Shown: positions 1 through 64,000 of the stretch, piece after piece
Layout of the letters: the number at the start of each line of letters is the position of its first letter
How positions within the stretch are numbered: the first letter of the stretch is position 1
IMG/VR virus record: IMGVR_UViG_3300029305_005988
Span: 59,096 to 123,095 of that record
Direction: 5' to 3' (one strand)
Length of the DNA: 64,000 nucleotides
From: a virus
Lineage: Duplodnaviria > Heunggongvirae > Uroviricota > Caudoviricetes
The notes under the pieces: model-generated
What the model was told of the DNA's origin: nothing
The model's input: only the letters and a program-made list of their open reading frames with translations
The model's database searches: none
Translations under genes and position numbers: made by a program

Positions 1-72
1 TTATTTAATTCAATGGAAGAGCGTGATGCAGAATTTCGTAGAATATGGGATATTTTAAGCAAAGGCGCATAA
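1..72 (+). CDS. 3' end of upstream gene (partial, ...LSKGA*)
   Basis: open frame from window edge to TAA at 70-72, followed by terminator hairpins. Confidence 0.3.
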   Translation, partial: LFNSMEERDAEFRRIWDILSKGA

Positions 73-125
73 TGTGCGCCTTCTTTTTTCGGCCGGCCCG
101 CTTACCTACGCCGCGGGCCGTTTTA
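63..125 (+). terminator. tandem rho-independent terminators (two GC hairpins + T-runs)
   Basis: ggcgcataatgtgcgcc+ttctttttt then ggcccgc..gcgggccgtttta. Confidence 0.6.
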
Positions 126-181
126 TGCAATTTGCACAAATTAGCATCTTTTTTTCTTCAAAACTTTGTTACTTTTGCCTA

Positions 182-210
182 TTGACATTATCCCGCTTTT
201 ATGGTATAAT
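182..210 (+). promoter_or_regulatory. sigma70-like promoter TTGACA-17-TGGTATAAT (early class)
   Basis: ttgaca 182-187, tggtataat 202-210, RBS aaaggaaagggg before ATG 245. Confidence 0.6.
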
Positions 211-244
211 TAAGGTACAGTAAAGGAAAGGGGTACTACATACT

Positions 245-553
245 ATGATTAACATTCGTTCAATACTCAAACTCAAAAACAACGACGGCTTGACTCTCAA
301 GAAGGGCGCGCCCATCACCTACAAAAGCGGTTATCAGGTAGCGACCGAGGGTATAGAGTGCAAAACCGCAAGAGAGGCAATTAACGCGGTAAAGGCATAC
401 GGCGGTAACTGTGGAGTGTGGCTATCCGATGGCGTGTTTTATATCGATAAATCACATAGGGTCAACACAAAAAAGGAAGCGCTTGAAGTCGGTCGGGCGC
501 ATAATCAAATCTCCATTCTCCGTTGGCGCGATATGGGACTTGTCTATTGTTGA
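245..553 (+). CDS. hypothetical protein (102 aa)
   Basis: ORF with upstream consensus promoter and RBS. Confidence 0.55.
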   Translation: MINIRSILKLKNNDGLTLKKGAPITYKSGYQVATEGIECKTAREAINAVKAYGGNCGVWLSDGVFYIDKSHRVNTKKEALEVGRAHNQISILRWRDMGLVYC

Positions 554-618
554 CAAGTCCCGAGCCAAAACTTTGTGCAAAATGCCATATTGACAAAAGC
601 AAGGATATATGGTATAAT
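549..618 (+). promoter_or_regulatory. promoter with TTTGTGCAA box, TTGACA 590-595, TGGTATAAT 610-618 (second TTGACA at 549)
   Basis: motifs seen directly; drives 655-867. Confidence 0.55.
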
Positions 619-654
619 ATATATGTAAGATAAAGAAAGGAAAGGTACACACCT

Positions 655-867
655 ATGATTAAAATGGACATTCTCGATTTCGGTATTTATGAGGACGGCA
701 CGCATATCGCAGACTTTGACGATAAGGAAAGAGCCGTCAAATATGCAAGAGCCAACGCAACCACAAGAAAAAAGAATACCGTGGTCATTTGCAATTTCAC
801 GGGCGAGGTTATTGCTGAATATACCATCGTCACAAATACAGTAGTGAAAGAGTGGGTGGCGGACTAA
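655..867 (+). CDS. hypothetical protein (70 aa)
   Basis: ORF after promoter/RBS aaagaaaggaaagg. Confidence 0.5.
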
Positions 868-893
868 AATCCGCCCCTACAAGGGGGTACATA

Positions 894-1244
894 ATGAAAC
901 CATTAAATATTCGCAGAGGTCAAATTTACTACGCAGACTTATCACCTGTCATTGGAAGCGAACAAGGCGGTATGCGCCCAGTGCTTATCATTCAAAATGA
1001 TATAGGCAATAGTCATGCGCCCACGGTTATCGCGGCGGCTATCACCTCGCGCCTTTCAAAAGCAAGCCTTCCCACACATATCGAAATTCGCAAGTGCGGT
1101 TTGACGAAAGATAGCATTGTTCTTTTGGAACAGATTAGAACACTCGACAAGCGCAGACTTAAAGCGTATATGGGAGAACTTGACGAAAACACTATGGCAC
1201 AAATTGATAAGGCAATTATGATTAGCTTGGGGGTAGAGGTATGA
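894..1244 (+). CDS. mazF: MazF/PemK-family endoribonuclease toxin
   Basis: RGQIYYADL...[32 protein letters not shown] matches MazF/PemK core; ATG 894 with RBS. Confidence 0.8.
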
Positions 1245-1615
1245 AAATTTATATGGCAAGCGCAATGTTCACCGAAGAACAAAAGGAAAGAATAGATAAA
1301 CACGCAAGGCTCTTGAGGGCTATGGGGCATACAGTATATGTCCCCCACGAGTTCAAAGTTCCCGATGCAAAAGACCTAACCAATGAAGAATGGGCAAATG
1401 AGGTTTTCCTCGAAGATATTCATCAACTCGACGAGTGTGATGCTATCTATTATTTTTGCGAGGGGATGGAGGGTGACCTTGGCTCTGCTTGGGAATGTGG
1501 CTATGCCTATGCAAAAGGAAAACAGATATTCGTCGATGAATTATCATACAGCACTGAAATCTCTTTAATGGTGGCACAATGCTCCAGTAATGAAATTTCA
1601 AGTTATCAAAGTTAA
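1241..1615 (+). CDS. nucleoside 2-deoxyribosyltransferase / dNMP N-hydrolase (DNPH1/Rcl)-like
   Basis: [10 protein letters not shown]...[17 protein letters not shown] resembles NDT/Rcl fold signature. Confidence 0.55.
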
Positions 1616-1616
1616 G

Positions 1617-1680
1617 AGGGCGCCCGCCCTCTTTTCTTTTTTCCGACGGCTCGAAAACTAGGGTTCCGAGCCGTTTTATT
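1617..1680 (+). terminator. tandem terminators
   Basis: agggcgcccgccct+cttttc and cggctcg..cgagccgtttta. Confidence 0.55.
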
Positions 1681-1735
1681 CGTGGGCTAGCATTTTGCAC
1701 AAAAATCGGCGCAAAACTTTGGTGATTATTACCTA

Positions 1736-1764
1736 TTGACAAATCCCGATAAATGTGGTATAAT
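1736..1764 (+). promoter_or_regulatory. early promoter TTGACA/TGGTATAAT
   Basis: ttgaca 1736, tggtataat 1756. Confidence 0.5.
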
Positions 1765-1896
1765 AAGTATGTCAAGAGGAAGAGAGCACCCAAGCAACAG
1801 AACCACAGACCCCGACAGACACCAAGTCGACAAAGGTAAATGGATAGGGGCGAGAGGAACGGCACAGACCCTCTCACGAAAAAAAATGCATATTTT

Positions 1897-1935
1897 TTCA
1901 AAACCTCTTGACAAATACATAAAAGTATGGTATAA
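1897..1935 (+). promoter_or_regulatory. early promoter with UP-like ttttcaaaaacctc, TTGACA, TGGTATAAT
   Basis: cctcttgacaaatacataaaagtatggtataat. Confidence 0.6.
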
Positions 1936-1967
1936 TATATATACCAAAGGAAAGAGAGGAAATACTT

Positions 1968-2231
1968 ATGATTAAGAAATCTACTATCGAGGGCAAGAGC
2001 GCAAGTGCCTACTGTTTGATTGAGGATATTCTCTATCAAAACAAGGACTGCTATCTTACAAAAGAAGAAATCTATATGCGTATGCCTTGCGACGAAGATG
2101 GAGTTCCGCTTGTGACTATCGGCAGTTTGGAAAGTGCTTTGCGATGCTTGTGCCACACAAGAGAAATCGAGTGCGAGTATATCCGAGGCAGACGGCACTT
2201 TGCATATCGAGAAGCAAGAGAGCGAAGATAA
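1968..2231 (+). CDS. hypothetical protein (87 aa)
   Basis: ORF with promoter+RBS. Confidence 0.5.
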   Translation: MIKKSTIEGKSASAYCLIEDILYQNKDCYLTKEEIYMRMPCDEDGVPLVTIGSLESALRCLCHTREIECEYIRGRRHFAYREARERR

Positions 2232-2301
2232 TCGCTCTCATACATAAAAATAAAGGCGCGCACTAGAAAAAATTGGAAATGCGCGCAAAAGGAGAAGAAA
2301 T

Positions 2302-2625
2302 ATGGCAAAAATTATTCATCTTGAATACGACCTCATCGAGTTTGATGATGGCACTACAATCACCGCAGATCATTGTCAAGACTGTTGCGAGTGGAACTAT
2401 GCAGACTGTCAACAGCTTGATGATTTGGCAAGAGCCTACGATTTTGATACCAAACACTTGTTTTTTGAAGCGGTTGAAGAACAAGGATTTCGCTTTGGTG
2501 ACAATCCGTGGAGAATGTTTTTTGTTCCTTGTTATTCTTCACAGAATGGCTATTATTCAAGCGATATCGACATTTATCTCAACGGAGAAAAGAAACTCAA
2601 CTTTCTTTGCAAAGAAGATTTCTAA
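2302..2625 (+). CDS. hypothetical protein (107 aa, Cys-rich)
   Basis: ORF with RBS aaaaggagaagaaatatg. Confidence 0.5.
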   Translation: MAKIIHLEYDLIEFDDGTTITADHCQDCCEWNYADCQQLDDLARAYDFDTKHLFFEAVEEQGFRFGDNPWRMFFVPCYSSQNGYYSSDIDIYLNGEKKLNFLCKEDF

Positions 2626-2626
2626 A

Positions 2627-2662
2627 AGAGGGCGCAGAGTAATCTGCGCCTTTTGACTTTTA
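2627..2662 (+). terminator. rho-independent terminator
   Basis: gggcgcagagtaatctgcgcc+ttttgactttt. Confidence 0.6.
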
Positions 2663-2728
2663 TAAAATTTTATATTATAATATAAATGTAAAAAGAAAAT
2701 AAATAGAGATACAAGGAGGTCACGCGGT

Positions 2729-3031
2729 ATGAAGTATCACTTCATCCACGCTCTTGTCGTAACTCAATTTGAATCATCACTAACCCCTCTTGATTGGGAA
2801 ACCCTCTCGGCGCAAGACTATCCCCTTCACGCGCTTTATTGTGAAGAGTTGGGCGCCCTTCTTTTTCATTCTGACAATCAAAAAAATGATTGTTCGAATA
2901 TGATTTCATTCTTAAAGGAAATATTTAAAATTTTAAACATTCCTGCTGAATGGGAAAATAAAATTATAATTATGAGTGATGATGAAAATGAGTACAGCGC
3001 GCAAGACGTGTTGAAACACTTCAGCCATTAA
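2729..3031 (+). CDS. hypothetical protein (100 aa)
   Basis: ORF with RBS acaaggaggt. Confidence 0.5.
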   Translation: MKYHFIHALVVTQFESSLTPLDWETLSAQDYPLHALYCEELGALLFHSDNQKNDCSNMISFLKEIFKILNIPAEWENKIIIMSDDENEYSAQDVLKHFSH

Positions 3032-3159
3032 GCTGACGGACGAAAGCGGTCGCGCCTAGTCCGATTTTCCGCGACTTAGACCTCTTACACATTTGCCGCG
3101 AACTTTGTCGAATGTTCGAGGCTTTTTCTTTTTCCTGCAATTACCTATGCGCAATTTAA

Positions 3160-3205
3160 AGTGCCGGCCGGCGCCTTTGCGTTCGCGCGGCGCCGTTTTG
3201 TGCAT
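3160..3205 (+). terminator. terminator hairpin ggcgcc..ggcgcc + gtttt
   Basis: seen in sequence. Confidence 0.45.
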
Positions 3206-3254
3206 TTTGTATACTTCTCGCCATTTTTCGCGCGAAAGTTTGTGCAACATTACT

Positions 3255-3290
3255 ACTTGACATTTTCCCGATTGTATGGTATAATAATAA
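3255..3290 (+). promoter_or_regulatory. early promoter (TTTGTGCAAC box, TTGACA, TGGTATAAT)
   Basis: cttgacattttcccgattgtatggtataat. Confidence 0.5.
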
Positions 3291-3447
3291 TGTCAAGAGG
3301 GGAACCTCGTGCGGAGAAAACAGTGGCAAACATAGACTTGGAAAGCAGTAACCTTTGTGCGCACAAGGATAAACACAGAAACAAACGGTCTACACTACTA
3401 GGCGAGTATCGGAGATAAGAAAAATAGTTGCAAATATTTTTCGAAAA

Positions 3448-3482
3448 CCTCTTGACAAAACTACATACTTGTGGTATAATAT
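3448..3482 (+). promoter_or_regulatory. early promoter
   Basis: cctcttgacaaaactacatacttgtggtataat. Confidence 0.55.
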
Positions 3483-3595
3483 AAGTGTGAAAGAGAGGTA
3501 AACACTTATGATTATTGAAAATATCATTATGGCTACTTTATATATCATTTTAGGAATGGGAATTGAAGAAGTTATAAGGGAGATAATGGGAAAAA

Positions 3596-3778
3596 ATGAT
3601 TAAATGTCCAAATTGCGGTAGCACCGCACAACCCGAGCCTTTTGAGGTACAATATCATGAAGATGGTTGGACTATATATGTAGAGCGTTGGTATCGTTGT
3701 GGCTGTGGACACGGCTTTGTTACCTCTACAACCTACGAAAGTGATGGAGATGAGGAAATTATAGATGCGTGCATTTAG
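3596..3778 (+). CDS. zinc-ribbon protein (60 aa; CPNCG...CGCG); terminates at TAG (would extend 5 codons to TGA if TAG is sense)
   Basis: ORF, Cys pairs; stop is TAG, which is otherwise unused as stop in this window. Confidence 0.45.
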   Translation: MIKCPNCGSTAQPEPFEVQYHEDGWTIYVERWYRCGCGHGFVTSTTYESDGDEEIIDACI

Positions 3779-4019
3779 AACCTTTTTCAACCTTGACCGC
3801 CCTTATGAGTTCGATATCACAGACCTCACCGCCTTAATTTATACAATATGCGCCATAGGCGGTATGATGGGCGCAAACATGACAATACTATGGTGCATTG
3901 GCGCAACAATCGCAACCGCTTTCTGTTGGGAAGCGCGCAAAATCAACCTTGTAGTTCTCAATCTCGCCCTTTGGGTGATGAATATGTGGAACTTATTTCA
4001 AATGATAATCGGAGGTTAA
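3765..4019 (+). CDS. small membrane protein (84 aa)
   Basis: hydrophobic ORF overlapping previous stop. Confidence 0.45.
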   Translation: MRAFRTFFNLDRPYEFDITDLTALIYTICAIGGMMGANMTILWCIGATIATAFCWEARKINLVVLNLALWVMNMWNLFQMIIGG

Positions 4020-4177
4020 TATGTGGAAAATTAGAGTACACACAATAGATTGTCAAAGGGGATTTTATCTTACTCCAACTTTTAAAACAGAAGAAGAAGC
4101 AGTTGCCTATGCAGTAAAAACAGATGTTGCTTGGCGATTTAACGCCTACTGCACCTATGAGCAGAAAGGAGAATAAT
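4020..4177 (+). CDS. hypothetical small protein (52 aa)
   Basis: ATG directly after previous stop, RBS aggaggttaat. Confidence 0.35.
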
Positions 4178-4339
4178 ATGAAAGTCAAAACCTACATTTA
4201 TGAAGCCAATGGCTTTATTAAAGGTCGCATGGTAGCCAAAAACAAACGCGAGGTAAAAAAGCAAATTCTTAAAACCGTTGCACTGTTTTGTCCTACAAGA
4301 GGACTTGAATATATGAAGATTAAGAGGATAAAAGAATGA
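4178..4339 (+). CDS. hypothetical small protein (53 aa)
   Basis: ATG after RBS aaaggagaataat. Confidence 0.4.
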   Translation: MKVKTYIYEANGFIKGRMVAKNKREVKKQILKTVALFCPTRGLEYMKIKRIKE

Positions 4340-4554
4340 AAGCAAAATTCATACTTGAAAAAGACGAAAGTCACAAGATAAGACAAATGCTTGACGATAT
4401 TCCAATCGACCTTTGCAGATATGTAACTTGTCCCGACGAACTTGACGGTAACTGCGATGCCTGCCCCTTGCTTGCCATTTCAGACAGTTGGAGCAGAGGA
4501 TTGGAACTCCTTTGCGACCAGACAAGCGAAGCATTAAAAAAGATTGAGGGGTAA
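4336..4554 (+). CDS. hypothetical protein (72 aa)
   Basis: ORF, ATGA overlap. Confidence 0.45.
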   Translation: MKAKFILEKDESHKIRQMLDDIPIDLCRYVTCPDELDGNCDACPLLAISDSWSRGLELLCDQTSEALKKIEG

Positions 4555-4558
4555 AGAT

Positions 4559-4759
4559 ATGGAATATGTATATCTTATTTCCGACGAGGTTCACGGACTT
4601 TATTGTATTTGTGCAAACAAAGATAAGGCAACCGAAATTGTAGACGATATTAGTCATGGTTGTTATGGATTGCCAAAAGAAACCAAACCCGACTATGATA
4701 ATGAAAATTGTTATGGTTATGATGGTGCGGCTTCTTGGAAAAGAGTAGAGGTGGTTTAA
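4559..4759 (+). CDS. hypothetical protein (~66 aa)
   Basis: ORF after RBS gaggggtaaag. Confidence 0.4.
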   Translation: MEYVYLISDEVHGLYCICANKDKATEIVDDISHGCYGLPKETKPDYDNENCYGYDGAASWKRVEVV

Positions 4760-4800
4760 ACCACCTCTTTTCTTTGGTCGGCACGGCGGCGCCCGTCGCC
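4751..4800 (+). terminator. tandem terminators
   Basis: ggtggtttaaaccacc+tctttt and cggcacggcg..cgccctgccg+ttttt. Confidence 0.5.
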
Positions 4801-4885
4801 CTGCCGTTTTTGTGCAAATTGCACAATTCCACACCTTTTTTCGCCAAATGTTTGTGCAACTTGACGAAAAGAAATTTCCCAAAAC

Positions 4886-4946
4886 CGCTTGACATTCACC
4901 GCCTTTTGTGGTATAATATTATCGTAGTCAAGGGGCGAAAGGTTAA
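4886..4946 (+). promoter_or_regulatory. promoter + conserved leader (copy 1 of duplicated tggtataatattatcgtagtcaaggggcga)
   Basis: near-identical to 7222-7280. Confidence 0.5.
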
Positions 4947-4994
4947 CGGCAGAGAAAAACCGACCACCGCAACTCGAAAAAATTTTTCAAAAAC

Positions 4995-5035
4995 TTTTGA
5001 AAAACCCCTTGACAAATCATTCAAAGTATGATATA
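4995..5035 (+). promoter_or_regulatory. early promoter (cccttgacaaatc...tgatataat)
   Basis: seen. Confidence 0.5.
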
Positions 5036-5071
5036 ATATAAGAGCAGTAAGGAACAAGAGAGGAAAACCAA

Positions 5072-5509
5072 ATGACGATTTATTTTGATATGGACGGCAC
5101 TATTGCAGACCTCTATGGGGTACAAGGTTGGCTTGCTGACCTTGAAGCGCACAATCCTCGTCCGTATGAAGAAGCGCAAGTCATGCACAATATGTCCGCG
5201 CTTGCAAGAGCATTGAATACGGCACAGAGCAAGGGCGCACGCATAGGCATTATATCGTGGCTATCCAAGACCGCAACCGAGGACTATAACAAAGCGGTTG
5301 AAAAAGCCAAGCGCAAGTGGCTCAAAAAGCACCTTAAGTCCGTTCAGTTTGATGAAATCCATATCGTGCCGTATGGCACTCCAAAATCGTCCGTTGCCAA
5401 GAGCGTGGGCATACTGTTCGATGATGAGGAGCGCAACCGCGCCGAATGGAGTAAAGGACGCGCATATCCGCCCGAAAAAATCTTTGAAATTCTCAAAGAA
5501 ATTTCGTAA
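5072..5509 (+). CDS. HAD-superfamily 5'(3')-deoxyribonucleotidase (NT5C)-like
   Basis: N-terminal DMDGTIADL (DxDGT motif I) and ILFDDE motif. Confidence 0.55.
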   Translation: MTIYFDMDGTIADLYGVQGWLADLEAHNPRPYEEAQVMHNMSALARALNTAQSKGARIGIISWLSKTATEDYNKAVEKAKRKWLKKHLKSVQFDEIHIVPYGTPKSSVAKSVGILFDDEERNRAEWSKGRAYPPEKIFEILKEIS

Positions 5510-5608
5510 AACCTCTTGACAAATCCGTCAAGATGTGATATAATAATAATGTCGAGAGGGAGAGGAAGCAATCCCCTATGACAGAAAGAGAGGAAAAAGA
5601 AAAATCCA

Positions 5609-6346
5609 ATGAACATTCTTGTGTTTGACACCGAAACCGCTGGGTGCTGTACCCAAACTTTGTTAAATATCGGTTATTGCGTTGCCGATATTGACTTGAC
5701 CACATTCAAGTATCGCATACTCAAAGGTCGTGACTATCTTGTAGGCAAACACTACAAAAATCGTCTGTGGCTCTTGAACGATATGTTCGTCAAGGCAGAA
5801 AAACTTGCCAAGTTCGACTATAATGTTGAAAATGGCTCGGCAATTCTCCGCACCGAGAAGCAGATTTTCGAGCAAATGGCGCGCGATATTGACCGCTATG
5901 GTATTCAGTACGGCTTTGCGTATAACTGTCAATTTGACGAGGACAAATTCCGCAGAACCGCGACCGCGCTCAATCTCCTTAATCCGCTTGACAAAATCGA
6001 GGTTGTGGATATTTGGACGAACGCGCAACTTGCAATTTGCGCTACCGAGGACTATATCGCATTTTGCAACGAACACAATCTCCGTACCCCAAGTGGTAAG
6101 TATATCCCAACCTCTGTTGAGGGTGTAACCGCTTTCCTTAACAATGATAAAGAATTTGTTGAGGAACACACCGCGCTCTCCGATGTTCAATGGGAATTGC
6201 GTATCCTTTGCGAATTGGGTAAGAGAGGTTGTAATATCTTCCAAGTACCCACGCATAATGGCTGTCTCACTCCCGAAGGTGAATGGGTATTCCCATTCCA
6301 CAAGCGCAAGACCGAATTTGACGATGTAACCACGGGGAGAGAATAA
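5609..6346 (+). CDS. DEDDh (DnaQ-like) 3'-5' exonuclease
   Basis: Exo I VFDTETAG, Exo II YNCQFDEDKF, Exo III HTALSDV. Confidence 0.7.
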   Translation: MNILVFDTETAGCCTQTLLNIGYCVADIDLTTFKYRILKGRDYLVGKHYKNRLWLLNDMFVKAEKLAKFDYNVENGSAILRTEKQIFEQMARDIDRYGIQYGFAYNCQFDEDKFRRTATALNLLNPLDKIEVVDIWTNAQLAICATEDYIAFCNEHNLRTPSGKYIPTSVEGVTAFLNNDKEFVEEHTALSDVQWELRILCELGKRGCNIFQVPTHNGCLTPEGEWVFPFHKRKTEFDDVTTGRE

Positions 6347-6377
6347 TCTCTCCCCACAAAAAAAATAAAAAAATTTT

Positions 6378-6415
6378 CAAAAACCTATTGACAAATACCA
6401 AAAAGTATGGTATAA
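6378..6415 (+). promoter_or_regulatory. early promoter
   Basis: ttttcaaaaacctattgacaaataccaaaaagtatggtataat. Confidence 0.55.
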
Positions 6416-6491
6416 TATAAATGTAAACAAGAGGGAAACCTCAAAATAAAAATAATATGGGTTGCGACCTACCGCAAGAGAGGAAAAAATT

Positions 6492-6902
6492 ATGGCAGAA
6501 ATCAAGGAAATCAAGTACACGCAGAAGCAGATGTTCGAAGCAATCCTCGCAGAGACTGACCGCACCGACGAAATTGGCGGTATTCCGTCCGCAGTTTTCA
6601 AGGCGTTCGCAGAGAAGAAAATTGCGCAGTTGGAGAGTAAGTCGGGCAAGACGAGCGCAAAGCGCACCGAGGAACAGGACGCTTTCATGGAAATTATCCG
6701 CGATGTTCTCGCAGAGTATCCCGATGTCAAGGGTATGCAGTGCGGCGCGGTCGCCAAGGACGAGCGTATTGCTTCGTTCAAGTGGGCAGACGGCAAGGAA
6801 ACCTCGGCGCAGAGAGTGTCGGCTATGCTGAAGAAGTTGGCCGACTGCGGTGATGTGATTAAGACCACGGACAAGAAAGTCACCTACTTTCGCCTTGCAT
6901 GA
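6492..6902 (+). CDS. small-protein paralog family member (MAEIK...; family with 7475-7903 and 16508-16897)
   Basis: shared N-terminal MAE(I/K)K, central DILAEV..G.LTVG, C-terminal K.V.Y(F/Y).LA. Confidence 0.55.
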   Translation: MAEIKEIKYTQKQMFEAILAETDRTDEIGGIPSAVFKAFAEKKIAQLESKSGKTSAKRTEEQDAFMEIIRDVLAEYPDVKGMQCGAVAKDERIASFKWADGKETSAQRVSAMLKKLADCGDVIKTTDKKVTYFRLA

Positions 6903-6929
6903 GTGAGGGGCGCAAGCCCCTCTACATAT

Positions 6930-6999
6930 CGACGGGTAGTTTAGTGGTTAAAACAGTCCGTAGGAAGGACAGAGGTGAGTTCGAGGCTCACACCGTCGC
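6930..6999 (+). ncRNA. tRNA-like element (perfect T-arm gtgag/ttcgagg/ctcac, 6/7 acceptor; anticodon unclear, possibly AGG)
   Basis: cloverleaf-like fold seen by eye; no CCA. Confidence 0.3.
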
Positions 7000-7070
7000 A
7001 GAGCATTAAATCCAAAACCCCCTATGCGCAAGGAGCGGTGAGAAAGTGAGAATGCTCAACCCATGGGATA

Positions 7071-7138
7071 GACCTCTGCGACGGCAGAGGTCTTTTTTCT
7101 TTCGTCGGCTCAGTGGCGGTCGCCACTGAGCCGTTTTG
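7071..7138 (+). terminator. tandem terminators
   Basis: gacctctgcgacggcagaggtc+tttttt and cggctcagtggcggtcgccactgagccg+tttt. Confidence 0.65.
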
Positions 7139-7221
7139 TGTGTTTTTATGCAAATTGCACAATTTTTCCGCCAAAATCTGCCTAAATTTTGTGCAAATTA
7201 TTTTCCCATTTTCTATTGACA

Positions 7222-7280
7222 AATTTTCATTTTTGTGGTATAATATTATCGTAGTCAAGGGGCGAGGGTGAGTTAAAACC
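7222..7280 (+). promoter_or_regulatory. promoter + conserved leader (copy 2 of duplicated element)
   Basis: ttgacaaattttcatttttgtggtataatattatcgtagtcaaggggcgaggg. Confidence 0.5.
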
Positions 7281-7374
7281 TCGAAAAAAATCTCCTCATT
7301 CTTCAATGTGAAACAAATGCGATAAAGTAGCATTGAGAATAGTATCGCAAAAAATTTTTGAAAAACTTTTCAAA

Positions 7375-7412
7375 AACCCCTTGACAAAAGCCACGAAATG
7401 TGGTATAATATA
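7375..7412 (+). promoter_or_regulatory. early promoter
   Basis: ccccttgacaaaagccacgaaatgtggtataat. Confidence 0.55.
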
Positions 7413-7474
7413 AGTGTAGTAAGGGAGAGCCACTCCCCACTAACAAAAAATAAAAATAAAGAGAGGTAGAAAAA

Positions 7475-7903
7475 ATGGCAGAAAAGAAGATTACCAAGAG
7501 AGAGAAGAATGAACTCCTTATCGCCGTACTTAACGGCAGAGTTCCCACCGAGGACGAGAAGAATATGCTTATCGAGCATATCACCCACGAGAACGAACTC
7601 CTTGCTCGTAAGGGTAGCAAGTCCGCAACCGCAACCCCTGCACAGAAGGACGCGCTTGCCGTCAGCGAGATTATCAAGGATATTCTTGCCGAGGTCGAGG
7701 GTAAGGGTTTGACCGTAGGCGCAATCCTTAAGGACGAGCGCATCAAGTCCTATGTGCGCCACAATGGAGAGGGTGTGTCCTCGCAGATGGTCACCTCTAT
7801 CTTCTCCAAGAACCCCAAGGATTTCGTGCGTACCGTCGAGAAGAAGGTCGCATACTACGCCCTCGCTTATGGTGAGGTCGTAGACGAGGGTGAGGGGGAT
7901 TAA
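7475..7903 (+). CDS. small-protein paralog family member
   Basis: see 6492-6902. Confidence 0.55.
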   Translation: MAEKKITKREKNELLIAVLNGRVPTEDEKNMLIEHITHENELLARKGSKSATATPAQKDALAVSEIIKDILAEVEGKGLTVGAILKDERIKSYVRHNGEGVSSQMVTSIFSKNPKDFVRTVEKKVAYYALAYGEVVDEGEGD

Positions 7904-7944
7904 CCCCCCTCTCCCCACGGAGAAAAATTTTTTCAAAAAGTTTT

Positions 7945-7985
7945 ACCAAACCTCTTGACAAATAGCCAAAGGTATGGTATAATAT
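7945..7985 (+). promoter_or_regulatory. early promoter
   Basis: cctcttgacaaatagccaaaggtatggtataat. Confidence 0.55.
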
Positions 7986-8019
7986 ATATGTCAAGAGGAT
8001 AGAAAGAGAGGTAAACAGT

Positions 8020-8445
8020 ATGGCAAGTATGTATACCCCCTACACCTTAAAAGGTGGCAAGGTGGTCAATGTGCCGAATAAGGCGGTCGCCAATCTGCAA
8101 GCACAGTTGAAACTGTCAAGAGCCGAAGCGGTTGAGTTGTGGCTTTATGACGAGGGATATATCGAGTGTCCCGAAGCAGACGAGTTGACCGCCAAGGCAA
8201 AAGAGAATAAAGTATCTCATGGGGCGCGCGCCGAGAATAAGCAGAAAACGCAGAGAGAGCGCGTGGTGAAAGAGGACAAGGTCAAGGAAGCAATTATCCA
8301 AGCGGTAGCCGATATGCTCCCCAACCTCAATGCCGAGAATGTGATTATTGAGAAAAAGGGAAAACTTATCACCTTTACCGTGGGTGAGGATAAATTCAAG
8401 TTTGACCTTATCCGTCAGCGACCGCCCAAGGAAAGCAAGGGGTGA
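8020..8445 (+). CDS. hypothetical protein (141 aa, charged)
   Basis: ORF with RBS agagaggtaaacagtatg. Confidence 0.5.
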   Translation: MASMYTPYTLKGGKVVNVPNKAVANLQAQLKLSRAEAVELWLYDEGYIECPEADELTAKAKENKVSHGARAENKQKTQRERVVKEDKVKEAIIQAVADMLPNLNAENVIIEKKGKLITFTVGEDKFKFDLIRQRPPKESKG

Positions 8446-8485
8446 AAACCCCTTGCTACATAAAACGAAAGCGAGGAAGAAGAAA

Positions 8486-8695
8486 ATGGCTAAAACTATG
8501 GAATTTACTTGTCCCGAATGTGGCGAAGATATTTTCATTGACGAGGTTGATGCAACGGTTGAGGATATGGTTGCCTATATCAAAATGACTTGTTGCAGTT
8601 GTGGAGCAGAATGGACTGATACCTTTCGCTTGACCTATAACGGATACGCTATGGGCAGTGAAGTTTGGGATAAGAATGGAGAGAAAATCGTATGA
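8486..8695 (+). CDS. zinc-ribbon protein (69 aa)
   Basis: CPECG...CCSCG; RBS gaggaagaagaaaatg. Confidence 0.5.
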   Translation: MAKTMEFTCPECGEDIFIDEVDATVEDMVAYIKMTCCSCGAEWTDTFRLTYNGYAMGSEVWDKNGEKIV

Positions 8696-8928
8696 CGGCA
8701 TATGAAGAATTGAAAGCGTGGTGCGAGAAACACCTTGGAGATAAATATAGAATAGAGATAATACCTGAAACAACTGAATATTATACAACAATGTATATTC
8801 TCAAGGGTGAGGAAGAGATATTTTACGCCGCCTTTGATGCCGAAGAATATTTCATTGGAATGAGCAGTGCCACTTGGGACGAGTTCCAAGAACATATTGA
8901 ATTGGCAGAAAGAGAGGGAAAAATATAA
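8692..8928 (+). CDS. hypothetical protein (78 aa)
   Basis: ORF, ATGA overlap. Confidence 0.5.
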   Translation: MTAYEELKAWCEKHLGDKYRIEIIPETTEYYTTMYILKGEEEIFYAAFDAEEYFIGMSSATWDEFQEHIELAEREGKI

Positions 8929-8948
8929 GCGCCAAACGCACTAAAAGA

Positions 8949-8976
8949 AAACAGAGGGTAAAGCCCTCTGTTTTTT
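8949..8976 (+). terminator. rho-independent terminator
   Basis: cagagggtaaagccctctg+ttttttat. Confidence 0.65.
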
Positions 8977-8989
8977 ATCTGCACCAATC

Positions 8990-9210
8990 GCGTTCACATC
9001 TTGTTCACAATTCGACGGGTCGCTAGCCATCGGCTAGCCCCGACTTCCACATTCCACTACCATTCCATATATACGCGATCGAAAAATGGTTGTTTCAATT
9101 TCACTCTCATTTTCCCGCAAACCTAGACCCTTGCTCTATACCGGGCGCCTGAACTAGCGCGGGCCGCGGACAATCGCGAAAGCCCGTCTAAGGCCTAGAC
9201 TAGCACCTTC
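8990..9210. repeat. GC-rich palindrome/iteron-like non-coding block (gctagccatcggctagc, cgcgggccgcg, cctagac x2)
   Basis: local GC well above the flanks; palindromes seen directly. Confidence 0.4.
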
Positions 9211-9587
9211 CATACTTTATACGCCAACTTTTGCTGTTTGTTTCATTTAATTATTTTCCTATAATTAGCATTTTTATCAATTTTTTCGCATAATATGTGA
9301 ATATTTTATCAAAAATGCCATGTTTTAATGTATTTTCCTTGTTTTAGTTCTTTCAATAGTGCTAAAATTTAATCACAGAAACAAAAATATGACAATGCGC
9401 GCCTAGATTCAAGAGAAAAAGTTGATTTTTAGTGAAAATTATGGTATAATATAAGTAGAAAATGAATAGTGGCGCAATAGCAAAGAAGGAGGTTGCTGTT
9501 GGGTCAAGAGAAGAAAGTTTTTAGGGAAGCCGTGACTTGGGGGTAGTGTAGGTGCGCATTTCCAAAATTTGGTAAAAATGTAAAAAT

Positions 9588-9618
9588 ATGGAAAGGCGCT
9601 TAATTCGCGCCTTTCTTT
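9588..9618. terminator. bidirectional terminator hairpin aaaggcgcttaattcgcgccttt
   Basis: T/A runs on both sides; closes minus-strand module. Confidence 0.5.
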
Positions 9619-9701
9619 AGTCTCCAGTCTGACACTAATATTGGACAGTCTCCAAACTCTGACTTAAAGCGCAAACGCGCCGCAGCAAAGTATCCTTTTT
9701 C

Positions 9702-10274
9702 TTTAGAGATGTCTTCGCCCTGCTCTTGACGATAAAAAGCATTAGCTGCTTCAGACTCAGATATATGTTCTTCAAACATAATTTGGCGCCAACGTTCTAG
9801 AATCTATTGATCAAGAGGTTCGTATGTGCTATACCATACCCAGCGCCTAACGCCATTAGATTCTCCATATTCATCAAATACGGGACCAACATAGCGCTTA
9901 CTTACACCCTGTACATTATCATGCCCATACTTCTCTCTGCCAAAAGCGCATAACGCTTCACGAGTAGTTTTAGCTTTGCTATTAGGCTTAAACTCAGTAC
10001 CAAGCGCAGCAATAGTAAACATCTTGTAATCTTCTTGTTTTTGCGCCGTAGAAATTAAATTCTTGCGCGGTAAAGGTTGATAGGTGCCATAAATCTCATT
10101 AATTTTAATACGAATTGGGCGCCCATCCAATAATTCATAGTCATAGAAGTTGCTAATATGTTCTAACAACTCTTCTCTACGGGACTCCCATTGATTCTTT
10201 TTAATACCTGTCAATAGCCAGAATTCTTTTTTAAAGTCATAAATGTGTCCTACTTCAATTTGCATATTATTCAC
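9702..10274 (-). CDS. hypothetical protein; in-frame TAG at 9804-9806 (157 aa to TAG, ~190 aa if read through to TAA 9702)
   Basis: ORF 9804-10274 plus 34 open codons after TAG; RBS aaaggagtgaataat. Confidence 0.45.
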
Positions 10275-10459
10275 TCCTTTCTTAATTGATAAATAGCAAC
10301 TTCTCCTGAAAATTTGTCCTTATCTATAATATATATAGGGACAAAAATTAGGGTAGAAGTTTCTCAGGAAGACTTCTTCCTATTCATATTTATATTAAAA
10401 AAGCAATAGATAAATTAACTAATTTTGACCAAGCGCCGAACCTCGATTTATACTTCTTA

Positions 10460-10590
10460 AACCTGGACCCGCGCCAAAAAAGAGGTATGCGTTAGCATAC
10501 CCCTAGGGCGCCGATCTCTCCTTTATATCGACGCCCTCTCCTTTATCTCCTAGTCCATAGTATTATTAACCTGGACCGGCGCTTACATCA
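10460..10590. repeat. direct repeats aacctggacc(c/g)gcgc x2 and ctctcctttat x2
   Basis: seen in intergenic region of minus module. Confidence 0.4.
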
Positions 10591-10945
10591 ATCCTTTGAA
10601 GAAATCTTCATCATTAAACTTCTCTTGCATCTTCAATAGCTGAACATACATAGGGATCATCTTCTCCATCTTAATGATTGCGGTCTCCAGCTCCTTGATA
10701 TCTTCTTCAGTCCACTCTTCTCCATCTTCAAAGAGGTCAAATGCCTCAGTATATGCGAGAACTGCATTAATCAAATAGGCGCGGCCTTCTTGGAGAAGAT
10801 CTTCTTTACTCTTTTGATTTGCAGCAGCTTCTTGCTCTGCGCGCAATGCTTCTTCTTGTCTAGCTTTTTCTGCGCGGATGTCGGCTAGCGTCTTTTCAAT
10901 TTCCTCTTCAGAAGCTCCATTCCAGATCATTTCTTCAATATTCAT
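10583..10945 (-). CDS. hypothetical acidic coiled-coil protein (120 aa)
   Basis: ORF; AT-rich-class promoter on minus strand at ~10955-11010. Confidence 0.5.
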   Translation of the reverse strand: MNIEEMIWNGASEEEIEKTLADIRAEKARQEEALRAEQEAAANQKSKEDLLQEGRAYLINAVLAYTEAFDLFEDGEEWTEEDIKELETAIIKMEKMIPMYVQLLKMQEKFNDEDFFKGLM

Positions 10946-10954
10946 TAGTTTATA

Positions 10955-11010
10955 TCTCCTTTACTTTTCTATATATATTATATCATATTTTTTATATTAT
11001 TTCAATAAGG
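10955..11010 (-). promoter_or_regulatory. minus-strand promoter (ttgaaataatataaaaaatatgatataat)
   Basis: reverse complement matches second promoter class. Confidence 0.45.
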
Positions 11011-11111
11011 AAGACGAAGACGAGGGATGGGAGATGGTGGTTCTGGAGTCGGTTGCACCACACATCCACACTCTCTTATGCTCTCTTATATTTTTTTATA
11101 TTTTCTTATAA

Positions 11112-11372
11112 TTATAATACAATCTCCCACCACTTTGTATCTTCACTTAATATTCCTTCTTCTTGCAATCTTACTGTATACCAATATCTTGCATCAATTT
11201 CTTTTAACATCTCTTCTCTATCCACATTGTTTTCAATCATATCTTCTAATCTTTCTATCCATTTATTCTATTCTTCTACTATTACCACTCCTGCATGACT
11301 TAAACAATTAATCTAATCTTCATATTCCTTTTTTGCTTCTGGATATTTCTCCAACAACTCTTTTAACATCAT
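11112..11372 (-). CDS. hypothetical protein (86 aa) with 2 in-frame TAG
   Basis: RBS aaggagggttatagaatgatg; MMLKELLEKYPEAKKEYED*INCLSHAGVVIVEE*NKWIERLEDMI...; ends TAA. Confidence 0.45.
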
Positions 11373-11386
11373 TCTATAACCCTCCT

Positions 11387-12099
11387 TAAAAATTAAATCC
11401 AGCAATTTTCTTCTTTATCTCATCCTCATCTTGATCGTGGACGCAGTCCACGGGAGGGATAGACGAAGTCTTTCCCGACAAATTCTAATTATAATCATAA
11501 TTCTAATTATAATCATAATTCTAATAAGGAAACTTTGGAAACTTGGAAACATTTCCAGTTTCCTTAATTCCATCACAACTTTCCAAACTTTCTTGGAAAC
11601 TTTCAGAAACATTATCTACAATTTCCATATTTCCTAATGTTTCCAAACTTTCTTGGAAATTTCCAATGTTTCCAGAAATTTCTGGAAACTTTCCTAATGT
11701 TTCCTTATTTTCCAGTAAATGTGGAAACTCTGTGCGGATTTTTGTAAACATTTTTGATACTGCTGGCGGCTGAACTCCAAGCTCGCGGGCAATTGCCGCC
11801 TGTGTCATACCACTATTTTTCATTTCAATAATTCTACGATATTTCTCTTCAGAAGCAGCTATTTTAGCATCGTACCTATTCTTGCTTTGCGCAATTCTAT
11901 CTACATATCCTTCAAGAGCATCTTCAATATTCATATCATCACTACTAATATCTCCAGTAAGTATAGCTTCTAAAAAACTAATTGCATACTCTCCACCTTT
12001 AACAGGGTCTCTTTGATACCACTTCTTTGCCGTTTCAAACATCTTTCCATATACAATACCACTTTTTCTTACAGGATTGTTTTTAAACTCTTTAATCAT
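11387..12099 (-). CDS. HTH-containing protein (MTQAAIARELGV) with repetitive C-terminal tail; TAG at 11521-11523 (core 11521-12099 = 192 aa)
   Basis: ORF 11521-12099; if TAG is sense, extends through 18-bp tandem repeats (QNYDYN x2) to TAA abutting next RBS. Confidence 0.5.
11461..11520. repeat. 18-bp tandem repeat aattctaattataatcat x~3
   Basis: seen directly. Confidence 0.7.
11530..11700. repeat. repeat-rich block (ttccaaactttcttggaaa / tttccagaaatttctggaaa variants)
   Basis: multiple direct/inverted copies seen; encodes SFQESLE-type repeats. Confidence 0.6.
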
Positions 12100-12123
12100 T
12101 TCCGATACCTCCGATCCCTTATT

Positions 12124-12300
12124 TTAAACCTAAGACAATTTGCGCATAGCCTCTTGTAACTCAAGACTATCTTCAAATACATAATTATCAAAATAAGGCT
12201 TCTTCTCGTCAGGTACCACTCTAATAATCTTAAATCCCAACTTGCGCAATTCATACGCCATTTTTCGAGTGTAAATCACTCTTTCATTCATTTGATCCAT
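12124..12300 (-). CDS. hypothetical small protein (~58 aa); TAG-GTT-TAA at 3' end
   Basis: MDQMNERVIYTRKMAYELRKLGFKII...; starts overlapping previous TGA. Confidence 0.4.
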
Positions 12301-12484
12301 TTCCGTTTACGCGGCGCAAATAGTTCTCTAATTGCTACTTCACCCAAGCGGCAGGCGCATCCCTGTTGATAAACTTATAAAGCTAATCAGGATTATCTAA
12401 TTTTGCCTCTTGCGCAATCAACTTATAAGTATAACCTTTTACGCGCATCTCCTTTAACTAAAATATTATTTCTTCACGAGTCAT
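12288..12484 (-). CDS. small HTH protein (65 aa) with 3 in-frame TAG
   Basis: MTREEIIF*LKEMRVKGYTYKLIAQEAKLDNPD*LYKFINRDAPAAWVK*QLENYL...; RBS gaaaggagttagaaatg. Confidence 0.45.
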
Positions 12485-12509
12485 TTCTAACTCCTTTCAC
12501 TATTATATA

Positions 12510-12580
12510 AAAATTAAGGTAGTAATTGTATCTATTTTTGTCCAAATTTTTTACCATAATACTACCTTAATTTGCCAATT
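12510..12580. repeat. inverted repeat aaggtagta...tactacctt (9-bp arms)
   Basis: seen; possible operator/terminator between minus genes. Confidence 0.4.
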
Positions 12581-12745
12581 TTTCGACGATATGTTCTTTT
12601 CATGTTTTTTCTTATCTCGTCATCTTTAATTGATCTGCAACAATCTGTTGTTATTCCACCTTTTTTCAAAAGCAAATTCAATTAAAATCGTAACAAAATC
12701 GTGTTGGTTTGAAATGCGCCTAATCTTGCCCATTGGCGCCTTTTA

Positions 12746-13102
12746 TTAACAGCCATAAGTCTTCTTTATATCATGAGTAGCATATTCCAAATGGTCAGTC
12801 ATTGCGCGAATATTTGAAAGATCAAACTGTGTAACAACCTCATCTTCATTCTAATCTAATCGCCGCTCTAAAGCATTTACTCTATCCACTAACTTATCTA
12901 CATTAGCTTCAGCGCTAATTAATCTCCAAATCAAATCTCGTAAATCATAATCAGCATCTCCAATGTGAATGATAATAGTCTGCTCTCGAAGAATAGATCT
13001 TGGAAGACCACTTAACATCTCATAATCAATCACTTCTTGTTCACATGTAATATCAACAGGCTAAGACATAAAAATCTCTTTATCAAAACTATCTATCATC
13101 AT
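12746..13102 (-). CDS. hypothetical protein with 2 in-frame TAG (ORF 12851-13033 extended both ways)
   Basis: MMIDSFDKEIFMS*PVDITCEQEVIDYEMLSGL...RRLD*NEDEVVTQF...; ATGA overlap with upstream gene. Confidence 0.4.
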
Positions 13103-13515
13103 TCTACCTCTCTTTTATAGTGTAGTGTTTTAAGCGCCGATCGTAGCTCAGAGCATTCTTTTTTAGGCACAAAATTCTTCTTAAGGTCATTGATTTGCGC
13201 ATCTATCCTCTTAATTTCTGTAATAAGGCTATCAGTTATATTTTCAATAGCATAGTCATTAGCCTTAATAACTCCACTACAATACAAATTACCGCTATTC
13301 GCACTAGCTATTCCATAAGCGGTGTTGCTTCCTTCAGTTGCTAAATCAAAAGTACAATCAACCTCCGTCGCAGAGTCCGCGCTGAGACTTAAACTGCAAT
13401 CTTTAATATATCCCTTCATTACCTCATCACCGTTTGCACTATAACAAGCAACCGAGTAGGGTCTATTAAAACTATCTCCAAACCATGCTTCATTTGTTTT
13501 CTACCAAATAGCCAT
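13099..13515 (-). CDS. hypothetical protein (138 aa) with TAG at codon 5; C-terminal LKTLHYKREVE motif
   Basis: MAIW*KTNEAWF... joins ORF 13099-13419; C-terminus shared with 32256-32477. Confidence 0.5.
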
Positions 13516-13516
13516 T

Positions 13517-13994
13517 ATTTACCTCCACTCTTTTCGCTACAAATTCCAATATTTATCATATAATCCAATAACCCCAACTGTTTTATAATGGTGCGCTCGG
13601 CGCCTTCAGGCAGCTTGTGGTCAAAAAATAATTTAATTTCATAGTTATCTCTTTCAAATGGCGACAATGCTTCAACTTCTCCCTGCTCATAATCAATAAC
13701 TAAAAGCTAATCTCCATTATCGAAACAGGTAATCACTTTTCCATCTAATTGAAGCGCACTTTTTATTCCAATTTCAGCTTTAGCATGTGCCTCTATATCC
13801 ATTTGCGCAAGGTCTTGAATATATTTACTGCCTTTTGCGCCAATCATAATGTATTTAGTTGGAGTATATGGTGTAAAATCTATGCTTTCTTTCTCGCAAA
13901 GCCGCTATAGGCGCCGATTCTTCACTATTAGTCGCCCATAGTCAAACCCAATATATGTCAATATCAAAAATAAAAACAATCCCGTCCAGAACAT
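13517..13994 (-). CDS. membrane-anchored hypothetical protein (~159 aa) with 2 in-frame TAG
   Basis: MFWTGLFLFLILTYIGF... hydrophobic N-terminus; RBS aaaaggagaagcagatg. Confidence 0.4.
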
Positions 13995-14109
13995 CTGCTT
14001 CTCCTTTTATCTCTTTAATCTTTTATACACTTTAATTATACAATAAAATTAAAATAAAGTCAAGTGTTCCTTCCCATCAGCACCTTTTCAATTACCTTTT
14101 ATTTTCTAA

Positions 14110-14160
14110 TTGATTTTTTGAAAAAAATATGATAAAATATATGTGTAAATAAAAGAAAGA
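14110..14160 (+). promoter_or_regulatory. AT-rich-class promoter (ttgattttttgaaaaaaatatgataaaat)
   Basis: second promoter class consensus TTGATTTTTAATAAAAATTATGWTATAAT. Confidence 0.5.
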
Positions 14161-14174
14161 GAGGAAATGAATAA

Positions 14175-14486
14175 ATGAGTATTCGAGTAAATGCAATTCA
14201 TGTTATTAACATTGACGACATTTGTGACGAATTCAATACTTCTGGTAGAGATTATAAATTTTTAGAGGGCGCCGAAAATGGTAGTTATACATTTTTAAAC
14301 ACAGACGAAGATGCTCTTGAAGAAGCTCGTAATGAACTTGATGCTGCAATGGAAAGATGCGCTCAATCTGAAAGCAAAATATGGGAAAGTAAAAAGTTAT
14401 ATGAAGCAGAAGTAATGTATGACCTCATTAACTATTTACACTATGCTGGTTATAAAGACGGCGTTCTTGTTTACACAGCTTGGTAA
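14175..14486 (+). CDS. hypothetical protein (103 aa)
   Basis: ORF+RBS. Confidence 0.5.
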   Translation: MSIRVNAIHVINIDDICDEFNTSGRDYKFLEGAENGSYTFLNTDEDALEEARNELDAAMERCAQSESKIWESKKLYEAEVMYDLINYLHYAGYKDGVLVYTAW

Positions 14487-14528
14487 GCGCACTGGAAAAA
14501 TTTGGAAATTCGCAAAGGAGTAGTTAAT

Positions 14529-14771
14529 ATGAATACCATCAAAGTAACTGTTGGAAATCATTTTTATCATGGAGTTATTGAAGAATTTATCTGCTCAAAT
14601 GTAGATATCTCTGATCTTGAAGAAATGGAATATTGCGCAGAAGAATGCGTAGGTCAATATATGGAAATGCATGAGGATATCGCGCACGGCTATTGCCCCG
14701 ATGTCTCATATGAAGATCTCGTAGAAGCGTGTTATTATTCTATTGAGGAGGTTAATACAAATGAACTTTAA
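14529..14771 (+). CDS. hypothetical acidic protein (80 aa)
   Basis: RBS aaaggagtagttaatatg. Confidence 0.45.
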   Translation: MNTIKVTVGNHFYHGVIEEFICSNVDISDLEEMEYCAEECVGQYMEMHEDIAHGYCPDVSYEDLVEACYYSIEEVNTNEL

Positions 14772-14973
14772 TATCCTTAATATGGCAATAGCAGAGCATT
14801 ATGAAAAAGTTGAAAATGCTATCAATTATCTTGTAGATCTTTATTATGATGACTATGATATTACAAATCCTCTTATTTTTAACCAAGTAATGACACGCTA
14901 TGGTCTTGATGATGACGGCTTTGAATCAGAAAGAGAGCATATCATGCAAGAGGTGGAAAGGAGAATTAAATAA
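14761..14973 (+). CDS. hypothetical protein (70 aa)
   Basis: RBS gaggaggttaatacaaatg. Confidence 0.45.
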   Translation: MNFNILNMAIAEHYEKVENAINYLVDLYYDDYDITNPLIFNQVMTRYGLDDDGFESEREHIMQEVERRIK

Positions 14974-14974
14974 A

Positions 14975-15247
14975 ATGTGGACAATTTTTATATCTTGTTG
15001 TGCAGTTATATTTATTATAGTTTTAATCTGTCTTCTTGTGAGAGATGTTCGTGAAAAGAAAACAAATCCTCCTCAAGAGATTAAAGAAACACACACTCGA
15101 TTATTGAAAGCAACCTGTAATAGATGTAATCGTAAATTTTATGTTTCCGAAAAAGACGCTCTTGCTCAATATGATTATGGAACAAAGTTTCTTATAGCCT
15201 GCCCACATTGTGGAAAACTTATGAAAGTAAAAGTTAAGGAGGAATAA
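14975..15247 (+). CDS. TM + C-terminal zinc-ribbon protein (90 aa)
   Basis: hydrophobic N-term, CNRCN...CPHCG. Confidence 0.45.
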   Translation: MWTIFISCCAVIFIIVLICLLVRDVREKKTNPPQEIKETHTRLLKATCNRCNRKFYVSEKDALAQYDYGTKFLIACPHCGKLMKVKVKEE

Positions 15248-15249
15248 AA

Positions 15250-15414
15250 ATGGTTCAAGGTGTTTGTAGCAATTGCGGCGCTAGTTTCTATCTTAATCTA
15301 GAAACAATTAAAGAATATGCACAAGAGCATAATCAAAAATTAAATGAGGGTGTTGAAGTATGGTGTCCTCATTGCAATGCAGTGCATCTGCTTCGTTTAG
15401 AAGATAAATAGTGA
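15250..15414 (+). CDS. zinc-ribbon protein (54 aa); ends ...TAG TGA
   Basis: CSNCG...CPHCN; TAG immediately followed by TGA. Confidence 0.45.
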
Positions 15415-15416
15415 TT

Positions 15417-15450
15417 AAAAGAGGCGCATACGCGCCTCTTTTATTTTTGT
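15417..15450 (+). terminator. rho-independent terminator
   Basis: aaaagaggcgcatacgcgcctctttt+attttt. Confidence 0.65.
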
Positions 15451-15513
15451 TGATTTTTTATTTTTTTTATGTTATAATATACATATAAGAAAAAACAAAG
15501 AAAGAGAAATAAT

Positions 15514-16305
15514 ATGACTAAACAAGAAGTGTTTAAATATCTCTTAAAAGCAATTCCTTATTTTGACGAAAATTTTTGCGATGAAAATAGAGATGAATAT
15601 ATTGATATTCCTTTACAAAAAGCACACCTCCCTTTTGAATATTCAATAGAAAGTGGAATTACAAAAACAGTAATTCTTATCAAGGGCGCCAACTTTGTAA
15701 TCAAGATTCCTTTTACTTGTTGGTTTAATGAAGATCAATTTGATGAAGAACTAAATGACTGGCATTATCAAATGGAGGAACTTCAAGAAAAAGAGCGTGA
15801 GAACTTTATTATTGATAATCCTGAGCCTTGTTGTACCGATGAACGCTGGTTTTATGAATTCTTTGGAGCCTATCATGATGGATTAAATGAAGAGTTTTCA
15901 GGCTTTGACTATTGTCACCTTGAATCTGCAATTTACAGACAAGCGGTAGAAGAAGGTCTTGGCGCCTATTTTGCAGAAGAAGGCGCGCTTGGGGAAATAG
16001 ATGATACAACCATCTATTATCAAACGAGATGCACTCCTGTTAGCTCTCTTGAGATTGATTACAATAGTCAAGAGTATCAAAAGAAAAGTAAACTTTCAAA
16101 AGACCTCTGTAAGAAACTTGAAATTGATTGTTTTCATCCTATTTGGATTGCTGATTTTGTTGAACGCTATGGTGCGGCTGAGTTTAAACGCCTTTATTCT
16201 TTCTTGGAGTTTTATCAAATTGGCGATTTGCGATCTTGCAACATTGGCTATCTTGATGGCGCGCCAATCTTGTTTGATTATTCAGGATATAGAGAGTGGG
16301 ATTAA
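15514..16305 (+). CDS. hypothetical protein (263 aa)
   Basis: long ORF with promoter+RBS; no motif recognised. Confidence 0.55.
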   Translation: MTKQEVFKYLLKAIPYFDENFCDENRDEYIDIPLQKAHLPFEYSIESGITKTVILIKGANFVIKIPFTCWFNEDQFDEELNDWHYQMEELQEKERENFIIDNPEPCCTDERWFYEFFGAYHDGLNEEFSGFDYCHLESAIYRQAVEEGLGAYFAEEGALGEIDDTTIYYQTRCTPVSSLEIDYNSQEYQKKSKLSKDLCKKLEIDCFHPIWIADFVERYGAAEFKRLYSFLEFYQIGDLRSCNIGYLDGAPILFDYSGYREWD

Positions 16306-16507
16306 AAAGATAGATTAATGGTTCCGCCTTGAAAAACTTAAAATTTTTTGATATAATAATAATGTAAGATAAAGAAAGCGAAAGAATAAAGAGTTAATAA
16401 AAGTTGCTTCTGAGTTCAGATGCTTTCAGTTGAAAAAATAAAAAATTTTTGGTATAATAAAATCACCAAATAAAAATAATATTTAATTAAAAAAGGAGAA
16501 ACAAAAA

Positions 16508-16897
16508 ATGGCAGAGATTAAGAGAACCACAGCTATGAAGCTCAATGAATGGAAGGAGCTTTACGCAGACAACGCAGAGTTTGTTGAGTACGCAGAGAAT
16601 GAGCTTGCAAAGCTCGAGAAGAAGAACGCAAAGGCAAGAGAGCGTGCAGCAGAGAAGAGAGCTATCGGCGACGAGCTTCAGGCTTCTGTTCTTGCTACAA
16701 TTACCGCTGATCCTAAGACTCGTGACGACATTCTTGCAGAGGTTGTTGAGGCAACTGGCGATGAAGAGCTCACGGTTGGTAAGATTCAGTCTAAGCTCAA
16801 CAACATCGTTGAGGCTGGTCAGGCTTCTAAGTGCAAGGTTAAGACCGAAGATGGCAAGACCAAGACTGCTTATACGCTTCCCGTTGACGCAGAGTAA
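16508..16897 (+). CDS. small-protein paralog family member
   Basis: see 6492-6902; two upstream promoters. Confidence 0.55.
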   Translation: MAEIKRTTAMKLNEWKELYADNAEFVEYAENELAKLEKKNAKARERAAEKRAIGDELQASVLATITADPKTRDDILAEVVEATGDEELTVGKIQSKLNNIVEAGQASKCKVKTEDGKTKTAYTLPVDAE

Positions 16898-16915
16898 TTT
16901 GATTTAAGAAAAAAG

Positions 16916-16957
16916 TAAAAACAACAACTCCTTAAAAAGGAGTTGTTGTTTTTTATT
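16916..16957 (+). terminator. strong rho-independent terminator
   Basis: aaaaacaacaactcctt aaaa aggagttgttgtttttt. Confidence 0.75.
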
Positions 16958-17020
16958 TGATTTTTAATAAAAAGTATGTTATAATATATTATAAAATAAA
17001 TTAAAAGGAGAAATAAAAAG

Positions 17021-17329
17021 ATGGCACGCGGAGCTGAAGCAAAAGCAAAAATCCAGAAACAAATTCTTGAGGCTTTCCCTGGAAGCTTCACATACAATGA
17101 CGGTAAAGAAATTCGTATTCCCACTCCCGAGGGCGCTGAAGTGGTTCAGATTAAGGTTGTTCTTACTTGCGCCAAAGAGAATGTGGAAATGGGCGCTGAT
17201 AATGCAATGCCTGGCGACTTCCCTGCACCAAAGATGACTGCGCCGACCCCTGAGCGCACTGAACCTGTGAAGCCTTCAGAAACCGAGAAGCAAGCAGTTG
17301 CAGATCTCTTAAAGTCTTTAGGTCTTTGA
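17021..17329 (+). CDS. hypothetical protein (102 aa; MARGAEAKAKI..., Pro-rich C-half)
   Basis: ORF+RBS. Confidence 0.5.
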   Translation: MARGAEAKAKIQKQILEAFPGSFTYNDGKEIRIPTPEGAEVVQIKVVLTCAKENVEMGADNAMPGDFPAPKMTAPTPERTEPVKPSETEKQAVADLLKSLGL

Positions 17330-17355
17330 TTTCAAAAACAGAAAGGAGAGATATT

Positions 17356-17655
17356 ATGGTAAGACCCGCAAAATTACTGAAATATGTTGAATGGCAAGAT
17401 GCAGGTGGAAATTGGTTGTGTAATGACACCTCTGATCTATGCAGTCCACGCGCCTTATGGTGGGTGCCGGCGCGAATGCTTAATATCTCTCCCGAAGAGT
17501 ATGTTCAGCTATTGATTGAGCAATTTCATCCAGATCGTATTCAATATTTCCAAGATACCGATGTTCTTGTTTACTCTTGGAAGAATATTAACGACATGAG
17601 AAAGTATAAGAACTGGTTAAACGCACAAGCAAGAAAATATCAATATATCATTTAA
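17356..17655 (+). CDS. hypothetical protein (99 aa)
   Basis: RBS gaaaggagagatattatg. Confidence 0.5.
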   Translation: MVRPAKLLKYVEWQDAGGNWLCNDTSDLCSPRALWWVPARMLNISPEEYVQLLIEQFHPDRIQYFQDTDVLVYSWKNINDMRKYKNWLNAQARKYQYII

Positions 17656-17733
17656 TAATAGTAATCTTAATTGATTTTATTAAAAAAATTTGATATAATA
17701 TATATGTAATAATGAGAAAGGAAGAAAAAACAA

Positions 17734-18024
17734 ATGGAAAATAATGAACGAGTATTCTATCATTATCGAGTTAAGTGGTATTATGATAGTAAACCAACCT
17801 TTAGCGAGGGATTTCTTTTTGCATATGGAGTCTCTGAAGCGGCGGCAATCATTGATGAAAGTTTTGATTGTATTGACGAGGTTAAGCTTTCCGCAATTTG
17901 TGATGGAAGACTGCTTGATTTTGAAGACCTTCTTGATTATTTGCAAGGTGAATACAATATAAATAAGGCGCTTGGCCCTCAGGTTTACGAAGCAATTCAA
18001 AACGCGATAGAAGTAAAAGAATAA
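17734..18024 (+). CDS. hypothetical protein (96 aa)
   Basis: ORF+promoter. Confidence 0.5.
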   Translation: MENNERVFYHYRVKWYYDSKPTFSEGFLFAYGVSEAAAIIDESFDCIDEVKLSAICDGRLLDFEDLLDYLQGEYNINKALGPQVYEAIQNAIEVKE

Positions 18025-18070
18025 TAAAATCCGCGCGAGCGGATTACATAGAGTATAATGGAGGTAAAAA

Positions 18071-18835
18071 ATGACTGATGTAATGGCAAGAGTGCAAAAG
18101 CATTATGATAAAGCTGTAGAGCATTATGGTGAAGAGAATATCTTTGGTGTATTCTGTTATGGCTCTTGGAACTATGGCACCAACACTCCTGATTCTGATG
18201 TAGATACTAAATGTATTCTCATTCCTAACCTTTACCATTTAGCGCTTAAGCCTTATGAAGTAAAGCACTTGCATGTAGACGACGAAATTTGTGAGTGTAT
18301 GCCTATTATGCATATGGTTGAGAACTGGAAGAAGCAGAATATTAACTTCCTTGAAATCTTATTTACTCCTTATTGCATTTTGAATGAGGATTACGCCGAT
18401 CTTTGGTGCGGACATCGCGAGGCTGAATGGGAGCATCCTATGACTTTTGGTATGGCAGAAAAAGTTGCGCGCTATGATGTTAAGAAAGCGGTTATGTCTA
18501 TGAGCGGCCAGGCGCTGCATACTATCAGACAAGATCCGACGGATTTAAAGAAGATTATGAACGGTGCGCGCATTATGCGGTCATTGGCGATTTTGACCTC
18601 TAACCCTACAGCATCTTATATTGATGTTATTCGCGCAACTCCCAAGATTGCAGGTATGCGCACAGGAGAGACTAAAATTAAAGATGGTTTCATTGAGGAA
18701 ATGATTTCTTATTTTGATTATATGATGACGCATGCTGATGACTTTGCGCATCTTAGTAGTAACAAACACGAGGTAGACGAATTTCTTAATCAATTTGTAC
18801 TTCAAATGATTAGACAAAGAATTGCTCTTGATTGA
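18071..18835 (+). CDS. Pol-beta-superfamily nucleotidyltransferase (minimal NTase + helical domain)
   Basis: GSWNYGTNTPDSDVD (G[SG]x9-13DxD); sits at head of tRNA array. Confidence 0.5.
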   Translation: MTDVMARVQKHYDKAVEHYGEENIFGVFCYGSWNYGTNTPDSDVDTKCILIPNLYHLALKPYEVKHLHVDDEICECMPIMHMVENWKKQNINFLEILFTPYCILNEDYADLWCGHREAEWEHPMTFGMAEKVARYDVKKAVMSMSGQALHTIRQDPTDLKKIMNGARIMRSLAILTSNPTASYIDVIRATPKIAGMRTGETKIKDGFIEEMISYFDYMMTHADDFAHLSSNKHEVDEFLNQFVLQMIRQRIALD

Positions 18836-18850
18836 GCAATTCTTACATAT

Positions 18851-18925
18851 GCGGGATTAACTCAGCGGAAGAGTAATCGCCTTCTAAGCGATAAGCCAAA
18901 GGTTCGAATCCTTTATCCCGTGCCA
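18851..18925 (+). tRNA. tRNA-Arg(TCT)
   Basis: cloverleaf by eye: stem atcgc/gcgat, loop cttctaa; T-loop ggttcgaatcc; CCA encoded. Confidence 0.6.
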
Positions 18926-19024
18926 GCATCCCAGAACTAGCCTTAATATATTATGCGACTTGCGATAATAAAGTCTGACATAATATATGCTGTCAGAGGC
19001 GGCAGCGGTTCTGGGGTAACATCT

Positions 19025-19100
19025 GCGCCCCTAGCTCAGACGGAAGAGCGGCTGACTCTTAATCAGTAGGTCCAGGGTTCGAATCCCTGGGGGCGCACCA
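19025..19100 (+). tRNA. tRNA-Lys(CTT)
   Basis: loop ctcttaa; T-arm caggg/ttcgaat/ccctg; CCA. Confidence 0.6.
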
Positions 19101-19411
19101 GAGGGAGACCTCAAGGGAATGATTCCGATGCCCGCTTAGCAGCGAAAAAAGGCGTGTTACCGTACTCGATAACAAACGGGGTTTTGCAATGGGTATTTGC
19201 TCCTTATAAACAACCCATAGGGAAGTCGTGGTCCCTAAAGGCTAGCTGGCTAACCACAACTCAAGAAAGTTCCACGCTTGGCTTGGCGGCAAAAGGTGGC
19301 GGTATGTATGGTTACCGAAAAAGTATCATATAGGGCGATAGAGGGACTGAAGCCTCTATAGTGGAGTTCAAGCCTCACTGTACAAGGTTTAGCCAACCAG
19401 CTTGAATTTAT

Positions 19412-19485
19412 ACTGGATTAGTTTAGCGGAAGAACGGGGCGCTACGGACGCTCAGACAAGGGTTCAACTCCTTTATCCAGTGCCA
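19412..19485 (+). tRNA. tRNA-Arg(ACG)
   Basis: loop ctacgga; acceptor actggat/atccagt; CCA. Confidence 0.6.
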
Positions 19486-19558
19486 TACACAACCGACGGA
19501 CAAGGCTTTGGCGCATGAAACAAGGCGGTGGGATGCGAGTGGTTAGGTTGTGTAATTT

Positions 19559-19635
19559 GGGCCACTAGCTCAGTTGGTCAGAGCATCCGGCTCATAACCG
19601 GACGGTCCAAGGTTCAAGTCCTTGGTGGCCCACCA
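19559..19635 (+). tRNA. tRNA-Met(CAT) elongator-type (or Ile-lysidine)
   Basis: loop ctcataa; G1-C72; CCA. Confidence 0.6.
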
Positions 19636-19666
19636 ATACATATAAAAATCAAAAGGAGAGAAGATA

Positions 19667-19816
19667 ATGAAGCCACTTGAAATTAAAGAGTCTAAAGAGC
19701 GAAGAAAAGAGCGGGTCCGTAACTCGGCTTCTCTCCGCACAAGAGTCGTTGAAAGTAAGAAGAAATATAATCGCAAGCGTCAAAAGGCGCGCGACCGTCG
19801 CTCTATGGAGGATTGA
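19667..19816 (+). CDS. very basic 49-aa protein (bS21-like?)
   Basis: MKPLEIKESKERRKERVRNSASLRTRVVESKKKYNRKRQKARDRR; RBS aaaaggagagaagataatg. Confidence 0.35.
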   Translation: MKPLEIKESKERRKERVRNSASLRTRVVESKKKYNRKRQKARDRRSMED

Positions 19817-19817
19817 A

Positions 19818-20096
19818 ATGACTTATTATCACGGCACTTCTGATATATTTGAAATGGGTACTTATATACTACCCGCCTCTTGCACTCATGTTTTACGAGA
19901 AGATTGGCGTAAAAAAGATTTAGATATAGTATTTTCTACTATCTCTTATAAATCAGCTTATATGTATGCCAAGAAGGCAGTTGAAAAGTATGGAGGTGCG
20001 CCAGTGGTATATCGCATTATTCCTCTTGGTAATGTACATTATCGTGGCGGTATAGAATACGGTTCTAATATTGCAGTTATAGTTGCTAAAGAGTAA
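19818..20096 (+). CDS. Arr-like mono-ADP-ribosyltransferase mini-protein (92 aa)
   Basis: MTYYHGTSDIFEMGTY... and VVYRIIPLG resemble Arr YHGT / YIVEPTG motifs (from memory). Confidence 0.35.
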   Translation: MTYYHGTSDIFEMGTYILPASCTHVLREDWRKKDLDIVFSTISYKSAYMYAKKAVEKYGGAPVVYRIIPLGNVHYRGGIEYGSNIAVIVAKE

Positions 20097-20171
20097 AAAT
20101 TTTTTCATTTTTAATTAAATCATTAAAAGTAATTTTAATATAAAAATACCCCACTCAGAAAGGAGAAGCTT

Positions 20172-20417
20172 ATGGGATACAAAAGAAGTCAAGAACAAAG
20201 AAGGCGAGATGAGCGCACCTATTCTGAAACTAAAACTTGGTATGGTAAAGGGGTATGGTATGATAAAGAAAAAGGCATTTATCGTAGATATTCATTACCT
20301 GAGCGTACGCGTTTTGTAAAGCGTAAATGTAACCGCGCAGTTCGTCGATATAAAGGAGATTTAACTACTAAAGGAGCGTATCGTAAAGTTTCTGAGTATT
20401 GGTGGGAAATCTGGTAA
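20172..20417 (+). CDS. basic Arg/Lys-rich protein (81 aa)
   Basis: ORF+RBS aaaggagaagcttatg. Confidence 0.4.
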   Translation: MGYKRSQEQRRRDERTYSETKTWYGKGVWYDKEKGIYRRYSLPERTRFVKRKCNRAVRRYKGDLTTKGAYRKVSEYWWEIW

Positions 20418-20425
20418 TTCATATA

Positions 20426-20498
20426 GGGAATTAGTTTAACAGTAGAATGACTGTCTCCAAAACAGTAGGCTGCGGGGCAGCACCGTAATTCCCTGCCA
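20426..20498 (+). ncRNA. degenerate tRNA-like (Trp CCA-type anticodon arm, no canonical T-arm)
   Basis: acceptor gggaatt/aattccc 7/7, stem actgt/acagt, loop ctccaaa; T-region replaced by ctgcggggcag. Confidence 0.3.
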
Positions 20499-20603
20499 GT
20501 TCCTTTAAAGATCTTCATAGTGACCATCGGCGCATTTATTGATTTTATAAAAAAATTATGATATAATAAATTGTAAAATGAAAGAGGGAAAGAGAGGGAA
20601 AAA

Positions 20604-20822
20604 ATGAAAGCACAAATTCGACTTGATACCATGTCTGATGTACATCGCTTTGTTAATATTGCAACAAAGCAAAAGGGTAGTGTCTATATCACTGATGACA
20701 ATGGTTTAAAGGTTAGCGCCAAATCATTGCTCGGTGCGCTTTATGCTCTTGAGTTTGATGAACTCTGGTGTGAAGCAGAAAATGATATTTATACTGCTAT
20801 TGCTGATTTCGTTATTCTTTAA
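20604..20822 (+). CDS. HPr-like phosphocarrier domain protein (72 aa)
   Basis: DVHRF (His15-like) and NGLKVSAKSLLGALYALEF vs HPr GLHTRPA / NGKSASAKSLFKLQTLG. Confidence 0.55.
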   Translation: MKAQIRLDTMSDVHRFVNIATKQKGSVYITDDNGLKVSAKSLLGALYALEFDELWCEAENDIYTAIADFVIL

Positions 20823-20889
20823 TTGACTTTTCTAAAAAATTATGTTATAATAAAGTACAAAATAAAACAAACCGCAAAGGAGAAAAGTT

Positions 20890-21024
20890 ATGCAAGCTGT
20901 ATGGTATCTTGATGATGAAAATATGAAGCACGTGACTGTCGTGCGTGATCCTGCTGAGTTAATCTTTCTTAAAGAGCGATTTGATTTTGTCGGTACTCTT
21001 GAAGATTTTATGGTAAAAGCATAA
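20890..21024 (+). CDS. hypothetical small protein (44 aa)
   Basis: promoter + RBS aaaggagaaaagttatg. Confidence 0.3.
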   Translation: MQAVWYLDDENMKHVTVVRDPAELIFLKERFDFVGTLEDFMVKA

Positions 21025-21412
21025 AAACTTCATTGATTTTTAATAAAAATTATGATATAATATATGTGTAAGATAAAGGAAACGGGAGTTGTCAGTCCCC
21101 ATAAGCGCCTTTCTTTCGCGCAACTGACTTGGATATGCGGCTGATGGTTCATGAGCCTAAAGCTGTACTTCCTCAGTGAGAGGCGTTTTTTGAGAGTTTT
21201 AGCCGAGATTAAAATTCTACCTTGAGAGTTTTGGAGAAACTCTTCGTTTCAGACAAAAGAGGTATCAATCACTTAGAGTCTTTGTTCGTATAAGTTAAAA
21301 AACATGATAGATTGGTCGCGGCGAGAGTGGCGAGCCTTATGCGGTGTAACGAGCAGAAGCGCAAGAAGATCTTCGCGCCTTGGGAGGGCGGTTATAATAC
21401 TCCCTTTATGGG

Positions 21413-21486
21413 ACCTTAGCTCAGATGGTAGAGCACTTCTTTGATGGCGAAGGTGGCAACGGTTCGAGTCCGTTAAGTTCCTCATA
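21413..21486 (+). tRNA. tRNA-Ile(GAT)-like with imperfect stems (possible pseudo-tRNA)
   Basis: T-arm aacgg/ttcgagt/ccgtt; loop ttgatgg with 31:39 mismatch; acceptor 6/7. Confidence 0.3.
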
Positions 21487-21698
21487 TGTGTAGGTTCACG
21501 ATAACCCTTAATTAGTGAAAATCGTTTAAATGAAGTCGCGCCCGTTGATGGAGTGGCGGACGCGGTTATTAATGAGTATGATGACGCAGACGATTTACCC
21601 TTGGTAGTTGCGTGGAAGGTTGATAAAAGGGCGGTTAGGGAGTAATCCGAGTGAAAACACCACGCTACTTGATGGGCGTTGAATGCATCAAGGTCGAC

Positions 21699-21774
21699 GG
21701 GGGTATAGTTTAAATGGTCAGAACGGGAGCCCTTCAAGCTTCAGATGTGGGTCCGATTCCCGCTATCCCTACCA
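21699..21774 (+). tRNA. tRNA-Glu(TTC)
   Basis: loop ccttcaa; T-arm gtggg/tccgatt/cccgc; CCA. Confidence 0.5.
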
Positions 21775-21861
21775 TAGCGCTTAGGTAAGGCGCTATATAA
21801 ATCTTCTACATTGTCCGTGAGTGACGGGGGTTGGTTTGTCAGCAATATAATCATTTATTAT

Positions 21862-21936
21862 GGAGCTTTAGTTAAGTGGTCAAAACGGGGCGTTCTCAGC
21901 GCTCAGGCGAGGGTTCAATTCCCCCAAGCTTCACCA
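21862..21936 (+). tRNA. tRNA-Glu(CTC)
   Basis: loop ttctcag; acceptor ggagctt/aagcttc; CCA. Confidence 0.5.
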
Positions 21937-22745
21937 TGTTAATGCCGCCCATCAACTAATAAGAGCGCCGATGGGGAAGAGTTAATCTTTTAAGGTTGCG
22001 CCACTCCTGTCCGAGTGGGAGTATAAATAAAAATCTGGCGCACAGTGCCAACTTGGCTGTGCTTAATGGGAAGTTGGGATAAGGTTTCGAGGGTACCGTA
22101 AACCCTCACTTACATAAACTTGTCGACATTCTGCAAAATGTTCGAGTACAAGGGTAGCGTAAATTCCGTCGAGATTTGTTGCAGCATTGCAAAACGGGTC
22201 GGCGCCCAAGGGTAAGTAGCAAGTTGTCTTACCCCATATGATATGGCGGATGGGCATAGTGTTCACCAGAGCCTCATAAGCTCAGGTTGCTCGGGGCAGT
22301 ACCGAGATCCGCATCCACTATACCTAAAATAAAAAAGAGGTTCCTTGGGGAAGAAGCAGGGACCCAGTATCTCCACCTCGAGAATCTGATAAGGGCAGGC
22401 ATCTCAGTTGCGAGACTGAGCGGTAGATAATTACCGTCTTGAGCAGAAAAAATTATACTCTGTTATTGGAGAAAATTGCAATAACTATGCACCTGAATTG
22501 GAATGCCCCATTACAGCTCATGGGTGACTTGGTAGCGCGGAGGCGATGACGCAAAGTCTTCGAAAGAACAAGGGAAAGCTCAACCCAATGCGCCATATGC
22601 CAGAAGGGTCGGCGCCCATCGACGCCTCATACGCGTTGAGCGCTTGGATCGACACCAAGTTTTGGCACCATAAATCCGAGAGGGGCGGCGATGGAAGTTC
22701 TGTCGGCTCGGCTTGTCTGCGCGCACAGGCGCCCCCATTATATAC

Positions 22746-22833
22746 GCAGATCTGGCGAAGAGGTAAACGCACTCGTTATAGGGACGGGTTATATACTCCA
22801 TTATCGTGGGTTCGAATCCCACGATCTGCTCCA
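22746..22833 (+). tRNA. class II tRNA, anticodon TAG (Leu), A33 in loop tataggg
   Basis: acceptor gcagatc/gatctgc, stem ctcgt/acggg, 17-nt variable arm, T-arm gtggg/ttcgaat/cccac, CCA. Confidence 0.45.
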
Positions 22834-22897
22834 CCTCCGAGAGCAAATGTGGGAGGTTAAATGGATATGCAGTTGACTGACTTAAAGTCGCTTTTAT

Positions 22898-22983
22898 CGG
22901 CGGGTGAGCGGAATTGGTAACGCAGCGGACTGTAACTCCGTGGCTCTAGGGCATTGTTGGTTCAAGTCCAACCTCGCCGACCA
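22898..22983 (+). tRNA. tRNA-Tyr(GTA), class II
   Basis: loop ctgtaac; 14-nt variable; T-arm gttgg/ttcaagt/ccaac; CCA. Confidence 0.55.
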
Positions 22984-23075
22984 TTTATCAATCACTATGA
23001 AACTTCTTTGATTTTTACAAAAAATTATGATATAATAAATATGTAAAATGAAAGAGAGGAAAAAAAGAAAAATAT

Positions 23076-23201
23076 GGAGTGGTAGCCCAACAGGCAGAGG
23101 CAATGGACTTGTCTGATGTTCGGTAACCTAGACTGGGTCAGCACCAGTATCAGGCACCAAAAATCCATCAAGTGAGGGTTCGAATCCCTCTCACTCTACC
23201 A
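23076..23201 (+). ncRNA. 126-nt tRNA-like gene with 55-nt insertion in anticodon loop
   Basis: acceptor ggagtgg/tcactct, D-arm gccc..ggc, anticodon stem atgga/tccat enclosing 55 nt, T-arm gaggg/ttcgaat/ccctc, CCA; own upstream promoter. Confidence 0.4.
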
Positions 23202-23356
23202 ATTACATATTAAGGTACGGGAATAAAGCGGCCCCGCTAAGTAAGAGCAGCTTAGAGCGAATGCCTTGATGAAAAGAATATTCTTTATATTAGGTGCCTA
23301 CTCGGGGAATACAGGTGGTAGGATAAATGTGACGACCCAGCCAGCCTAATATTTAT

Positions 23357-23449
23357 AGTGGGGTAAGCCTAATTGGTAAGGCAGTAGGTTGCTAACCTAC
23401 TAGTAATCGAGTAATCGGTGTGTGAGTTCAAGTCTCACCCTCGCTGCCA
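23357..23449 (+). tRNA. tRNA-Ser(GCT), class II
   Basis: stem gtagg/cctac loop ttgctaa; long variable arm; acceptor agtgggg/cctcgct; G73; CCA. Confidence 0.55.
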
Positions 23450-23621
23450 GCTGTCGTTGATACGGCGACATAAAAGGTGAAACTCCCTTTAGGCAGAAGC
23501 GTATTGGTGGACTATCCACAATCGGAGGTAGCGTTCGTGCACAGCGAATAGTGCAATCGTAGCGGTCTTTAAAGGCGCCATATGGGACTGCGTCTGGTAC
23601 GAAAACCCAGACCTTTGAAAT

Positions 23622-23713
23622 GGGAGATTAACCCTAAAGGCAAGGGACTAGTCCTGAAAACTAGTAGTAGCGAGTCAAATCGTGTGTGGTTTCGAGATCC
23701 ACATCTCCCTCCA
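23622..23713 (+). tRNA. tRNA-Ser(TGA), class II
   Basis: acceptor gggagat/atctccc; stem ctagt/actag loop cctgaaa; long variable arm; CCA. Confidence 0.5.
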
Positions 23714-23864
23714 CTTACCCGTGAGTAGTGGGGCTCTCGGCATCGCCAGTAAATAGCTACTCAAACTCCCAACGGTAGAGCAAATGACCAGAACTAGGAG
23801 TTAAAATAAACGAGACTAAGGATGTGCGGCTGACAACCTACTGTCATTACATATGCGAGTTTAG

Positions 23865-23939
23865 TTCAGAAGTAGAATACCGCTCTGATAAAGCGGGGGT
23901 GCTTGGGGCAGTACCAAGAATTCGCACCAAAACTCAAGA
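23865..23939 (+). tRNA. tRNA-Ile(GAT) with non-canonical T-loop ggcagta
   Basis: stem ccgct/agcgg loop ctgataa; acceptor gcgagtt/aattcgc; CCA. Confidence 0.55.
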
Positions 23940-24324
23940 GATAAAAGGAAGATGTAGGTTCGAGCCCTGCCCGCGCCGTCTTTAATTTGCGCGGTAGTGT
24001 GAAGTGGTTTAACACATCCGAAGCGCACCTTTTGAGTTTGTTGTAAGGAGTCATGACCTTACCGTGACATTGGTTAGCTACCGTCGATTAGCCATGAGCG
24101 CGAAAATGCTCTAAAAAAGTAGCAAACGGTAACTCATTACCGTGAATATTTGATAACCTTTAGGAACTGTAGGTTTAACTCAGTGCTAAAGACGAAGCGC
24201 AGTGCACGGCGCAAATGAGAGGATTGTCAGTTGTCTTATCTAACTACCTAAACTGAATAGTCAAGGGATACGAAGATCCCTCCCCGTAGCTGTTCGCGGG
24301 AGTGAGATTGTGAGCAGCATCTAT

Positions 24325-24402
24325 GGGGGACTAGCTCCAATTGGCTAGAGCACGACACCTGCAATGTCGGGGTTATGGGTTCGAATCCCATGTCCTCCAC
24401 CA
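24325..24402 (+). tRNA. tRNA-Ala(TGC)
   Basis: G3:U70 present; loop cctgcaa; T-arm atggg/ttcgaat/cccat; CCA. Confidence 0.65.
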
Positions 24403-24500
24403 GCTGGCTCAAGATAGATAGGCGTAATTAACCTATTGACAAGAACAGCTCCTTCTTCTTGAGTCTAAAATTTTGAGGAGCTATAAAGGAGTTTATAAAA

Positions 24501-25265
24501 ATGACATCAGGAATTTATATGTATTAGAACAAGGTTAATGGACAGTGCTATATTGGATAGGCAATAGACCTTGCACGGAGAAAAAAAGACCATAAAACAA
24601 GAGCCTTTAATGAATTTGAGGGTAATAATGAGTATAATTCAGTAATACATTAGGCTTTTAGAAAATATGGTTATGATAATTTTGAATATTCAGTATTAGA
24701 AGAATGTGAAATATCTTTGCTTAATGAAAGAGAACGATATTGGATTGCTTATTATAATTCTTATAAAGTTGGATATAATTGTGATGAAGGTGGCAATACT
24801 GCAAGACATTTTTGTAAATTTAATGCAGATATATTATAGGCATTAAAAAATGATTTACAAGAAACAAAAGATACCTATGAAATATTAGCAGCTCGATATG
24901 GAGTGTCCATTGGATATGTAAGCGATATTAATAATGGAAAAATATGGCATCAAGATGGTGTAATTTATCCATTACGGAAAAAGCAGTCTAAAAGTATTCA
25001 ATATTGTTCTTTATGTGGAGTTGAGATTTCTGGAGAAGGACAGACGGGCTTATGTGTTGCCTGTGCAAATGCAAGATATAGAAAAGTAGAACGTCCAACT
25101 CGAGAAGAACTAAAATATCTTATTAGAAATTTTACTTTTGTAGAAATTGGTAAGCAATTTGGAGTTGCAGATAACACTATTAAAAAATGGTGTAAAGCAA
25201 TGAATTTACCTTCTCGTAAAAAAGATATTAATTTATATTCAAACATAGAGTGGGAAGCTCTTTAA
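24501..25265 (+). CDS. GIY-YIG homing endonuclease with C-terminal HTH/Zn module; 4 in-frame TAG (24525, 24558, 24651, 24837)
   Basis: MTSGIYMY*NKVNGQCYIG*AIDLARR...; paralog 45405 has Q where this has TAG (FHQAIRKYG vs IH*AFRKYG); ORF 24903-25265 is its tail. Confidence 0.7.
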
Positions 25266-25280
25266 CTTTCCACCAAGATA

Positions 25281-25358
25281 TGGAGTCGTTAGTTCAGTAG
25301 GTTAGAACGCCAGATTGTGAGTCTGGATGTCGTCAGTTCGAGTCTGACACCTCTCCCC
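25281..25358 (+). tRNA. tRNA-His(GTG) (extra 5' G; 2 acceptor mismatches)
   Basis: stem ccaga/tctgg loop ttgtgag; T-arm gtcag/ttcgagt/ctgac; CCA. Confidence 0.45.
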
Positions 25359-25529
25359 ATAAAAACTGAGTCCATCTGATGCGGCACCAGCGCTCAGGAA
25401 AGTAGGATGGATAAAAAGCATTAGCCCAGACATCTGCGGGAAAGCGCTCCTGACAAGTACCGACCGAAAGCGAAATGCGGGATAAGTGAACAGCACCTTA
25501 TCATTTACATAATAACAAAGGAGCAATAT

Positions 25530-25703
25530 ATGAAAAAATCAATCGGTCTTGAATGCCCTCATTGTGGTTATCAGTGGACAACTAAATATTGGATTTGGAT
25601 TTTGAAGGCGCCGATGCACTGGTTTAAATTTCGTGATTGGCGTGATTACAGATATACTAAGTGCCCGAGCTGTGGAAAACGAGGCTGGGTTAAATATTCT
25701 TAA
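25530..25703 (+). CDS. zinc-ribbon small protein (57 aa)
   Basis: CPHCG...CPSCG; RBS aaaggagcaatatatg. Confidence 0.4.
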   Translation: MKKSIGLECPHCGYQWTTKYWIWILKAPMHWFKFRDWRDYRYTKCPSCGKRGWVKYS

Positions 25704-25705
25704 TT

Positions 25706-25770
25706 GATTTTTAATAAAAATTTTGTTATAATATATATACAAAATGAGAAATGAAAAAAGAAAACATTTG
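25706..25770 (+). promoter_or_regulatory. AT-rich-class promoter driving tRNA-Asp leader
   Basis: ttgatttttaataaaaattttgttataat. Confidence 0.5.
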
Positions 25771-25895
25771 GTGACTGGATTTAGCGGTAAGACCTGTTCA
25801 GATAAACGCGTATCAACAGGCGCAAGTTAATCAGTCTTAAATCAGGAAACTTTCCTTTGGGCGCGAATTGCCCATCTGAGCCAGTCCTTTGCTAC

Positions 25896-25970
25896 GGCGG
25901 TATAGTTCAGCGGTGGAGCGCCTGACTGTCTATCAGGATGTCGAGGGTTCGAATCCCTCTACCGTCGCCA
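25896..25970 (+). tRNA. tRNA-Asp(GTC)
   Basis: stem cctga/tcagg loop ctgtcta; T-arm gaggg/ttcgaat/ccctc; CCA. Confidence 0.6.
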
Positions 25971-26199
25971 AAGTCTAATTTGTTAGTTATCCGAGACTTT
26001 AAACCTAAACTGACAAAAGGCGATTATCAACGCCGCACGCGAGCCTTTGAAAGATAAGTAGTGAAAAGCTGGAGTACTACAGTCTGATACGAATCGTATG
26101 TCATCGTGAGCCAACGGCATACTGCGGGACCTTGCCCGTATAAAACCAAGGAGGGTCAGAAGTGGAGTGAGCTACCGAGTATAAACGCTCACGATTTAT

Positions 26200-26275
26200 G
26201 CTGTGATAATTCAATTGGGAGAAGAGCCGGCGTCAAGCAGGCTAGTTGTGGGTTCGAGTCCCACTCACAGGTCCA
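26200..26275 (+). tRNA. tRNA with UCA-centred anticodon loop (cgTCAag, G33) - opal-reading/Sec-like candidate or mis-parse
   Basis: acceptor 6/7 (G1-G72 mismatch); T-arm gtggg/ttcgagt/cccac; CCA; anticodon stem gccgg/caggc with one mismatch. Confidence 0.3.
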
Positions 26276-27009
26276 GAGGTGCCAATGCCTAATCATTGGT
26301 CAGGAGTCTAACCTGTGCGGTATTACGCAGAGCGACCGGGGTCCCGCATCCGTGAGCAACGGGAAAAATAATAGGTGCCACGAAGCCAATAACTAGGGAG
26401 TGAATATTACTTGATGTAATTAGCCCATTCGATAAAATCCTAGGTACGAATGAGATACAGCTCTGTGAGGCGATAAAATGCAGTGGTAAATGGAGTTTGA
26501 TGAACAGCCTATTCCACCCCGCTCTAAGGGTGAGTACTCGAGGTCTGGAGCAACGAGTAAATAAATAAATAAAGTCCCCAGAGTCGTTTTGCGGTGTCGG
26601 AGAAAACCGCCATAGAGCGCAAGTGTTGTGGGTCGAGCGGGCTTAGAGCAATGGCCCAATTAGGTAAGGACAAGGTTCATGGAAATGCGCGGAAGTGACA
26701 AAAACCCTCAGTTTTCCTTGTTTTCACAAAACAAGGTGGGCTCAAGTTGGGCATCTACTGTGACCTCTGGGAGGAGTCCCCTTCGATCCTCCACCTATTC
26801 AACAGAGTGAGTAGAGAGCGAAGTCGCAAACGCTATATAAAAAGACGAGTAATAGTGTTGAGTCTTAAGACACAGGCAGCGGTGGGCCAAATATCCGCTG
26901 GAGTTTCGCCTCCAAGATGAAGTGCGAGATTTATGATGTAAGTCGTGATTAGCTCTGAAGTGGACGCTTATTTAAGCAGCTTCGGTCTACGGCGCGGGTC
27001 CAGCTTTCC

Positions 27010-27085
27010 GCATCCAAGAGCTGGAATTTCGGGGTGTAGCCTAGTTGGTTAGGCGCTTGCTTTGGGAGCAAGATCACGCGGGTTC
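27010..27085 (+). tRNA. tRNA-Pro(TGG)
   Basis: stem cttgc/gcaag loop tttggga; D-stem gcct/aggc; CCA. Confidence 0.6.
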
Positions 27086-27260
27086 GAGTCCTGTCACTCC
27101 GTCCAATATTTACACCCTAAAGATTCTTAGGGCAACAATCGGCGCCAATCCATCTCCCAGCAGTTGGATAATACGCGCAAGAACTTTATGGAGTTCGGAG
27201 AGTCTTTCTCTTGCTGGGTATAAAAACTCTCCTCCTCTTTTTCCATTAAGAGATACATAT

Positions 27261-27347
27261 GCGTTTGTGGTGTAATTGGCAGCCACGCAGCGTTGAGGTC
27301 GCTGTGCTCGAAAGAGCGTGTAGGTTCGACTCCTATCAGACGCACCA
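27261..27347 (+). tRNA. tRNA-Leu(GAG), class II
   Basis: stem cagcg/cgctg loop ttgaggt; variable arm gctcgaaagagc; A73; CCA. Confidence 0.6.
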
Positions 27348-27389
27348 TTGTTTGCAGCGTAGCAAAGAAAAACCTGCTGCAGAGAGCTA

Positions 27390-27440
27390 TCATCTAACCA
27401 CCATTAGATGATAGTAGCCTCCAAGTTTTTAATTGATTTT
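27390..27440 (+). terminator. long hairpin terminator (gctatcatctaa..ttagatgatagc + gttttt)
   Basis: seen. Confidence 0.55.
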
Positions 27441-27582
27441 ATTAAAAATTTATGATATAATAATATTGTAATAATGAGAAAGGAAATAAAAATAAAAAGA
27501 AATGAGAAATGTAAAGCGAAAATTTAGAGCCTTGGAGAATTAATCCATCTAAGGTATTTAAAACATAGATGGGTTTTAATAT

Positions 27583-27656
27583 GAGCCCGTCATATAATGG
27601 TAGTATTTGCGACTTTTAATCGCACCGTCGGAGTTCGACTCTCCGCGGGCTCACCA
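27583..27656 (+). tRNA. tRNA-Lys(TTT)
   Basis: acceptor gagcccg/cgggctc; loop cttttaa; T-arm cggag/ttcgact/ctccg; CCA; own promoter. Confidence 0.65.
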
Positions 27657-27812
27657 TAAAGAATTTAATTGATTTCTTAAAAAATTTATGATATAATAAA
27701 TATGTAAGATAAAGGCGATGCAATATAAGTAGCGAGAAACAAAGACACTCGCCGCTTCCATCAACAAATTCTCGATTCAAAATTGCTCGAAAGAGGTCGC
27801 TAATCGTAATAT

Positions 27813-27888
27813 TGGGTCTTCGCCTAAACGGTTAGGGCACAGGACTTTGACTCCTGCAGTCTAGGTTCGAATCCTAGAGACCCAGCCA
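27813..27888 (+). tRNA. tRNA-Gln(TTG)
   Basis: U1:A72, G73, tc-gcc D-arm (Gln-like); stem cagga/tcctg loop ctttgac; CCA. Confidence 0.6.
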
Positions 27889-27923
27889 AATATTGGAGGT
27901 TAGCCTAGTGGTCAGGCAGTCGG

Positions 27924-28392
27924 CTGTTTTAACTGACTTTAATCTTTAATGAAAAAAGATAGTGAACAGTAAGCAAATTGGCAATATTACCGAAGTATCT
28001 GTTATGCTTGAGTTTTTAAAATTAGGATATAATATTTTAACTCCTTATGGAGATTGCGAACGATATGATTTTGTTGCAGATATTAATCATAAATTTTATA
28101 AAATTCAAGTAAAAACAGCAAAAAAAGATAATGGTAAAATCGAATTTAATACAGCATCCACTCATTATGTAGATGGAAAATGTATTCATGACTCTTATAC
28201 AAAAGATGAAATTGATTACATTGCAACTTATTTTAATAATAAGTGTTATTTAATTCCAATTGAGGAATGTGGAAAGCGCTCTGCTTCAATTCGTTTTGAA
28301 GCTCCTAAAAATGGACAAACCAGAGGAGTTCGAATGGCAGAAGATTATGAGTTGGAGGAAGTAATTAAAAGATTAAACTGATGTTAAAGCAA
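27924..28392 (+). mobile_element. intervening element in tRNA anticodon loop (group I intron-like or novel) encoding PD-(D/E)XK-like nuclease
   Basis: only ~40 nt 5' and ~11 nt 3' of non-ORF sequence, too little for a canonical group I core. Confidence 0.4.
27962..28381 (+). CDS. putative PD-(D/E)XK-fold homing endonuclease (139 aa), paralog of 30291-30905
   Basis: GDCERYDFVADIN...KIQVK motif block conserved with paralog (GEDCRYDMIVDIN...RVQVK); lies inside split tRNA. Confidence 0.45.
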   Translation: MNSKQIGNITEVSVMLEFLKLGYNILTPYGDCERYDFVADINHKFYKIQVKTAKKDNGKIEFNTASTHYVDGKCIHDSYTKDEIDYIATYFNNKCYLIPIEECGKRSASIRFEAPKNGQTRGVRMAEDYELEEVIKRLN

Positions 28393-28653
28393 CCGACCTA
28401 CGGGAGTTCAATCCTCTCACTTCCAGCCAGTCGATTATCGACAAAAACCGTTATCATGAATTTGGCAGTTAAACTACCACCGACTCTAACAATTAGCACC
28501 CAGTATGCGGTCAAGTATTGAATATGAGGTATGTGGCTTAGTGGGAAACGGTATATCAAAGACGCAAAGTAAACTGCCGCTTGGATGATTTTTTCATGGT
28601 TTTCCTCCCTTCAACGGGTTTGGGCATTACCGTTAAAACAATGCCTTTAGAAT

Positions 28654-28730
28654 GTCAGTCTAGCCCAATTGGCAGAGGCACTAGTCTTAGGAACTAGTTA
28701 GTGTGGGTTCGACTCCCTCGATTGACACCA
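28654..28730 (+). tRNA. class I (short variable arm) tRNA with anticodon TAG (Leu codon CUA) - atypical
   Basis: stem ctagt/actag loop cttagga; acceptor gtcagtc/gattgac; T-arm ~gtggg/ttcgact/ccctc; CCA. Confidence 0.45.
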
Positions 28731-29419
28731 TGGATGCTACTTCCAAGCCGTAAGGTGAATGTAGCGGTTTTTACGATGAGGTTTTGACGGTTTTTCCAAG
28801 AGTCGTAATCCCCATAATATAATTATTAAAATAAATCGGCAACTCTTGGGTGTTGATGTACAAGTAGCACCATCAACCTCTCCTATGCGTTCCGTATATA
28901 AAGACTCGGAAGAGGTAACAGAGCGTAGGTGACTATACGGTATCAAGAGGCGGAATCCGTACGCGCGACGAGGCATGATGCGAAAAATCAAAAAGGTGGC
29001 AGCCTGCTCGAGAATATATGGTATTATAAATTTAATCGGTATCAATGTGGAAAGACACTGCCAAAGGTTGACAACCATTATGAGTTGTTGAAACAGAGAT
29101 ACTCGATATAAGTAAATAATCTTGATTACATTAAGTAGTTTGAGGCGATTACTACTGTGAAATGCAGAGTAGGCTTGAGAGAGCGCTCACGAACAAGAAT
29201 TGAAATCAAATGCTGAGAAGATCGTGGATTTCGTCCATCCGAAGCACAGAGTAGGATGCGATTAGCGACGAGGATGTGGTGAGGTTCTGGTAGACCAACC
29301 AATGGTGTCTAAGTCAGATGTAGATTGAAAGATGTAACGGTTATTTACTCGAATTGTGGAAGGTAGCAAATACCCGATGCCCAAAAGAAGAAGATATGCG
29401 GTTAGCTGACCTAAAGCTT

Positions 29420-29460
29420 CACCTCTTTATTGACAAAATAAAAAATTTTTGTTATAATAA
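29420..29460 (+). promoter_or_regulatory. promoter of GIY-YIG HEG (ttgacaaaataaaaaatttttgttataat)
   Basis: seen. Confidence 0.5.
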
Positions 29461-29539
29461 ATAAGTAATCGAAAGTTCATTGATAATTGCATAAGAAAAT
29501 ATATAAGACATCTATAAAAGAAGGAGTTGAATTTATTAT

Positions 29540-30176
29540 GGGTTTTATTTATAAAGTTACAAATAAAGTCAATGGTAAAGTTTATATTGGAAAAACTTTA
29601 GACTCTTCTATAGAGGAGCGCTTTAAAGAACATATTAAAGAAGCTAAAGTAAAACAATATAATCGACCTTTTCATCTGGCTTTAAATAAGTATGGAGCAG
29701 AAAATTTCATAATTGAAGAAATTGAGCAAATTCCTGCAAATGAATTAAGCAAAAGAGAAATATATTGGATTTCTTTTTATCATTCTTATATTCACGATCC
29801 AGTTTCAAACGGATATAATGCCACTAAAGGTGGCGAAGGATCGCTAGAATATGACTATGATAAAGTTATTGTAGAGTATCATAAAACACAAAGTATTACT
29901 CAAACAGCCAATAATTTAAAATGTTCTATATCTACAGTACAGAGAGCTATTCGAGAATATAATGTTCCCGTATATAAACAGCGCGCCTGTGGAGTTAAAA
30001 TTATTGGCTATAATGATATGGAAGAATTAACTTTTGATTCTATCCGACAAGCTGCTGAATTTTTATCAAAACGATTAAATAAAGATATGCAGACAATACG
30101 AAAGCGAATTACTTCTATTATTAATCATAAACCTAATCAAAAAGGGTATGGTTATTACTGGAAAGAACAAGAATAA
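29540..30176 (+). CDS. GIY-YIG homing endonuclease (no in-frame TAG)
   Basis: MGFIYKVTNKVNGKVYIGKT...ERFKEH...YWISFYHS...GYNATKGG; ORF track 29487-30176. Confidence 0.7.
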
Positions 30177-30228
30177 CTATATTTTCTTATGCAATTAAGT
30201 TGAACTTTTTAATATGCACCTGTCGCAT

Positions 30229-30919
30229 AGTGGCCGATTGCACTCGCCTTGTTCGTAAATTTAAGACTTCCTATAAAGGAGGTTGATATAATGAATGAGA
30301 CAAAGATTAAAGGTTTAACCACTGAGCTTCAATGTCAATTATTCTTTACTCAATTGGGTTATAATGTTAGTATCCCGTTAGGAGAAGATTGTAGATATGA
30401 TATGATAGTAGATATTAATGGCATACTCTTGCGAGTTCAAGTAAAACACGCAACTGTTGCAGAAAATGGTATTACTATTTCTACTCGTTCTACTCAATCT
30501 AACACTTCAGGATCAAAAAGTTTAACCTATAATAAGGAACAAATTGATTATTTTGCAACTTTTTATAATAACCAGTGTTATTTAATTAAAGTTGAAGAAT
30601 GTTCAACTCAAAAAACTTTAGCTTTTACTAAAATTCAACAAATGCAGAACTTCATTGATGATTTTTTGGCTGAAAAAGAAATTCAAAGAATCTTAAATGG
30701 GGAAGATGCTATAGAAGATACTGTAATAGCAAATGTATATCAATATGATTTGCGTGGCAACTTAATAGGAGCCTATTCAAGTGCCGTTGCAGCAGCTGAA
30801 AGTTTAGGAGATCGCTCTAAAAATTCTCATATTACCAAATGCCTTAATGGGCATAGGCAAACAGCATATGGGTATAAATGGAGCAGGACACTATTGAAGT
30901 CTTAAACATTATGATCAAA
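30229..30919 (+). mobile_element. intervening element in tRNA anticodon loop encoding nuclease ORF
   Basis: no G at predicted 3' splice position, so a group I assignment is doubtful. Confidence 0.35.
30291..30905 (+). CDS. putative PD-(D/E)XK-fold homing endonuclease with C-terminal DNA-binding tail (GYKW), paralog of 27962-28381
   Basis: conserved block with paralog; RBS ataaaggaggttgatataatg. Confidence 0.45.
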   Translation: MNETKIKGLTTELQCQLFFTQLGYNVSIPLGEDCRYDMIVDINGILLRVQVKHATVAENGITISTRSTQSNTSGSKSLTYNKEQIDYFATFYNNQCYLIKVEECSTQKTLAFTKIQQMQNFIDDFLAEKEIQRILNGEDAIEDTVIANVYQYDLRGNLIGAYSSAVAAAESLGDRSKNSHITKCLNGHRQTAYGYKWSRTLLKS

Positions 30920-31505
30920 GCGAGAGACCTTGTCCGCGTTGGTTCGAATCCAACTAGGTGCTCCATGGCGTCAAGAAGAAAACCTGCGCGTGGTGACGCT
31001 GCACGCTCTTACCCAGTGGCTAATTTCTTCATGCATCACCTCCTTTCGATGCAAAAAGGCGGCGCACGCCTGTAAGTCCCCAAGCTATCTTGGCTAAAGT
31101 GTTGCGGGGAGCATACCCTGACAAACCTCTGTGGCTGGGTTATAAGCTCGGAAAATAGACACTTCTCCATTTAGTGAGAAACCGTTAGTGTCACTAAGCG
31201 AGGGTGGCGGGAAAAACCTTCGCTTCTTCCCATTTAAACTTGATATACGACAGGTGAAGTCGATAAAACTGCCTTGGTAGGGTAGCGCCCTACGGAAGAG
31301 ACGATAGAGCGCAAGAGGGCGTCCCAAGATTATCAAGTACAATTTATATTAGCTTAAGAGAGCCTTTGTCCCAAACACAGCGCTCCGTCAAAAGAAACCG
31401 TTTAGCACGGACTCGCAAGAGATAGTACTCGGTAGGGTTGGGAAAAGCGTGGATACAATTAGCTACTCCACGGGAAATTTCAATTGACAATCTTAAGCGC
31501 CTTCT

Positions 31506-31580
31506 GCAGGTGTCGTATAATGGCTATTACCTCTGCCTTCCAAGCAGATGATGGGAGTTCGATTCTCCCTACTTGCTCCA
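31506..31580 (+). tRNA. tRNA-Gly(TCC)
   Basis: stem tctgc/gcaga loop cttccaa; T-arm gggag/ttcgatt/ctccc; CCA. Confidence 0.6.
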
Positions 31581-31657
31581 GCCCTTTGGGCGACATTTTT
31601 CTACCCTTCCTTTCTGCTTTACCGCGCGCTGTTCGTTGGCGCGCGGTAATTGAACAT
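31581..31657 (+). promoter_or_regulatory. perfect 10-bp hairpin taccgcgcgc..gcgcgcggta between tRNAs (processing site?)
   Basis: seen. Confidence 0.35.
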
Positions 31658-31734
31658 GGTGATGTACCCGAGTGGACTAAGGGCGCGCTCTGCAAAAGCG
31701 TTGTGCGTTGATTCGAATTCAACCATCACCTCCA
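31658..31734 (+). tRNA. tRNA-Cys(GCA)
   Basis: acceptor ggtgatg/catcacc; stem gcgct/agcgt loop ctgcaaa; CCA. Confidence 0.6.
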
Positions 31735-31736
31735 TA

Positions 31737-31765
31737 TAGTCACTCTTAAGAGTGGCTTTTTTCTT
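31737..31765 (+). terminator. rho-independent terminator ending tRNA array
   Basis: cactcttaagagtg+gcttttttc. Confidence 0.65.
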
Positions 31766-31888
31766 TTTATTCTGTGCGGAGCGCCAAGGCTCGTATTTTG
31801 AAATAAAAAGGTGGTTTTAGATATTTTGTATTGAAATTTTCAAAATTATATGTTATAATTTATTAAAGAATAATAAGAGGTAATTGAT

Positions 31889-32266
31889 ATGATAAGTTAT
31901 GATAAAGTCTGTACAATAGCAAAAGACTATGAAGCAGATATTCGTGAATTTAGATTAGATGGCGACCTTGGGCGCCTAATGGATTTCTTAGAGGCAGTGG
32001 TGGGCGCTGATCGGTTAATTTTAGTAGAAGATTTTTATAAAGCTCTAACAGATAATGAGAAAAAAGCATTTATAGCAATTAGAGAAACAATTGGCTTCTC
32101 TGGTAATATTTCAATTGTTAAAATGATACAAAAAACAAACCTTTCGCGCCCTGTTTGGACTTCACTGTTGGCGAAAATGGAAAAATTTGGAATTGCGCAA
32201 GTTAAAAGTCAAGGAGTAAAAGGAACTTATATTGAAATATCAAAGGAGATTAACAATGCCTTCTAA
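31889..32266 (+). CDS. winged-helix DNA-binding protein (125 aa)
   Basis: KTNLSRPVWTSLLAKMEKFGI HTH-like; promoter+RBS. Confidence 0.45.
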   Translation: MISYDKVCTIAKDYEADIREFRLDGDLGRLMDFLEAVVGADRLILVEDFYKALTDNEKKAFIAIRETIGFSGNISIVKMIQKTNLSRPVWTSLLAKMEKFGIAQVKSQGVKGTYIEISKEINNAF

Positions 32267-32477
32267 AGAAGAAACTTTAAAACAAGCTCAAGACGACATG
32301 ATAGAAGCAATGAGAAAAATTCAAAGGGCAGTTAGCTCTTATGGAATATCAATGCAAGAAGCTATGGGCGCCTTGGCGCAACTTTCAAAAACAGCAGAAG
32401 AAACCACTTTACTTCCAGGTGATGCTGAGCGTCGCGCCAAATATAAAACACTTAATTATAAACACGAAGTGGAATAA
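32256..32477 (+). CDS. small helical protein (73 aa) ending YKTLNYKHEVE
   Basis: RBS caaaggagattaacaatg; C-terminal 11 aa near-identical to 13099-13515 protein; directly upstream of MVP-like gene. Confidence 0.45.
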   Translation: MPSKEETLKQAQDDMIEAMRKIQRAVSSYGISMQEAMGALAQLSKTAEETTLLPGDAERRAKYKTLNYKHEVE

Positions 32478-32560
32478 AGGTAGAATATAAATTCTGCCTT
32501 TATTTTTTATAAAATTTATGATATAATAAATTATAAAATGAAAGAAAGGAAATAAAAAGA

Positions 32561-42220: not shown

Positions 42221-42319
42221 TGGGGGGTCGCTTAATGGTCATAGCAGCGGTCTCTAAAACCGCCAGAGCCTACGGGTCTGCTCCGTAGTATGTGGGTTCG
42301 AGTCCCACCCCCCCAGCCA
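42221..42319 (+). tRNA. amber-suppressor tRNA(CUA), Gln-type identity, with 28-nt extra (variable) arm
   Basis: stem gcggt/accgc loop ctCTAaa; U1:A72, G73, tc-gct D-arm as in tRNA-Gln; variable arm ctacgg-gtctgct-ccgtag hairpin; T-arm gtggg/ttcgagt/cccac; CCA. Confidence 0.6.
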
Positions 42320-42321
42320 AT

Positions 42322-42357
42322 TGTGCCTCCTTCGTGAGCTTTGAAGGAGGCTTTTAA
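42322..42357 (+). terminator. rho-independent terminator
   Basis: gcctccttcgtgagctttgaaggaggc+tttt. Confidence 0.65.
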
Positions 42358-42378
42358 TCTATCAATAAGGAGTAACTA

Positions 42379-42876
42379 ATGAACAATAAAAAATTAGATA
42401 CTTATCTTCGCAAAGAATTACGGAAGATGGGTCATGATTATAAGCGCGAAAAGGCAAGATGCGCACGCCTTTATCCCGACTGGCGCGACGATGAATTCAA
42501 TATGCTAGACAATCTCTTTATATGGGGATATAATACAAATCCAAATACAACGCCTTCATTTTGTTCTTGGGATGATGCTTATATTTACTTTAATCGTCAA
42601 ACTAAGAAATATTATATGACTATAGATACAGGTTTCTATGGACTGAATTATGATGCGGATTTGGCTCGGACGGAGAGCGACCGACTTTCTCAAATCGACG
42701 AAGCTTTTAGAAATTTTTTAATCGAAAAAGGGTTACCAATGCGCGCGGATATTTTTCCATTTGAGGACCCGGCGCTCGAAGCAGATACTTTAAATGAGTT
42801 GTATGTTAAGTTCCGCATAATGATTGAAGGATATAAAATTTATAATTTAAATAAAGAAAATAAACCACAGAGTTAA
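42379..42876 (+). CDS. hypothetical protein (165 aa)
   Basis: ORF+RBS, terminator follows. Confidence 0.5.
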   Translation: MNNKKLDTYLRKELRKMGHDYKREKARCARLYPDWRDDEFNMLDNLFIWGYNTNPNTTPSFCSWDDAYIYFNRQTKKYYMTIDTGFYGLNYDADLARTESDRLSQIDEAFRNFLIEKGLPMRADIFPFEDPALEADTLNELYVKFRIMIEGYKIYNLNKENKPQS

Positions 42877-42895
42877 TCTGTGGTTTATTTTGTTG
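42860..42895 (+). terminator. rho-independent terminator
   Basis: aaaccacagagttaatctgtggttt+attttgttg. Confidence 0.65.
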
Positions 42896-43049
42896 AAATT
42901 TTTGAAAAAATATGTTATAATATAGTATAAGTAAATAAAAATGAATAAAAAATAAGATTGGTGATATTATCCTATCCTTGGGCAAAGTTATATAAATTAT
43001 TACAAGTAATTTTTATATATAATAACAAGATAAAAGGAGATGAATAAAA

Positions 43050-43901
43050 ATGACTTATACTCTAAAAAATGGTGAGACTATTGAATCTATACCAATTGGA
43101 CGTTCCTCTGTGATTATAGGAGAAAAAAGTCCAAGTGGAATGCTAACAGTTTGTGATCGAGGCCCTGCTCCTATTAGCGGGAGAGGCGCCACCGTAATCT
43201 GTCAATGCTAGTGCGGAAAATATACTCTTATTAAATTAAATGAGTTGCGAACAGGTAATACTAAATCTTGTGGTTGTTATGCACAAGAAAAAGCAAAAGA
43301 AAATGGTAAATATGTAGGCTCTTTACCTAAAAAAGCAAAAGATTATACACTTATAGATAATCCTTTTTATACTTTTATTCAAAGAACAGATAAAAAAGAT
43401 ATTTCAAATAGTTTCTTTTGGATAGTACAGTGTAAAAGATGCGGCAAACAATATGAAGAAGTGCCTTCTCAAATTATTTCTACCACTCGAGCACGAGGCA
43501 ATAATCCTTGTAGTTGTTGGAAACATTTAAGTAAAGGAGAGCAAAAGATCATAAATCTGCTTTTAAATAACAATATTTCCTTTTCACAACAAGTGACTTT
43601 TAAAGATTGCCTTTCTCCACTAGGGAACCCTTTAAAATTTGATTTTTTTATTGAACAAAAGTATTTAATTGAATTTGATGGTGAGTAGCATTTTTTACCT
43701 CAACAATTTGGAAATAACGAATCTGGAGAAGAAAAATTAAAGCTTACTCAAGAATACGATGCAATTAAAAACCAATGGTGTAAAAATAATGGAATTCCGC
43801 TAATAAGAATTCCTTATACTCATTACAGTCAATTAAATATTAAAGATTTATTATTAGAAACAAGTAATTTTATATTAAAGGAGAAAATAAATGCCGAATA
43901 A
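43050..43901 (+). CDS. Zn-finger + Vsr/DUF559-like (PD-(D/E)XK) endonuclease, HEG-like; 2 in-frame TAG (43209, 43686)
   Basis: RBS aaaaggagatgaataaaaatg; ...VICQC*CGKY...KFDFFIEQKYLIEFDGE*HFLPQQFGN...; ORF 43245-43688 is the middle segment. Confidence 0.5.
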
Positions 43902-45171
43902 AATTTATAATGAAGATAGTACGCAACATATATCTCCTCGAGAGTTTACACGAAAAAGACCTGGTACCTATTGTGGTTCAACCGAGTATAGCACACAGCT
44001 TATTCGAGAGCTATTCGCCAATGCTTTAGATGAACACAATATAGGCCATGGTAATGTAATTTCAATCGAGGCTGATACAAAAAAGAACTTGTATACGGTT
44101 ACAGACTTAGGACAAGGCTTTATCCCTGGCGCGCCAAGAGAAAATGGGGAAACAATGTTTTCAGAATGTTTCTCGGTTATTAATACTTCAGGCAAGTATG
44201 ATGATGCTGATGATTCGATCTATGGTGGAAGTGCTCTAGGACTCAATGGTATAGGCATGAAGTTAGTCTGTTACCTTTCAAGCTGGTCTCAAGCTACAAC
44301 AACCAATGGCAGCGGCAAGAGAGAAACAATTACCTATAAAGATGGTTTGTTTGAATCGCGTCAAATTACCGACGAAAAGAAAGATATTCACGGTACAACA
44401 ATTAGTTATCAACCAGATCCTCAATTCTTCCAGCATCAAGAAGCAAACTTTGACGAGTTGAGAAAGATGTTTACCGACATCGCCGCACTTTGCCCCATGC
44501 TTACTATTGAACTTACTGTTGACGGAAAAAAAGAAATATTCCACTCTTCAAGAGGTTTAAATGACTTGATTGATGCAAAAGTTGGTGATAATGAAATTCT
44601 TTCAAATCGTTTTATTGCGCGTAGAGAGTCGGGCGCAGATCTCTTTGATATTTGCTTAACTTATACTTCTAATTATTCAGAAGATGTAACGGGTTATGTT
44701 AATTTTGGTTTAACTGAAAGCGGCGTTCATATGACGGCTTTGAGAACTAATTTAACAAGACTAATTAATAAATTTGCGAATGATAAAAAGATGTTTAAAG
44801 CAGGAGAGTCAAATCTTACTGGACAGGAGCTCTCTGAAGGACTTGTAATTATTTTCAATCTTAAAGCAAAAAAGGTTGCTTATGATAGCCAGTCAAAAGT
44901 AAGAGTTGTTGACATTGATAAGACATTGATTAATCAGACTCTAAGTGAAGACTTTGCTCAATGGCTTGAGTCTAATCAAAAGGATGTTAAAATTATTATT
45001 GACAAAGCGCTAAGTGCTCGTAGAGCAAGAGAGGCTGCTAAAAAGGCGCGCGACGCGGCTCGAGGCGACAAAAAGAAAAAGGAAAAGGCGCTTAAGTTTG
45101 ACTCTAAACTAGCAGATTGTTATTCAAAGGTTCGCGCCAACTGTGAGATCTATGTAACTGAGGGTAAGTGA
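43891..45171 (+). CDS. gyrB: DNA gyrase/topo II subunit B, exon 1 (GHKL ATPase + transducer), ends inside TOPRIM motif
   Basis: GHKL ATPase motifs; ...CEIYVTEG then K-stop from intron. Confidence 0.8.
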   Translation: MPNKIYNEDSTQHISPREFTRKRPGTYCGSTEYSTQLIRELFANALDEHNIGHGNVISIEADTKKNLYTVTDLGQGFIPGAPRENGETMFSECFSVINTSGKYDDADDSIYGGSALGLNGIGMKLVCYLSSWSQATTTNGSGKRETITYKDGLFESRQITDEKKDIHGTTISYQPDPQFFQHQEANFDELRKMFTDIAALCPMLTIELTVDGKKEIFHSSRGLNDLIDAKVGDNEILSNRFIARRESGADLFDICLTYTSNYSEDVTGYVNFGLTESGVHMTALRTNLTRLINKFANDKKMFKAGESNLTGQELSEGLVIIFNLKAKKVAYDSQSKVRVVDIDKTLINQTLSEDFAQWLESNQKDVKIIIDKALSARRAREAAKKARDAARGDKKKKEKALKFDSKLADCYSKVRANCEIYVTEGK

Positions 45172-46273
45172 AAACTATTGCCCGAATCCTTTTTACCATT
45201 AATCAGTGGGGTCACAATTATTGTGGCTAACGGGGAAAGCTGACCATTACACAGATATGTCAAAATCTGTTTAGGTGAAGTCAATCCCGTGGCAAAATTT
45301 TAAAATTTTTAGGTCAAATCTTGATAAATTTCTTACTCTCACTTTCATATATAAATAGAAGGAGACAGAGTACTTCTAATATATTTGAAATAAGGAGAAT
45401 AATAATGATTGGAATTTACAAGTACACAAACAAAATTAATGGGAAACACTATATTGGATAGAGCATTAATTTAGAAATGCGCAAATATGCACATAAATCT
45501 TCTGCTTTTAATGAAAATGCTAAAGATTATAATGCTCAATTTCATCAAGCAATTCGTAAATACGGTTGGGATAATTTTGATTATGAAGTAATCGCAGAGT
45601 TAACCCCAGAAGAATATACGAAAGAAGGACTTGATGCCTTAGAAAGATATTTTATTAAATATTACGACTCTTTTCATAATGGCTATAATGCCACCGAAGG
45701 CGGAGATGATAATCCACTTAGGGCGCAAAAAGGCTCTGCCAATGGGCGTGCGCTTTTAACAGAAGAGGATGTTATTTATATTAGAGAATGTTATAATGCA
45801 CATATTCCTTTTAGAGAGGTTTATGCAGAGTATCAAGATAAAATATCTAAAAGAGGGCTTCAAAAAGTATGGTGGTTTGATACATGGAAAGATATCTATC
45901 CAGAGTATCATACAGAAGAAAATAAAAAATGGCATGCTACAAAAGCAAAAGCTAATGCTTCAGAGGTTGCCGCAAATAATAAACGCAGTTTTACCGAAGA
46001 AGAAGTTAAAAAAATGAGAGAAGAGTACGACAATGGAATGTCACCAAAGCAAATTTGGCTAAGATATGCACCAGAGAAAGCTTGGTCGACAGTTTATAAT
46101 GTTGTAACAAGACAGACCTATAAAGATATTTAAAATAAGCTGTATCGACTATCCCGAGTGAGATCGGGAGTAGAAATGTTATTGATACGCATTTCGAAAT
46201 AGAGGACACGATGATGACCTGACAAGTCGGAGTGAAGAGATAGTCAGTGCCTATAGAAATATAGGAGCACATG
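45166..46273 (+). mobile_element. group I-like intron in gyrB carrying GIY-YIG HEG
   Basis: 5' exon ends ggT, intron ends atG; splice restores YVTEG|DSASGN = TOPRIM EGDSA motif; candidate P1 pairing gggu/gccc. Confidence 0.55.
45405..46133 (+). CDS. intron-encoded GIY-YIG homing endonuclease with in-frame TAG at 45459
   Basis: MIGIYKYTNKINGKHYIG*SINLEMRKYAH...GYNATEGG; ORF 45477-46133 is its body. Confidence 0.7.
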
Positions 46274-46912
46274 GATAGTGCGTCTGGAAACCTTAAGTCA
46301 GCTCGAAACAATGAGTTCCAGGCTGTAATGCCAGTTCGAGGTAAAATCCTTAATTGTCAAAAGAATACGCTGGATAAGATCCAAAAGAACGCAGAGATTA
46401 TGACTATGATTGAGGCATTTGGTCTTAAAGCAGACCCTAAGACGATGAAACTTACCTATGACAAAGACTCACTGCGTTATGGCAAGATTATTATAGCTGC
46501 TGATGGAGATGCTGATGGTAGCCATATTCGAAACCTGTTTTATACTTTTATCTGGAACTTCTGTCCGCAACTTATTCAAGAGGGATATGTGTATGCTCTT
46601 GTAGCGCCGCTCTATAAGATTACGATGGGTAAAGATACTTATCTATATTTAAGAGACGATAAAGAATTGGCTGAGTTCCAAGAGAAAAATAGAGGAAAAA
46701 AGTATCAGGTCAATAGATTTAAGGGATTAGGTGAAATGTCAGAGGACGAGACTGAAATTCTTGTAGACCCAGGCTTAAGAGTGCTAAATCAGGTTGCGGT
46801 TGAAGAAGCAAAGAAAGCAGATGTCTTATTTGATCAATTGATGGGCGTTGGGGTTGCAGCGAGAAAGAAGTTTATTCAGGATCATAGCAAGGAGGCTAAA
46901 TATGGAGTATAA
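46271..46912 (+). CDS. gyrB: DNA gyrase/topo II subunit B, exon 2 (TOPRIM + tail)
   Basis: DSASGN...PVRGKILNCQKNT...IIIAADGDADGSHIRNL ~ GyrB EGDSAGGS...PLKGKILNVEKAR...IMTDADVDGSHI. Confidence 0.75.
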   Translation: MDSASGNLKSARNNEFQAVMPVRGKILNCQKNTLDKIQKNAEIMTMIEAFGLKADPKTMKLTYDKDSLRYGKIIIAADGDADGSHIRNLFYTFIWNFCPQLIQEGYVYALVAPLYKITMGKDTYLYLRDDKELAEFQEKNRGKKYQVNRFKGLGEMSEDETEILVDPGLRVLNQVAVEEAKKADVLFDQLMGVGVAARKKFIQDHSKEAKYGV

Positions 46913-47138
46913 TTTTATTACTGTTGCCGTTCCTGCTAATTCTGATTTACAAGAAAAGACACATGAGTTTTTGTATAACAATTGTGGGGATTGTTATGTA
47001 GGAGTATTATGTGAAGATATTCATAACGAACAAGAATTAAAAAATGTTTTACAAGCATATGCTGAAGCTGTTCAAAGAATTATTATACAGGAGGTTAAAA
47101 CAAGACAATGTCCATGGAATATAACAGAGTTGAATTAA
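46902..47138 (+). CDS. hypothetical small protein (78 aa)
   Basis: ATG overlapping gyrB stop. Confidence 0.4.
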   Translation: MEYNFITVAVPANSDLQEKTHEFLYNNCGDCYVGVLCEDIHNEQELKNVLQAYAEAVQRIIIQEVKTRQCPWNITELN

Positions 47139-49450
47139 CACAAGAGTTATCAAATAACTGTATTGAATATGCAGCCGCCGTTAATGAAGACCGTGCTATC
47201 CCAGACGCTACAAGCGGTTTGAAACCAGTTGCAAGAAGAATTATCTATGGCGCATATGATTCAGGTAGAAGCTCCAATAAGCCTCATGTTAAGTGCGCAA
47301 ATATCGTCGGTGATGTAATGGCTAGATTTCATCCCCATGGAGATAGCTCTATTTATGGTGCGCTTGTTCGCCTTGCGCAGCCTTGGGAGATGAGATATCC
47401 GCTAATTGATTTCCACGGAAACATGGGTAATGTGGGCGGCGATGGCCCGGCGCATTATCGTTATACCGAAGCGCGCCTTGCTAAATTTACTGAAGATGGA
47501 TTATTGCAAGGATTAAAGAAGCGCAATGTGCGTTTTATGCGCAACTATGATGAAACAACAGAAGAGCCTATGACTCTTCCTGCATTGTTCCCTAACTTAC
47601 TTTGCAACCCGAATATGGGTATTGGCTGGGCTATTGCATGTAACTGGGCGCCGCATAACTTAGGTGAAGTTGCAGATGCAATCTTCGCATATATGGATGG
47701 CGCCGAGCCTATGTTGCCTGGACCTGACTTCCCAACAGGTGGTGTTGTAATAAATAAAAACGACATCCCTGCAATTATGAAAACTGGCCGCGGAACAGTA
47801 AAGGTTCGCGGTAGATATAATATTGAAAAGCAAAATATCGTCTTTTATGAGATACCTTATGGAGTTCAAACAGAAGCACTTCTTGCAGAAATTGGCAAAC
47901 TCTGTGATACAAAAGAACTTGAAGGTATTGAGAATCTAAGAGACGAAAGTAATAAGAAGGGTATGAGAATTGTTATCGAGTGCGAGAGAGGCGCGAATCC
48001 CGATGCGATCGTAAAGCAATTGTTCGCAAAGACCGATCTCCAGTCCTCATTCTCATACAACCAGGTCGCGCTTGTTGATAAAACTCCTACGGAGCTTAAT
48101 TTGAAGCAGAGTTGCGAAATTTATGTAGACCATAACTTACTTTGTATTCAAAATGAAGCGCAGTTTGATTTAGAAAAAGCTCAAGATAGACTTCATATTG
48201 TTGAAGGACTTCTTCGTGCATTAGAAGATATCGACAATATTATTGCGCTCATTAAGAAATCTGCAAGTGCGGCGGCCGCTAAGGATGCGTTAATCGCCAC
48301 CTATAAGTTCTCTGAAGCACAGGCAAAAGCTATCGTAGATATGAAGCTTGGTAAATTAGCTGGACTTGAAAAGGTTGAGCTGAATCAAGAGGCAGAGGAA
48401 TTGCGTAAAGAGGTTGCAGAACTAAATACTCTCTTCCTTAATGAAACTAAGCAGCGTGAAGTATTGCGCGAGCGCCTTGCGGCATTTGTCAAAAAATATG
48501 GCGATAAGCGTAGAACTGGTCTTGAGCAGATCGAACTTCCTAAGGCGGAAAAGGAGATTGAGACGGTAGTGCCTGAAGACTGTGTAGTAATAGCTACTCA
48601 AAATGGTGACATTAAGAGAGTGCCTGCCGCATCCTTTAAGACGCAACGGCGCAACGGAAAAGGGGTAAAGACAACAGATGATGCAATCCTTGACATGATT
48701 TCTACTAATACTGTTGATACTCTAATGTTCTTTACAAATAAGGGTAAGATGTATCGTTTATTGGTAGATAAAGTTCCTACTGGTACTAATGCTTCTAAGG
48801 GTGGACGCATTGGTGCATTGATTAACCTTGAGGCAGATGAAAAAGTCGTAGCTATGACTTCGCTTTATCGCAAAAGTCAAGCAGATTATGTTATTTTCAT
48901 CACAAAGCAAGGTCTATTTAAGAAGACTAAACTGGAAGAATATCTTCAAACTAAGCGCGCAACAGGTATTGCCGCAATCAAATTCAAGGAGGGTGACTCT
49001 CTTGCTACTGTTACTTTTGCTAATGAAGAAGATTTTATCGTGGTTACGAAGCAGGGTATGAGTATCCATTTTGAGACAAAAGAAATTGCTCCTATTGGGC
49101 GCGTGACCTCTGGTGTAAAGAGCATTAAGTTAAACGAAGGTGACGAGGTATTAACTGGATTGCCCATTAAACACAAGACGGATACCCTTGCAACGTTTAG
49201 CGCGAATGGTATGGGGCGCAAGACCTTGCTTGAAGAATTCCCTGTCCAGGGTAGAGGTGGTAAAGGTCTAAAGATAGGCTACGGAGACCTGGCCGGCGCA
49301 GCATTAATTAGTGATGAAGATAACCTCCTAATTGTTGGCTCACCAAATAGTATCTGTATATCAGCCACTGAAATTCCGCAGTTGGCGCGTACGGCGCAAG
49401 GTAATATAATGATTAAGAATAGCACTATTAAAGGAGTTATTAAGCTATGA
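47108..49450 (+). CDS. gyrA: DNA gyrase subunit A (with C-terminal beta-pinwheel domain)
   Basis: AAAVNEDRAIPDATSGLKPVARRIIYG...RFHPHGDSSIYGALVRLAQ; active-site Tyr region; CTD repeats. Confidence 0.85.
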   Translation: MSMEYNRVELTQELSNNCIEYAAAVNEDRAIPDATSGLKPVARRIIYGAYDSGRSSNKPHVKCANIVGDVMARFHPHGDSSIYGALVRLAQPWEMRYPLIDFHGNMGNVGGDGPAHYRYTEARLAKFTEDGLLQGLKKRNVRFMRNYDETTEEPMTLPALFPNLLCNPNMGIGWAIACNWAPHNLGEVADAIFAYMDGAEPMLPGPDFPTGGVVINKNDIPAIMKTGRGTVKVRGRYNIEKQNIVFYEIPYGVQTEALLAEIGKLCDTKELEGIENLRDESNKKGMRIVIECERGANPDAIVKQLFAKTDLQSSFSYNQVALVDKTPTELNLKQSCEIYVDHNLLCIQNEAQFDLEKAQDRLHIVEGLLRALEDIDNIIALIKKSASAAAAKDALIATYKFSEAQAKAIVDMKLGKLAGLEKVELNQEAEELRKEVAELNTLFLNETKQREVLRERLAAFVKKYGDKRRTGLEQIELPKAEKEIETVVPEDCVVIATQNGDIKRVPAASFKTQRRNGKGVKTTDDAILDMISTNTVDTLMFFTNKGKMYRLLVDKVPTGTNASKGGRIGALINLEADEKVVAMTSLYRKSQADYVIFITKQGLFKKTKLEEYLQTKRATGIAAIKFKEGDSLATVTFANEEDFIVVTKQGMSIHFETKEIAPIGRVTSGVKSIKLNEGDEVLTGLPIKHKTDTLATFSANGMGRKTLLEEFPVQGRGGKGLKIGYGDLAGAALISDEDNLLIVGSPNSICISATEIPQLARTAQGNIMIKNSTIKGVIKL

Positions 49451-49875
49451 ATAAATGGCTAAGTCGAATATGGGAAGCGCCTCAAAAGGCGCTTGCCCAT
49501 ATCATAGCAAAAGTAACAAAAGCAGAAACGCTTGATTTAGTAAGCATGAATAGAGAAACTGTTCATTTTTACTTTTGGAATAAAAGTAGAGGAATGTCTT
49601 TAAGTAATCATATCTTTTTACCAAGAAAGTATTTCGATAAGCCAATAGAAGAAGTAATGGCATCTAAATGGCACCGAGAATATATAGCACATGAATATGG
49701 ACACACAATTCAATCTCACAAGCTCGGTCCGCTATATTTATTAGTAATCGGTCTTCCTTCTGTTGTCTGGGCTGGATGCTTTGAGAACTATCGTAAAAAG
49801 CATAATATTAGTTATTATTCATTTTATACTGAACAATCCGCAGATAAGCTAGGCAGGGTTAAAAGAGAGGATTAA
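49447..49875 (+). CDS. putative HExxH metallopeptidase-like protein
   Basis: AHEYGHTIQS. Confidence 0.4.
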   Translation: MNKWLSRIWEAPQKALAHIIAKVTKAETLDLVSMNRETVHFYFWNKSRGMSLSNHIFLPRKYFDKPIEEVMASKWHREYIAHEYGHTIQSHKLGPLYLLVIGLPSVVWAGCFENYRKKHNISYYSFYTEQSADKLGRVKRED

Positions 49876-49895
49876 ATATCCTCTCTTCTTTTGAT
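49860..49895 (+). terminator. rho-independent terminator
   Basis: aaaagagaggattaaatatcctctcttctttt. Confidence 0.65.
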
Positions 49896-49951
49896 TTTTT
49901 ATTAAAAATATGTTATAATATATTATAAGAATAAAAAAGGAGAAGATAATA

Positions 49952-50164
49952 ATGACCGATAAAGAAAAAGAGTTAATTGATATTATTCTCACTCAACGCA
50001 AACACATTGTTTATCTTGCTCTTGAGTATAAAGGGGAGCGAATGCAGTTAAATGCCGAAGGATTTTCTGCTCTTCAATTTTGGCGAGATATTTATAATAT
50101 TGAAGCCGTTGATAACTACTTAAAACAAGTAAACGATTATTTGGAGGAAAATTATGATATTTGA
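49952..50164 (+). CDS. hypothetical protein (70 aa)
   Basis: promoter+RBS. Confidence 0.4.
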   Translation: MTDKEKELIDIILTQRKHIVYLALEYKGERMQLNAEGFSALQFWRDIYNIEAVDNYLKQVNDYLEENYDI

Positions 50165-52103
50165 AGAAAAATCAAGAATGATAGAGCTTATTGAATTTCT
50201 AAACTATCATCAAGACTTGTATGATAGAGGAACTCCTCAAATCAGCGATAGTAAATGGGACGCCGCCTATCTTGAGTTAAAAGAGCTTGAAACTCTTGGA
50301 GGTTATAGTCTACCCAACTCGCCTACTCAAAAGATAAGATATGAAGTTGTAAATGAACTTAAGAAAGTAAAACACGAATATCAACCTATGCTTTCTCTTG
50401 ATAAAACAAAAGATATTGAGGAAATAAAGTCTTTCATCGGTAATAAAAACTGGATTGCAATGTTAAAGCTGGACGGTCTAACTTGTCGTTTGACCTATGA
50501 AGAAGGTAGACTAGTTCGCGCCGAGACAAGAGGTAATGGTATTGAAGGAGAAGATATTACTCATAACGCGCGAGTGCTTCCCTCTATTCCGCAGATTATC
50601 CCATATAAAGATACACTTGTAGTAGATGGAGAAGTTATTTGTGACCTTAATACTTTTGAGCGGTTTAAAAATGAATACGCAAATGCGCGAAACTTTGCAG
50701 CAGGTAGTATTAGGCTACTTGATAGTAATGAGTGTGCTAAAAGAGGATTAACTTTTGTAGCTTGGGATGTAATTACTGGCTACGAAGATTATGATACTTC
50801 TTTAAATAAAAAATTAACCACTCTTATTGATTATCATTTTACTATTGTTCCCTTTTCAATGTTATATCTTGAAACAGTGGTTGATGATTTACAAGATAAT
50901 AATAAAAAATATTGCAATTACCCTATTGATGGTATTGTCTTTAAGTATAATAAAAATGACGACTATTATACAGCAGGCAAAACCGAGCATCATTTCCGCG
51001 GCGGTCTTGCTTATAAATTCTATGACGAAGAATATGAAACTGAGCTCTTAGATATTGAATGGTCTATGGGTAGAACCGGTGTCTTAACTCCAGTTGCAGT
51101 TTATAAAGATATAGAAATTGACGGAGCAATCTGCAACCGCGCAAATCTTCATAATGTCTCTATAATGCAAGAGTTGCTTGGTCAAACTCCTTTTATCGGA
51201 GAAACTTTATGGATTTATAAAGCGAATCAGATTATTCCTCAGGTATCTAGAGCTGGACATATGTATATCGAAGGCGGCAATACCTTTATTCCAGATGCCT
51301 GTCCTATTTGCGAAGGCTTAACAGAAATACGAGAAAGCGATTCTGGCACAGTTGAACTCTATTGCACAAACCCTCAGTGTCCAGGCAAACTCGTTAATAA
51401 GCTAGACCACTTCTGTGGCAAGAAAGGCCTAGATATTAAAGGCTTGTCCAAAGCTACTTTGGAGAAACTTATTGACTGGGGTTGGGTCACTTCAATAAAC
51501 GATATTTGCGCACTCGGTGAAGTAGCTGATCTTTGGGCTAGCAAGCCTGGTTTTGGGCCTAAGAGTGTAAATAAACTTATTGACTCTATATGGGAGGCGC
51601 GCAATACTACCCTGGCGCAGTATTTAAGTGCAATTAGTATTCCGCTTATTGGTAAGACTTACGCGCAGAAACTTGCAAATACTTTTGAAACCTATGAAGA
51701 GTTTAGAAATGCTGTTACAGATGGCTTTGATTTTGAGTCACTTGATGGTATTGGACCAGAAAAAGCAGATGCAATTTTAAGTTTTGACTATACAGAAGCA
51801 GATAATCTCGTAGAAAAAGGTATTATCACATTTAAAGCAAAAGAAAGCGCACTGGAAAATTCTGGAAATTCGCTCGAAGGCAAGACTTTCTGCGTAACCG
51901 GACGAGTCCATATCTGGAAAAACCGAGACGAACTTTCAGCAGCAGTAACTGCCGCAGGAGGCAAGGTAACATCGTCAGTCTCATCAAAAACCGATTATCT
52001 CGTAAACAATGATGTTACAAGCACAACTGCAAAAAATCTTAAAGCAAAAGAACTCGGTATCCCGATCATCACTGAAGAACAACTACTGGAGATGATGAAA
52101 TGA
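50154..52103 (+). CDS. ligA: NAD-dependent DNA ligase LigA (with HhH and BRCT)
   Basis: KLDG adenylation motif, Zn-finger CPIC...C..C, C-terminal BRCT GKTFCVTG. Confidence 0.85.
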   Translation: MIFEEKSRMIELIEFLNYHQDLYDRGTPQISDSKWDAAYLELKELETLGGYSLPNSPTQKIRYEVVNELKKVKHEYQPMLSLDKTKDIEEIKSFIGNKNWIAMLKLDGLTCRLTYEEGRLVRAETRGNGIEGEDITHNARVLPSIPQIIPYKDTLVVDGEVICDLNTFERFKNEYANARNFAAGSIRLLDSNECAKRGLTFVAWDVITGYEDYDTSLNKKLTTLIDYHFTIVPFSMLYLETVVDDLQDNNKKYCNYPIDGIVFKYNKNDDYYTAGKTEHHFRGGLAYKFYDEEYETELLDIEWSMGRTGVLTPVAVYKDIEIDGAICNRANLHNVSIMQELLGQTPFIGETLWIYKANQIIPQVSRAGHMYIEGGNTFIPDACPICEGLTEIRESDSGTVELYCTNPQCPGKLVNKLDHFCGKKGLDIKGLSKATLEKLIDWGWVTSINDICALGEVADLWASKPGFGPKSVNKLIDSIWEARNTTLAQYLSAISIPLIGKTYAQKLANTFETYEEFRNAVTDGFDFESLDGIGPEKADAILSFDYTEADNLVEKGIITFKAKESALENSGNSLEGKTFCVTGRVHIWKNRDELSAAVTAAGGKVTSSVSSKTDYLVNNDVTSTTAKNLKAKELGIPIITEEQLLEMMK

Positions 52104-52351
52104 AAGCTAACTATAACTTAACACCAGATGCTCCCGCGTCTCCAATGAATAGAGATCAGCGCAGAGCAATGCATGAGCGCCTTATGCCTAAAATCAAGCG
52201 CATTGTAGAACTTGAAAAGCAAATTAAAGCAGGTATCGACAAAGATGCTGCTGAAACAGAAATGAGCCAAATTGTAGAAAGCTGCACAATGGTGGAAATG
52301 TTCGCTATCGAAGATTATATCTATAATAAGAATCTACTTGACAATAAGTAA
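52100..52351 (+). CDS. hypothetical protein (83 aa)
   Basis: ATGA overlap. Confidence 0.45.
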   Translation: MKANYNLTPDAPASPMNRDQRRAMHERLMPKIKRIVELEKQIKAGIDKDAAETEMSQIVESCTMVEMFAIEDYIYNKNLLDNK

Positions 52352-52429
52352 ATTTTATTATATAATTATAATATCACAATAGCAGAATAAATCTGCAAAT
52401 ATTAAGATATAAAAGGAGATTTAAGGCAA

Positions 52430-52680
52430 TGGCACTTAAAGAAAATTCACTCGTAATTTTTAATTATGTAAAAGATCACAAGGATGAAGATATCACAGCA
52501 GCTGATATTGCATAGGCAACAAACATCCCTGTAAAATCAGTAAACGGTTCTATCACAGCAATGGCTAGACACCATGAGCTTATGTATCGTGAAGAGGTTC
52601 CTGTAACTGGCGGTAAGGTGAAATATATTCGCCTCACTGATAAGGGACTTGATTACGATCCTACGGCAGATGCAGAGTAA
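52430..52680 (+). CDS. winged-helix DNA-binding protein (83 aa) with in-frame TAG at 52513
   Basis: MALKENSLVIFNYVKDHKDEDITAADIA*ATNIPVKSVNGSITAMARHHEL...; RBS aaaaggagatttaaggcaatg; missed by ORF track. Confidence 0.45.
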
Positions 52681-52734
52681 TTAAAAAAGGAAATAAGGGG
52701 TAATTGAATAAATTACCCCTTAAATTGTAAAAAT

Positions 52735-53926
52735 GATAGCATTATGTGTAATATCAATTCTTCTTGGCGCAGGCGGTCTTGCTTATGGAGTATGGACTAA
52801 AGCCACATCTGGAAAGGTTAACCGCTATACAATAGAAGAAAATTAGAAACTAGAAGAACTCAATTAGTCATTACATGCAACTCGCAAAAGTCTAGAAGCT
52901 CAAAATGACTTATTGATAAAATCTAACAATGAAATTTCTCAAAGGTATGAAGAGAACTGTAAAAAAACAAAAAATTCTTACGACGAATTAAATCAATTAA
53001 CTCAATAGAAATTAAAGTTAATAGATGAAATTCAAATTAAACAAATTGAAAAAGCGGGAGTGGAAGCGCAAATCACTGCTTTAAGTAGCTCTGTAGAAAC
53101 AATGTCAGGCGACTTAAAGGTAGCTGCTCGCGCATCATTCGAACAATATTGTGATGCTCTTGATTATGAGTATAAGAAAAAAGAACAAGAGTTCGATACA
53201 GAAATAGATACTCTTGATCAACTATACTTTAATAGATTACAAGAGCTTGATGCAAGAGAAAAAGGATTAATTGAAGAGCGTAGACAAGATATTGAGATAC
53301 TTGCAAAACTATTCTATGATAAGCAACAATCAATGTCTAAAGAGTTGCAAGAAGAAGAAGCGGCAATGCGCGCCGATCTAGATTCAATTCGTAAAGAGCT
53401 AGAAAAAATTCGTGCAACTAAGGCCGCCGCGATGGAGGCACAGTTACGCGAAGAAGAAATTAAAAACAAAGCAACATTTTATACCCTTCAGCTTAATGAT
53501 GCAGATAAGCGCGATGTTGCATATCTTCAAAGCATTGAATATAACTTGCGCGAACCAAGACCTTTACGCATGCTTATATGGTCTACATTCTATCGAGATA
53601 AAGTCAATGACCTTGCGGCGCGCGTAGGCGCGTTGGGCGCAAGTGGAATATATAAGCTAACCCATATTGACTCTGGTATATCGTATATCGGTCAAGCTAA
53701 GGACATTAAAGAGCGTTGGGTAACACATGTTAAATGCAGCTTGGGTATCGACACCCCTGTAACAAGTCAACTCTATGCATTTACAAGAGAAAAGGGTATT
53801 GACAACTTTACTTTTGAAGTATTAGAGAAATGCAGTATAAATGAATTAAATGAAAAGGAGAAGTTTTATATCGACCTTTATCAAACATATGATTTTGGAT
53901 TGAATAAAACTCGCGGAAATGGATGA
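52735..53926 (+). CDS. TM-anchored coiled-coil protein with C-terminal GIY-YIG nuclease domain; 3 in-frame TAG
   Basis: MIALCVISILLGAGGLAYGV... then 3 TAG, joins ORF 53060-53926 (GIYKLTHIDSGISYIGQAKDIKERW). Confidence 0.5.
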
Positions 53927-54078
53927 AAGTAACAAGAATTGAAATCTCTCTTGAATGGGAGGATAGTGGCGAATTTGAGCATGAGACTTACGAAGACTCT
54001 TTTGACGATGCAATTCGCTACTTAAAGAAAATGAAAAAGAAATATCAAGAAAAAAATATGGAGGACGAGTGGGAATAA
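53923..54078 (+). CDS. hypothetical small protein (51 aa)
   Basis: ATGA overlap. Confidence 0.3.
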   Translation: MKVTRIEISLEWEDSGEFEHETYEDSFDDAIRYLKKMKKKYQEKNMEDEWE

Positions 54079-54275
54079 TGTTAGCTATGTGCCCAAAATG
54101 CCACTATGCAGCTCGTCCTATTCAGGTTGGAGACGAAGGCGGCCGCCGCCCTTATTGGGTAGTACAATGTTCTCATTGTTATTATGTGGCGGCTGACTAC
54201 GATGAAGCAAAGGTAGATTGTAGAGATGCAATAGAATTATGGAATAGAAAGGTAAATAAAGAAAATGGAATTTAA
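54078..54275 (+). CDS. Lar-family restriction-alleviation-like zinc-ribbon protein
   Basis: CPKCHY...YWVVQCSHCYY...AIELWNRK ~ Lar CPFCGG...WYVECTNCGA...AIAAWNRR (from memory). Confidence 0.5.
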   Translation: MLAMCPKCHYAARPIQVGDEGGRRPYWVVQCSHCYYVAADYDEAKVDCRDAIELWNRKVNKENGI

Positions 54276-54972
54276 GAATACTGAGGTTTTTAATTTTGAG
54301 GGGGCTTTACGGGGAATGAGAAATCCCCTTGAAAGCTGGGCTAAAAGCGATAGTCATTGGGGTTCAGTAATTGACGAAGAAGCAACTGCTCATGCAAATG
54401 CACAAGGATGTGATATCATATGTCGTAAACAACAATATATAGTAGGACCTAATGATATGGACTTATGTCGTAGATTAATTAATGGTGGTCCAGAACATCG
54501 TAAATTCCTTAGACAAATCTTTGTAAGCGTAGATATTACAGCTCCTTTATACTGGTTTAAGGAGTTTGATACCTACCGTATTGGAGTAACCGAGAATTCA
54601 ACTAGCACGATGCATAAGTTGGCAAGCACCCCAATTACACTTGATTGTTTTGAAACTGATGATTTATTGGATATGGGATTAGAACTTCCTATGAAAGGAA
54701 TTACTCCAACTCTACAAGAGTGGACAAATGCAGTAGTTGATGGCTGTGAAGCTCTTCGTCAAAAGTATCTTGAAACAAAAGACAAGTGTTATTGGAAAGA
54801 GCTTATTCGTTGGCTCCCTAATGGCTGGCTCCAAACGCGCACGATAACAATGAACTACGAGAATCTTCGTAGCATGGCTCATCAGCGCGCTGGGCATAAA
54901 CTCTCTGAGTGGAGAAGTTTTCTCGAATGGGCGCAGACTCTTCCTTATGCAAAAGAGCTAATCTTTGATTAA
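54265..54972 (+). CDS. ThyX-like (flavin-dependent thymidylate synthase fold) protein with degenerate RHR motif
   Basis: [25 protein letters not shown] ~ ThyX [33 protein letters not shown] ~ NLRADSHAQ. Confidence 0.4.
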   Translation: [235 protein letters not shown]

Positions 54973-55053
54973 TTTATTGACTTTTTATACAAAATTAATT
55001 ATAATATTTATATAAAATGAACAAATAAATAGAAATGGAGATAAATTAATTAA

Positions 55054-55458
55054 ATGACAAACAAAAAACAATTTATTCAAGAGATTGAAGAATTATTGGC
55101 TGATCGTTGCAAGACTTTTGGAGAAGATGGACTTTCAGAGGGCGCCCGCGCCTACTTTGAGCAGCTTAAAGCAACGCCTGAAAAGGAGAAGGCTCCTTTT
55201 ACAGAAAATGGCGCAAATGTTCTTATCTGGATGCAGGAGAATTATGAATCTTATAATAATATTCTCAAAGCAAAAGAAATTGGAGATGGGCTGTTTTGTT
55301 CTTCGCGCACAGTTTCTGGCGCAATGAGAAAGCTTGTTACGGATGGCTATGTGAGCAAAATAGAAGGAACTCCTACTTGTTATTCGCTTACCGAGCTTGG
55401 TATGAATGTGACAGTAGTTATTCCAGAAAAGAAGTCGAAAGAAGAAGAACTTGACTAA
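55054..55458 (+). CDS. winged-helix (MarR-like) DNA-binding protein
   Basis: SSRTVSGAMRKLVTDGYVSK. Confidence 0.5.
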   Translation: MTNKKQFIQEIEELLADRCKTFGEDGLSEGARAYFEQLKATPEKEKAPFTENGANVLIWMQENYESYNNILKAKEIGDGLFCSSRTVSGAMRKLVTDGYVSKIEGTPTCYSLTELGMNVTVVIPEKKSKEEELD

Positions 55459-55541
55459 ATAAAAAATTTTTGTTATAATAATATAGATATTGGACAAAAA
55501 TATTAAATAAGTAAAATAATTAAATTTAAAAGGAGAAAAAA

Positions 55542-56507
55542 ATGAAGTACACAAAAAATTCAATCACAATTCAAGGAAGAGTTTACAGTTTTGGTGAAGC
55601 AAACGGAAGAAATATGCTTGAGGTTAAGACCGTAAAGAATGAGCAGTCTGATAACTTCGGTAAAGAGTATATCTCTGGAACCGTTCAGGTTGCAGTAGAT
55701 GAAGCAGGTCTTAATGTAATTCCTGTTCACTATACTTGGGTAACTCCTACAACTAAGGCTGGCGGAACAAATAATACCTTCGTTGCTCTTAAGTCACTTA
55801 TCGATGGTGGTAAGACTTGGGTTAAGGACGGCAAGGACGCCGCGCCCATGGTTAAGCTTGAGCCTTCTTTCGCGCTTAATGATTTCTATATCAATGAGAA
55901 TGGCGAAGACAAGCTCGTGTCACAGGTAGTGCATGAGGGTGGTTTTGCGACTATTGTAAACACGCTTCCTGAAAACGAGGCTGATAGAAGCCACTTCCGT
56001 TGCGATATGGTTATTACAAATGTAACTCATGTTGACGCAGATGAAGAGAAGAATATTGACGAGCATGTTGCTCTTCGTGGTGCAGTGTTCAATTTCCGTA
56101 AAGAGCTTCTTCCTCTGACTTTCACAGTTAAGAACCCCAACGGTATGAACTACTTCGAGGGACTCGGTGTTTCTGGCAGTGAGCCTGTTTACACTTGGGT
56201 TGAGGGTGTTATTAATTGCAACACCGTGAAGAACGAAATTAAGGAAGAAACTGCCTTTGGTGGTGATTCTGTAAGAACCTTTGAAAAGAAAACTAAGGAA
56301 TGGCTCGTGGTCAGAGCTTCTCAGAATCCCTATGACTTCGGTGAAGAGGGTATTCTTACTGGAGAAGAGCTTACAAAGGCTATGCAGGATAGACAGGTTA
56401 AGCTCGCTGAGGAAAAGAAGAGAAGTGAAGAGTACAAGGCGCAGAAGAACAATCCTGTAGCAGCGCCCGCCGCTCCTAAGGCAAAAGCTGGTGGCTTTAA
56501 CTTCTGA
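55542..56507 (+). CDS. putative ssDNA-binding protein (tandem OB-like halves)
   Basis: position upstream of RecA-like/Sak4-like gene; no firm motif. Confidence 0.3.
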   Translation: MKYTKNSITIQGRVYSFGEANGRNMLEVKTVKNEQSDNFGKEYISGTVQVAVDEAGLNVIPVHYTWVTPTTKAGGTNNTFVALKSLIDGGKTWVKDGKDAAPMVKLEPSFALNDFYINENGEDKLVSQVVHEGGFATIVNTLPENEADRSHFRCDMVITNVTHVDADEEKNIDEHVALRGAVFNFRKELLPLTFTVKNPNGMNYFEGLGVSGSEPVYTWVEGVINCNTVKNEIKEETAFGGDSVRTFEKKTKEWLVVRASQNPYDFGEEGILTGEELTKAMQDRQVKLAEEKKRSEEYKAQKNNPVAAPAAPKAKAGGFNF

Positions 56508-56526
56508 TAAAACGAGGTAAGTAAAA

Positions 56527-57561
56527 ATGGCAGATTTTAACTTACTTGATATTCAACCTCACTAGGTTTCACGAGATATGCGCGGTTATTGCGTCTTCTT
56601 CTATGGAGACGCAAAGACCGGCAAAACCACTACCGCGACTAAATTCCCTAATCACCTTTTGGCAGCTTTTGAAAAAGGATATAATGCAATTCCTGGCGCC
56701 ATGGCACAGCCTATCAATAGCTGGTCTGAGTTTAAGAAATTCCTGCGCCAGTTAAAGAATGAACAGGTTAAGGCTAAATTCGAAACAATTATCGTAGACA
56801 CTGCAGATATTGCCTATGACTATTGTGAGAAATATATTTGCGCCAATGTTCAGCGCCCAGACGGTTCTATTGGAGTAGACAATATCGCAGATATTGGTTA
56901 TGGAAAAGGCTTTAAAATGGCGGCAAAAGAGTTTGATGATGCGCTCCGTTCAATCCTTCAAATGGGTTACGGTTTAGTAATTATCTCTCACGCGCAAGAT
57001 AAGACCTTTAAAGATCAGAATGGTAATGAATACAATCAAATTGTTCCAACTCTTGATAACAAGCCTCGTAATATTGTAAATCGTATGGCAGATATTATTG
57101 GTTATGCAAGAAATGTTGAAACTGAAAATGGTGAAAAAGATGTTAAACTCTTTATGCGCGGAACTCCTCGTTTCGTAGCAGGAAGCAGATTTAAATATAC
57201 ACCCGACTATATTGACTTCAACTATAATGCACTTGTTAACGCAATAGGCGATGCTATTGATAAACAGGCGGCTGAAGATGGAACTCAATACTTCACAGAT
57301 ACGGGATCTAATTTGCACACATTTGTTTCAAAGGAACTCGACTTTGACGAACTTATGATGCAGTTTAACTCAATGATTCAAGACCTTTCAATCAATAGTG
57401 ATGAAGAAACATTCAAAACCTATTGGCAACCTCGTATTAGCCAGTGTATAGAGAAGTATCTCGGCAAGGGGCAAAAAGTTTCTCAATGTTCTCGTGAACA
57501 GACAGAAGCACTTGATCTTATAGTTACGGAACTTAGAGATTTGATAAATACAGCTCAATAA
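56527..57561 (+). CDS. RecA-superfamily recombination ATPase (Sak4-like); in-frame TAG at 56563
   Basis: good RBS gaggtaagtaaaaatg at 56527; MADFNLLDIQPH*VSRDMRGYCVFFYGDAKTGKTT (Walker A); ORF track starts at internal ATG 56578. Confidence 0.55.
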
Positions 57562-57567
57562 TGATTA

Positions 57568-57601
57568 AGTCAATAGAGGGTAATATCCTCTATTGACTTT
57601 T
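57568..57601 (+). terminator. terminator whose 3' arm doubles as -35 (ttgact) of next promoter
   Basis: agtcaatagagggtaatatcctctattgact+tttt. Confidence 0.6.
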
Positions 57602-57653
57602 TATTTAATTTATGTTATAATATACATATAAAAGTATAAAAAGAGGTAAAAAT

Positions 57654-58154
57654 ATGTCAGTAGTTGCAGTAAAAATTTATGCAGATAAAATTACAATAGC
57701 CGCAGATTCTATCATGTGTTCTGGTTATACCAATATTAATCATGCAAAAAAGTTTTCTAAACTCGTTGAAATAAATGATATGATTATGGGAACGGTGGGA
57801 ACTGCTAATGAAGGCAGTCTTATGTGGCTTTATATGAATACACATAAACCAAATGGAGCAACCGAAAAAGATATTCTTGAATTCGTTGCAGAATTTTCTT
57901 CTTGGAAAACAAAATATAATGACAACAATCAAATCAATAATTCTTATATTTTAATTTATCAAAATAAGGTATTCAGCATTAGCGGACTATTTGTTACTGA
58001 AATTGAGTCTTATTTAGCCATTGGCGCCGGTGAGGATTATGCGCTTGCGGCTTTATATTTAGGACATTCTCCGAAAGAGGCTGTTAAAGTGGCATGCGAT
58101 CTTTGCTGCTATGTTGCTGAACCCATTATTGAAATAGAGAAAAAGAGAGGCTAA
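57654..58154 (+). CDS. HslV/proteasome-beta-like Ntn peptidase
   Basis: MSVVAVK...ITIAADS ~ HslV TTIVSVRR..VVIAGDGQ; GAGEDYALAALYLG ~ GSGGNYALAAARAL. Confidence 0.45.
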   Translation: MSVVAVKIYADKITIAADSIMCSGYTNINHAKKFSKLVEINDMIMGTVGTANEGSLMWLYMNTHKPNGATEKDILEFVAEFSSWKTKYNDNNQINNSYILIYQNKVFSISGLFVTEIESYLAIGAGEDYALAALYLGHSPKEAVKVACDLCCYVAEPIIEIEKKRG

Positions 58155-58156
58155 TT

Positions 58157-58678
58157 ATGGCAGCAAAAGCAATGGTTAAATGCCTTTATTGTGGTCAGCT
58201 TTTTGATCGTAACTCTGAGCCTTGCGCCAAGCCAAAAGGTAATCGTTATGCACATCAGAAATGCTATGAAACACATATGGCATCGATGTCTCAAGAAGAG
58301 CGAGACTATAATGAATTAATCGAATATATAAAATACCTCTTAGGAGAGGATTTAAATCCGCGAGTGTGGAAACAGCTCAAAGAGTATAAAGAAGTGTATA
58401 AATATTCTTATAGCGGAATATTAAAAACACTTAAATGGTGGTATGAATTAAAAGGAAACGATGTAGAAAAGGCGAACGGCGCAATAGGTATTGTGCCCTA
58501 TGTTTATAAGGATGCTTGTGCCTATTACTATGCGTTATACCTCGCGGCGGTTGCTAATGAAGACAAAGATGTAGAACATTTTCAAGTTAAAGTTAGAGAA
58601 TTCTCTATTGAACCACCTATGAGAATCGTAAAACCGCCGCGTTTATTTAACTTAGATGATTTGGAGGAAGAGGAATGA
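58157..58678 (+). CDS. zinc-finger hypothetical protein (173 aa)
   Basis: CLYCGQ...C...C. Confidence 0.5.
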   Translation: MAAKAMVKCLYCGQLFDRNSEPCAKPKGNRYAHQKCYETHMASMSQEERDYNELIEYIKYLLGEDLNPRVWKQLKEYKEVYKYSYSGILKTLKWWYELKGNDVEKANGAIGIVPYVYKDACAYYYALYLAAVANEDKDVEHFQVKVREFSIEPPMRIVKPPRLFNLDDLEEEE

Positions 58679-60219
58679 GCAAAAGTAAATATGTAGATAC
58701 CGCCGCAATAATGCAAGTAATCGGCGCTATCTATATTCAACCTTCACTTTTAGATAACGAAAATTATCACTTCCATGAAGAGGATTTTTGTGAAGACTTT
58801 CATGTGACTCTTTTTGGAACTATATATAATCTTCATGCGCTCGGCGCCAAGGAGATAACTCTCAACGCAATAGAAGACTATCTTGCACAGCGCCCCAAGC
58901 GCCAAGCAATATATAAAGCGAATAAGGGCGCAGAATATCTTGAGCAGCTTAAAGAAGCTACACAATTAAGCGCTTTTCAGTATTACTATGATAGAGTTAA
59001 AAAGATGACGCTCTTGCGCATGTATAATGAACGCTGTGGAATGGATTTATCGTGGCTCTATGATATGGATAATATCTTCGATGCAAAGAAAAAACAAGCG
59101 CAAGAGGACTGGTTAGATAGCACACCTCTTGTAGAAATCGCAGATTTAATTGATAAAAAGATAGATGATGTTAAGTCAATTTATGTAGATAATTGCGAAG
59201 CAGATATTGTTCAGGCTGGCGCCGGTGTAGAATTGCTTCTTGAGCAATTAAAACAGAATCCTGAACTCGGTTACCCATTATATGGCAAATATATCAATAC
59301 TATTTTCCGCGGCGCGCGCTTGAAAAAATTTTACTTACGCTCAGCCGCAACGGGTGTTGGTAAAACGCGTTCAATGGTAGCAGATGCGTGTTATATTGGA
59401 TGTGGCTCTATGTATAGTATTGAAGAGCGCACTTGGATAAACACGGGTGAACCTCAAGCGACTCTTTATATTGCAACAGAGCAAGAGTTATCAGAAGTTC
59501 AAACTATGATGATAGCATTTTTGTCTGGTGTTAATGAGGAACATATTGTGACGGGTGAATATCTTGAAGGTGAATGGGAGCGCGCGCTCCATGCTGCGCA
59601 ACTCCTAAAGACTGGAAAGATCTATTTTGAAGCACTTCCAGATTTCTCGTTGCAAGACATTGAGAATGTTATTAAGAAAGGCATTAGAGAGAATGATATC
59701 AAGTATGTCTTCCACGACTATATCCACACTAGTATGAAGATTCTCGAAGAGATTACTCGAAGAAGCGGCGGTGTGCGCCTTAGAGAAGATAATATCCTCT
59801 TTATGATTTCCGTAAGACTTAAAGACTTGTGCAACCAGTATGGAATATTCATAATGTCTGCGACTCAGTTGAGCAATGATTATCACGAAGCAGAGGTTTA
59901 TGACCAAGGACTTCTTCGTGGCGCAAAATCTATAGCAGATAAAATAGATGCTGGATCTATTTTACTTGAAGCGACGGATAAAGATAAAGAAGCGCTGGCG
60001 CCTTTGGTTAAGCGTCTTGGGTGTGAGATGCCAGATATTAAGATGTCGATTTATAAGAATAGACGAGGTCGCTGGAAAAATGTTCTAGTTTGGATTAAAT
60101 CAGATCGTGGTATTTGTAGATTGGATCCGATATTTGTGACTAAATATAGCTATGAATTAGTTGATATAGAGGACTTTAAAATAAATGTAAAAAAGAGCGT
60201 TGATTTATCAGCGTTTTAA
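58675..60219 (+). CDS. dnaB: DnaB-like replicative DNA helicase
   Basis: N-terminal DnaB-like domain; Walker A SAATGVGKT; RecA-fold motifs. Confidence 0.7.
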   Translation: MSKSKYVDTAAIMQVIGAIYIQPSLLDNENYHFHEEDFCEDFHVTLFGTIYNLHALGAKEITLNAIEDYLAQRPKRQAIYKANKGAEYLEQLKEATQLSAFQYYYDRVKKMTLLRMYNERCGMDLSWLYDMDNIFDAKKKQAQEDWLDSTPLVEIADLIDKKIDDVKSIYVDNCEADIVQAGAGVELLLEQLKQNPELGYPLYGKYINTIFRGARLKKFYLRSAATGVGKTRSMVADACYIGCGSMYSIEERTWINTGEPQATLYIATEQELSEVQTMMIAFLSGVNEEHIVTGEYLEGEWERALHAAQLLKTGKIYFEALPDFSLQDIENVIKKGIRENDIKYVFHDYIHTSMKILEEITRRSGGVRLREDNILFMISVRLKDLCNQYGIFIMSATQLSNDYHEAEVYDQGLLRGAKSIADKIDAGSILLEATDKDKEALAPLVKRLGCEMPDIKMSIYKNRRGRWKNVLVWIKSDRGICRLDPIFVTKYSYELVDIEDFKINVKKSVDLSAF

Positions 60220-60229
60220 GGAGTAGAAA

Positions 60230-60457
60230 ATGAATAACTTTGGAATAAAAAACCCAGAACGAGTCACTCAATGTAGTGCAACTCAATGTTTATATAATAA
60301 AGATGAATACTGCACCGCTTCACTTATTCTTCATGATGAACGAGGTATCTGTAAGATATTCATGCCAAGAGATAAGTTTGAGAAGATGATGGAAGATTTA
60401 AAGCGATTAAATGAAAGGGAGGATAAAACAAATGGATCAAAAGAACACAATAGTTAA
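60230..60457 (+). CDS. Cys-rich small protein (75 aa)
   Basis: ORF+RBS. Confidence 0.4.
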   Translation: MNNFGIKNPERVTQCSATQCLYNKDEYCTASLILHDERGICKIFMPRDKFEKMMEDLKRLNEREDKTNGSKEHNS

Positions 60458-61064
60458 ATGTAAGGCGCATCCTGATTGCCTATTTAATCATAATGGAGTA
60501 TGTGATAACTATGTGATTAATATTGGCGAAGATGGGAAGTGCGAGTGTTATGTTGAAACTTGTCCAGAAGGTATTAATGTTACTGAAGAAGAAGTCATTT
60601 ATGAAAACGCTCAAAGGATGCTTGAAAAAACTGGTGTAACTTTGATAGAACCAAAAGGCGAGGTTAAAAGAGGTCAACGAGCAAAAGGCAATTTTATTGA
60701 CGATATGAGGGATATTGATGATAAACATTTGAGAGAAACTGTGACAATTAAAATGAAGATTGCAGAACTTAATAAACCCAATAAGAATAAATCTATCATA
60801 AGTGACTGGGATTATGCAGCTACTCCAGACATCTGCAAGACTTGTAAAAAAATAGTTTATGGACAGCCTTGTAAATATAAAGATGTATCAAATGGAGTTT
60901 GGGCTTGCTATGAAATGGACGAGTCTATTAAAAAAGCAGGTACTTTAAATGAGTGCTGGTGGTGTGATTTCTTTAATTCAGAAAAAAGAGGATGTAAACA
61001 TAAGAATCCAGATATTGATAAACTTGGTTGTCACTCTTTACAATCTACAGGAGGCAATAGATGA
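60432..61064 (+). CDS. Cys-rich protein (210 aa)
   Basis: RBS gaaagggaggataaaacaaatg. Confidence 0.45.
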   Translation: MDQKNTIVKCKAHPDCLFNHNGVCDNYVINIGEDGKCECYVETCPEGINVTEEEVIYENAQRMLEKTGVTLIEPKGEVKRGQRAKGNFIDDMRDIDDKHLRETVTIKMKIAELNKPNKNKSIISDWDYAATPDICKTCKKIVYGQPCKYKDVSNGVWACYEMDESIKKAGTLNECWWCDFFNSEKRGCKHKNPDIDKLGCHSLQSTGGNR

Positions 61065-62176
61065 AGTATGATTCAGATCAAATCAAACAACAACTTACCT
61101 TCCAACAAGTCTTTGATTATGTGGCTGAACTCGGAGGAAATCCAAAACTTGACCCAACTGGTGGAGAAGTATTTGTATCGCATACCATCTGTCACAACCC
61201 TGCCTGTTCCGGATCTCACAAGCTCTACTTCTATAATAATACTAGACTCTTTAGATGTTATACCGAGTGCGCAGGAGACGCATTTGACATCTACGACTTA
61301 ACACGGCGCGCAATGAAGATCCAGCGCGGCGAAGAGTGGTCACTATCACGCGCCGTAGGGTATGTTGCCCGTTATTTCGGTATAGCTTCATCTGAAGAAG
61401 AAAATTTTGGAGACGCACAACAAAAACTTCGTGATTGGGATATTTTAAAGAATTATCAACAAAATAGTTCCATCAGTAATGATAAAAAAATAATTGAGTT
61501 CAAAGAATTTGATGAAAATATCCTTCAACACTTGCCGCGCCCGCGCATCATACCATGGCTTAATGAAGGAATAACTCAAGAGATAATGGATTCTCAAGGT
61601 ATTTGCTATGACCCCGTAAATCAAGGCATTGTGATACCTCACTATGATGAAAATGGGGCGCTAATAGGTATCCGTGAGCGCACGCTTATCAAAGAAGAAG
61701 AGGCATACGGCAAGTATCGACCAGCGATTCTTAATGGTGTGCAATACAATCATCCACTGGGTTTCGCTTTATATAATTTAAACAATAGTAAAGAGCATAT
61801 CAAACAGATGGGTATCGCCATCGTATTTGAAGGTGAAAAGAGCTGCCTTAAATACGCCTCAATGTTTGGCGCCGACAATGACATCTCTGTTGCCACTTGT
61901 GGCAGTAACTTAATTCAGCATCAGGTCGACCTTTTGCGCCAATATGGAGCAAGAGAAATAGCGATCGCGTTTGATCGCCAATTTAAGGAAGTAAACGACA
62001 ATGAATATAAGCAGTGGACGAAGAAACTCACAGCACTGCATAATAAATATAGTAAATTAGTGAATATCTCTTTTATTTTTGATAAAAAAGGAGATATGTT
62101 AGGATATAAAGATGCGCCCGTCGACGCGGGTGCAGAAGTATTTATGAAATTATTTAAGGAAAGGGTGAGATTGTGA
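61061..62176 (+). CDS. dnaG: DnaG-type DNA primase (CHC2 Zn finger + TOPRIM)
   Basis: CHNPACSGSHKLYFY...FRCYTEC; TOPRIM VFEGEKS...D..D. Confidence 0.7.
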   Translation: MKYDSDQIKQQLTFQQVFDYVAELGGNPKLDPTGGEVFVSHTICHNPACSGSHKLYFYNNTRLFRCYTECAGDAFDIYDLTRRAMKIQRGEEWSLSRAVGYVARYFGIASSEEENFGDAQQKLRDWDILKNYQQNSSISNDKKIIEFKEFDENILQHLPRPRIIPWLNEGITQEIMDSQGICYDPVNQGIVIPHYDENGALIGIRERTLIKEEEAYGKYRPAILNGVQYNHPLGFALYNLNNSKEHIKQMGIAIVFEGEKSCLKYASMFGADNDISVATCGSNLIQHQVDLLRQYGAREIAIAFDRQFKEVNDNEYKQWTKKLTALHNKYSKLVNISFIFDKKGDMLGYKDAPVDAGAEVFMKLFKERVRL

Positions 62177-62177
62177 A

Positions 62178-64000: not shown

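Follow-up and report, generated by a model that had tools for sequence, protein, structure and literature searches.

A C-terminal peptide shared by two otherwise unrelated small proteins of an amber-recoded phage

Why should two small proteins of one phage, alike nowhere else, end in nearly the same peptide, and does it matter that one of them is encoded just ahead of an MVP-like gene? The window analysed here is the whole stretch of 64,000 nucleotides of viral DNA, and the features discussed are collected in Table 1. An earlier note, made from the letters of the window, had pointed out a similar tail on p73 and p138 and offered two functions for it, a cargo-loading peptide for the MVP-like shell or a shared interaction motif. 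Both open reading frames and both endings were confirmed. The C-terminus of p73 reads KYKTLNYKHEVE (in longer stretches, ...RRAKYKTLNYKHEVE and ...GDAERRAKYKTLNYKHEVE) and that of p138 reads ALKTLHYKREVE (...RSALKTLHYKREVE and ...SELRSALKTLHYKREVE), each followed directly by the stop codon. Written as 16-mers, the shared tails are ELRSALKTLHYKREVE and ERRAKYKTLNYKHEVE.

Table 1. Positions of the genes, tails and tRNA of the window that are discussed in the text.
Feature	Position	Strand	Remarks
p73	32256..32477	+	ATG 32256, TAA 32475-32477; 73-aa helical protein; AGGAG 9 nt 5' of ATG
Tail on p73	32445..32474	+	KTLNYKHEVE; RRAKY and LLPGD linker before the tail
p138	13099..13515	-	138 aa; stop TGA; in-frame TAG at codon 5 (13503-13501) is sense
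Tail on p138	13102..13131	-	KTLHYKREVE
g27	12746..13102	-	118-aa coiled-coil protein; start overlaps p138 stop (ATGA); poorly conserved among relatives
g29	13515..13994	-	159 aa; N-terminal hydrophobic helix, then KNRR; stop overlaps p138 start
g74	31889..32266	+	125-aa HTH protein; weak CodY-HTH match
MVP-like protein	32561..35050	+	829 aa; Pfam MVP_shoulder PF11978, E 2.2e-24, 86 bits against a cut-off of 25
Amber-suppressor tRNA	42221..42319	+	anticodon loop CUCUAAA (CUA), read by hand; Rfam tRNA 56.3 bits

Standard ORF calling gave only 106 aa for p138, starting from an internal ATG. The first-round search found 64 homologs, each covering 72-100% of the 138-aa query. Downstream of the TAG site, KKTNEAWFGDSFNR was conserved across these 64 homologs, and the TAG position itself was occupied by K, Q or E. 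In-frame TAGs were present throughout the minus-strand block at 9.6-14 kb and in several plus-strand genes, while TGA and TAA served as terminators of genes in the window. The tRNA listed in Table 1, for which ARAGORN called an odd 4-base anticodon, reads CUA. Because of the homolog coverage, the widespread TAGs and this tRNA, p138 is a real 138-aa protein of an amber-recoded phage. The full-length reading of the earlier note was therefore right despite the TAG at codon 5, as homologs span that N-terminus. The amber-suppressor tRNA is needed for translating p138 and the other TAG-containing genes.

One explanation of the shared ending is that the peptide has no function at all, and that the likeness arose by chance, from an overlapping ribosome-binding site or as a recombination scar. 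We find this hardly credible and regard it as largely refuted already. When the C-terminal 10-mers of 111 predicted proteins were compared in about 6,100 pairs, the p73 and p138 tails were the best pair, with a BLOSUM score of 41 and 8/10 identical residues; the second-best pair in the window scored 29. Position-matched random internal 10-mers gave a null maximum of 21.0±3.4 and attained 41 in 0.05% of 2000 trials, and with shuffled tails this score was never attained. The chance probability of the tail match is thus about 5e-4 or lower. The pattern TL.YK.E occurred only 2 times in the six-frame translation of the window. Among 1,335 ORFs from the window and 51 related loci, this tail was the sole clear C-terminal 10-mer common to non-homologous ORFs.

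The motif is also not a common ending elsewhere, because the loci listed in our degenerate DNA scans were all chance matches. The scans covered JGI metagenomes and GTDB (one genome per bacterial or archaeal species, 185,579 species genomes), data in which the window's own contig was not included, and returned at least 49 loci; all of these fell in non-coding frames or encoded unrelated residues, and none was a true ORF ending. No relative of p73 or p138 was present in INPHARED (GenBank phages), neither the tail motif nor the p138 family had a Pfam or PHROGs entry as searched, and a full-text literature search found no mention of three tail sequences. A 40-column tail-weighted profile gave short proteins only among the matches listed, and it missed most of the p138 family. 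No third tail was found in the extra 7 kb that short sibling contigs of the window's end genes provided.

The nucleotide-level versions of the no-function explanation draw their support from p138. The R-E-V codons of its tail (AGA GAG GTA) seem to double as the Shine-Dalgarno sequence of the gene that overlaps p138 downstream, and the S-A-L codons of the family (TCG GCG CTT) are almost invariant, synonymous sites included. Part of the nucleotide conservation of the p138 tail therefore has non-peptide causes. Such a constraint cannot explain the p73 tail, because p73 keeps the peptide with other codons (CAC GAA GTG GAA) and has no overlapping gene downstream. The two tails share 22/30 nt, and 3/8 identical residues are encoded by different codons, in agreement with the earlier description of the likeness as moderate at the DNA level.

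Searched as a profile against 1.84 billion representative proteins, the p138 family yielded 114 clusters at 50% identity. This defines a widespread small phage protein family with more than 100 clusters at that level, some members of which standard gene callers truncate because of in-frame TAGs. Nearly all members have 90-150 aa and one common plan, which runs from an N-terminal [WY]FGD[ST]F[ND]R motif (preceded in some members by an AFYDAFGG extension) through a variable middle, a coiled coil (..LQAQIDDLKK..) and a Pro linker (VPKKxxx) to LRSALKTLxYKREVE-COOH. The p138 of the window belongs to this family, as it has the N-terminal motif, the coiled coil and the C-terminal LRxxLKTLxY[KT]RE[VI]E. 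The middle is hypervariable and contains Ala/Gly/Ser-rich stretches such as AYGIASANSG, which to our eye may recall tail-fibre or adhesin repeats. In one short member (P0073, 63 aa) the middle is deleted, and both termini and the coiled coil are kept.

Conservation was calculated for 101 representatives of the p138 family, which had been clustered at 50% identity. It came to 3.1 bits of information per column in the last 15 columns, 2.7 bits in the first 20 and 1.5 bits in the middle, which makes the tail the most conserved segment of the family. The K of KTL stood 9-10 residues from the C-terminus in 95/101 representatives. Such a fixed distance would fit recognition of a free C-terminal peptide; a free carboxylate at fixed distance is not absolute, because P0074 and L108/L109 have 4-5 additional residues beyond the motif. 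Comparison of the family with Pfam, PHROGs and PDB gave coiled-coil noise only and no relative. The p138 family is large, uncharacterised and previously unannotated, and the tail is its hallmark.

The p73 family keeps the tail as well. In six close homologs (70-86% identical) KYKTLNYKHEVE was invariant, and the last 12 residues are invariant in the family. The most distant case was P0075/L114, in which the core had drifted to ~30% identity and the tail was still 12/12 identical. We take this retention as the clearest sign of selection on the peptide, and it also stands against an absence of peptide function. Selection on the peptide had been suggested in the earlier note, and it is supported by both families, where the tail is near-invariant while the remainder diverges.

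The relatives of p73 also indicate what kind of protein it is. Full-length forms, L062 (141 aa; L062/L063) and P0142 (133 aa), carry a Mtd_N/HylP-type N-terminus with the pattern ..NDTPxxWxxNNPILxKGEVGCAIDxxxGxxxxKIGDGVHxWxxLE.., and the module is present in the orthologs L061, L062, L088 and P0142. These forms matched phrog_19976 with E 2e-10 and several tail-fibre PHROGs; the Mtd_N match (E 0.004) was below the cut-off. The p73 of the window has no Mtd_N/HylP-like module; its frame is interrupted by a TAA 13 codons upstream. Its start is overlapped by g74, an architecture that L113 shares. By comparison with these relatives, the window p73 is a tail-fibre-like protein that has lost its N-terminal part. 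Its kinship with Mtd_N/HylP tail fibres has clear limits: the window protein itself is without the module, the proteins have only 73-218 aa, the genes lie outside a recognisable structural cluster, and a swappable tail replaces the receptor-binding domain.

The distribution of the tail is modular. Alignment of the two family alignments with hhalign paired the last 19 columns only (E 3.5e-6), so the earlier description of the two proteins as otherwise unrelated is correct. Instead of the tail, the fibre-like p73 orthologs of L061 and L088 carry an acidic/aromatic ending unrelated to it, ..NPYLEDFEIPHY[DE]FED..IK.LIDF, and their genomes still have a tail-bearing p138 homolog, with the endings LRSALKTLQYKREVK (L107) and IRPALKTLKYQREVE (L106). 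P0132 and P0162 are p138-type proteins that bear a p73-like variant of the tail, RR.KYKTLN..YEVLK. The most conserved feature of the p138 family is a free C-terminal peptide, which appears to have been transplanted onto a tail-fibre-like protein.

AlphaFold2 (AF2) models were obtained for P0012, a 70%-identical member of the p138 family, and for the full-length p73 form P0142. In P0012 a helix was predicted at 73-100, with the 10-residue blocks of 81-100 averaging pLDDT 91. After a loop, a second helix at 107-123 corresponded to the tail, where the blocks of 101-124 averaged pLDDT 70, 75 and 62. The N-terminal half was unmodelled. In P0142 the β N-terminus was of low confidence. Residues 61-110 then formed a helical hairpin, with block averages of pLDDT 66-89, and beyond the LLPGD loop the tail was modelled as a short helix at 116-126, where the blocks averaged pLDDT ~50. 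Overall confidence was low, with mean pLDDT of 59 and 61 for the two models, so the predicted picture of a tethered helix is soft.

This architecture raises the question of whether the tail acts on its own protein. It could be an intrinsic structural element, either a C-terminal cap or a helix that folds back on the preceding coiled coil to determine its register or oligomeric state, in the manner of a mini 'foldon'. Such a role would agree with the amphipathic character of the tail and with the helical or coiled-coil regions that directly precede it in p73 and p138, and the noise matches in PDB and Pfam were trimeric coiled coils, fibres and scaffolds. We nevertheless consider it doubtful. 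It is unlikely that packing against their own bodies explains the tails, which are nearly identical although the bodies are unrelated. Orthologs with the p73 core function with a wholly different C-terminus, and 10-13 residues past a Pro-Gly linker are short for an autonomous oligomerisation unit. As unrelated bodies carry near-identical tails, an external common partner is favoured.

The nearest candidate on the map is the MVP-like protein, whose gene begins 83 nt downstream of p73. By sequence comparison, this 829-aa neighbour is a genuine MVP homolog. Beyond the MVP_shoulder match, its residues 313-763 are collinear with residues 326-776 of rat and human MVP (E about 1e-17); for the N-terminal vault repeat domains, the match to Vault_3 reached 24.5 bits, below the 28.8 cut-off. 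Relatives with 50-88% identity were found in 45 IMG/VR loci, and the INPHARED relatives were megaphages only. MVPs were described in phages before (bioRxiv 10.1101/2023.11.10.566534), and ctOa11, one of the two phages in that work, is a divergent relative of the TAG-recoded phAss-1 group (PMC10607447).

The position of p73 invites the cargo function proposed in the earlier note, in which the tail is a cargo-loading or anchoring peptide that docks p73 and p138 in or on the MVP shell. The tethered C-terminal architecture resembles that of encapsulin cargo-loading peptides. A tail-bearing gene was present in four IMG/VR genomes, and each of them either encodes MVP or comes from a sample in which the same type of phage has an MVP contig. 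Against these points, the adjacency is peculiar to the sublineage of the window. In relatives the p73 ortholog keeps g74 as its neighbour (synteny in L061, L062/63, L088, L113 and L114), and it lies 3 ORFs (L062), ~1.6 kb (L088) or 5.9 kb (L061) from MVP. Between p138 and MVP lie ~19 kb in the window, and 18-24 kb in each of the three IMG/VR contigs holding both. In the two phages with the closest MVP (88% and 84% identity), the p73 ortholog has the unrelated acidic/aromatic C-terminus.

Co-occurrence was also contrary to the cargo function. Of the 21 IMG/VR contigs that encode MVP and measure 120 kb or more, only three had a detectable p138-family gene or tail, leaving 18/21 without one by our two peptide and two DNA patterns, by which divergent members could be missed. 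Neither p73 nor p138 had a relative in the MVP-encoding megaphages LR756500/501, and a search of the 45 loci to a distance of 10 kb from MVP turned up no further shared tail. The proteins that bear the tail are small, of fibre-like or coiled-coil type, and have no enzyme domains. The use of TAG also separates the genes: in-frame TAGs are present in p138 and in the full-length p73-type ortholog (L062, L088), and are absent from MVP (829 codons), from the replication genes of the window and from the window p73 itself. Recoded stops have been proposed to mark late genes (summarised in PMC10607447), and on this idea the TAG pattern hints that MVP belongs to a different expression class from p138 and the full-length p73-type ortholog. 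Nothing here ties the tail specifically to the neighbouring MVP, and the link is weak. We therefore regard a cargo-loading role in the MVP shell as unlikely. A fuller version, in which the tail would be the address label of a phage vault-like compartment, with p138 and p73 docked to the MVP shell and possibly held at the membrane via g29, seems to us very unlikely. If it were true, the tail would be the first natural short cargo/adaptor peptide of an MVP assembly of any kind, and it would give a first hint at what the MVP homologs of bacteria and viruses do.

Comparison with known compartments gave a similar picture. Encapsulin cargo-loading peptides are, like the tail, short conserved peptides at the extreme C-terminus; a flexible linker attaches them, and within one genetic system they occur on unrelated proteins. 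In encapsulins, the peptides have a Gly/Ser/Leu-rich consensus and the cargo consists of enzymes or ferritin-like proteins; the tail motif differs, and its bearers are neither. The shell-like neighbour in the window matches MVP_shoulder only, and no HK97-fold encapsulin was found among the proteins scanned in the window. Linkage to a shell gene is not conserved either, as the p73 orthologs are syntenic with g74 and p138 lies at the distance given above. With no encapsulin among the proteins scanned, no conserved linkage, a different motif and no enzyme cargo, the tail does not qualify as an encapsulin cargo-loading peptide. The natural vault cargo PARP4 (vPARP) is targeted by a folded INT domain of about 160 residues and not by a short tag. 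INT is likewise a C-terminal element that steers a protein to the MVP shell, a role that the tail would share only on the cargo reading. The region shared here has 10-19 residues, and neither an INT-like sequence nor a Pfam domain match was found. No PARP4 or TEP1 homologs were present in the two MVP phages analysed previously (10.1101/2023.11.10.566534).

Another parallel is offered by the C-terminal tip of SSB and by the clamp-binding tails of T4 gp43, gp33 and gp55. There, too, unrelated proteins of one genome carry one tail that is better conserved than the linker, and it serves the binding of one common partner, as the tail of p73 and p138 might. In our case the same tail occurs on unrelated proteins, is their best conserved part and is strictly C-terminal. 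Compared with the SSB and T4 tails, it is basic/aromatic and amphipathic instead of acidic-hydrophobic, and its bearers are fibre-like or coiled-coil proteins encoded outside the replication module. The conserved tail, the variable Pro linker and the fixed distance to the free C-terminus speak for the second function offered in the earlier note, a shared interaction motif, which would bind a partner.

Our preferred explanation, which we hold with about even confidence, is that the shared tail is a tethered short linear docking motif for a common partner, spread by C-terminal module exchange. The tail would form an amphipathic, basic/aromatic helix of ~13-16 residues, [LY]-K-T-L-x-Y-K-[RH]-E-V-E-COOH, tethered by a flexible Pro-containing linker (VPKKxxx in p138, LLPGD in p73) to small elongated coiled-coil or fibre-like proteins. 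As part of the same explanation, and with the same balanced confidence, the tail would be ancestral to the p138 family and diagnostic of it, and C-terminal module exchange would have passed it to the tail-fibre-like p73 family. On both proteins it would bring its bearer to one binding site on the common partner. The number of bearers counts against this docking reading: we found two at most per genome, and one only in some relatives, which is few for a hub motif.

Gene context offers a candidate for the partner. A homolog of g29 (156-160 aa) was found directly upstream of the p138 homolog in 9/9 independent loci examined, and the g29-p138 pair was conserved and translationally coupled in all of them. 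On this basis the membrane-anchored g29 is the best candidate receptor for the tail. A site on a virion component is also possible, because both bearers are fibre-like, and MVP would be a minority possibility.

A different explanation is that the tail would be a regulatory tag, such as a degron or a protease/chaperone signal, for common turnover or processing of both proteins. The motif is short, conserved and strictly C-terminal, as such a signal would be. Known bacterial C-terminal degrons are of the ssrA type with non-polar ends, which the tail does not resemble, and the window yielded no protease gene. A Clp-type protease has been reported in related phages (PMC10607447). Taken together, we judge a degron or processing signal to be improbable.

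For docking, the transplantable tail provides a handle, as the partner could be captured with a GFP-tail fusion or a synthetic peptide. Knowing the partner could in turn open up part of the biology of this phage clade, which is uncultured, amber-recoded and MVP-encoding. If the partner were the MVP homolog, which the evidence makes unlikely, direct tests of what prokaryotic and viral MVPs do would become feasible. As a separate observation, the assignment of a 321-aa protein ending in GFNF as an SSB was rejected, as it had no family match; GFNF is the common ending of a second pair of proteins in the window.

Many genes of the window carried one to four in-frame TAGs, and their homologs ran uninterrupted across the TAG positions; one doubtful ORF (8116-9213, minus strand) held six. 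These genes need TAG as a sense codon, with TGA and TAA functioning as stops. Standard-code gene calls cut the TAG-containing proteins short, and p138, the 138-aa minus-strand protein with the KTL-type tail, is stored as a 106-aa protein. The MVP-like, gyrase, ligase, helicase and primase genes had zero in-frame TAGs.

Features discussed in this part (window coordinates, unless a related phage locus, L, is named)
Feature	Position	Strand	Details
TAG-containing genes	8116-14000	-	in-frame TAGs, homologs continuous across
TAG-containing genes	24501-25265, 43050-43901, 52733-53926	+	in-frame TAGs, homologs continuous across
Amber-suppressor tRNA	42221-42319	+	ARAGORN, reading by hand, Rfam
'tRNA-SeC', anticodon TCA	26200-26275	+	ARAGORN
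tRNA array	18851-31734	+	22 of the window's 24 ARAGORN tRNA calls
p138-family tail codons	13102-13146	-	compared with homologous loci L051, L053, L106-L111
HTH/sigma-region-4-like protein	11386-12099	-	237 aa, ends ..KKKIAGFNF*
Unannotated protein	55542-56507	+	321 aa, ends ..KAKAGGFNF*
p138 homolog	L108/L109 3001-3381		ends ..LRSLLRTLHYNSEVESGANF*
p73-type fibre-like orthologs	L061 3615-4127; L088 7758-8411		alternative C-terminus
HNH homing-endonuclease and pyrimidine-dimer DNA glycosylase genes	35083-36176	+	directly downstream of MVP

ARAGORN assigned a four-base anticodon, 'taaa', to the suppressor tRNA, which Rfam also reported as tRNA (56 bits). Read by hand, it folded as a cloverleaf with the anticodon stem GCGGT/ACCGC and the loop CUCUAAA, which gives anticodon CUA and hence an amber suppressor. 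Because it is type II, with a long variable arm, and has G at the discriminator position, its identity looks Ser-like rather than Gln, which was reported for related phages (PMC10607447). The TCA anticodon of the 'tRNA-SeC' would decode TGA. The Rfam tRNA model did not report this call at its gathering threshold, and in the genes inspected TGA behaved as a stop; the call is perhaps spurious, or the tRNA degenerate.

The dense tRNA array, with small ORFs and genes for GIY-YIG/HNH-type endonucleases scattered through it, lies between the p138 block and the region of the MVP-like gene, p73 (the 73-aa fibre-like protein) and the upstream HTH gene. On the other side of MVP, the homing-endonuclease (HNH_3, E 3e-10) and glycosylase (Pyr_excise, E 4.5e-25) genes again indicate that MVP is surrounded by a mosaic of unrelated accessory genes.

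In the p138-family tail, Ser-Ala-Leu was almost always encoded TCG GCG CTT in the window and the compared loci, GC-rich against a genome of 39% GC and nearly invariant at synonymous sites. Arg-Glu-Val was encoded AGA GAG GTN, which is also an apparent Shine-Dalgarno sequence for the overlapping downstream gene. Some nucleotide-level constraint is added to that on the peptide.

In L061 and L088, a conserved acidic/aromatic end, ..KKNPYLEDFEIPHY[DE]FED..IK.LIDF, replaces the KTLNYKHEVE tail of p73, which suggests that the p73-type protein exchanges C-terminal adaptor peptides. GFNF is a second C-terminal tail shared by two window proteins, and this was the next-best tail pair of the window (score 29); its 321-aa member is encoded just upstream of the AAA_24 gene. 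GFNF may serve as a hub motif in replication or transcription; among the other loci scanned, none showed a g24 ortholog with a GFNF-type ending. The L108/L109 p138 homolog carries five extra residues after its KTL-type tail, and these resemble the GFNF tail of the window.

Follow-up and report, generated by a model that had tools for sequence, protein, structure and literature searches.

The closest described system to the gene reported here is SNIPE (PD-lambda-1) of E. coli, which in 2026 became the first demonstrated membrane-tethered nuclease with location-based targeting (Saxton et al., Nature 2026; PMC13190303). SNIPE consists of an N-terminal membrane helix followed by cytoplasmic middle and GIY-YIG domains, and its nuclease is restrained by its membrane location, the tether preventing cleavage of host DNA (PMC13190303). 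Phage DNA is cleaved during injection, SNIPE associating with the tape measure protein or with entry proteins, and conservation falls from the nuclease through the middle domain to the N-terminus, with N-terminal regions that vary in length (PMC13190303). Uzume (UzuA) and PD-T4-3 are likewise single-gene GIY-YIG defence systems, while T4 endonuclease II (DenA) is a small soluble GIY-YIG enzyme lacking both a membrane helix and a stalk, and showed no sequence-level relationship to our protein. The UzuA profile matched the protein only over its positions 183-277 of 278, the GIY-YIG part; its N-terminal 180 positions and the anchor, stalk and pre-domain described below are mutually unmatched, so that there is no full-length UzuA match, and we found no architectural description in the Uzume literature.

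Here we describe a gene for a membrane-tethered GIY-YIG nuclease in the window, by which we mean the whole 64,000-nucleotide stretch of viral DNA that was analysed. The gene (52733..53926; this and all later positions are on the plus strand) runs from an ATG at 52733 to a TGA at 53924-53926 with 397 sense codons, three of them TAG, and no in-frame TAA or TGA, as supported by the frame and stop check, by homologs and by purifying selection. The original prediction of a single 397-residue frame with TAG as sense is borne out, as is the open reading frame itself, although its start at 52735 must be moved to the ATG 2 nt further upstream. We are highly confident of this gene model and of an architecture made up of anchor, stalk, pre-domain and GIY-YIG domain.

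Hydropathy and charge bias predict a membrane helix at residues 2-21 (IALCVISILLGAGGLAYGVW; 52736..52795) that would serve as an N-out/C-in anchor. The best Kyte-Doolittle window of 19 residues scores 2.17 and begins at residue 2, the rest of the protein reaching at most 0.85. No charged residue lies ahead of the helix and a net charge of +3 directly follows it, while the family means are -0.1 before and +1.8 after; from this positive-inside bias a cytoplasmic C-terminus is predicted, leaving an extracellular part of only 1-3 residues. The following amphipathic helix, or coiled-coil stalk (residues 25-246; 52805..53470), varies among relatives in both sequence and length. Its residues 30-246 include no proline and three glycines, with E, L, K, Q and A abundant, their hydrophobic periodicity at 3.5-3.67 residues lies above nearly all shuffles (0 of 2000 at 3.6), and AlphaFold2 predicts a single helix over residues 3-246 with pLDDT >90 across about 60-210. 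Composition, periodicity and predicted helix together put the stalk at about 220 residues, so that of the N-terminal helix and coiled coil of about 250 residues first proposed, the helix and a long helical stalk stand and the length is shortened. If extended, a stalk of this size would span roughly 30 nm. Stalk length ranges from 100 to 215 residues across relatives and divergence is mosaic, but a motif at residues 131-155 (ARASFEQYCDALDYEYKKKEQEFD; 53123..53197), defined from alignments of the family, is still recognisable in distant members, with R133, F136, Y139, C140, L143, Y147, E151 and E153 invariant or nearly so.

Behind the stalk lies a conserved pre-nuclease domain of about 55 residues (residues 247-300; 53471..53632), predicted to form a short strand and two helices, which together with the GIY-YIG fold makes one compact unit in the predicted structure (pLDDT 93.8, pTM 0.85). 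It matches no Pfam family and no PDB entry, and is common to only two unnamed viral models. The catalytic domain itself (residues 304-395; 53642..53917) matches PF01541 over residues 304-385 at 31.4 bits against a cut-off of 22.6, a match shared by all 95 family members tested, and the window protein has the alpha/beta fold of the GIY-YIG class. In alignment with I-TevI, Y307, Y318, R328, H332, E376 and N391 correspond to Y6, Y17, R27, H31, E75 and N90, and all six are invariant or nearly so in 59 family sequences. The complete C-terminal GIY-YIG domain expected from the original prediction is thus present, with every I-TevI catalytic position and a score above the curated threshold, and these aligned invariant residues together with strong purifying selection predict an active nuclease. 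The protein stops two residues past the catalytic domain; neither NUMOD, IENR1 nor any other DNA-binding tail follows, leaving it without a separate DNA-recognition domain.

This layout is that of SNIPE in several respects. Both proteins have a single-pass N-terminal membrane helix (predicted in our case) that leaves hardly anything outside the cell, a long helical part in the cytoplasm, and a conserved middle domain directly ahead of a C-terminal nuclease of the GIY-YIG superfamily; neither has a sequence-recognition domain, in both the nuclease is the most conserved part and the length-variable N-terminal region the least, and both are borne on phage genomes, SNIPE within a lambdoid prophage. 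For the sequence comparison, primer sequences given in the paper's supplement were joined and used to search E. coli genomes, which yielded the SNIPE gene. BLASTP between SNIPE and the window protein returned nothing, and hhalign of the SNIPE family alignment against that of the window family gave 26% probability over 37 coiled-coil columns only, without a match at DUF4041. DUF4041 (PF13250) is matched by none of 95 family members at E <= 1, whereas SNIPE itself matches at E = 1.2e-19. The nucleases belong to different branches, SNIPE to T5orf172/MUG113 (PF10544, PF13455) and the window family to the I-TevI type, the same 95 members matching PF01541 only and T5orf172/MUG113 in no case. PADLOC-DB 2.0 presumably contains a PD-Lambda-1 model; the window protein gave no match to one, and for the 95 members none appears in the 25 families hit most often out of 127. 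As every sequence and profile test failed, whether by BLASTP, Pfam, PADLOC or hhalign, membership of the SNIPE family is rejected and only the analogy of layout is retained: SNIPE is the closest analogue, sharing layout and not ancestry. The two also differ in that SNIPE is an accessory gene of Proteobacteria and their prophages, whereas ours belongs to the syntenic core of large uncultured phages with Firmicutes-type hosts, and in that the function of SNIPE is demonstrated, whereas that of the window family is one that we infer.

The gene defines a large phage family that is wholly unannotated: homologs are present on more than 500 viral contigs (545 matching IMG/VR stretches), and matches at E <= 1e-30 include at least 310 cluster representatives (clusters at 50% identity). 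The best 150 listed representatives align across nearly the entire 183-residue C-terminal module, full-length homologs share 94-51% identity, the full architecture is common to hundreds of homologs, and the N-terminal membrane helix is found in 230 of the 256 members of at least 280 residues. The segments are not separate genes in homologs, as at least 36 standard-code IMG/VR relatives encode the same architecture in one uninterrupted frame free of in-frame stops. All segments are under purifying selection, which is very strong on the C-terminal module (dN/dS 0.04-0.06 at dS 0.5-1.3); these values exclude recent horizontal transfer as the source of the near-invariant C-terminus. The N-terminal half, with dN/dS of 0.26-0.75, shows relaxed purifying selection and allele replacement; positive selection was considered for this half but is not demonstrated, dN/dS being below 1 where measurable and the comparison saturated elsewhere, in a pattern of mosaic allele replacement. 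The phages that carry it are abundant and uncultured, come from gut and rumen, have genomes of about 100-170 kb and between them use three genetic codes; their hosts are probably Clostridia or Bacilli, to judge from MAG bins. The layout is that of SNIPE, but both the GIY-YIG branch and the middle domain differ.

One relative belongs to a phage already described. The gut phage phAss-1 ('Caudoviricetes code 15 clade'), of about 136 kb, reads TAG as Gln and carries suppressor tRNA-CUA genes; its homolog of our gene went unrecognised in its paper (PMC10607447). That homolog has the same architecture in 326 residues with 8 TAGs, but its C-terminal module is only 33% identical to the window protein and its neighbours, tRNAs and NrdD/NrdG, differ from ours. 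In GenBank OQ749652 it appears as two hypothetical fragments, an example of how standard-code annotation breaks the gene apart.

Within its clade the gene keeps a fixed place. The order GyrB/GyrA-LigA-wHTH-nuclease gene-wHTH-YorF-Sak4 annealase-YorH-DnaB-primase is conserved, and in about 100 loci from uncultured phages of gut and rumen the nuclease gene stands at this one place, with LigA/wHTH on one side and YorF/Sak4/DnaB on the other. Nuclease divergence follows that of the neighbouring genes, at a median identity of 46% that resembles LigA, YorF and YorH, and the gene, passed on vertically, is part of the core replication module of a large phage clade. Its constant upstream neighbour, an 83-residue winged-helix-like gene (52429..52680) with one sense TAG (52513-52515), stands directly upstream in 98 of 133 loci. 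The gene had been placed between a TAG-containing HTH gene and a Lar-like gene; the positions and the upstream TAG are as stated, while both labels fall below Pfam thresholds (HTH_27 at E = 0.0098 for the former; E = 0.0063 and 17 bits against a cut-off of 28.6 for the latter, at 54069-54275). Upstream of the 83-residue gene, a sigma-70-type match (TTGACA, 17 nt, TATAAT; 52338..52366) agrees at 12 of 12 positions and is, judging by its sequence, likely the promoter of the wHTH-nuclease unit, a lead only, since promoter-like sites in the region are not above chance in total number. Between the two genes lies a 12-bp hairpin (52694..52722; -20.2 kcal/mol, z = -4.1) that scores as a terminator for the minus strand only, and no Shine-Dalgarno sequence occurs from the hairpin to the nuclease ATG.

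The extreme N-terminus is predicted to anchor the protein in the cytoplasmic membrane, with all other parts facing the cytoplasm. We tentatively propose that the nuclease cleaves DNA there, its most plausible task being to keep out superinfecting DNA, a reading by analogy that we consider a real possibility while stopping short of calling it probable. The stalk would probably pair two chains, bringing together two single-site nuclease domains to allow double-strand cutting. Substrate would be chosen by location and not by sequence, so that DNA at the inner face of the membrane is cut, the likeliest substrate being foreign DNA, such as a second phage's genome, as it is injected. The protein would then be a phage-encoded superinfection-exclusion nuclease acting like bacterial SNIPE, and the genome of the phage itself, having entered before the nuclease is made, would escape. 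In the lineage of the window, the TAG codons may also postpone synthesis of the nuclease until expression of the phage tRNA-CUA. Against an exclusion role stands the fixed core position of the gene in the replication/recombination module, since genes for exclusion or defence tend to be accessory and variable. The lack of homology to SNIPE counts against it as well, as do relaxed purifying selection and allele replacement, in place of positive selection, in the N-terminal half. The predicted extracellular part of 1-3 residues would also leave little surface with which to sense an injecting phage from outside. If this reading is true, the targeting of DNA by location has evolved convergently, and lytic phages have a superinfection-exclusion mechanism that is new.

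A role in the metabolism of the phage's own DNA accords with the core position no less well than exclusion does. The enzyme would then nick or resolve intermediates at a membrane-attached replication or recombination site, which we judge somewhat unlikely. This would suit a fixed member of the replication module that is inherited vertically, is conserved to the same degree as LigA, YorF and YorH, is under very strong selection in its C-terminal module and belongs to a class that includes the structure-specific nucleases Slx1 and UvrC. In phi29, p16.7, composed of a membrane helix, coiled coil and DNA-binding domain, anchors replication to the membrane. No replication or resolution nuclease, however, is known to need a stalk of 15-30 nm together with a membrane anchor, and a hypervariable, length-variable N-terminal half is unusual in a housekeeping enzyme. 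Moreover, the cultured relative Enterococcus phage VRE9_3 has YorF-Sak4-DnaB without the nuclease gene at the syntenic place, so that the nuclease is not required by that replication machinery; its absence there counts against the exclusion reading too. Should the role nevertheless lie in replication, the family would represent a novel type of replication nuclease, one linked to the membrane.

A stricter form of the exclusion proposal takes the protein, a core gene product of large lytic gut phages, as a convergent, location-gated SNIPE analogue that destroys the DNA of competitors entering a cell that is already infected, with, in the TAG-recoded lineages, a suppressor-tRNA delay until the phage's own genome is inside. 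This fuller analogy we consider unlikely. If true, spatial discrimination of self from non-self would be a recurrent invention, here used by virus against virus.

The lack of a sequence-recognition domain, together with the consensus host-type promoter that appears to drive the gene, would also suit an enzyme of host takeover that, like T4 endonuclease II, breaks down host DNA, the phage genome being shielded by modification or compartmentalisation. This is quite improbable, as the membrane tether would hold the enzyme off most of the nucleoid and no adjoining DNA-modification gene was identified. The 235-residue downstream gene was considered as such an enzyme (ThyX-like) and set aside, having no Pfam or PDB match and only an unknown-function PHROG.

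The nearest relatives of the domain are homing-type GIY-YIG enzymes (PHROG E = 1e-13 to 1e-15; PADLOC HEase; I-TevI), and a free-standing homing endonuclease gene that had acquired an N-terminal extension would account for this, but such an origin is very improbable. I-TevI-type genes are mobile, and o270 and o283, true homing endonuclease genes that also lie in the window, occur at sporadic positions, whereas our gene occupies one syntenic position in about 100 diverged genomes and its divergence follows the genome background. The window protein lacks the linker or DNA-binding domain that follows the catalytic domain in I-TevI-type enzymes, the catalytic domain being its end, while o270 carries a C-terminal DNA-binding tail; ahead of the domain stand instead some 300 residues of anchor, stalk and pre-domain. 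Conserved synteny and the missing tail thus rule out a homing identity, so that the original remark that a membrane tether is unusual for a free-standing homing endonuclease is right as to the tether and does not apply to this gene.

That TAG is a true stop, leaving a gene for a 37-residue membrane peptide, junk and a separate soluble nuclease gene of 288 residues (GTG 53060), or else a pseudogene, is scarcely credible: the longest standard-code piece is indeed a 288-residue frame (53060-53926), truncated forms of this kind occur in JGI gene calls (P0028, 288 aa) and the phAss-1 homolog is annotated as fragments, but a tRNA-CUA is present in the window, purifying selection acts on the codons between the TAGs (dN/dS = 0.26 for codons 29-120, containing all three TAGs, against two relatives), standard-code relatives have the identical architecture uninterrupted, other conserved genes also need read-through and TAG terminates none of the confident genes.

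TAG is a genome-wide sense codon in this phage (code 15), as follows from the tRNA-CUA, from TAGs inside conserved genes and from the stops of confident genes (12 TAA, 11 TGA and 0 TAG). The tRNA (42220..42316), whose CUA anticodon (amber suppressor) makes TAG readable, has the anticodon loop CTCTAAA flanked by the stem arms GCGGT and ACCGC and an Rfam tRNA match of 56.3 bits, ARAGORN having given it a wrong 4-base anticodon. A possible opal suppressor among the ARAGORN calls, 'tRNA-SeC(tca)' at 26200-26275, was rejected; it is absent from the Rfam gathering list and probably not functional, given its G33 and mismatched anticodon stem (by eye). The three TAGs of the nuclease gene are at codon 38 (52844..52846), present also in relatives L001 and L005, codon 45 (52865..52867), aligned with a CAA/CAG glutamine (Q45) in L003/P0069, and codon 92 (53006..53008), assigned by the frame check and comparison with relatives. 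In the Sak4 gene, the residues on both sides of the TAG are conserved with VRE9_3. We predict that TAG is read specifically as Gln, as suggested by codon 45, by the U1-A72/G73 Gln-like acceptor end of the tRNA (as read by eye) and by o270, where TAG lies inside the motif YIG[TAG]S at the position of the invariant Q321 (YIGQ) of the nuclease family alignment; against this, one TAG aligns with Lys and not Gln in the comparison of conserved genes, and the extra arm of the tRNA is unusually long. A crude ORF-coverage score failed to discriminate the genetic code of each related locus.

The original prediction further held the gene to be gated by its three TAGs, which finds little support, the TAGs mostly reflecting the genome-wide code. 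Standard-code relatives have none and heavily recoded relatives up to 16, spread along the whole gene, so that gating is not needed for function. Were a tRNA-dependent delay nonetheless true in this lineage, stop-codon recoding would gain a concrete timing role for an early-region gene. Among 23 early genes, four of the five sense TAGs fall in the nuclease gene and its upstream partner, and the TAG density of the nuclease gene exceeds that of the remaining 22 confident early genes about 27-fold (P about 2e-4, post hoc).

The nuclease gene (window 52733-53926) encodes a predicted membrane-tethered GIY-YIG protein that faces the cytoplasm, has its full set of catalytic residues and lacks a recognition domain. 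Residues 2-21 are its sole strongly hydrophobic stretch (KD19 = 2.17), and because almost nothing lies N-terminal of this helix and net positive charge follows it, an N-out, C-in anchor is predicted, with the remainder cytoplasmic. The stalk (residues ~25-246) is proline-free and coiled-coil-like in composition, has a significant hydrophobic periodicity at 3.5-3.67 residues, and forms one continuous helix in an AlphaFold2 model, the central part of which is predicted with high confidence. The C-terminal module (aa 215-397, 183 residues) folds confidently (pLDDT 93.8, pTM 0.85), and its predicted structure shows, within residues 247-397, a short strand and two helices followed by the GIY-YIG fold. 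Y307, Y318, R328, H332, E376 and N391 align with I-TevI Y6, Y17, R27, H31, E75 and N90, and all six are invariant or nearly so across the family. The protein ends two residues past the GIY-YIG domain and therefore has no DNA-recognition tail. Dimerisation through the stalk could make double-strand cleavage possible, and the substrate would be chosen by location at the membrane.

SNIPE (PD-lambda-1), a demonstrated membrane-bound nuclease that cleaves phage DNA during injection, carries an N-terminal membrane helix followed by cytoplasmic DUF4041 and GIY-YIG domains, is toxic without the helix, and is most conserved in the nuclease and least at the N-terminus (PMC13190303). Primer sequences in the supplement of PMC13190303 allowed us to recover its gene, which encodes WP_109866709, a 500-aa DUF4041 protein with the Pfam domains DUF4041, T5orf172 and MUG113 (our locus L136; E. 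coli 118UI, NZ_CP032515.1 657401-658903). The gene lies within a lambdoid prophage, adjoining ren and the replication genes P and O, so that the bacterial prototype is also phage-borne and near replication genes. We rejected membership of the SNIPE family because every homology test failed: BLASTP gave no significant match between the nuclease family and SNIPE, hhalign of the two family alignments paired just 37 coiled-coil columns, at 26% probability, none of 95 members matched DUF4041 or T5orf172, and no PD-Lambda-1 model appeared among the PADLOC matches listed for the nuclease or among the 25 most-matched families for the 95 members. Matches to UzuA reported in detail reach no further than the GIY-YIG part. 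Judged from sequence, the nuclease is an analogue of SNIPE outside the SNIPE family, and a new, putative variant of the recently defined kind of membrane-tethered GIY-YIG nucleases. By analogy, the reading we tentatively prefer is that the nuclease works like SNIPE and keeps out superinfecting DNA or other DNA entering the cell.

The main rival, rather unlikely in our estimation, is that the nuclease acts on the phage's own DNA during membrane-associated replication or recombination, and in its favour the gene is fixed within the replication module. When neighbour proteins from the window were compared by tblastn with 137 fetched loci, the order GyrB-GyrA-LigA-83-aa winged-helix protein-nuclease gene recurred, followed by (235-aa protein)-134-aa winged-helix protein-YorF-Sak4-YorH-DnaB-primase, with the 83-aa gene directly upstream of the nuclease gene in 98 of 133 loci. 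The nuclease gene belongs to the core genes of a phage clade. Median identity to the window is 46% for the C-terminal module, similar to LigA (52%), YorF (46%) and YorH (44%), which indicates vertical inheritance; in Enterococcus phage VRE9_3, a cultured relative, YorF-Sak4-DnaB is present and the nuclease gene was not found. A perfect 12/12 match to TTGACA-17-TATAAT lies upstream of the 83-aa gene (52338-52366, +), and the next-best sigma-70-type matches, 11/12 each, are at 54977-55005 and 55451-55479 (+). All three are intergenic, on the coding strand and just upstream of genes, suggesting that host RNA polymerase transcribes the module. That the nuclease degrades host DNA is improbable, and that its gene is a homing endonuclease gene highly improbable: unlike it, the homologs of o270 and o283, two other nuclease-like ORFs of the window, occupy scattered positions across related loci. 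The former (~45400-46133) is a free-standing GIY-YIG homing endonuclease gene, and the latter, a Cys-rich 283-aa ORF with two TAGs (43050-43901, +), is probably a second mobile gene of endonuclease type. Around o270 the gyrase B gene seems to be divided, into an N-terminal part at 43891-45171 and a Toprim/C-terminal part at ~46232-46912 (+).

Separate genes or a pseudogene are scarcely credible. The frame opens at an ATG at 52733, two bases upstream of the 52735 start first proposed, and closes at a TGA at 53924-53926; the single 397-codon ORF of the original prediction stands, its only internal stops being TAGs at 52844, 52865 and 53006 (codons 38, 45 and 92), which in the standard code split the region into ORFs of 37, 31 and 288 aa. 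Codons 29-120, with all three TAGs inside, have a dN/dS of 0.26 against two relatives and are therefore translated in this frame. A stable hairpin precedes the ATG, and no Shine-Dalgarno sequence was found before it. Nor are the segments separate genes in homologs, the outcome that would have refuted the original prediction: 36 of 80 fetched IMG/VR loci encode membrane helix, stalk and module as a single uninterrupted standard-code ORF, and others carry 1-16 TAGs. A very acidic 51-aa ORF (53923-54078, +) shares an ATGA with the nuclease stop codon, an overlap suggestive of translational coupling. Only the closest relatives conserve this ORF, and its product is conceivably a small inhibitor or partner protein.

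A word-index search returned at least 455 relatives, many of them full-length proteins 51-94% identical to the nuclease, and 545 IMG/VR stretches encode relatives. In an exhaustive search 310 cluster representatives matched the C-terminal 183 aa at E <= 1e-30; in the best 150 of these the match spans nearly the whole module and is always C-terminal, in proteins of ~280-435 aa. All 16 distant members read begin with a membrane helix and continue with a coiled-coil-like stretch, and the N-terminal helix is present in 230 of the 256 members that reach 280 aa, the remainder being taken to be 5'-truncated gene calls. Among GenBank phages the whole module occurs in phAss-1 only. Prokaryotic genome collections gave matches to MAG contigs alone, never to an isolate chromosome; all of these contigs share the phage gene order, and their bins are assigned to Clostridia, Bacilli, Mollicutes and the like. 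The gene is a member of a large family of phage proteins, new and unannotated, in which the fusion of anchor, stalk and nuclease is real and old.

Conservation is uneven along the protein. Against L003, a more distant relative in which flanking genes are ~80-90% identical, identity is 90% in the C-terminal module but only 28% over residues 1-120 and 36% over residues 121-221. Recent transfer of the module is ruled out by its dN/dS of 0.04-0.06 at a dS of 0.5-1.3, which reflects purifying selection; the N-terminal coil has a dN/dS of 0.26 and the membrane helix one of 0.3-0.75, and positive selection finds no support. Along the stalk, DNA identity changes abruptly from stretch to stretch in a mosaic fashion, and dS is unequal between segments, which fits recombination. 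The stalk ranges from ~100 to 215 aa across relatives and has one conserved motif, at aa 131-155.

This genome reads TAG as a sense codon. The 23 window genes supported by homology or synteny end in TAA (12) or TGA (11), never TAG; codon 13 of the Sak4-like gene (56527-57561) is a TAG, flanked on both sides by residues conserved in an alignment with VRE9_3; and the TAG of the o270 motif HYIG-TAG-S matches the invariant Q321 of YIGQ in the nuclease gene and family alignment. The close relatives L001 and L005 share the same three TAGs, L003 carries TAGs as codons 36 and 44, and the homolog in phAss-1 (GenBank OQ749652), which NCBI places in the 'Caudoviricetes code 15 clade' (PMC10607447), has eight and is annotated as two fragments. 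TAG is likely read as glutamine; one sense TAG of the window aligns with Lys, not Gln. In-frame TGA occurs in the relatives of the gene at six loci (L007, L009, L016, L019, L030 and L032), and M-TGA-Y at the start of the first (TGA at codon 2) corresponds to MWY in the homologous protein P0125, indicating TGA as Trp in this group. The family, within one phage clade, thereby appears to span three genetic codes: TGA as Trp, TAG as Gln, and standard.

ARAGORN lists no tRNA-CUA in the window and calls 'tRNA-??? (taaa)', with a four-base anticodon, at 42221-42319. The gene (42220-42316, +) is scored as a tRNA by Rfam at 56.3 bits. Its anticodon loop, CTCTAAA, is flanked by the paired strands GCGGT and ACCGC and so gives the anticodon CUA, that of an amber suppressor; the ARAGORN anticodon is wrong. 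The acceptor end of this tRNA, read by eye, is U1-A72 with G73 and an encoded CCA, and its extra arm is very long (stem CTACGG/CCGTAG, loop GTCTGCT), a combination unusual for a Gln-type suppressor. Gating by the three TAGs, as originally interpreted, is not intrinsic to the family, because TAG is a general sense codon and relatives have 0-16 TAGs in this gene, but a local excess does exist: three in 397 nuclease codons, whereas the 22 other confident early genes together have two in 7,102 codons (post hoc Poisson P ~2e-4). The 83-aa upstream partner accounts for one of these two, and with TAG so concentrated in both genes, dependence on tRNA-CUA could delay the operon; a delay relative to the neighbouring genes is offered as a hypothesis only.

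Another ARAGORN call, 'tRNA-SeC (tca)' at 26200-26275 (+), is of normal tRNA length, has by eye a G in place of U at position 33 and an anticodon-stem mismatch, and does not appear among the Rfam hits above the gathering threshold. These features disfavour an opal suppressor, as do the many window genes that end in TGA, and the call is probably false or a pseudo-tRNA. ARAGORN missed three tRNA-like genes that Rfam detects (20425-20495, 23855-23926 and 23076-23198, +), the last of which, at 123 nt, may carry an intron or insertion. Between Sak4 and YorH, a 166-aa protein (57654-58154, +) matches the PHROG 'HslV-family peptidase' (E = 2.4e-20), which is unexpected in a replication module. Finally, GC skew is strongly inverted (-0.28 to -0.32) at window 10000-14000, where GC is 35%, below the surroundings, and this region is probably a minus-strand gene set or foreign insert.
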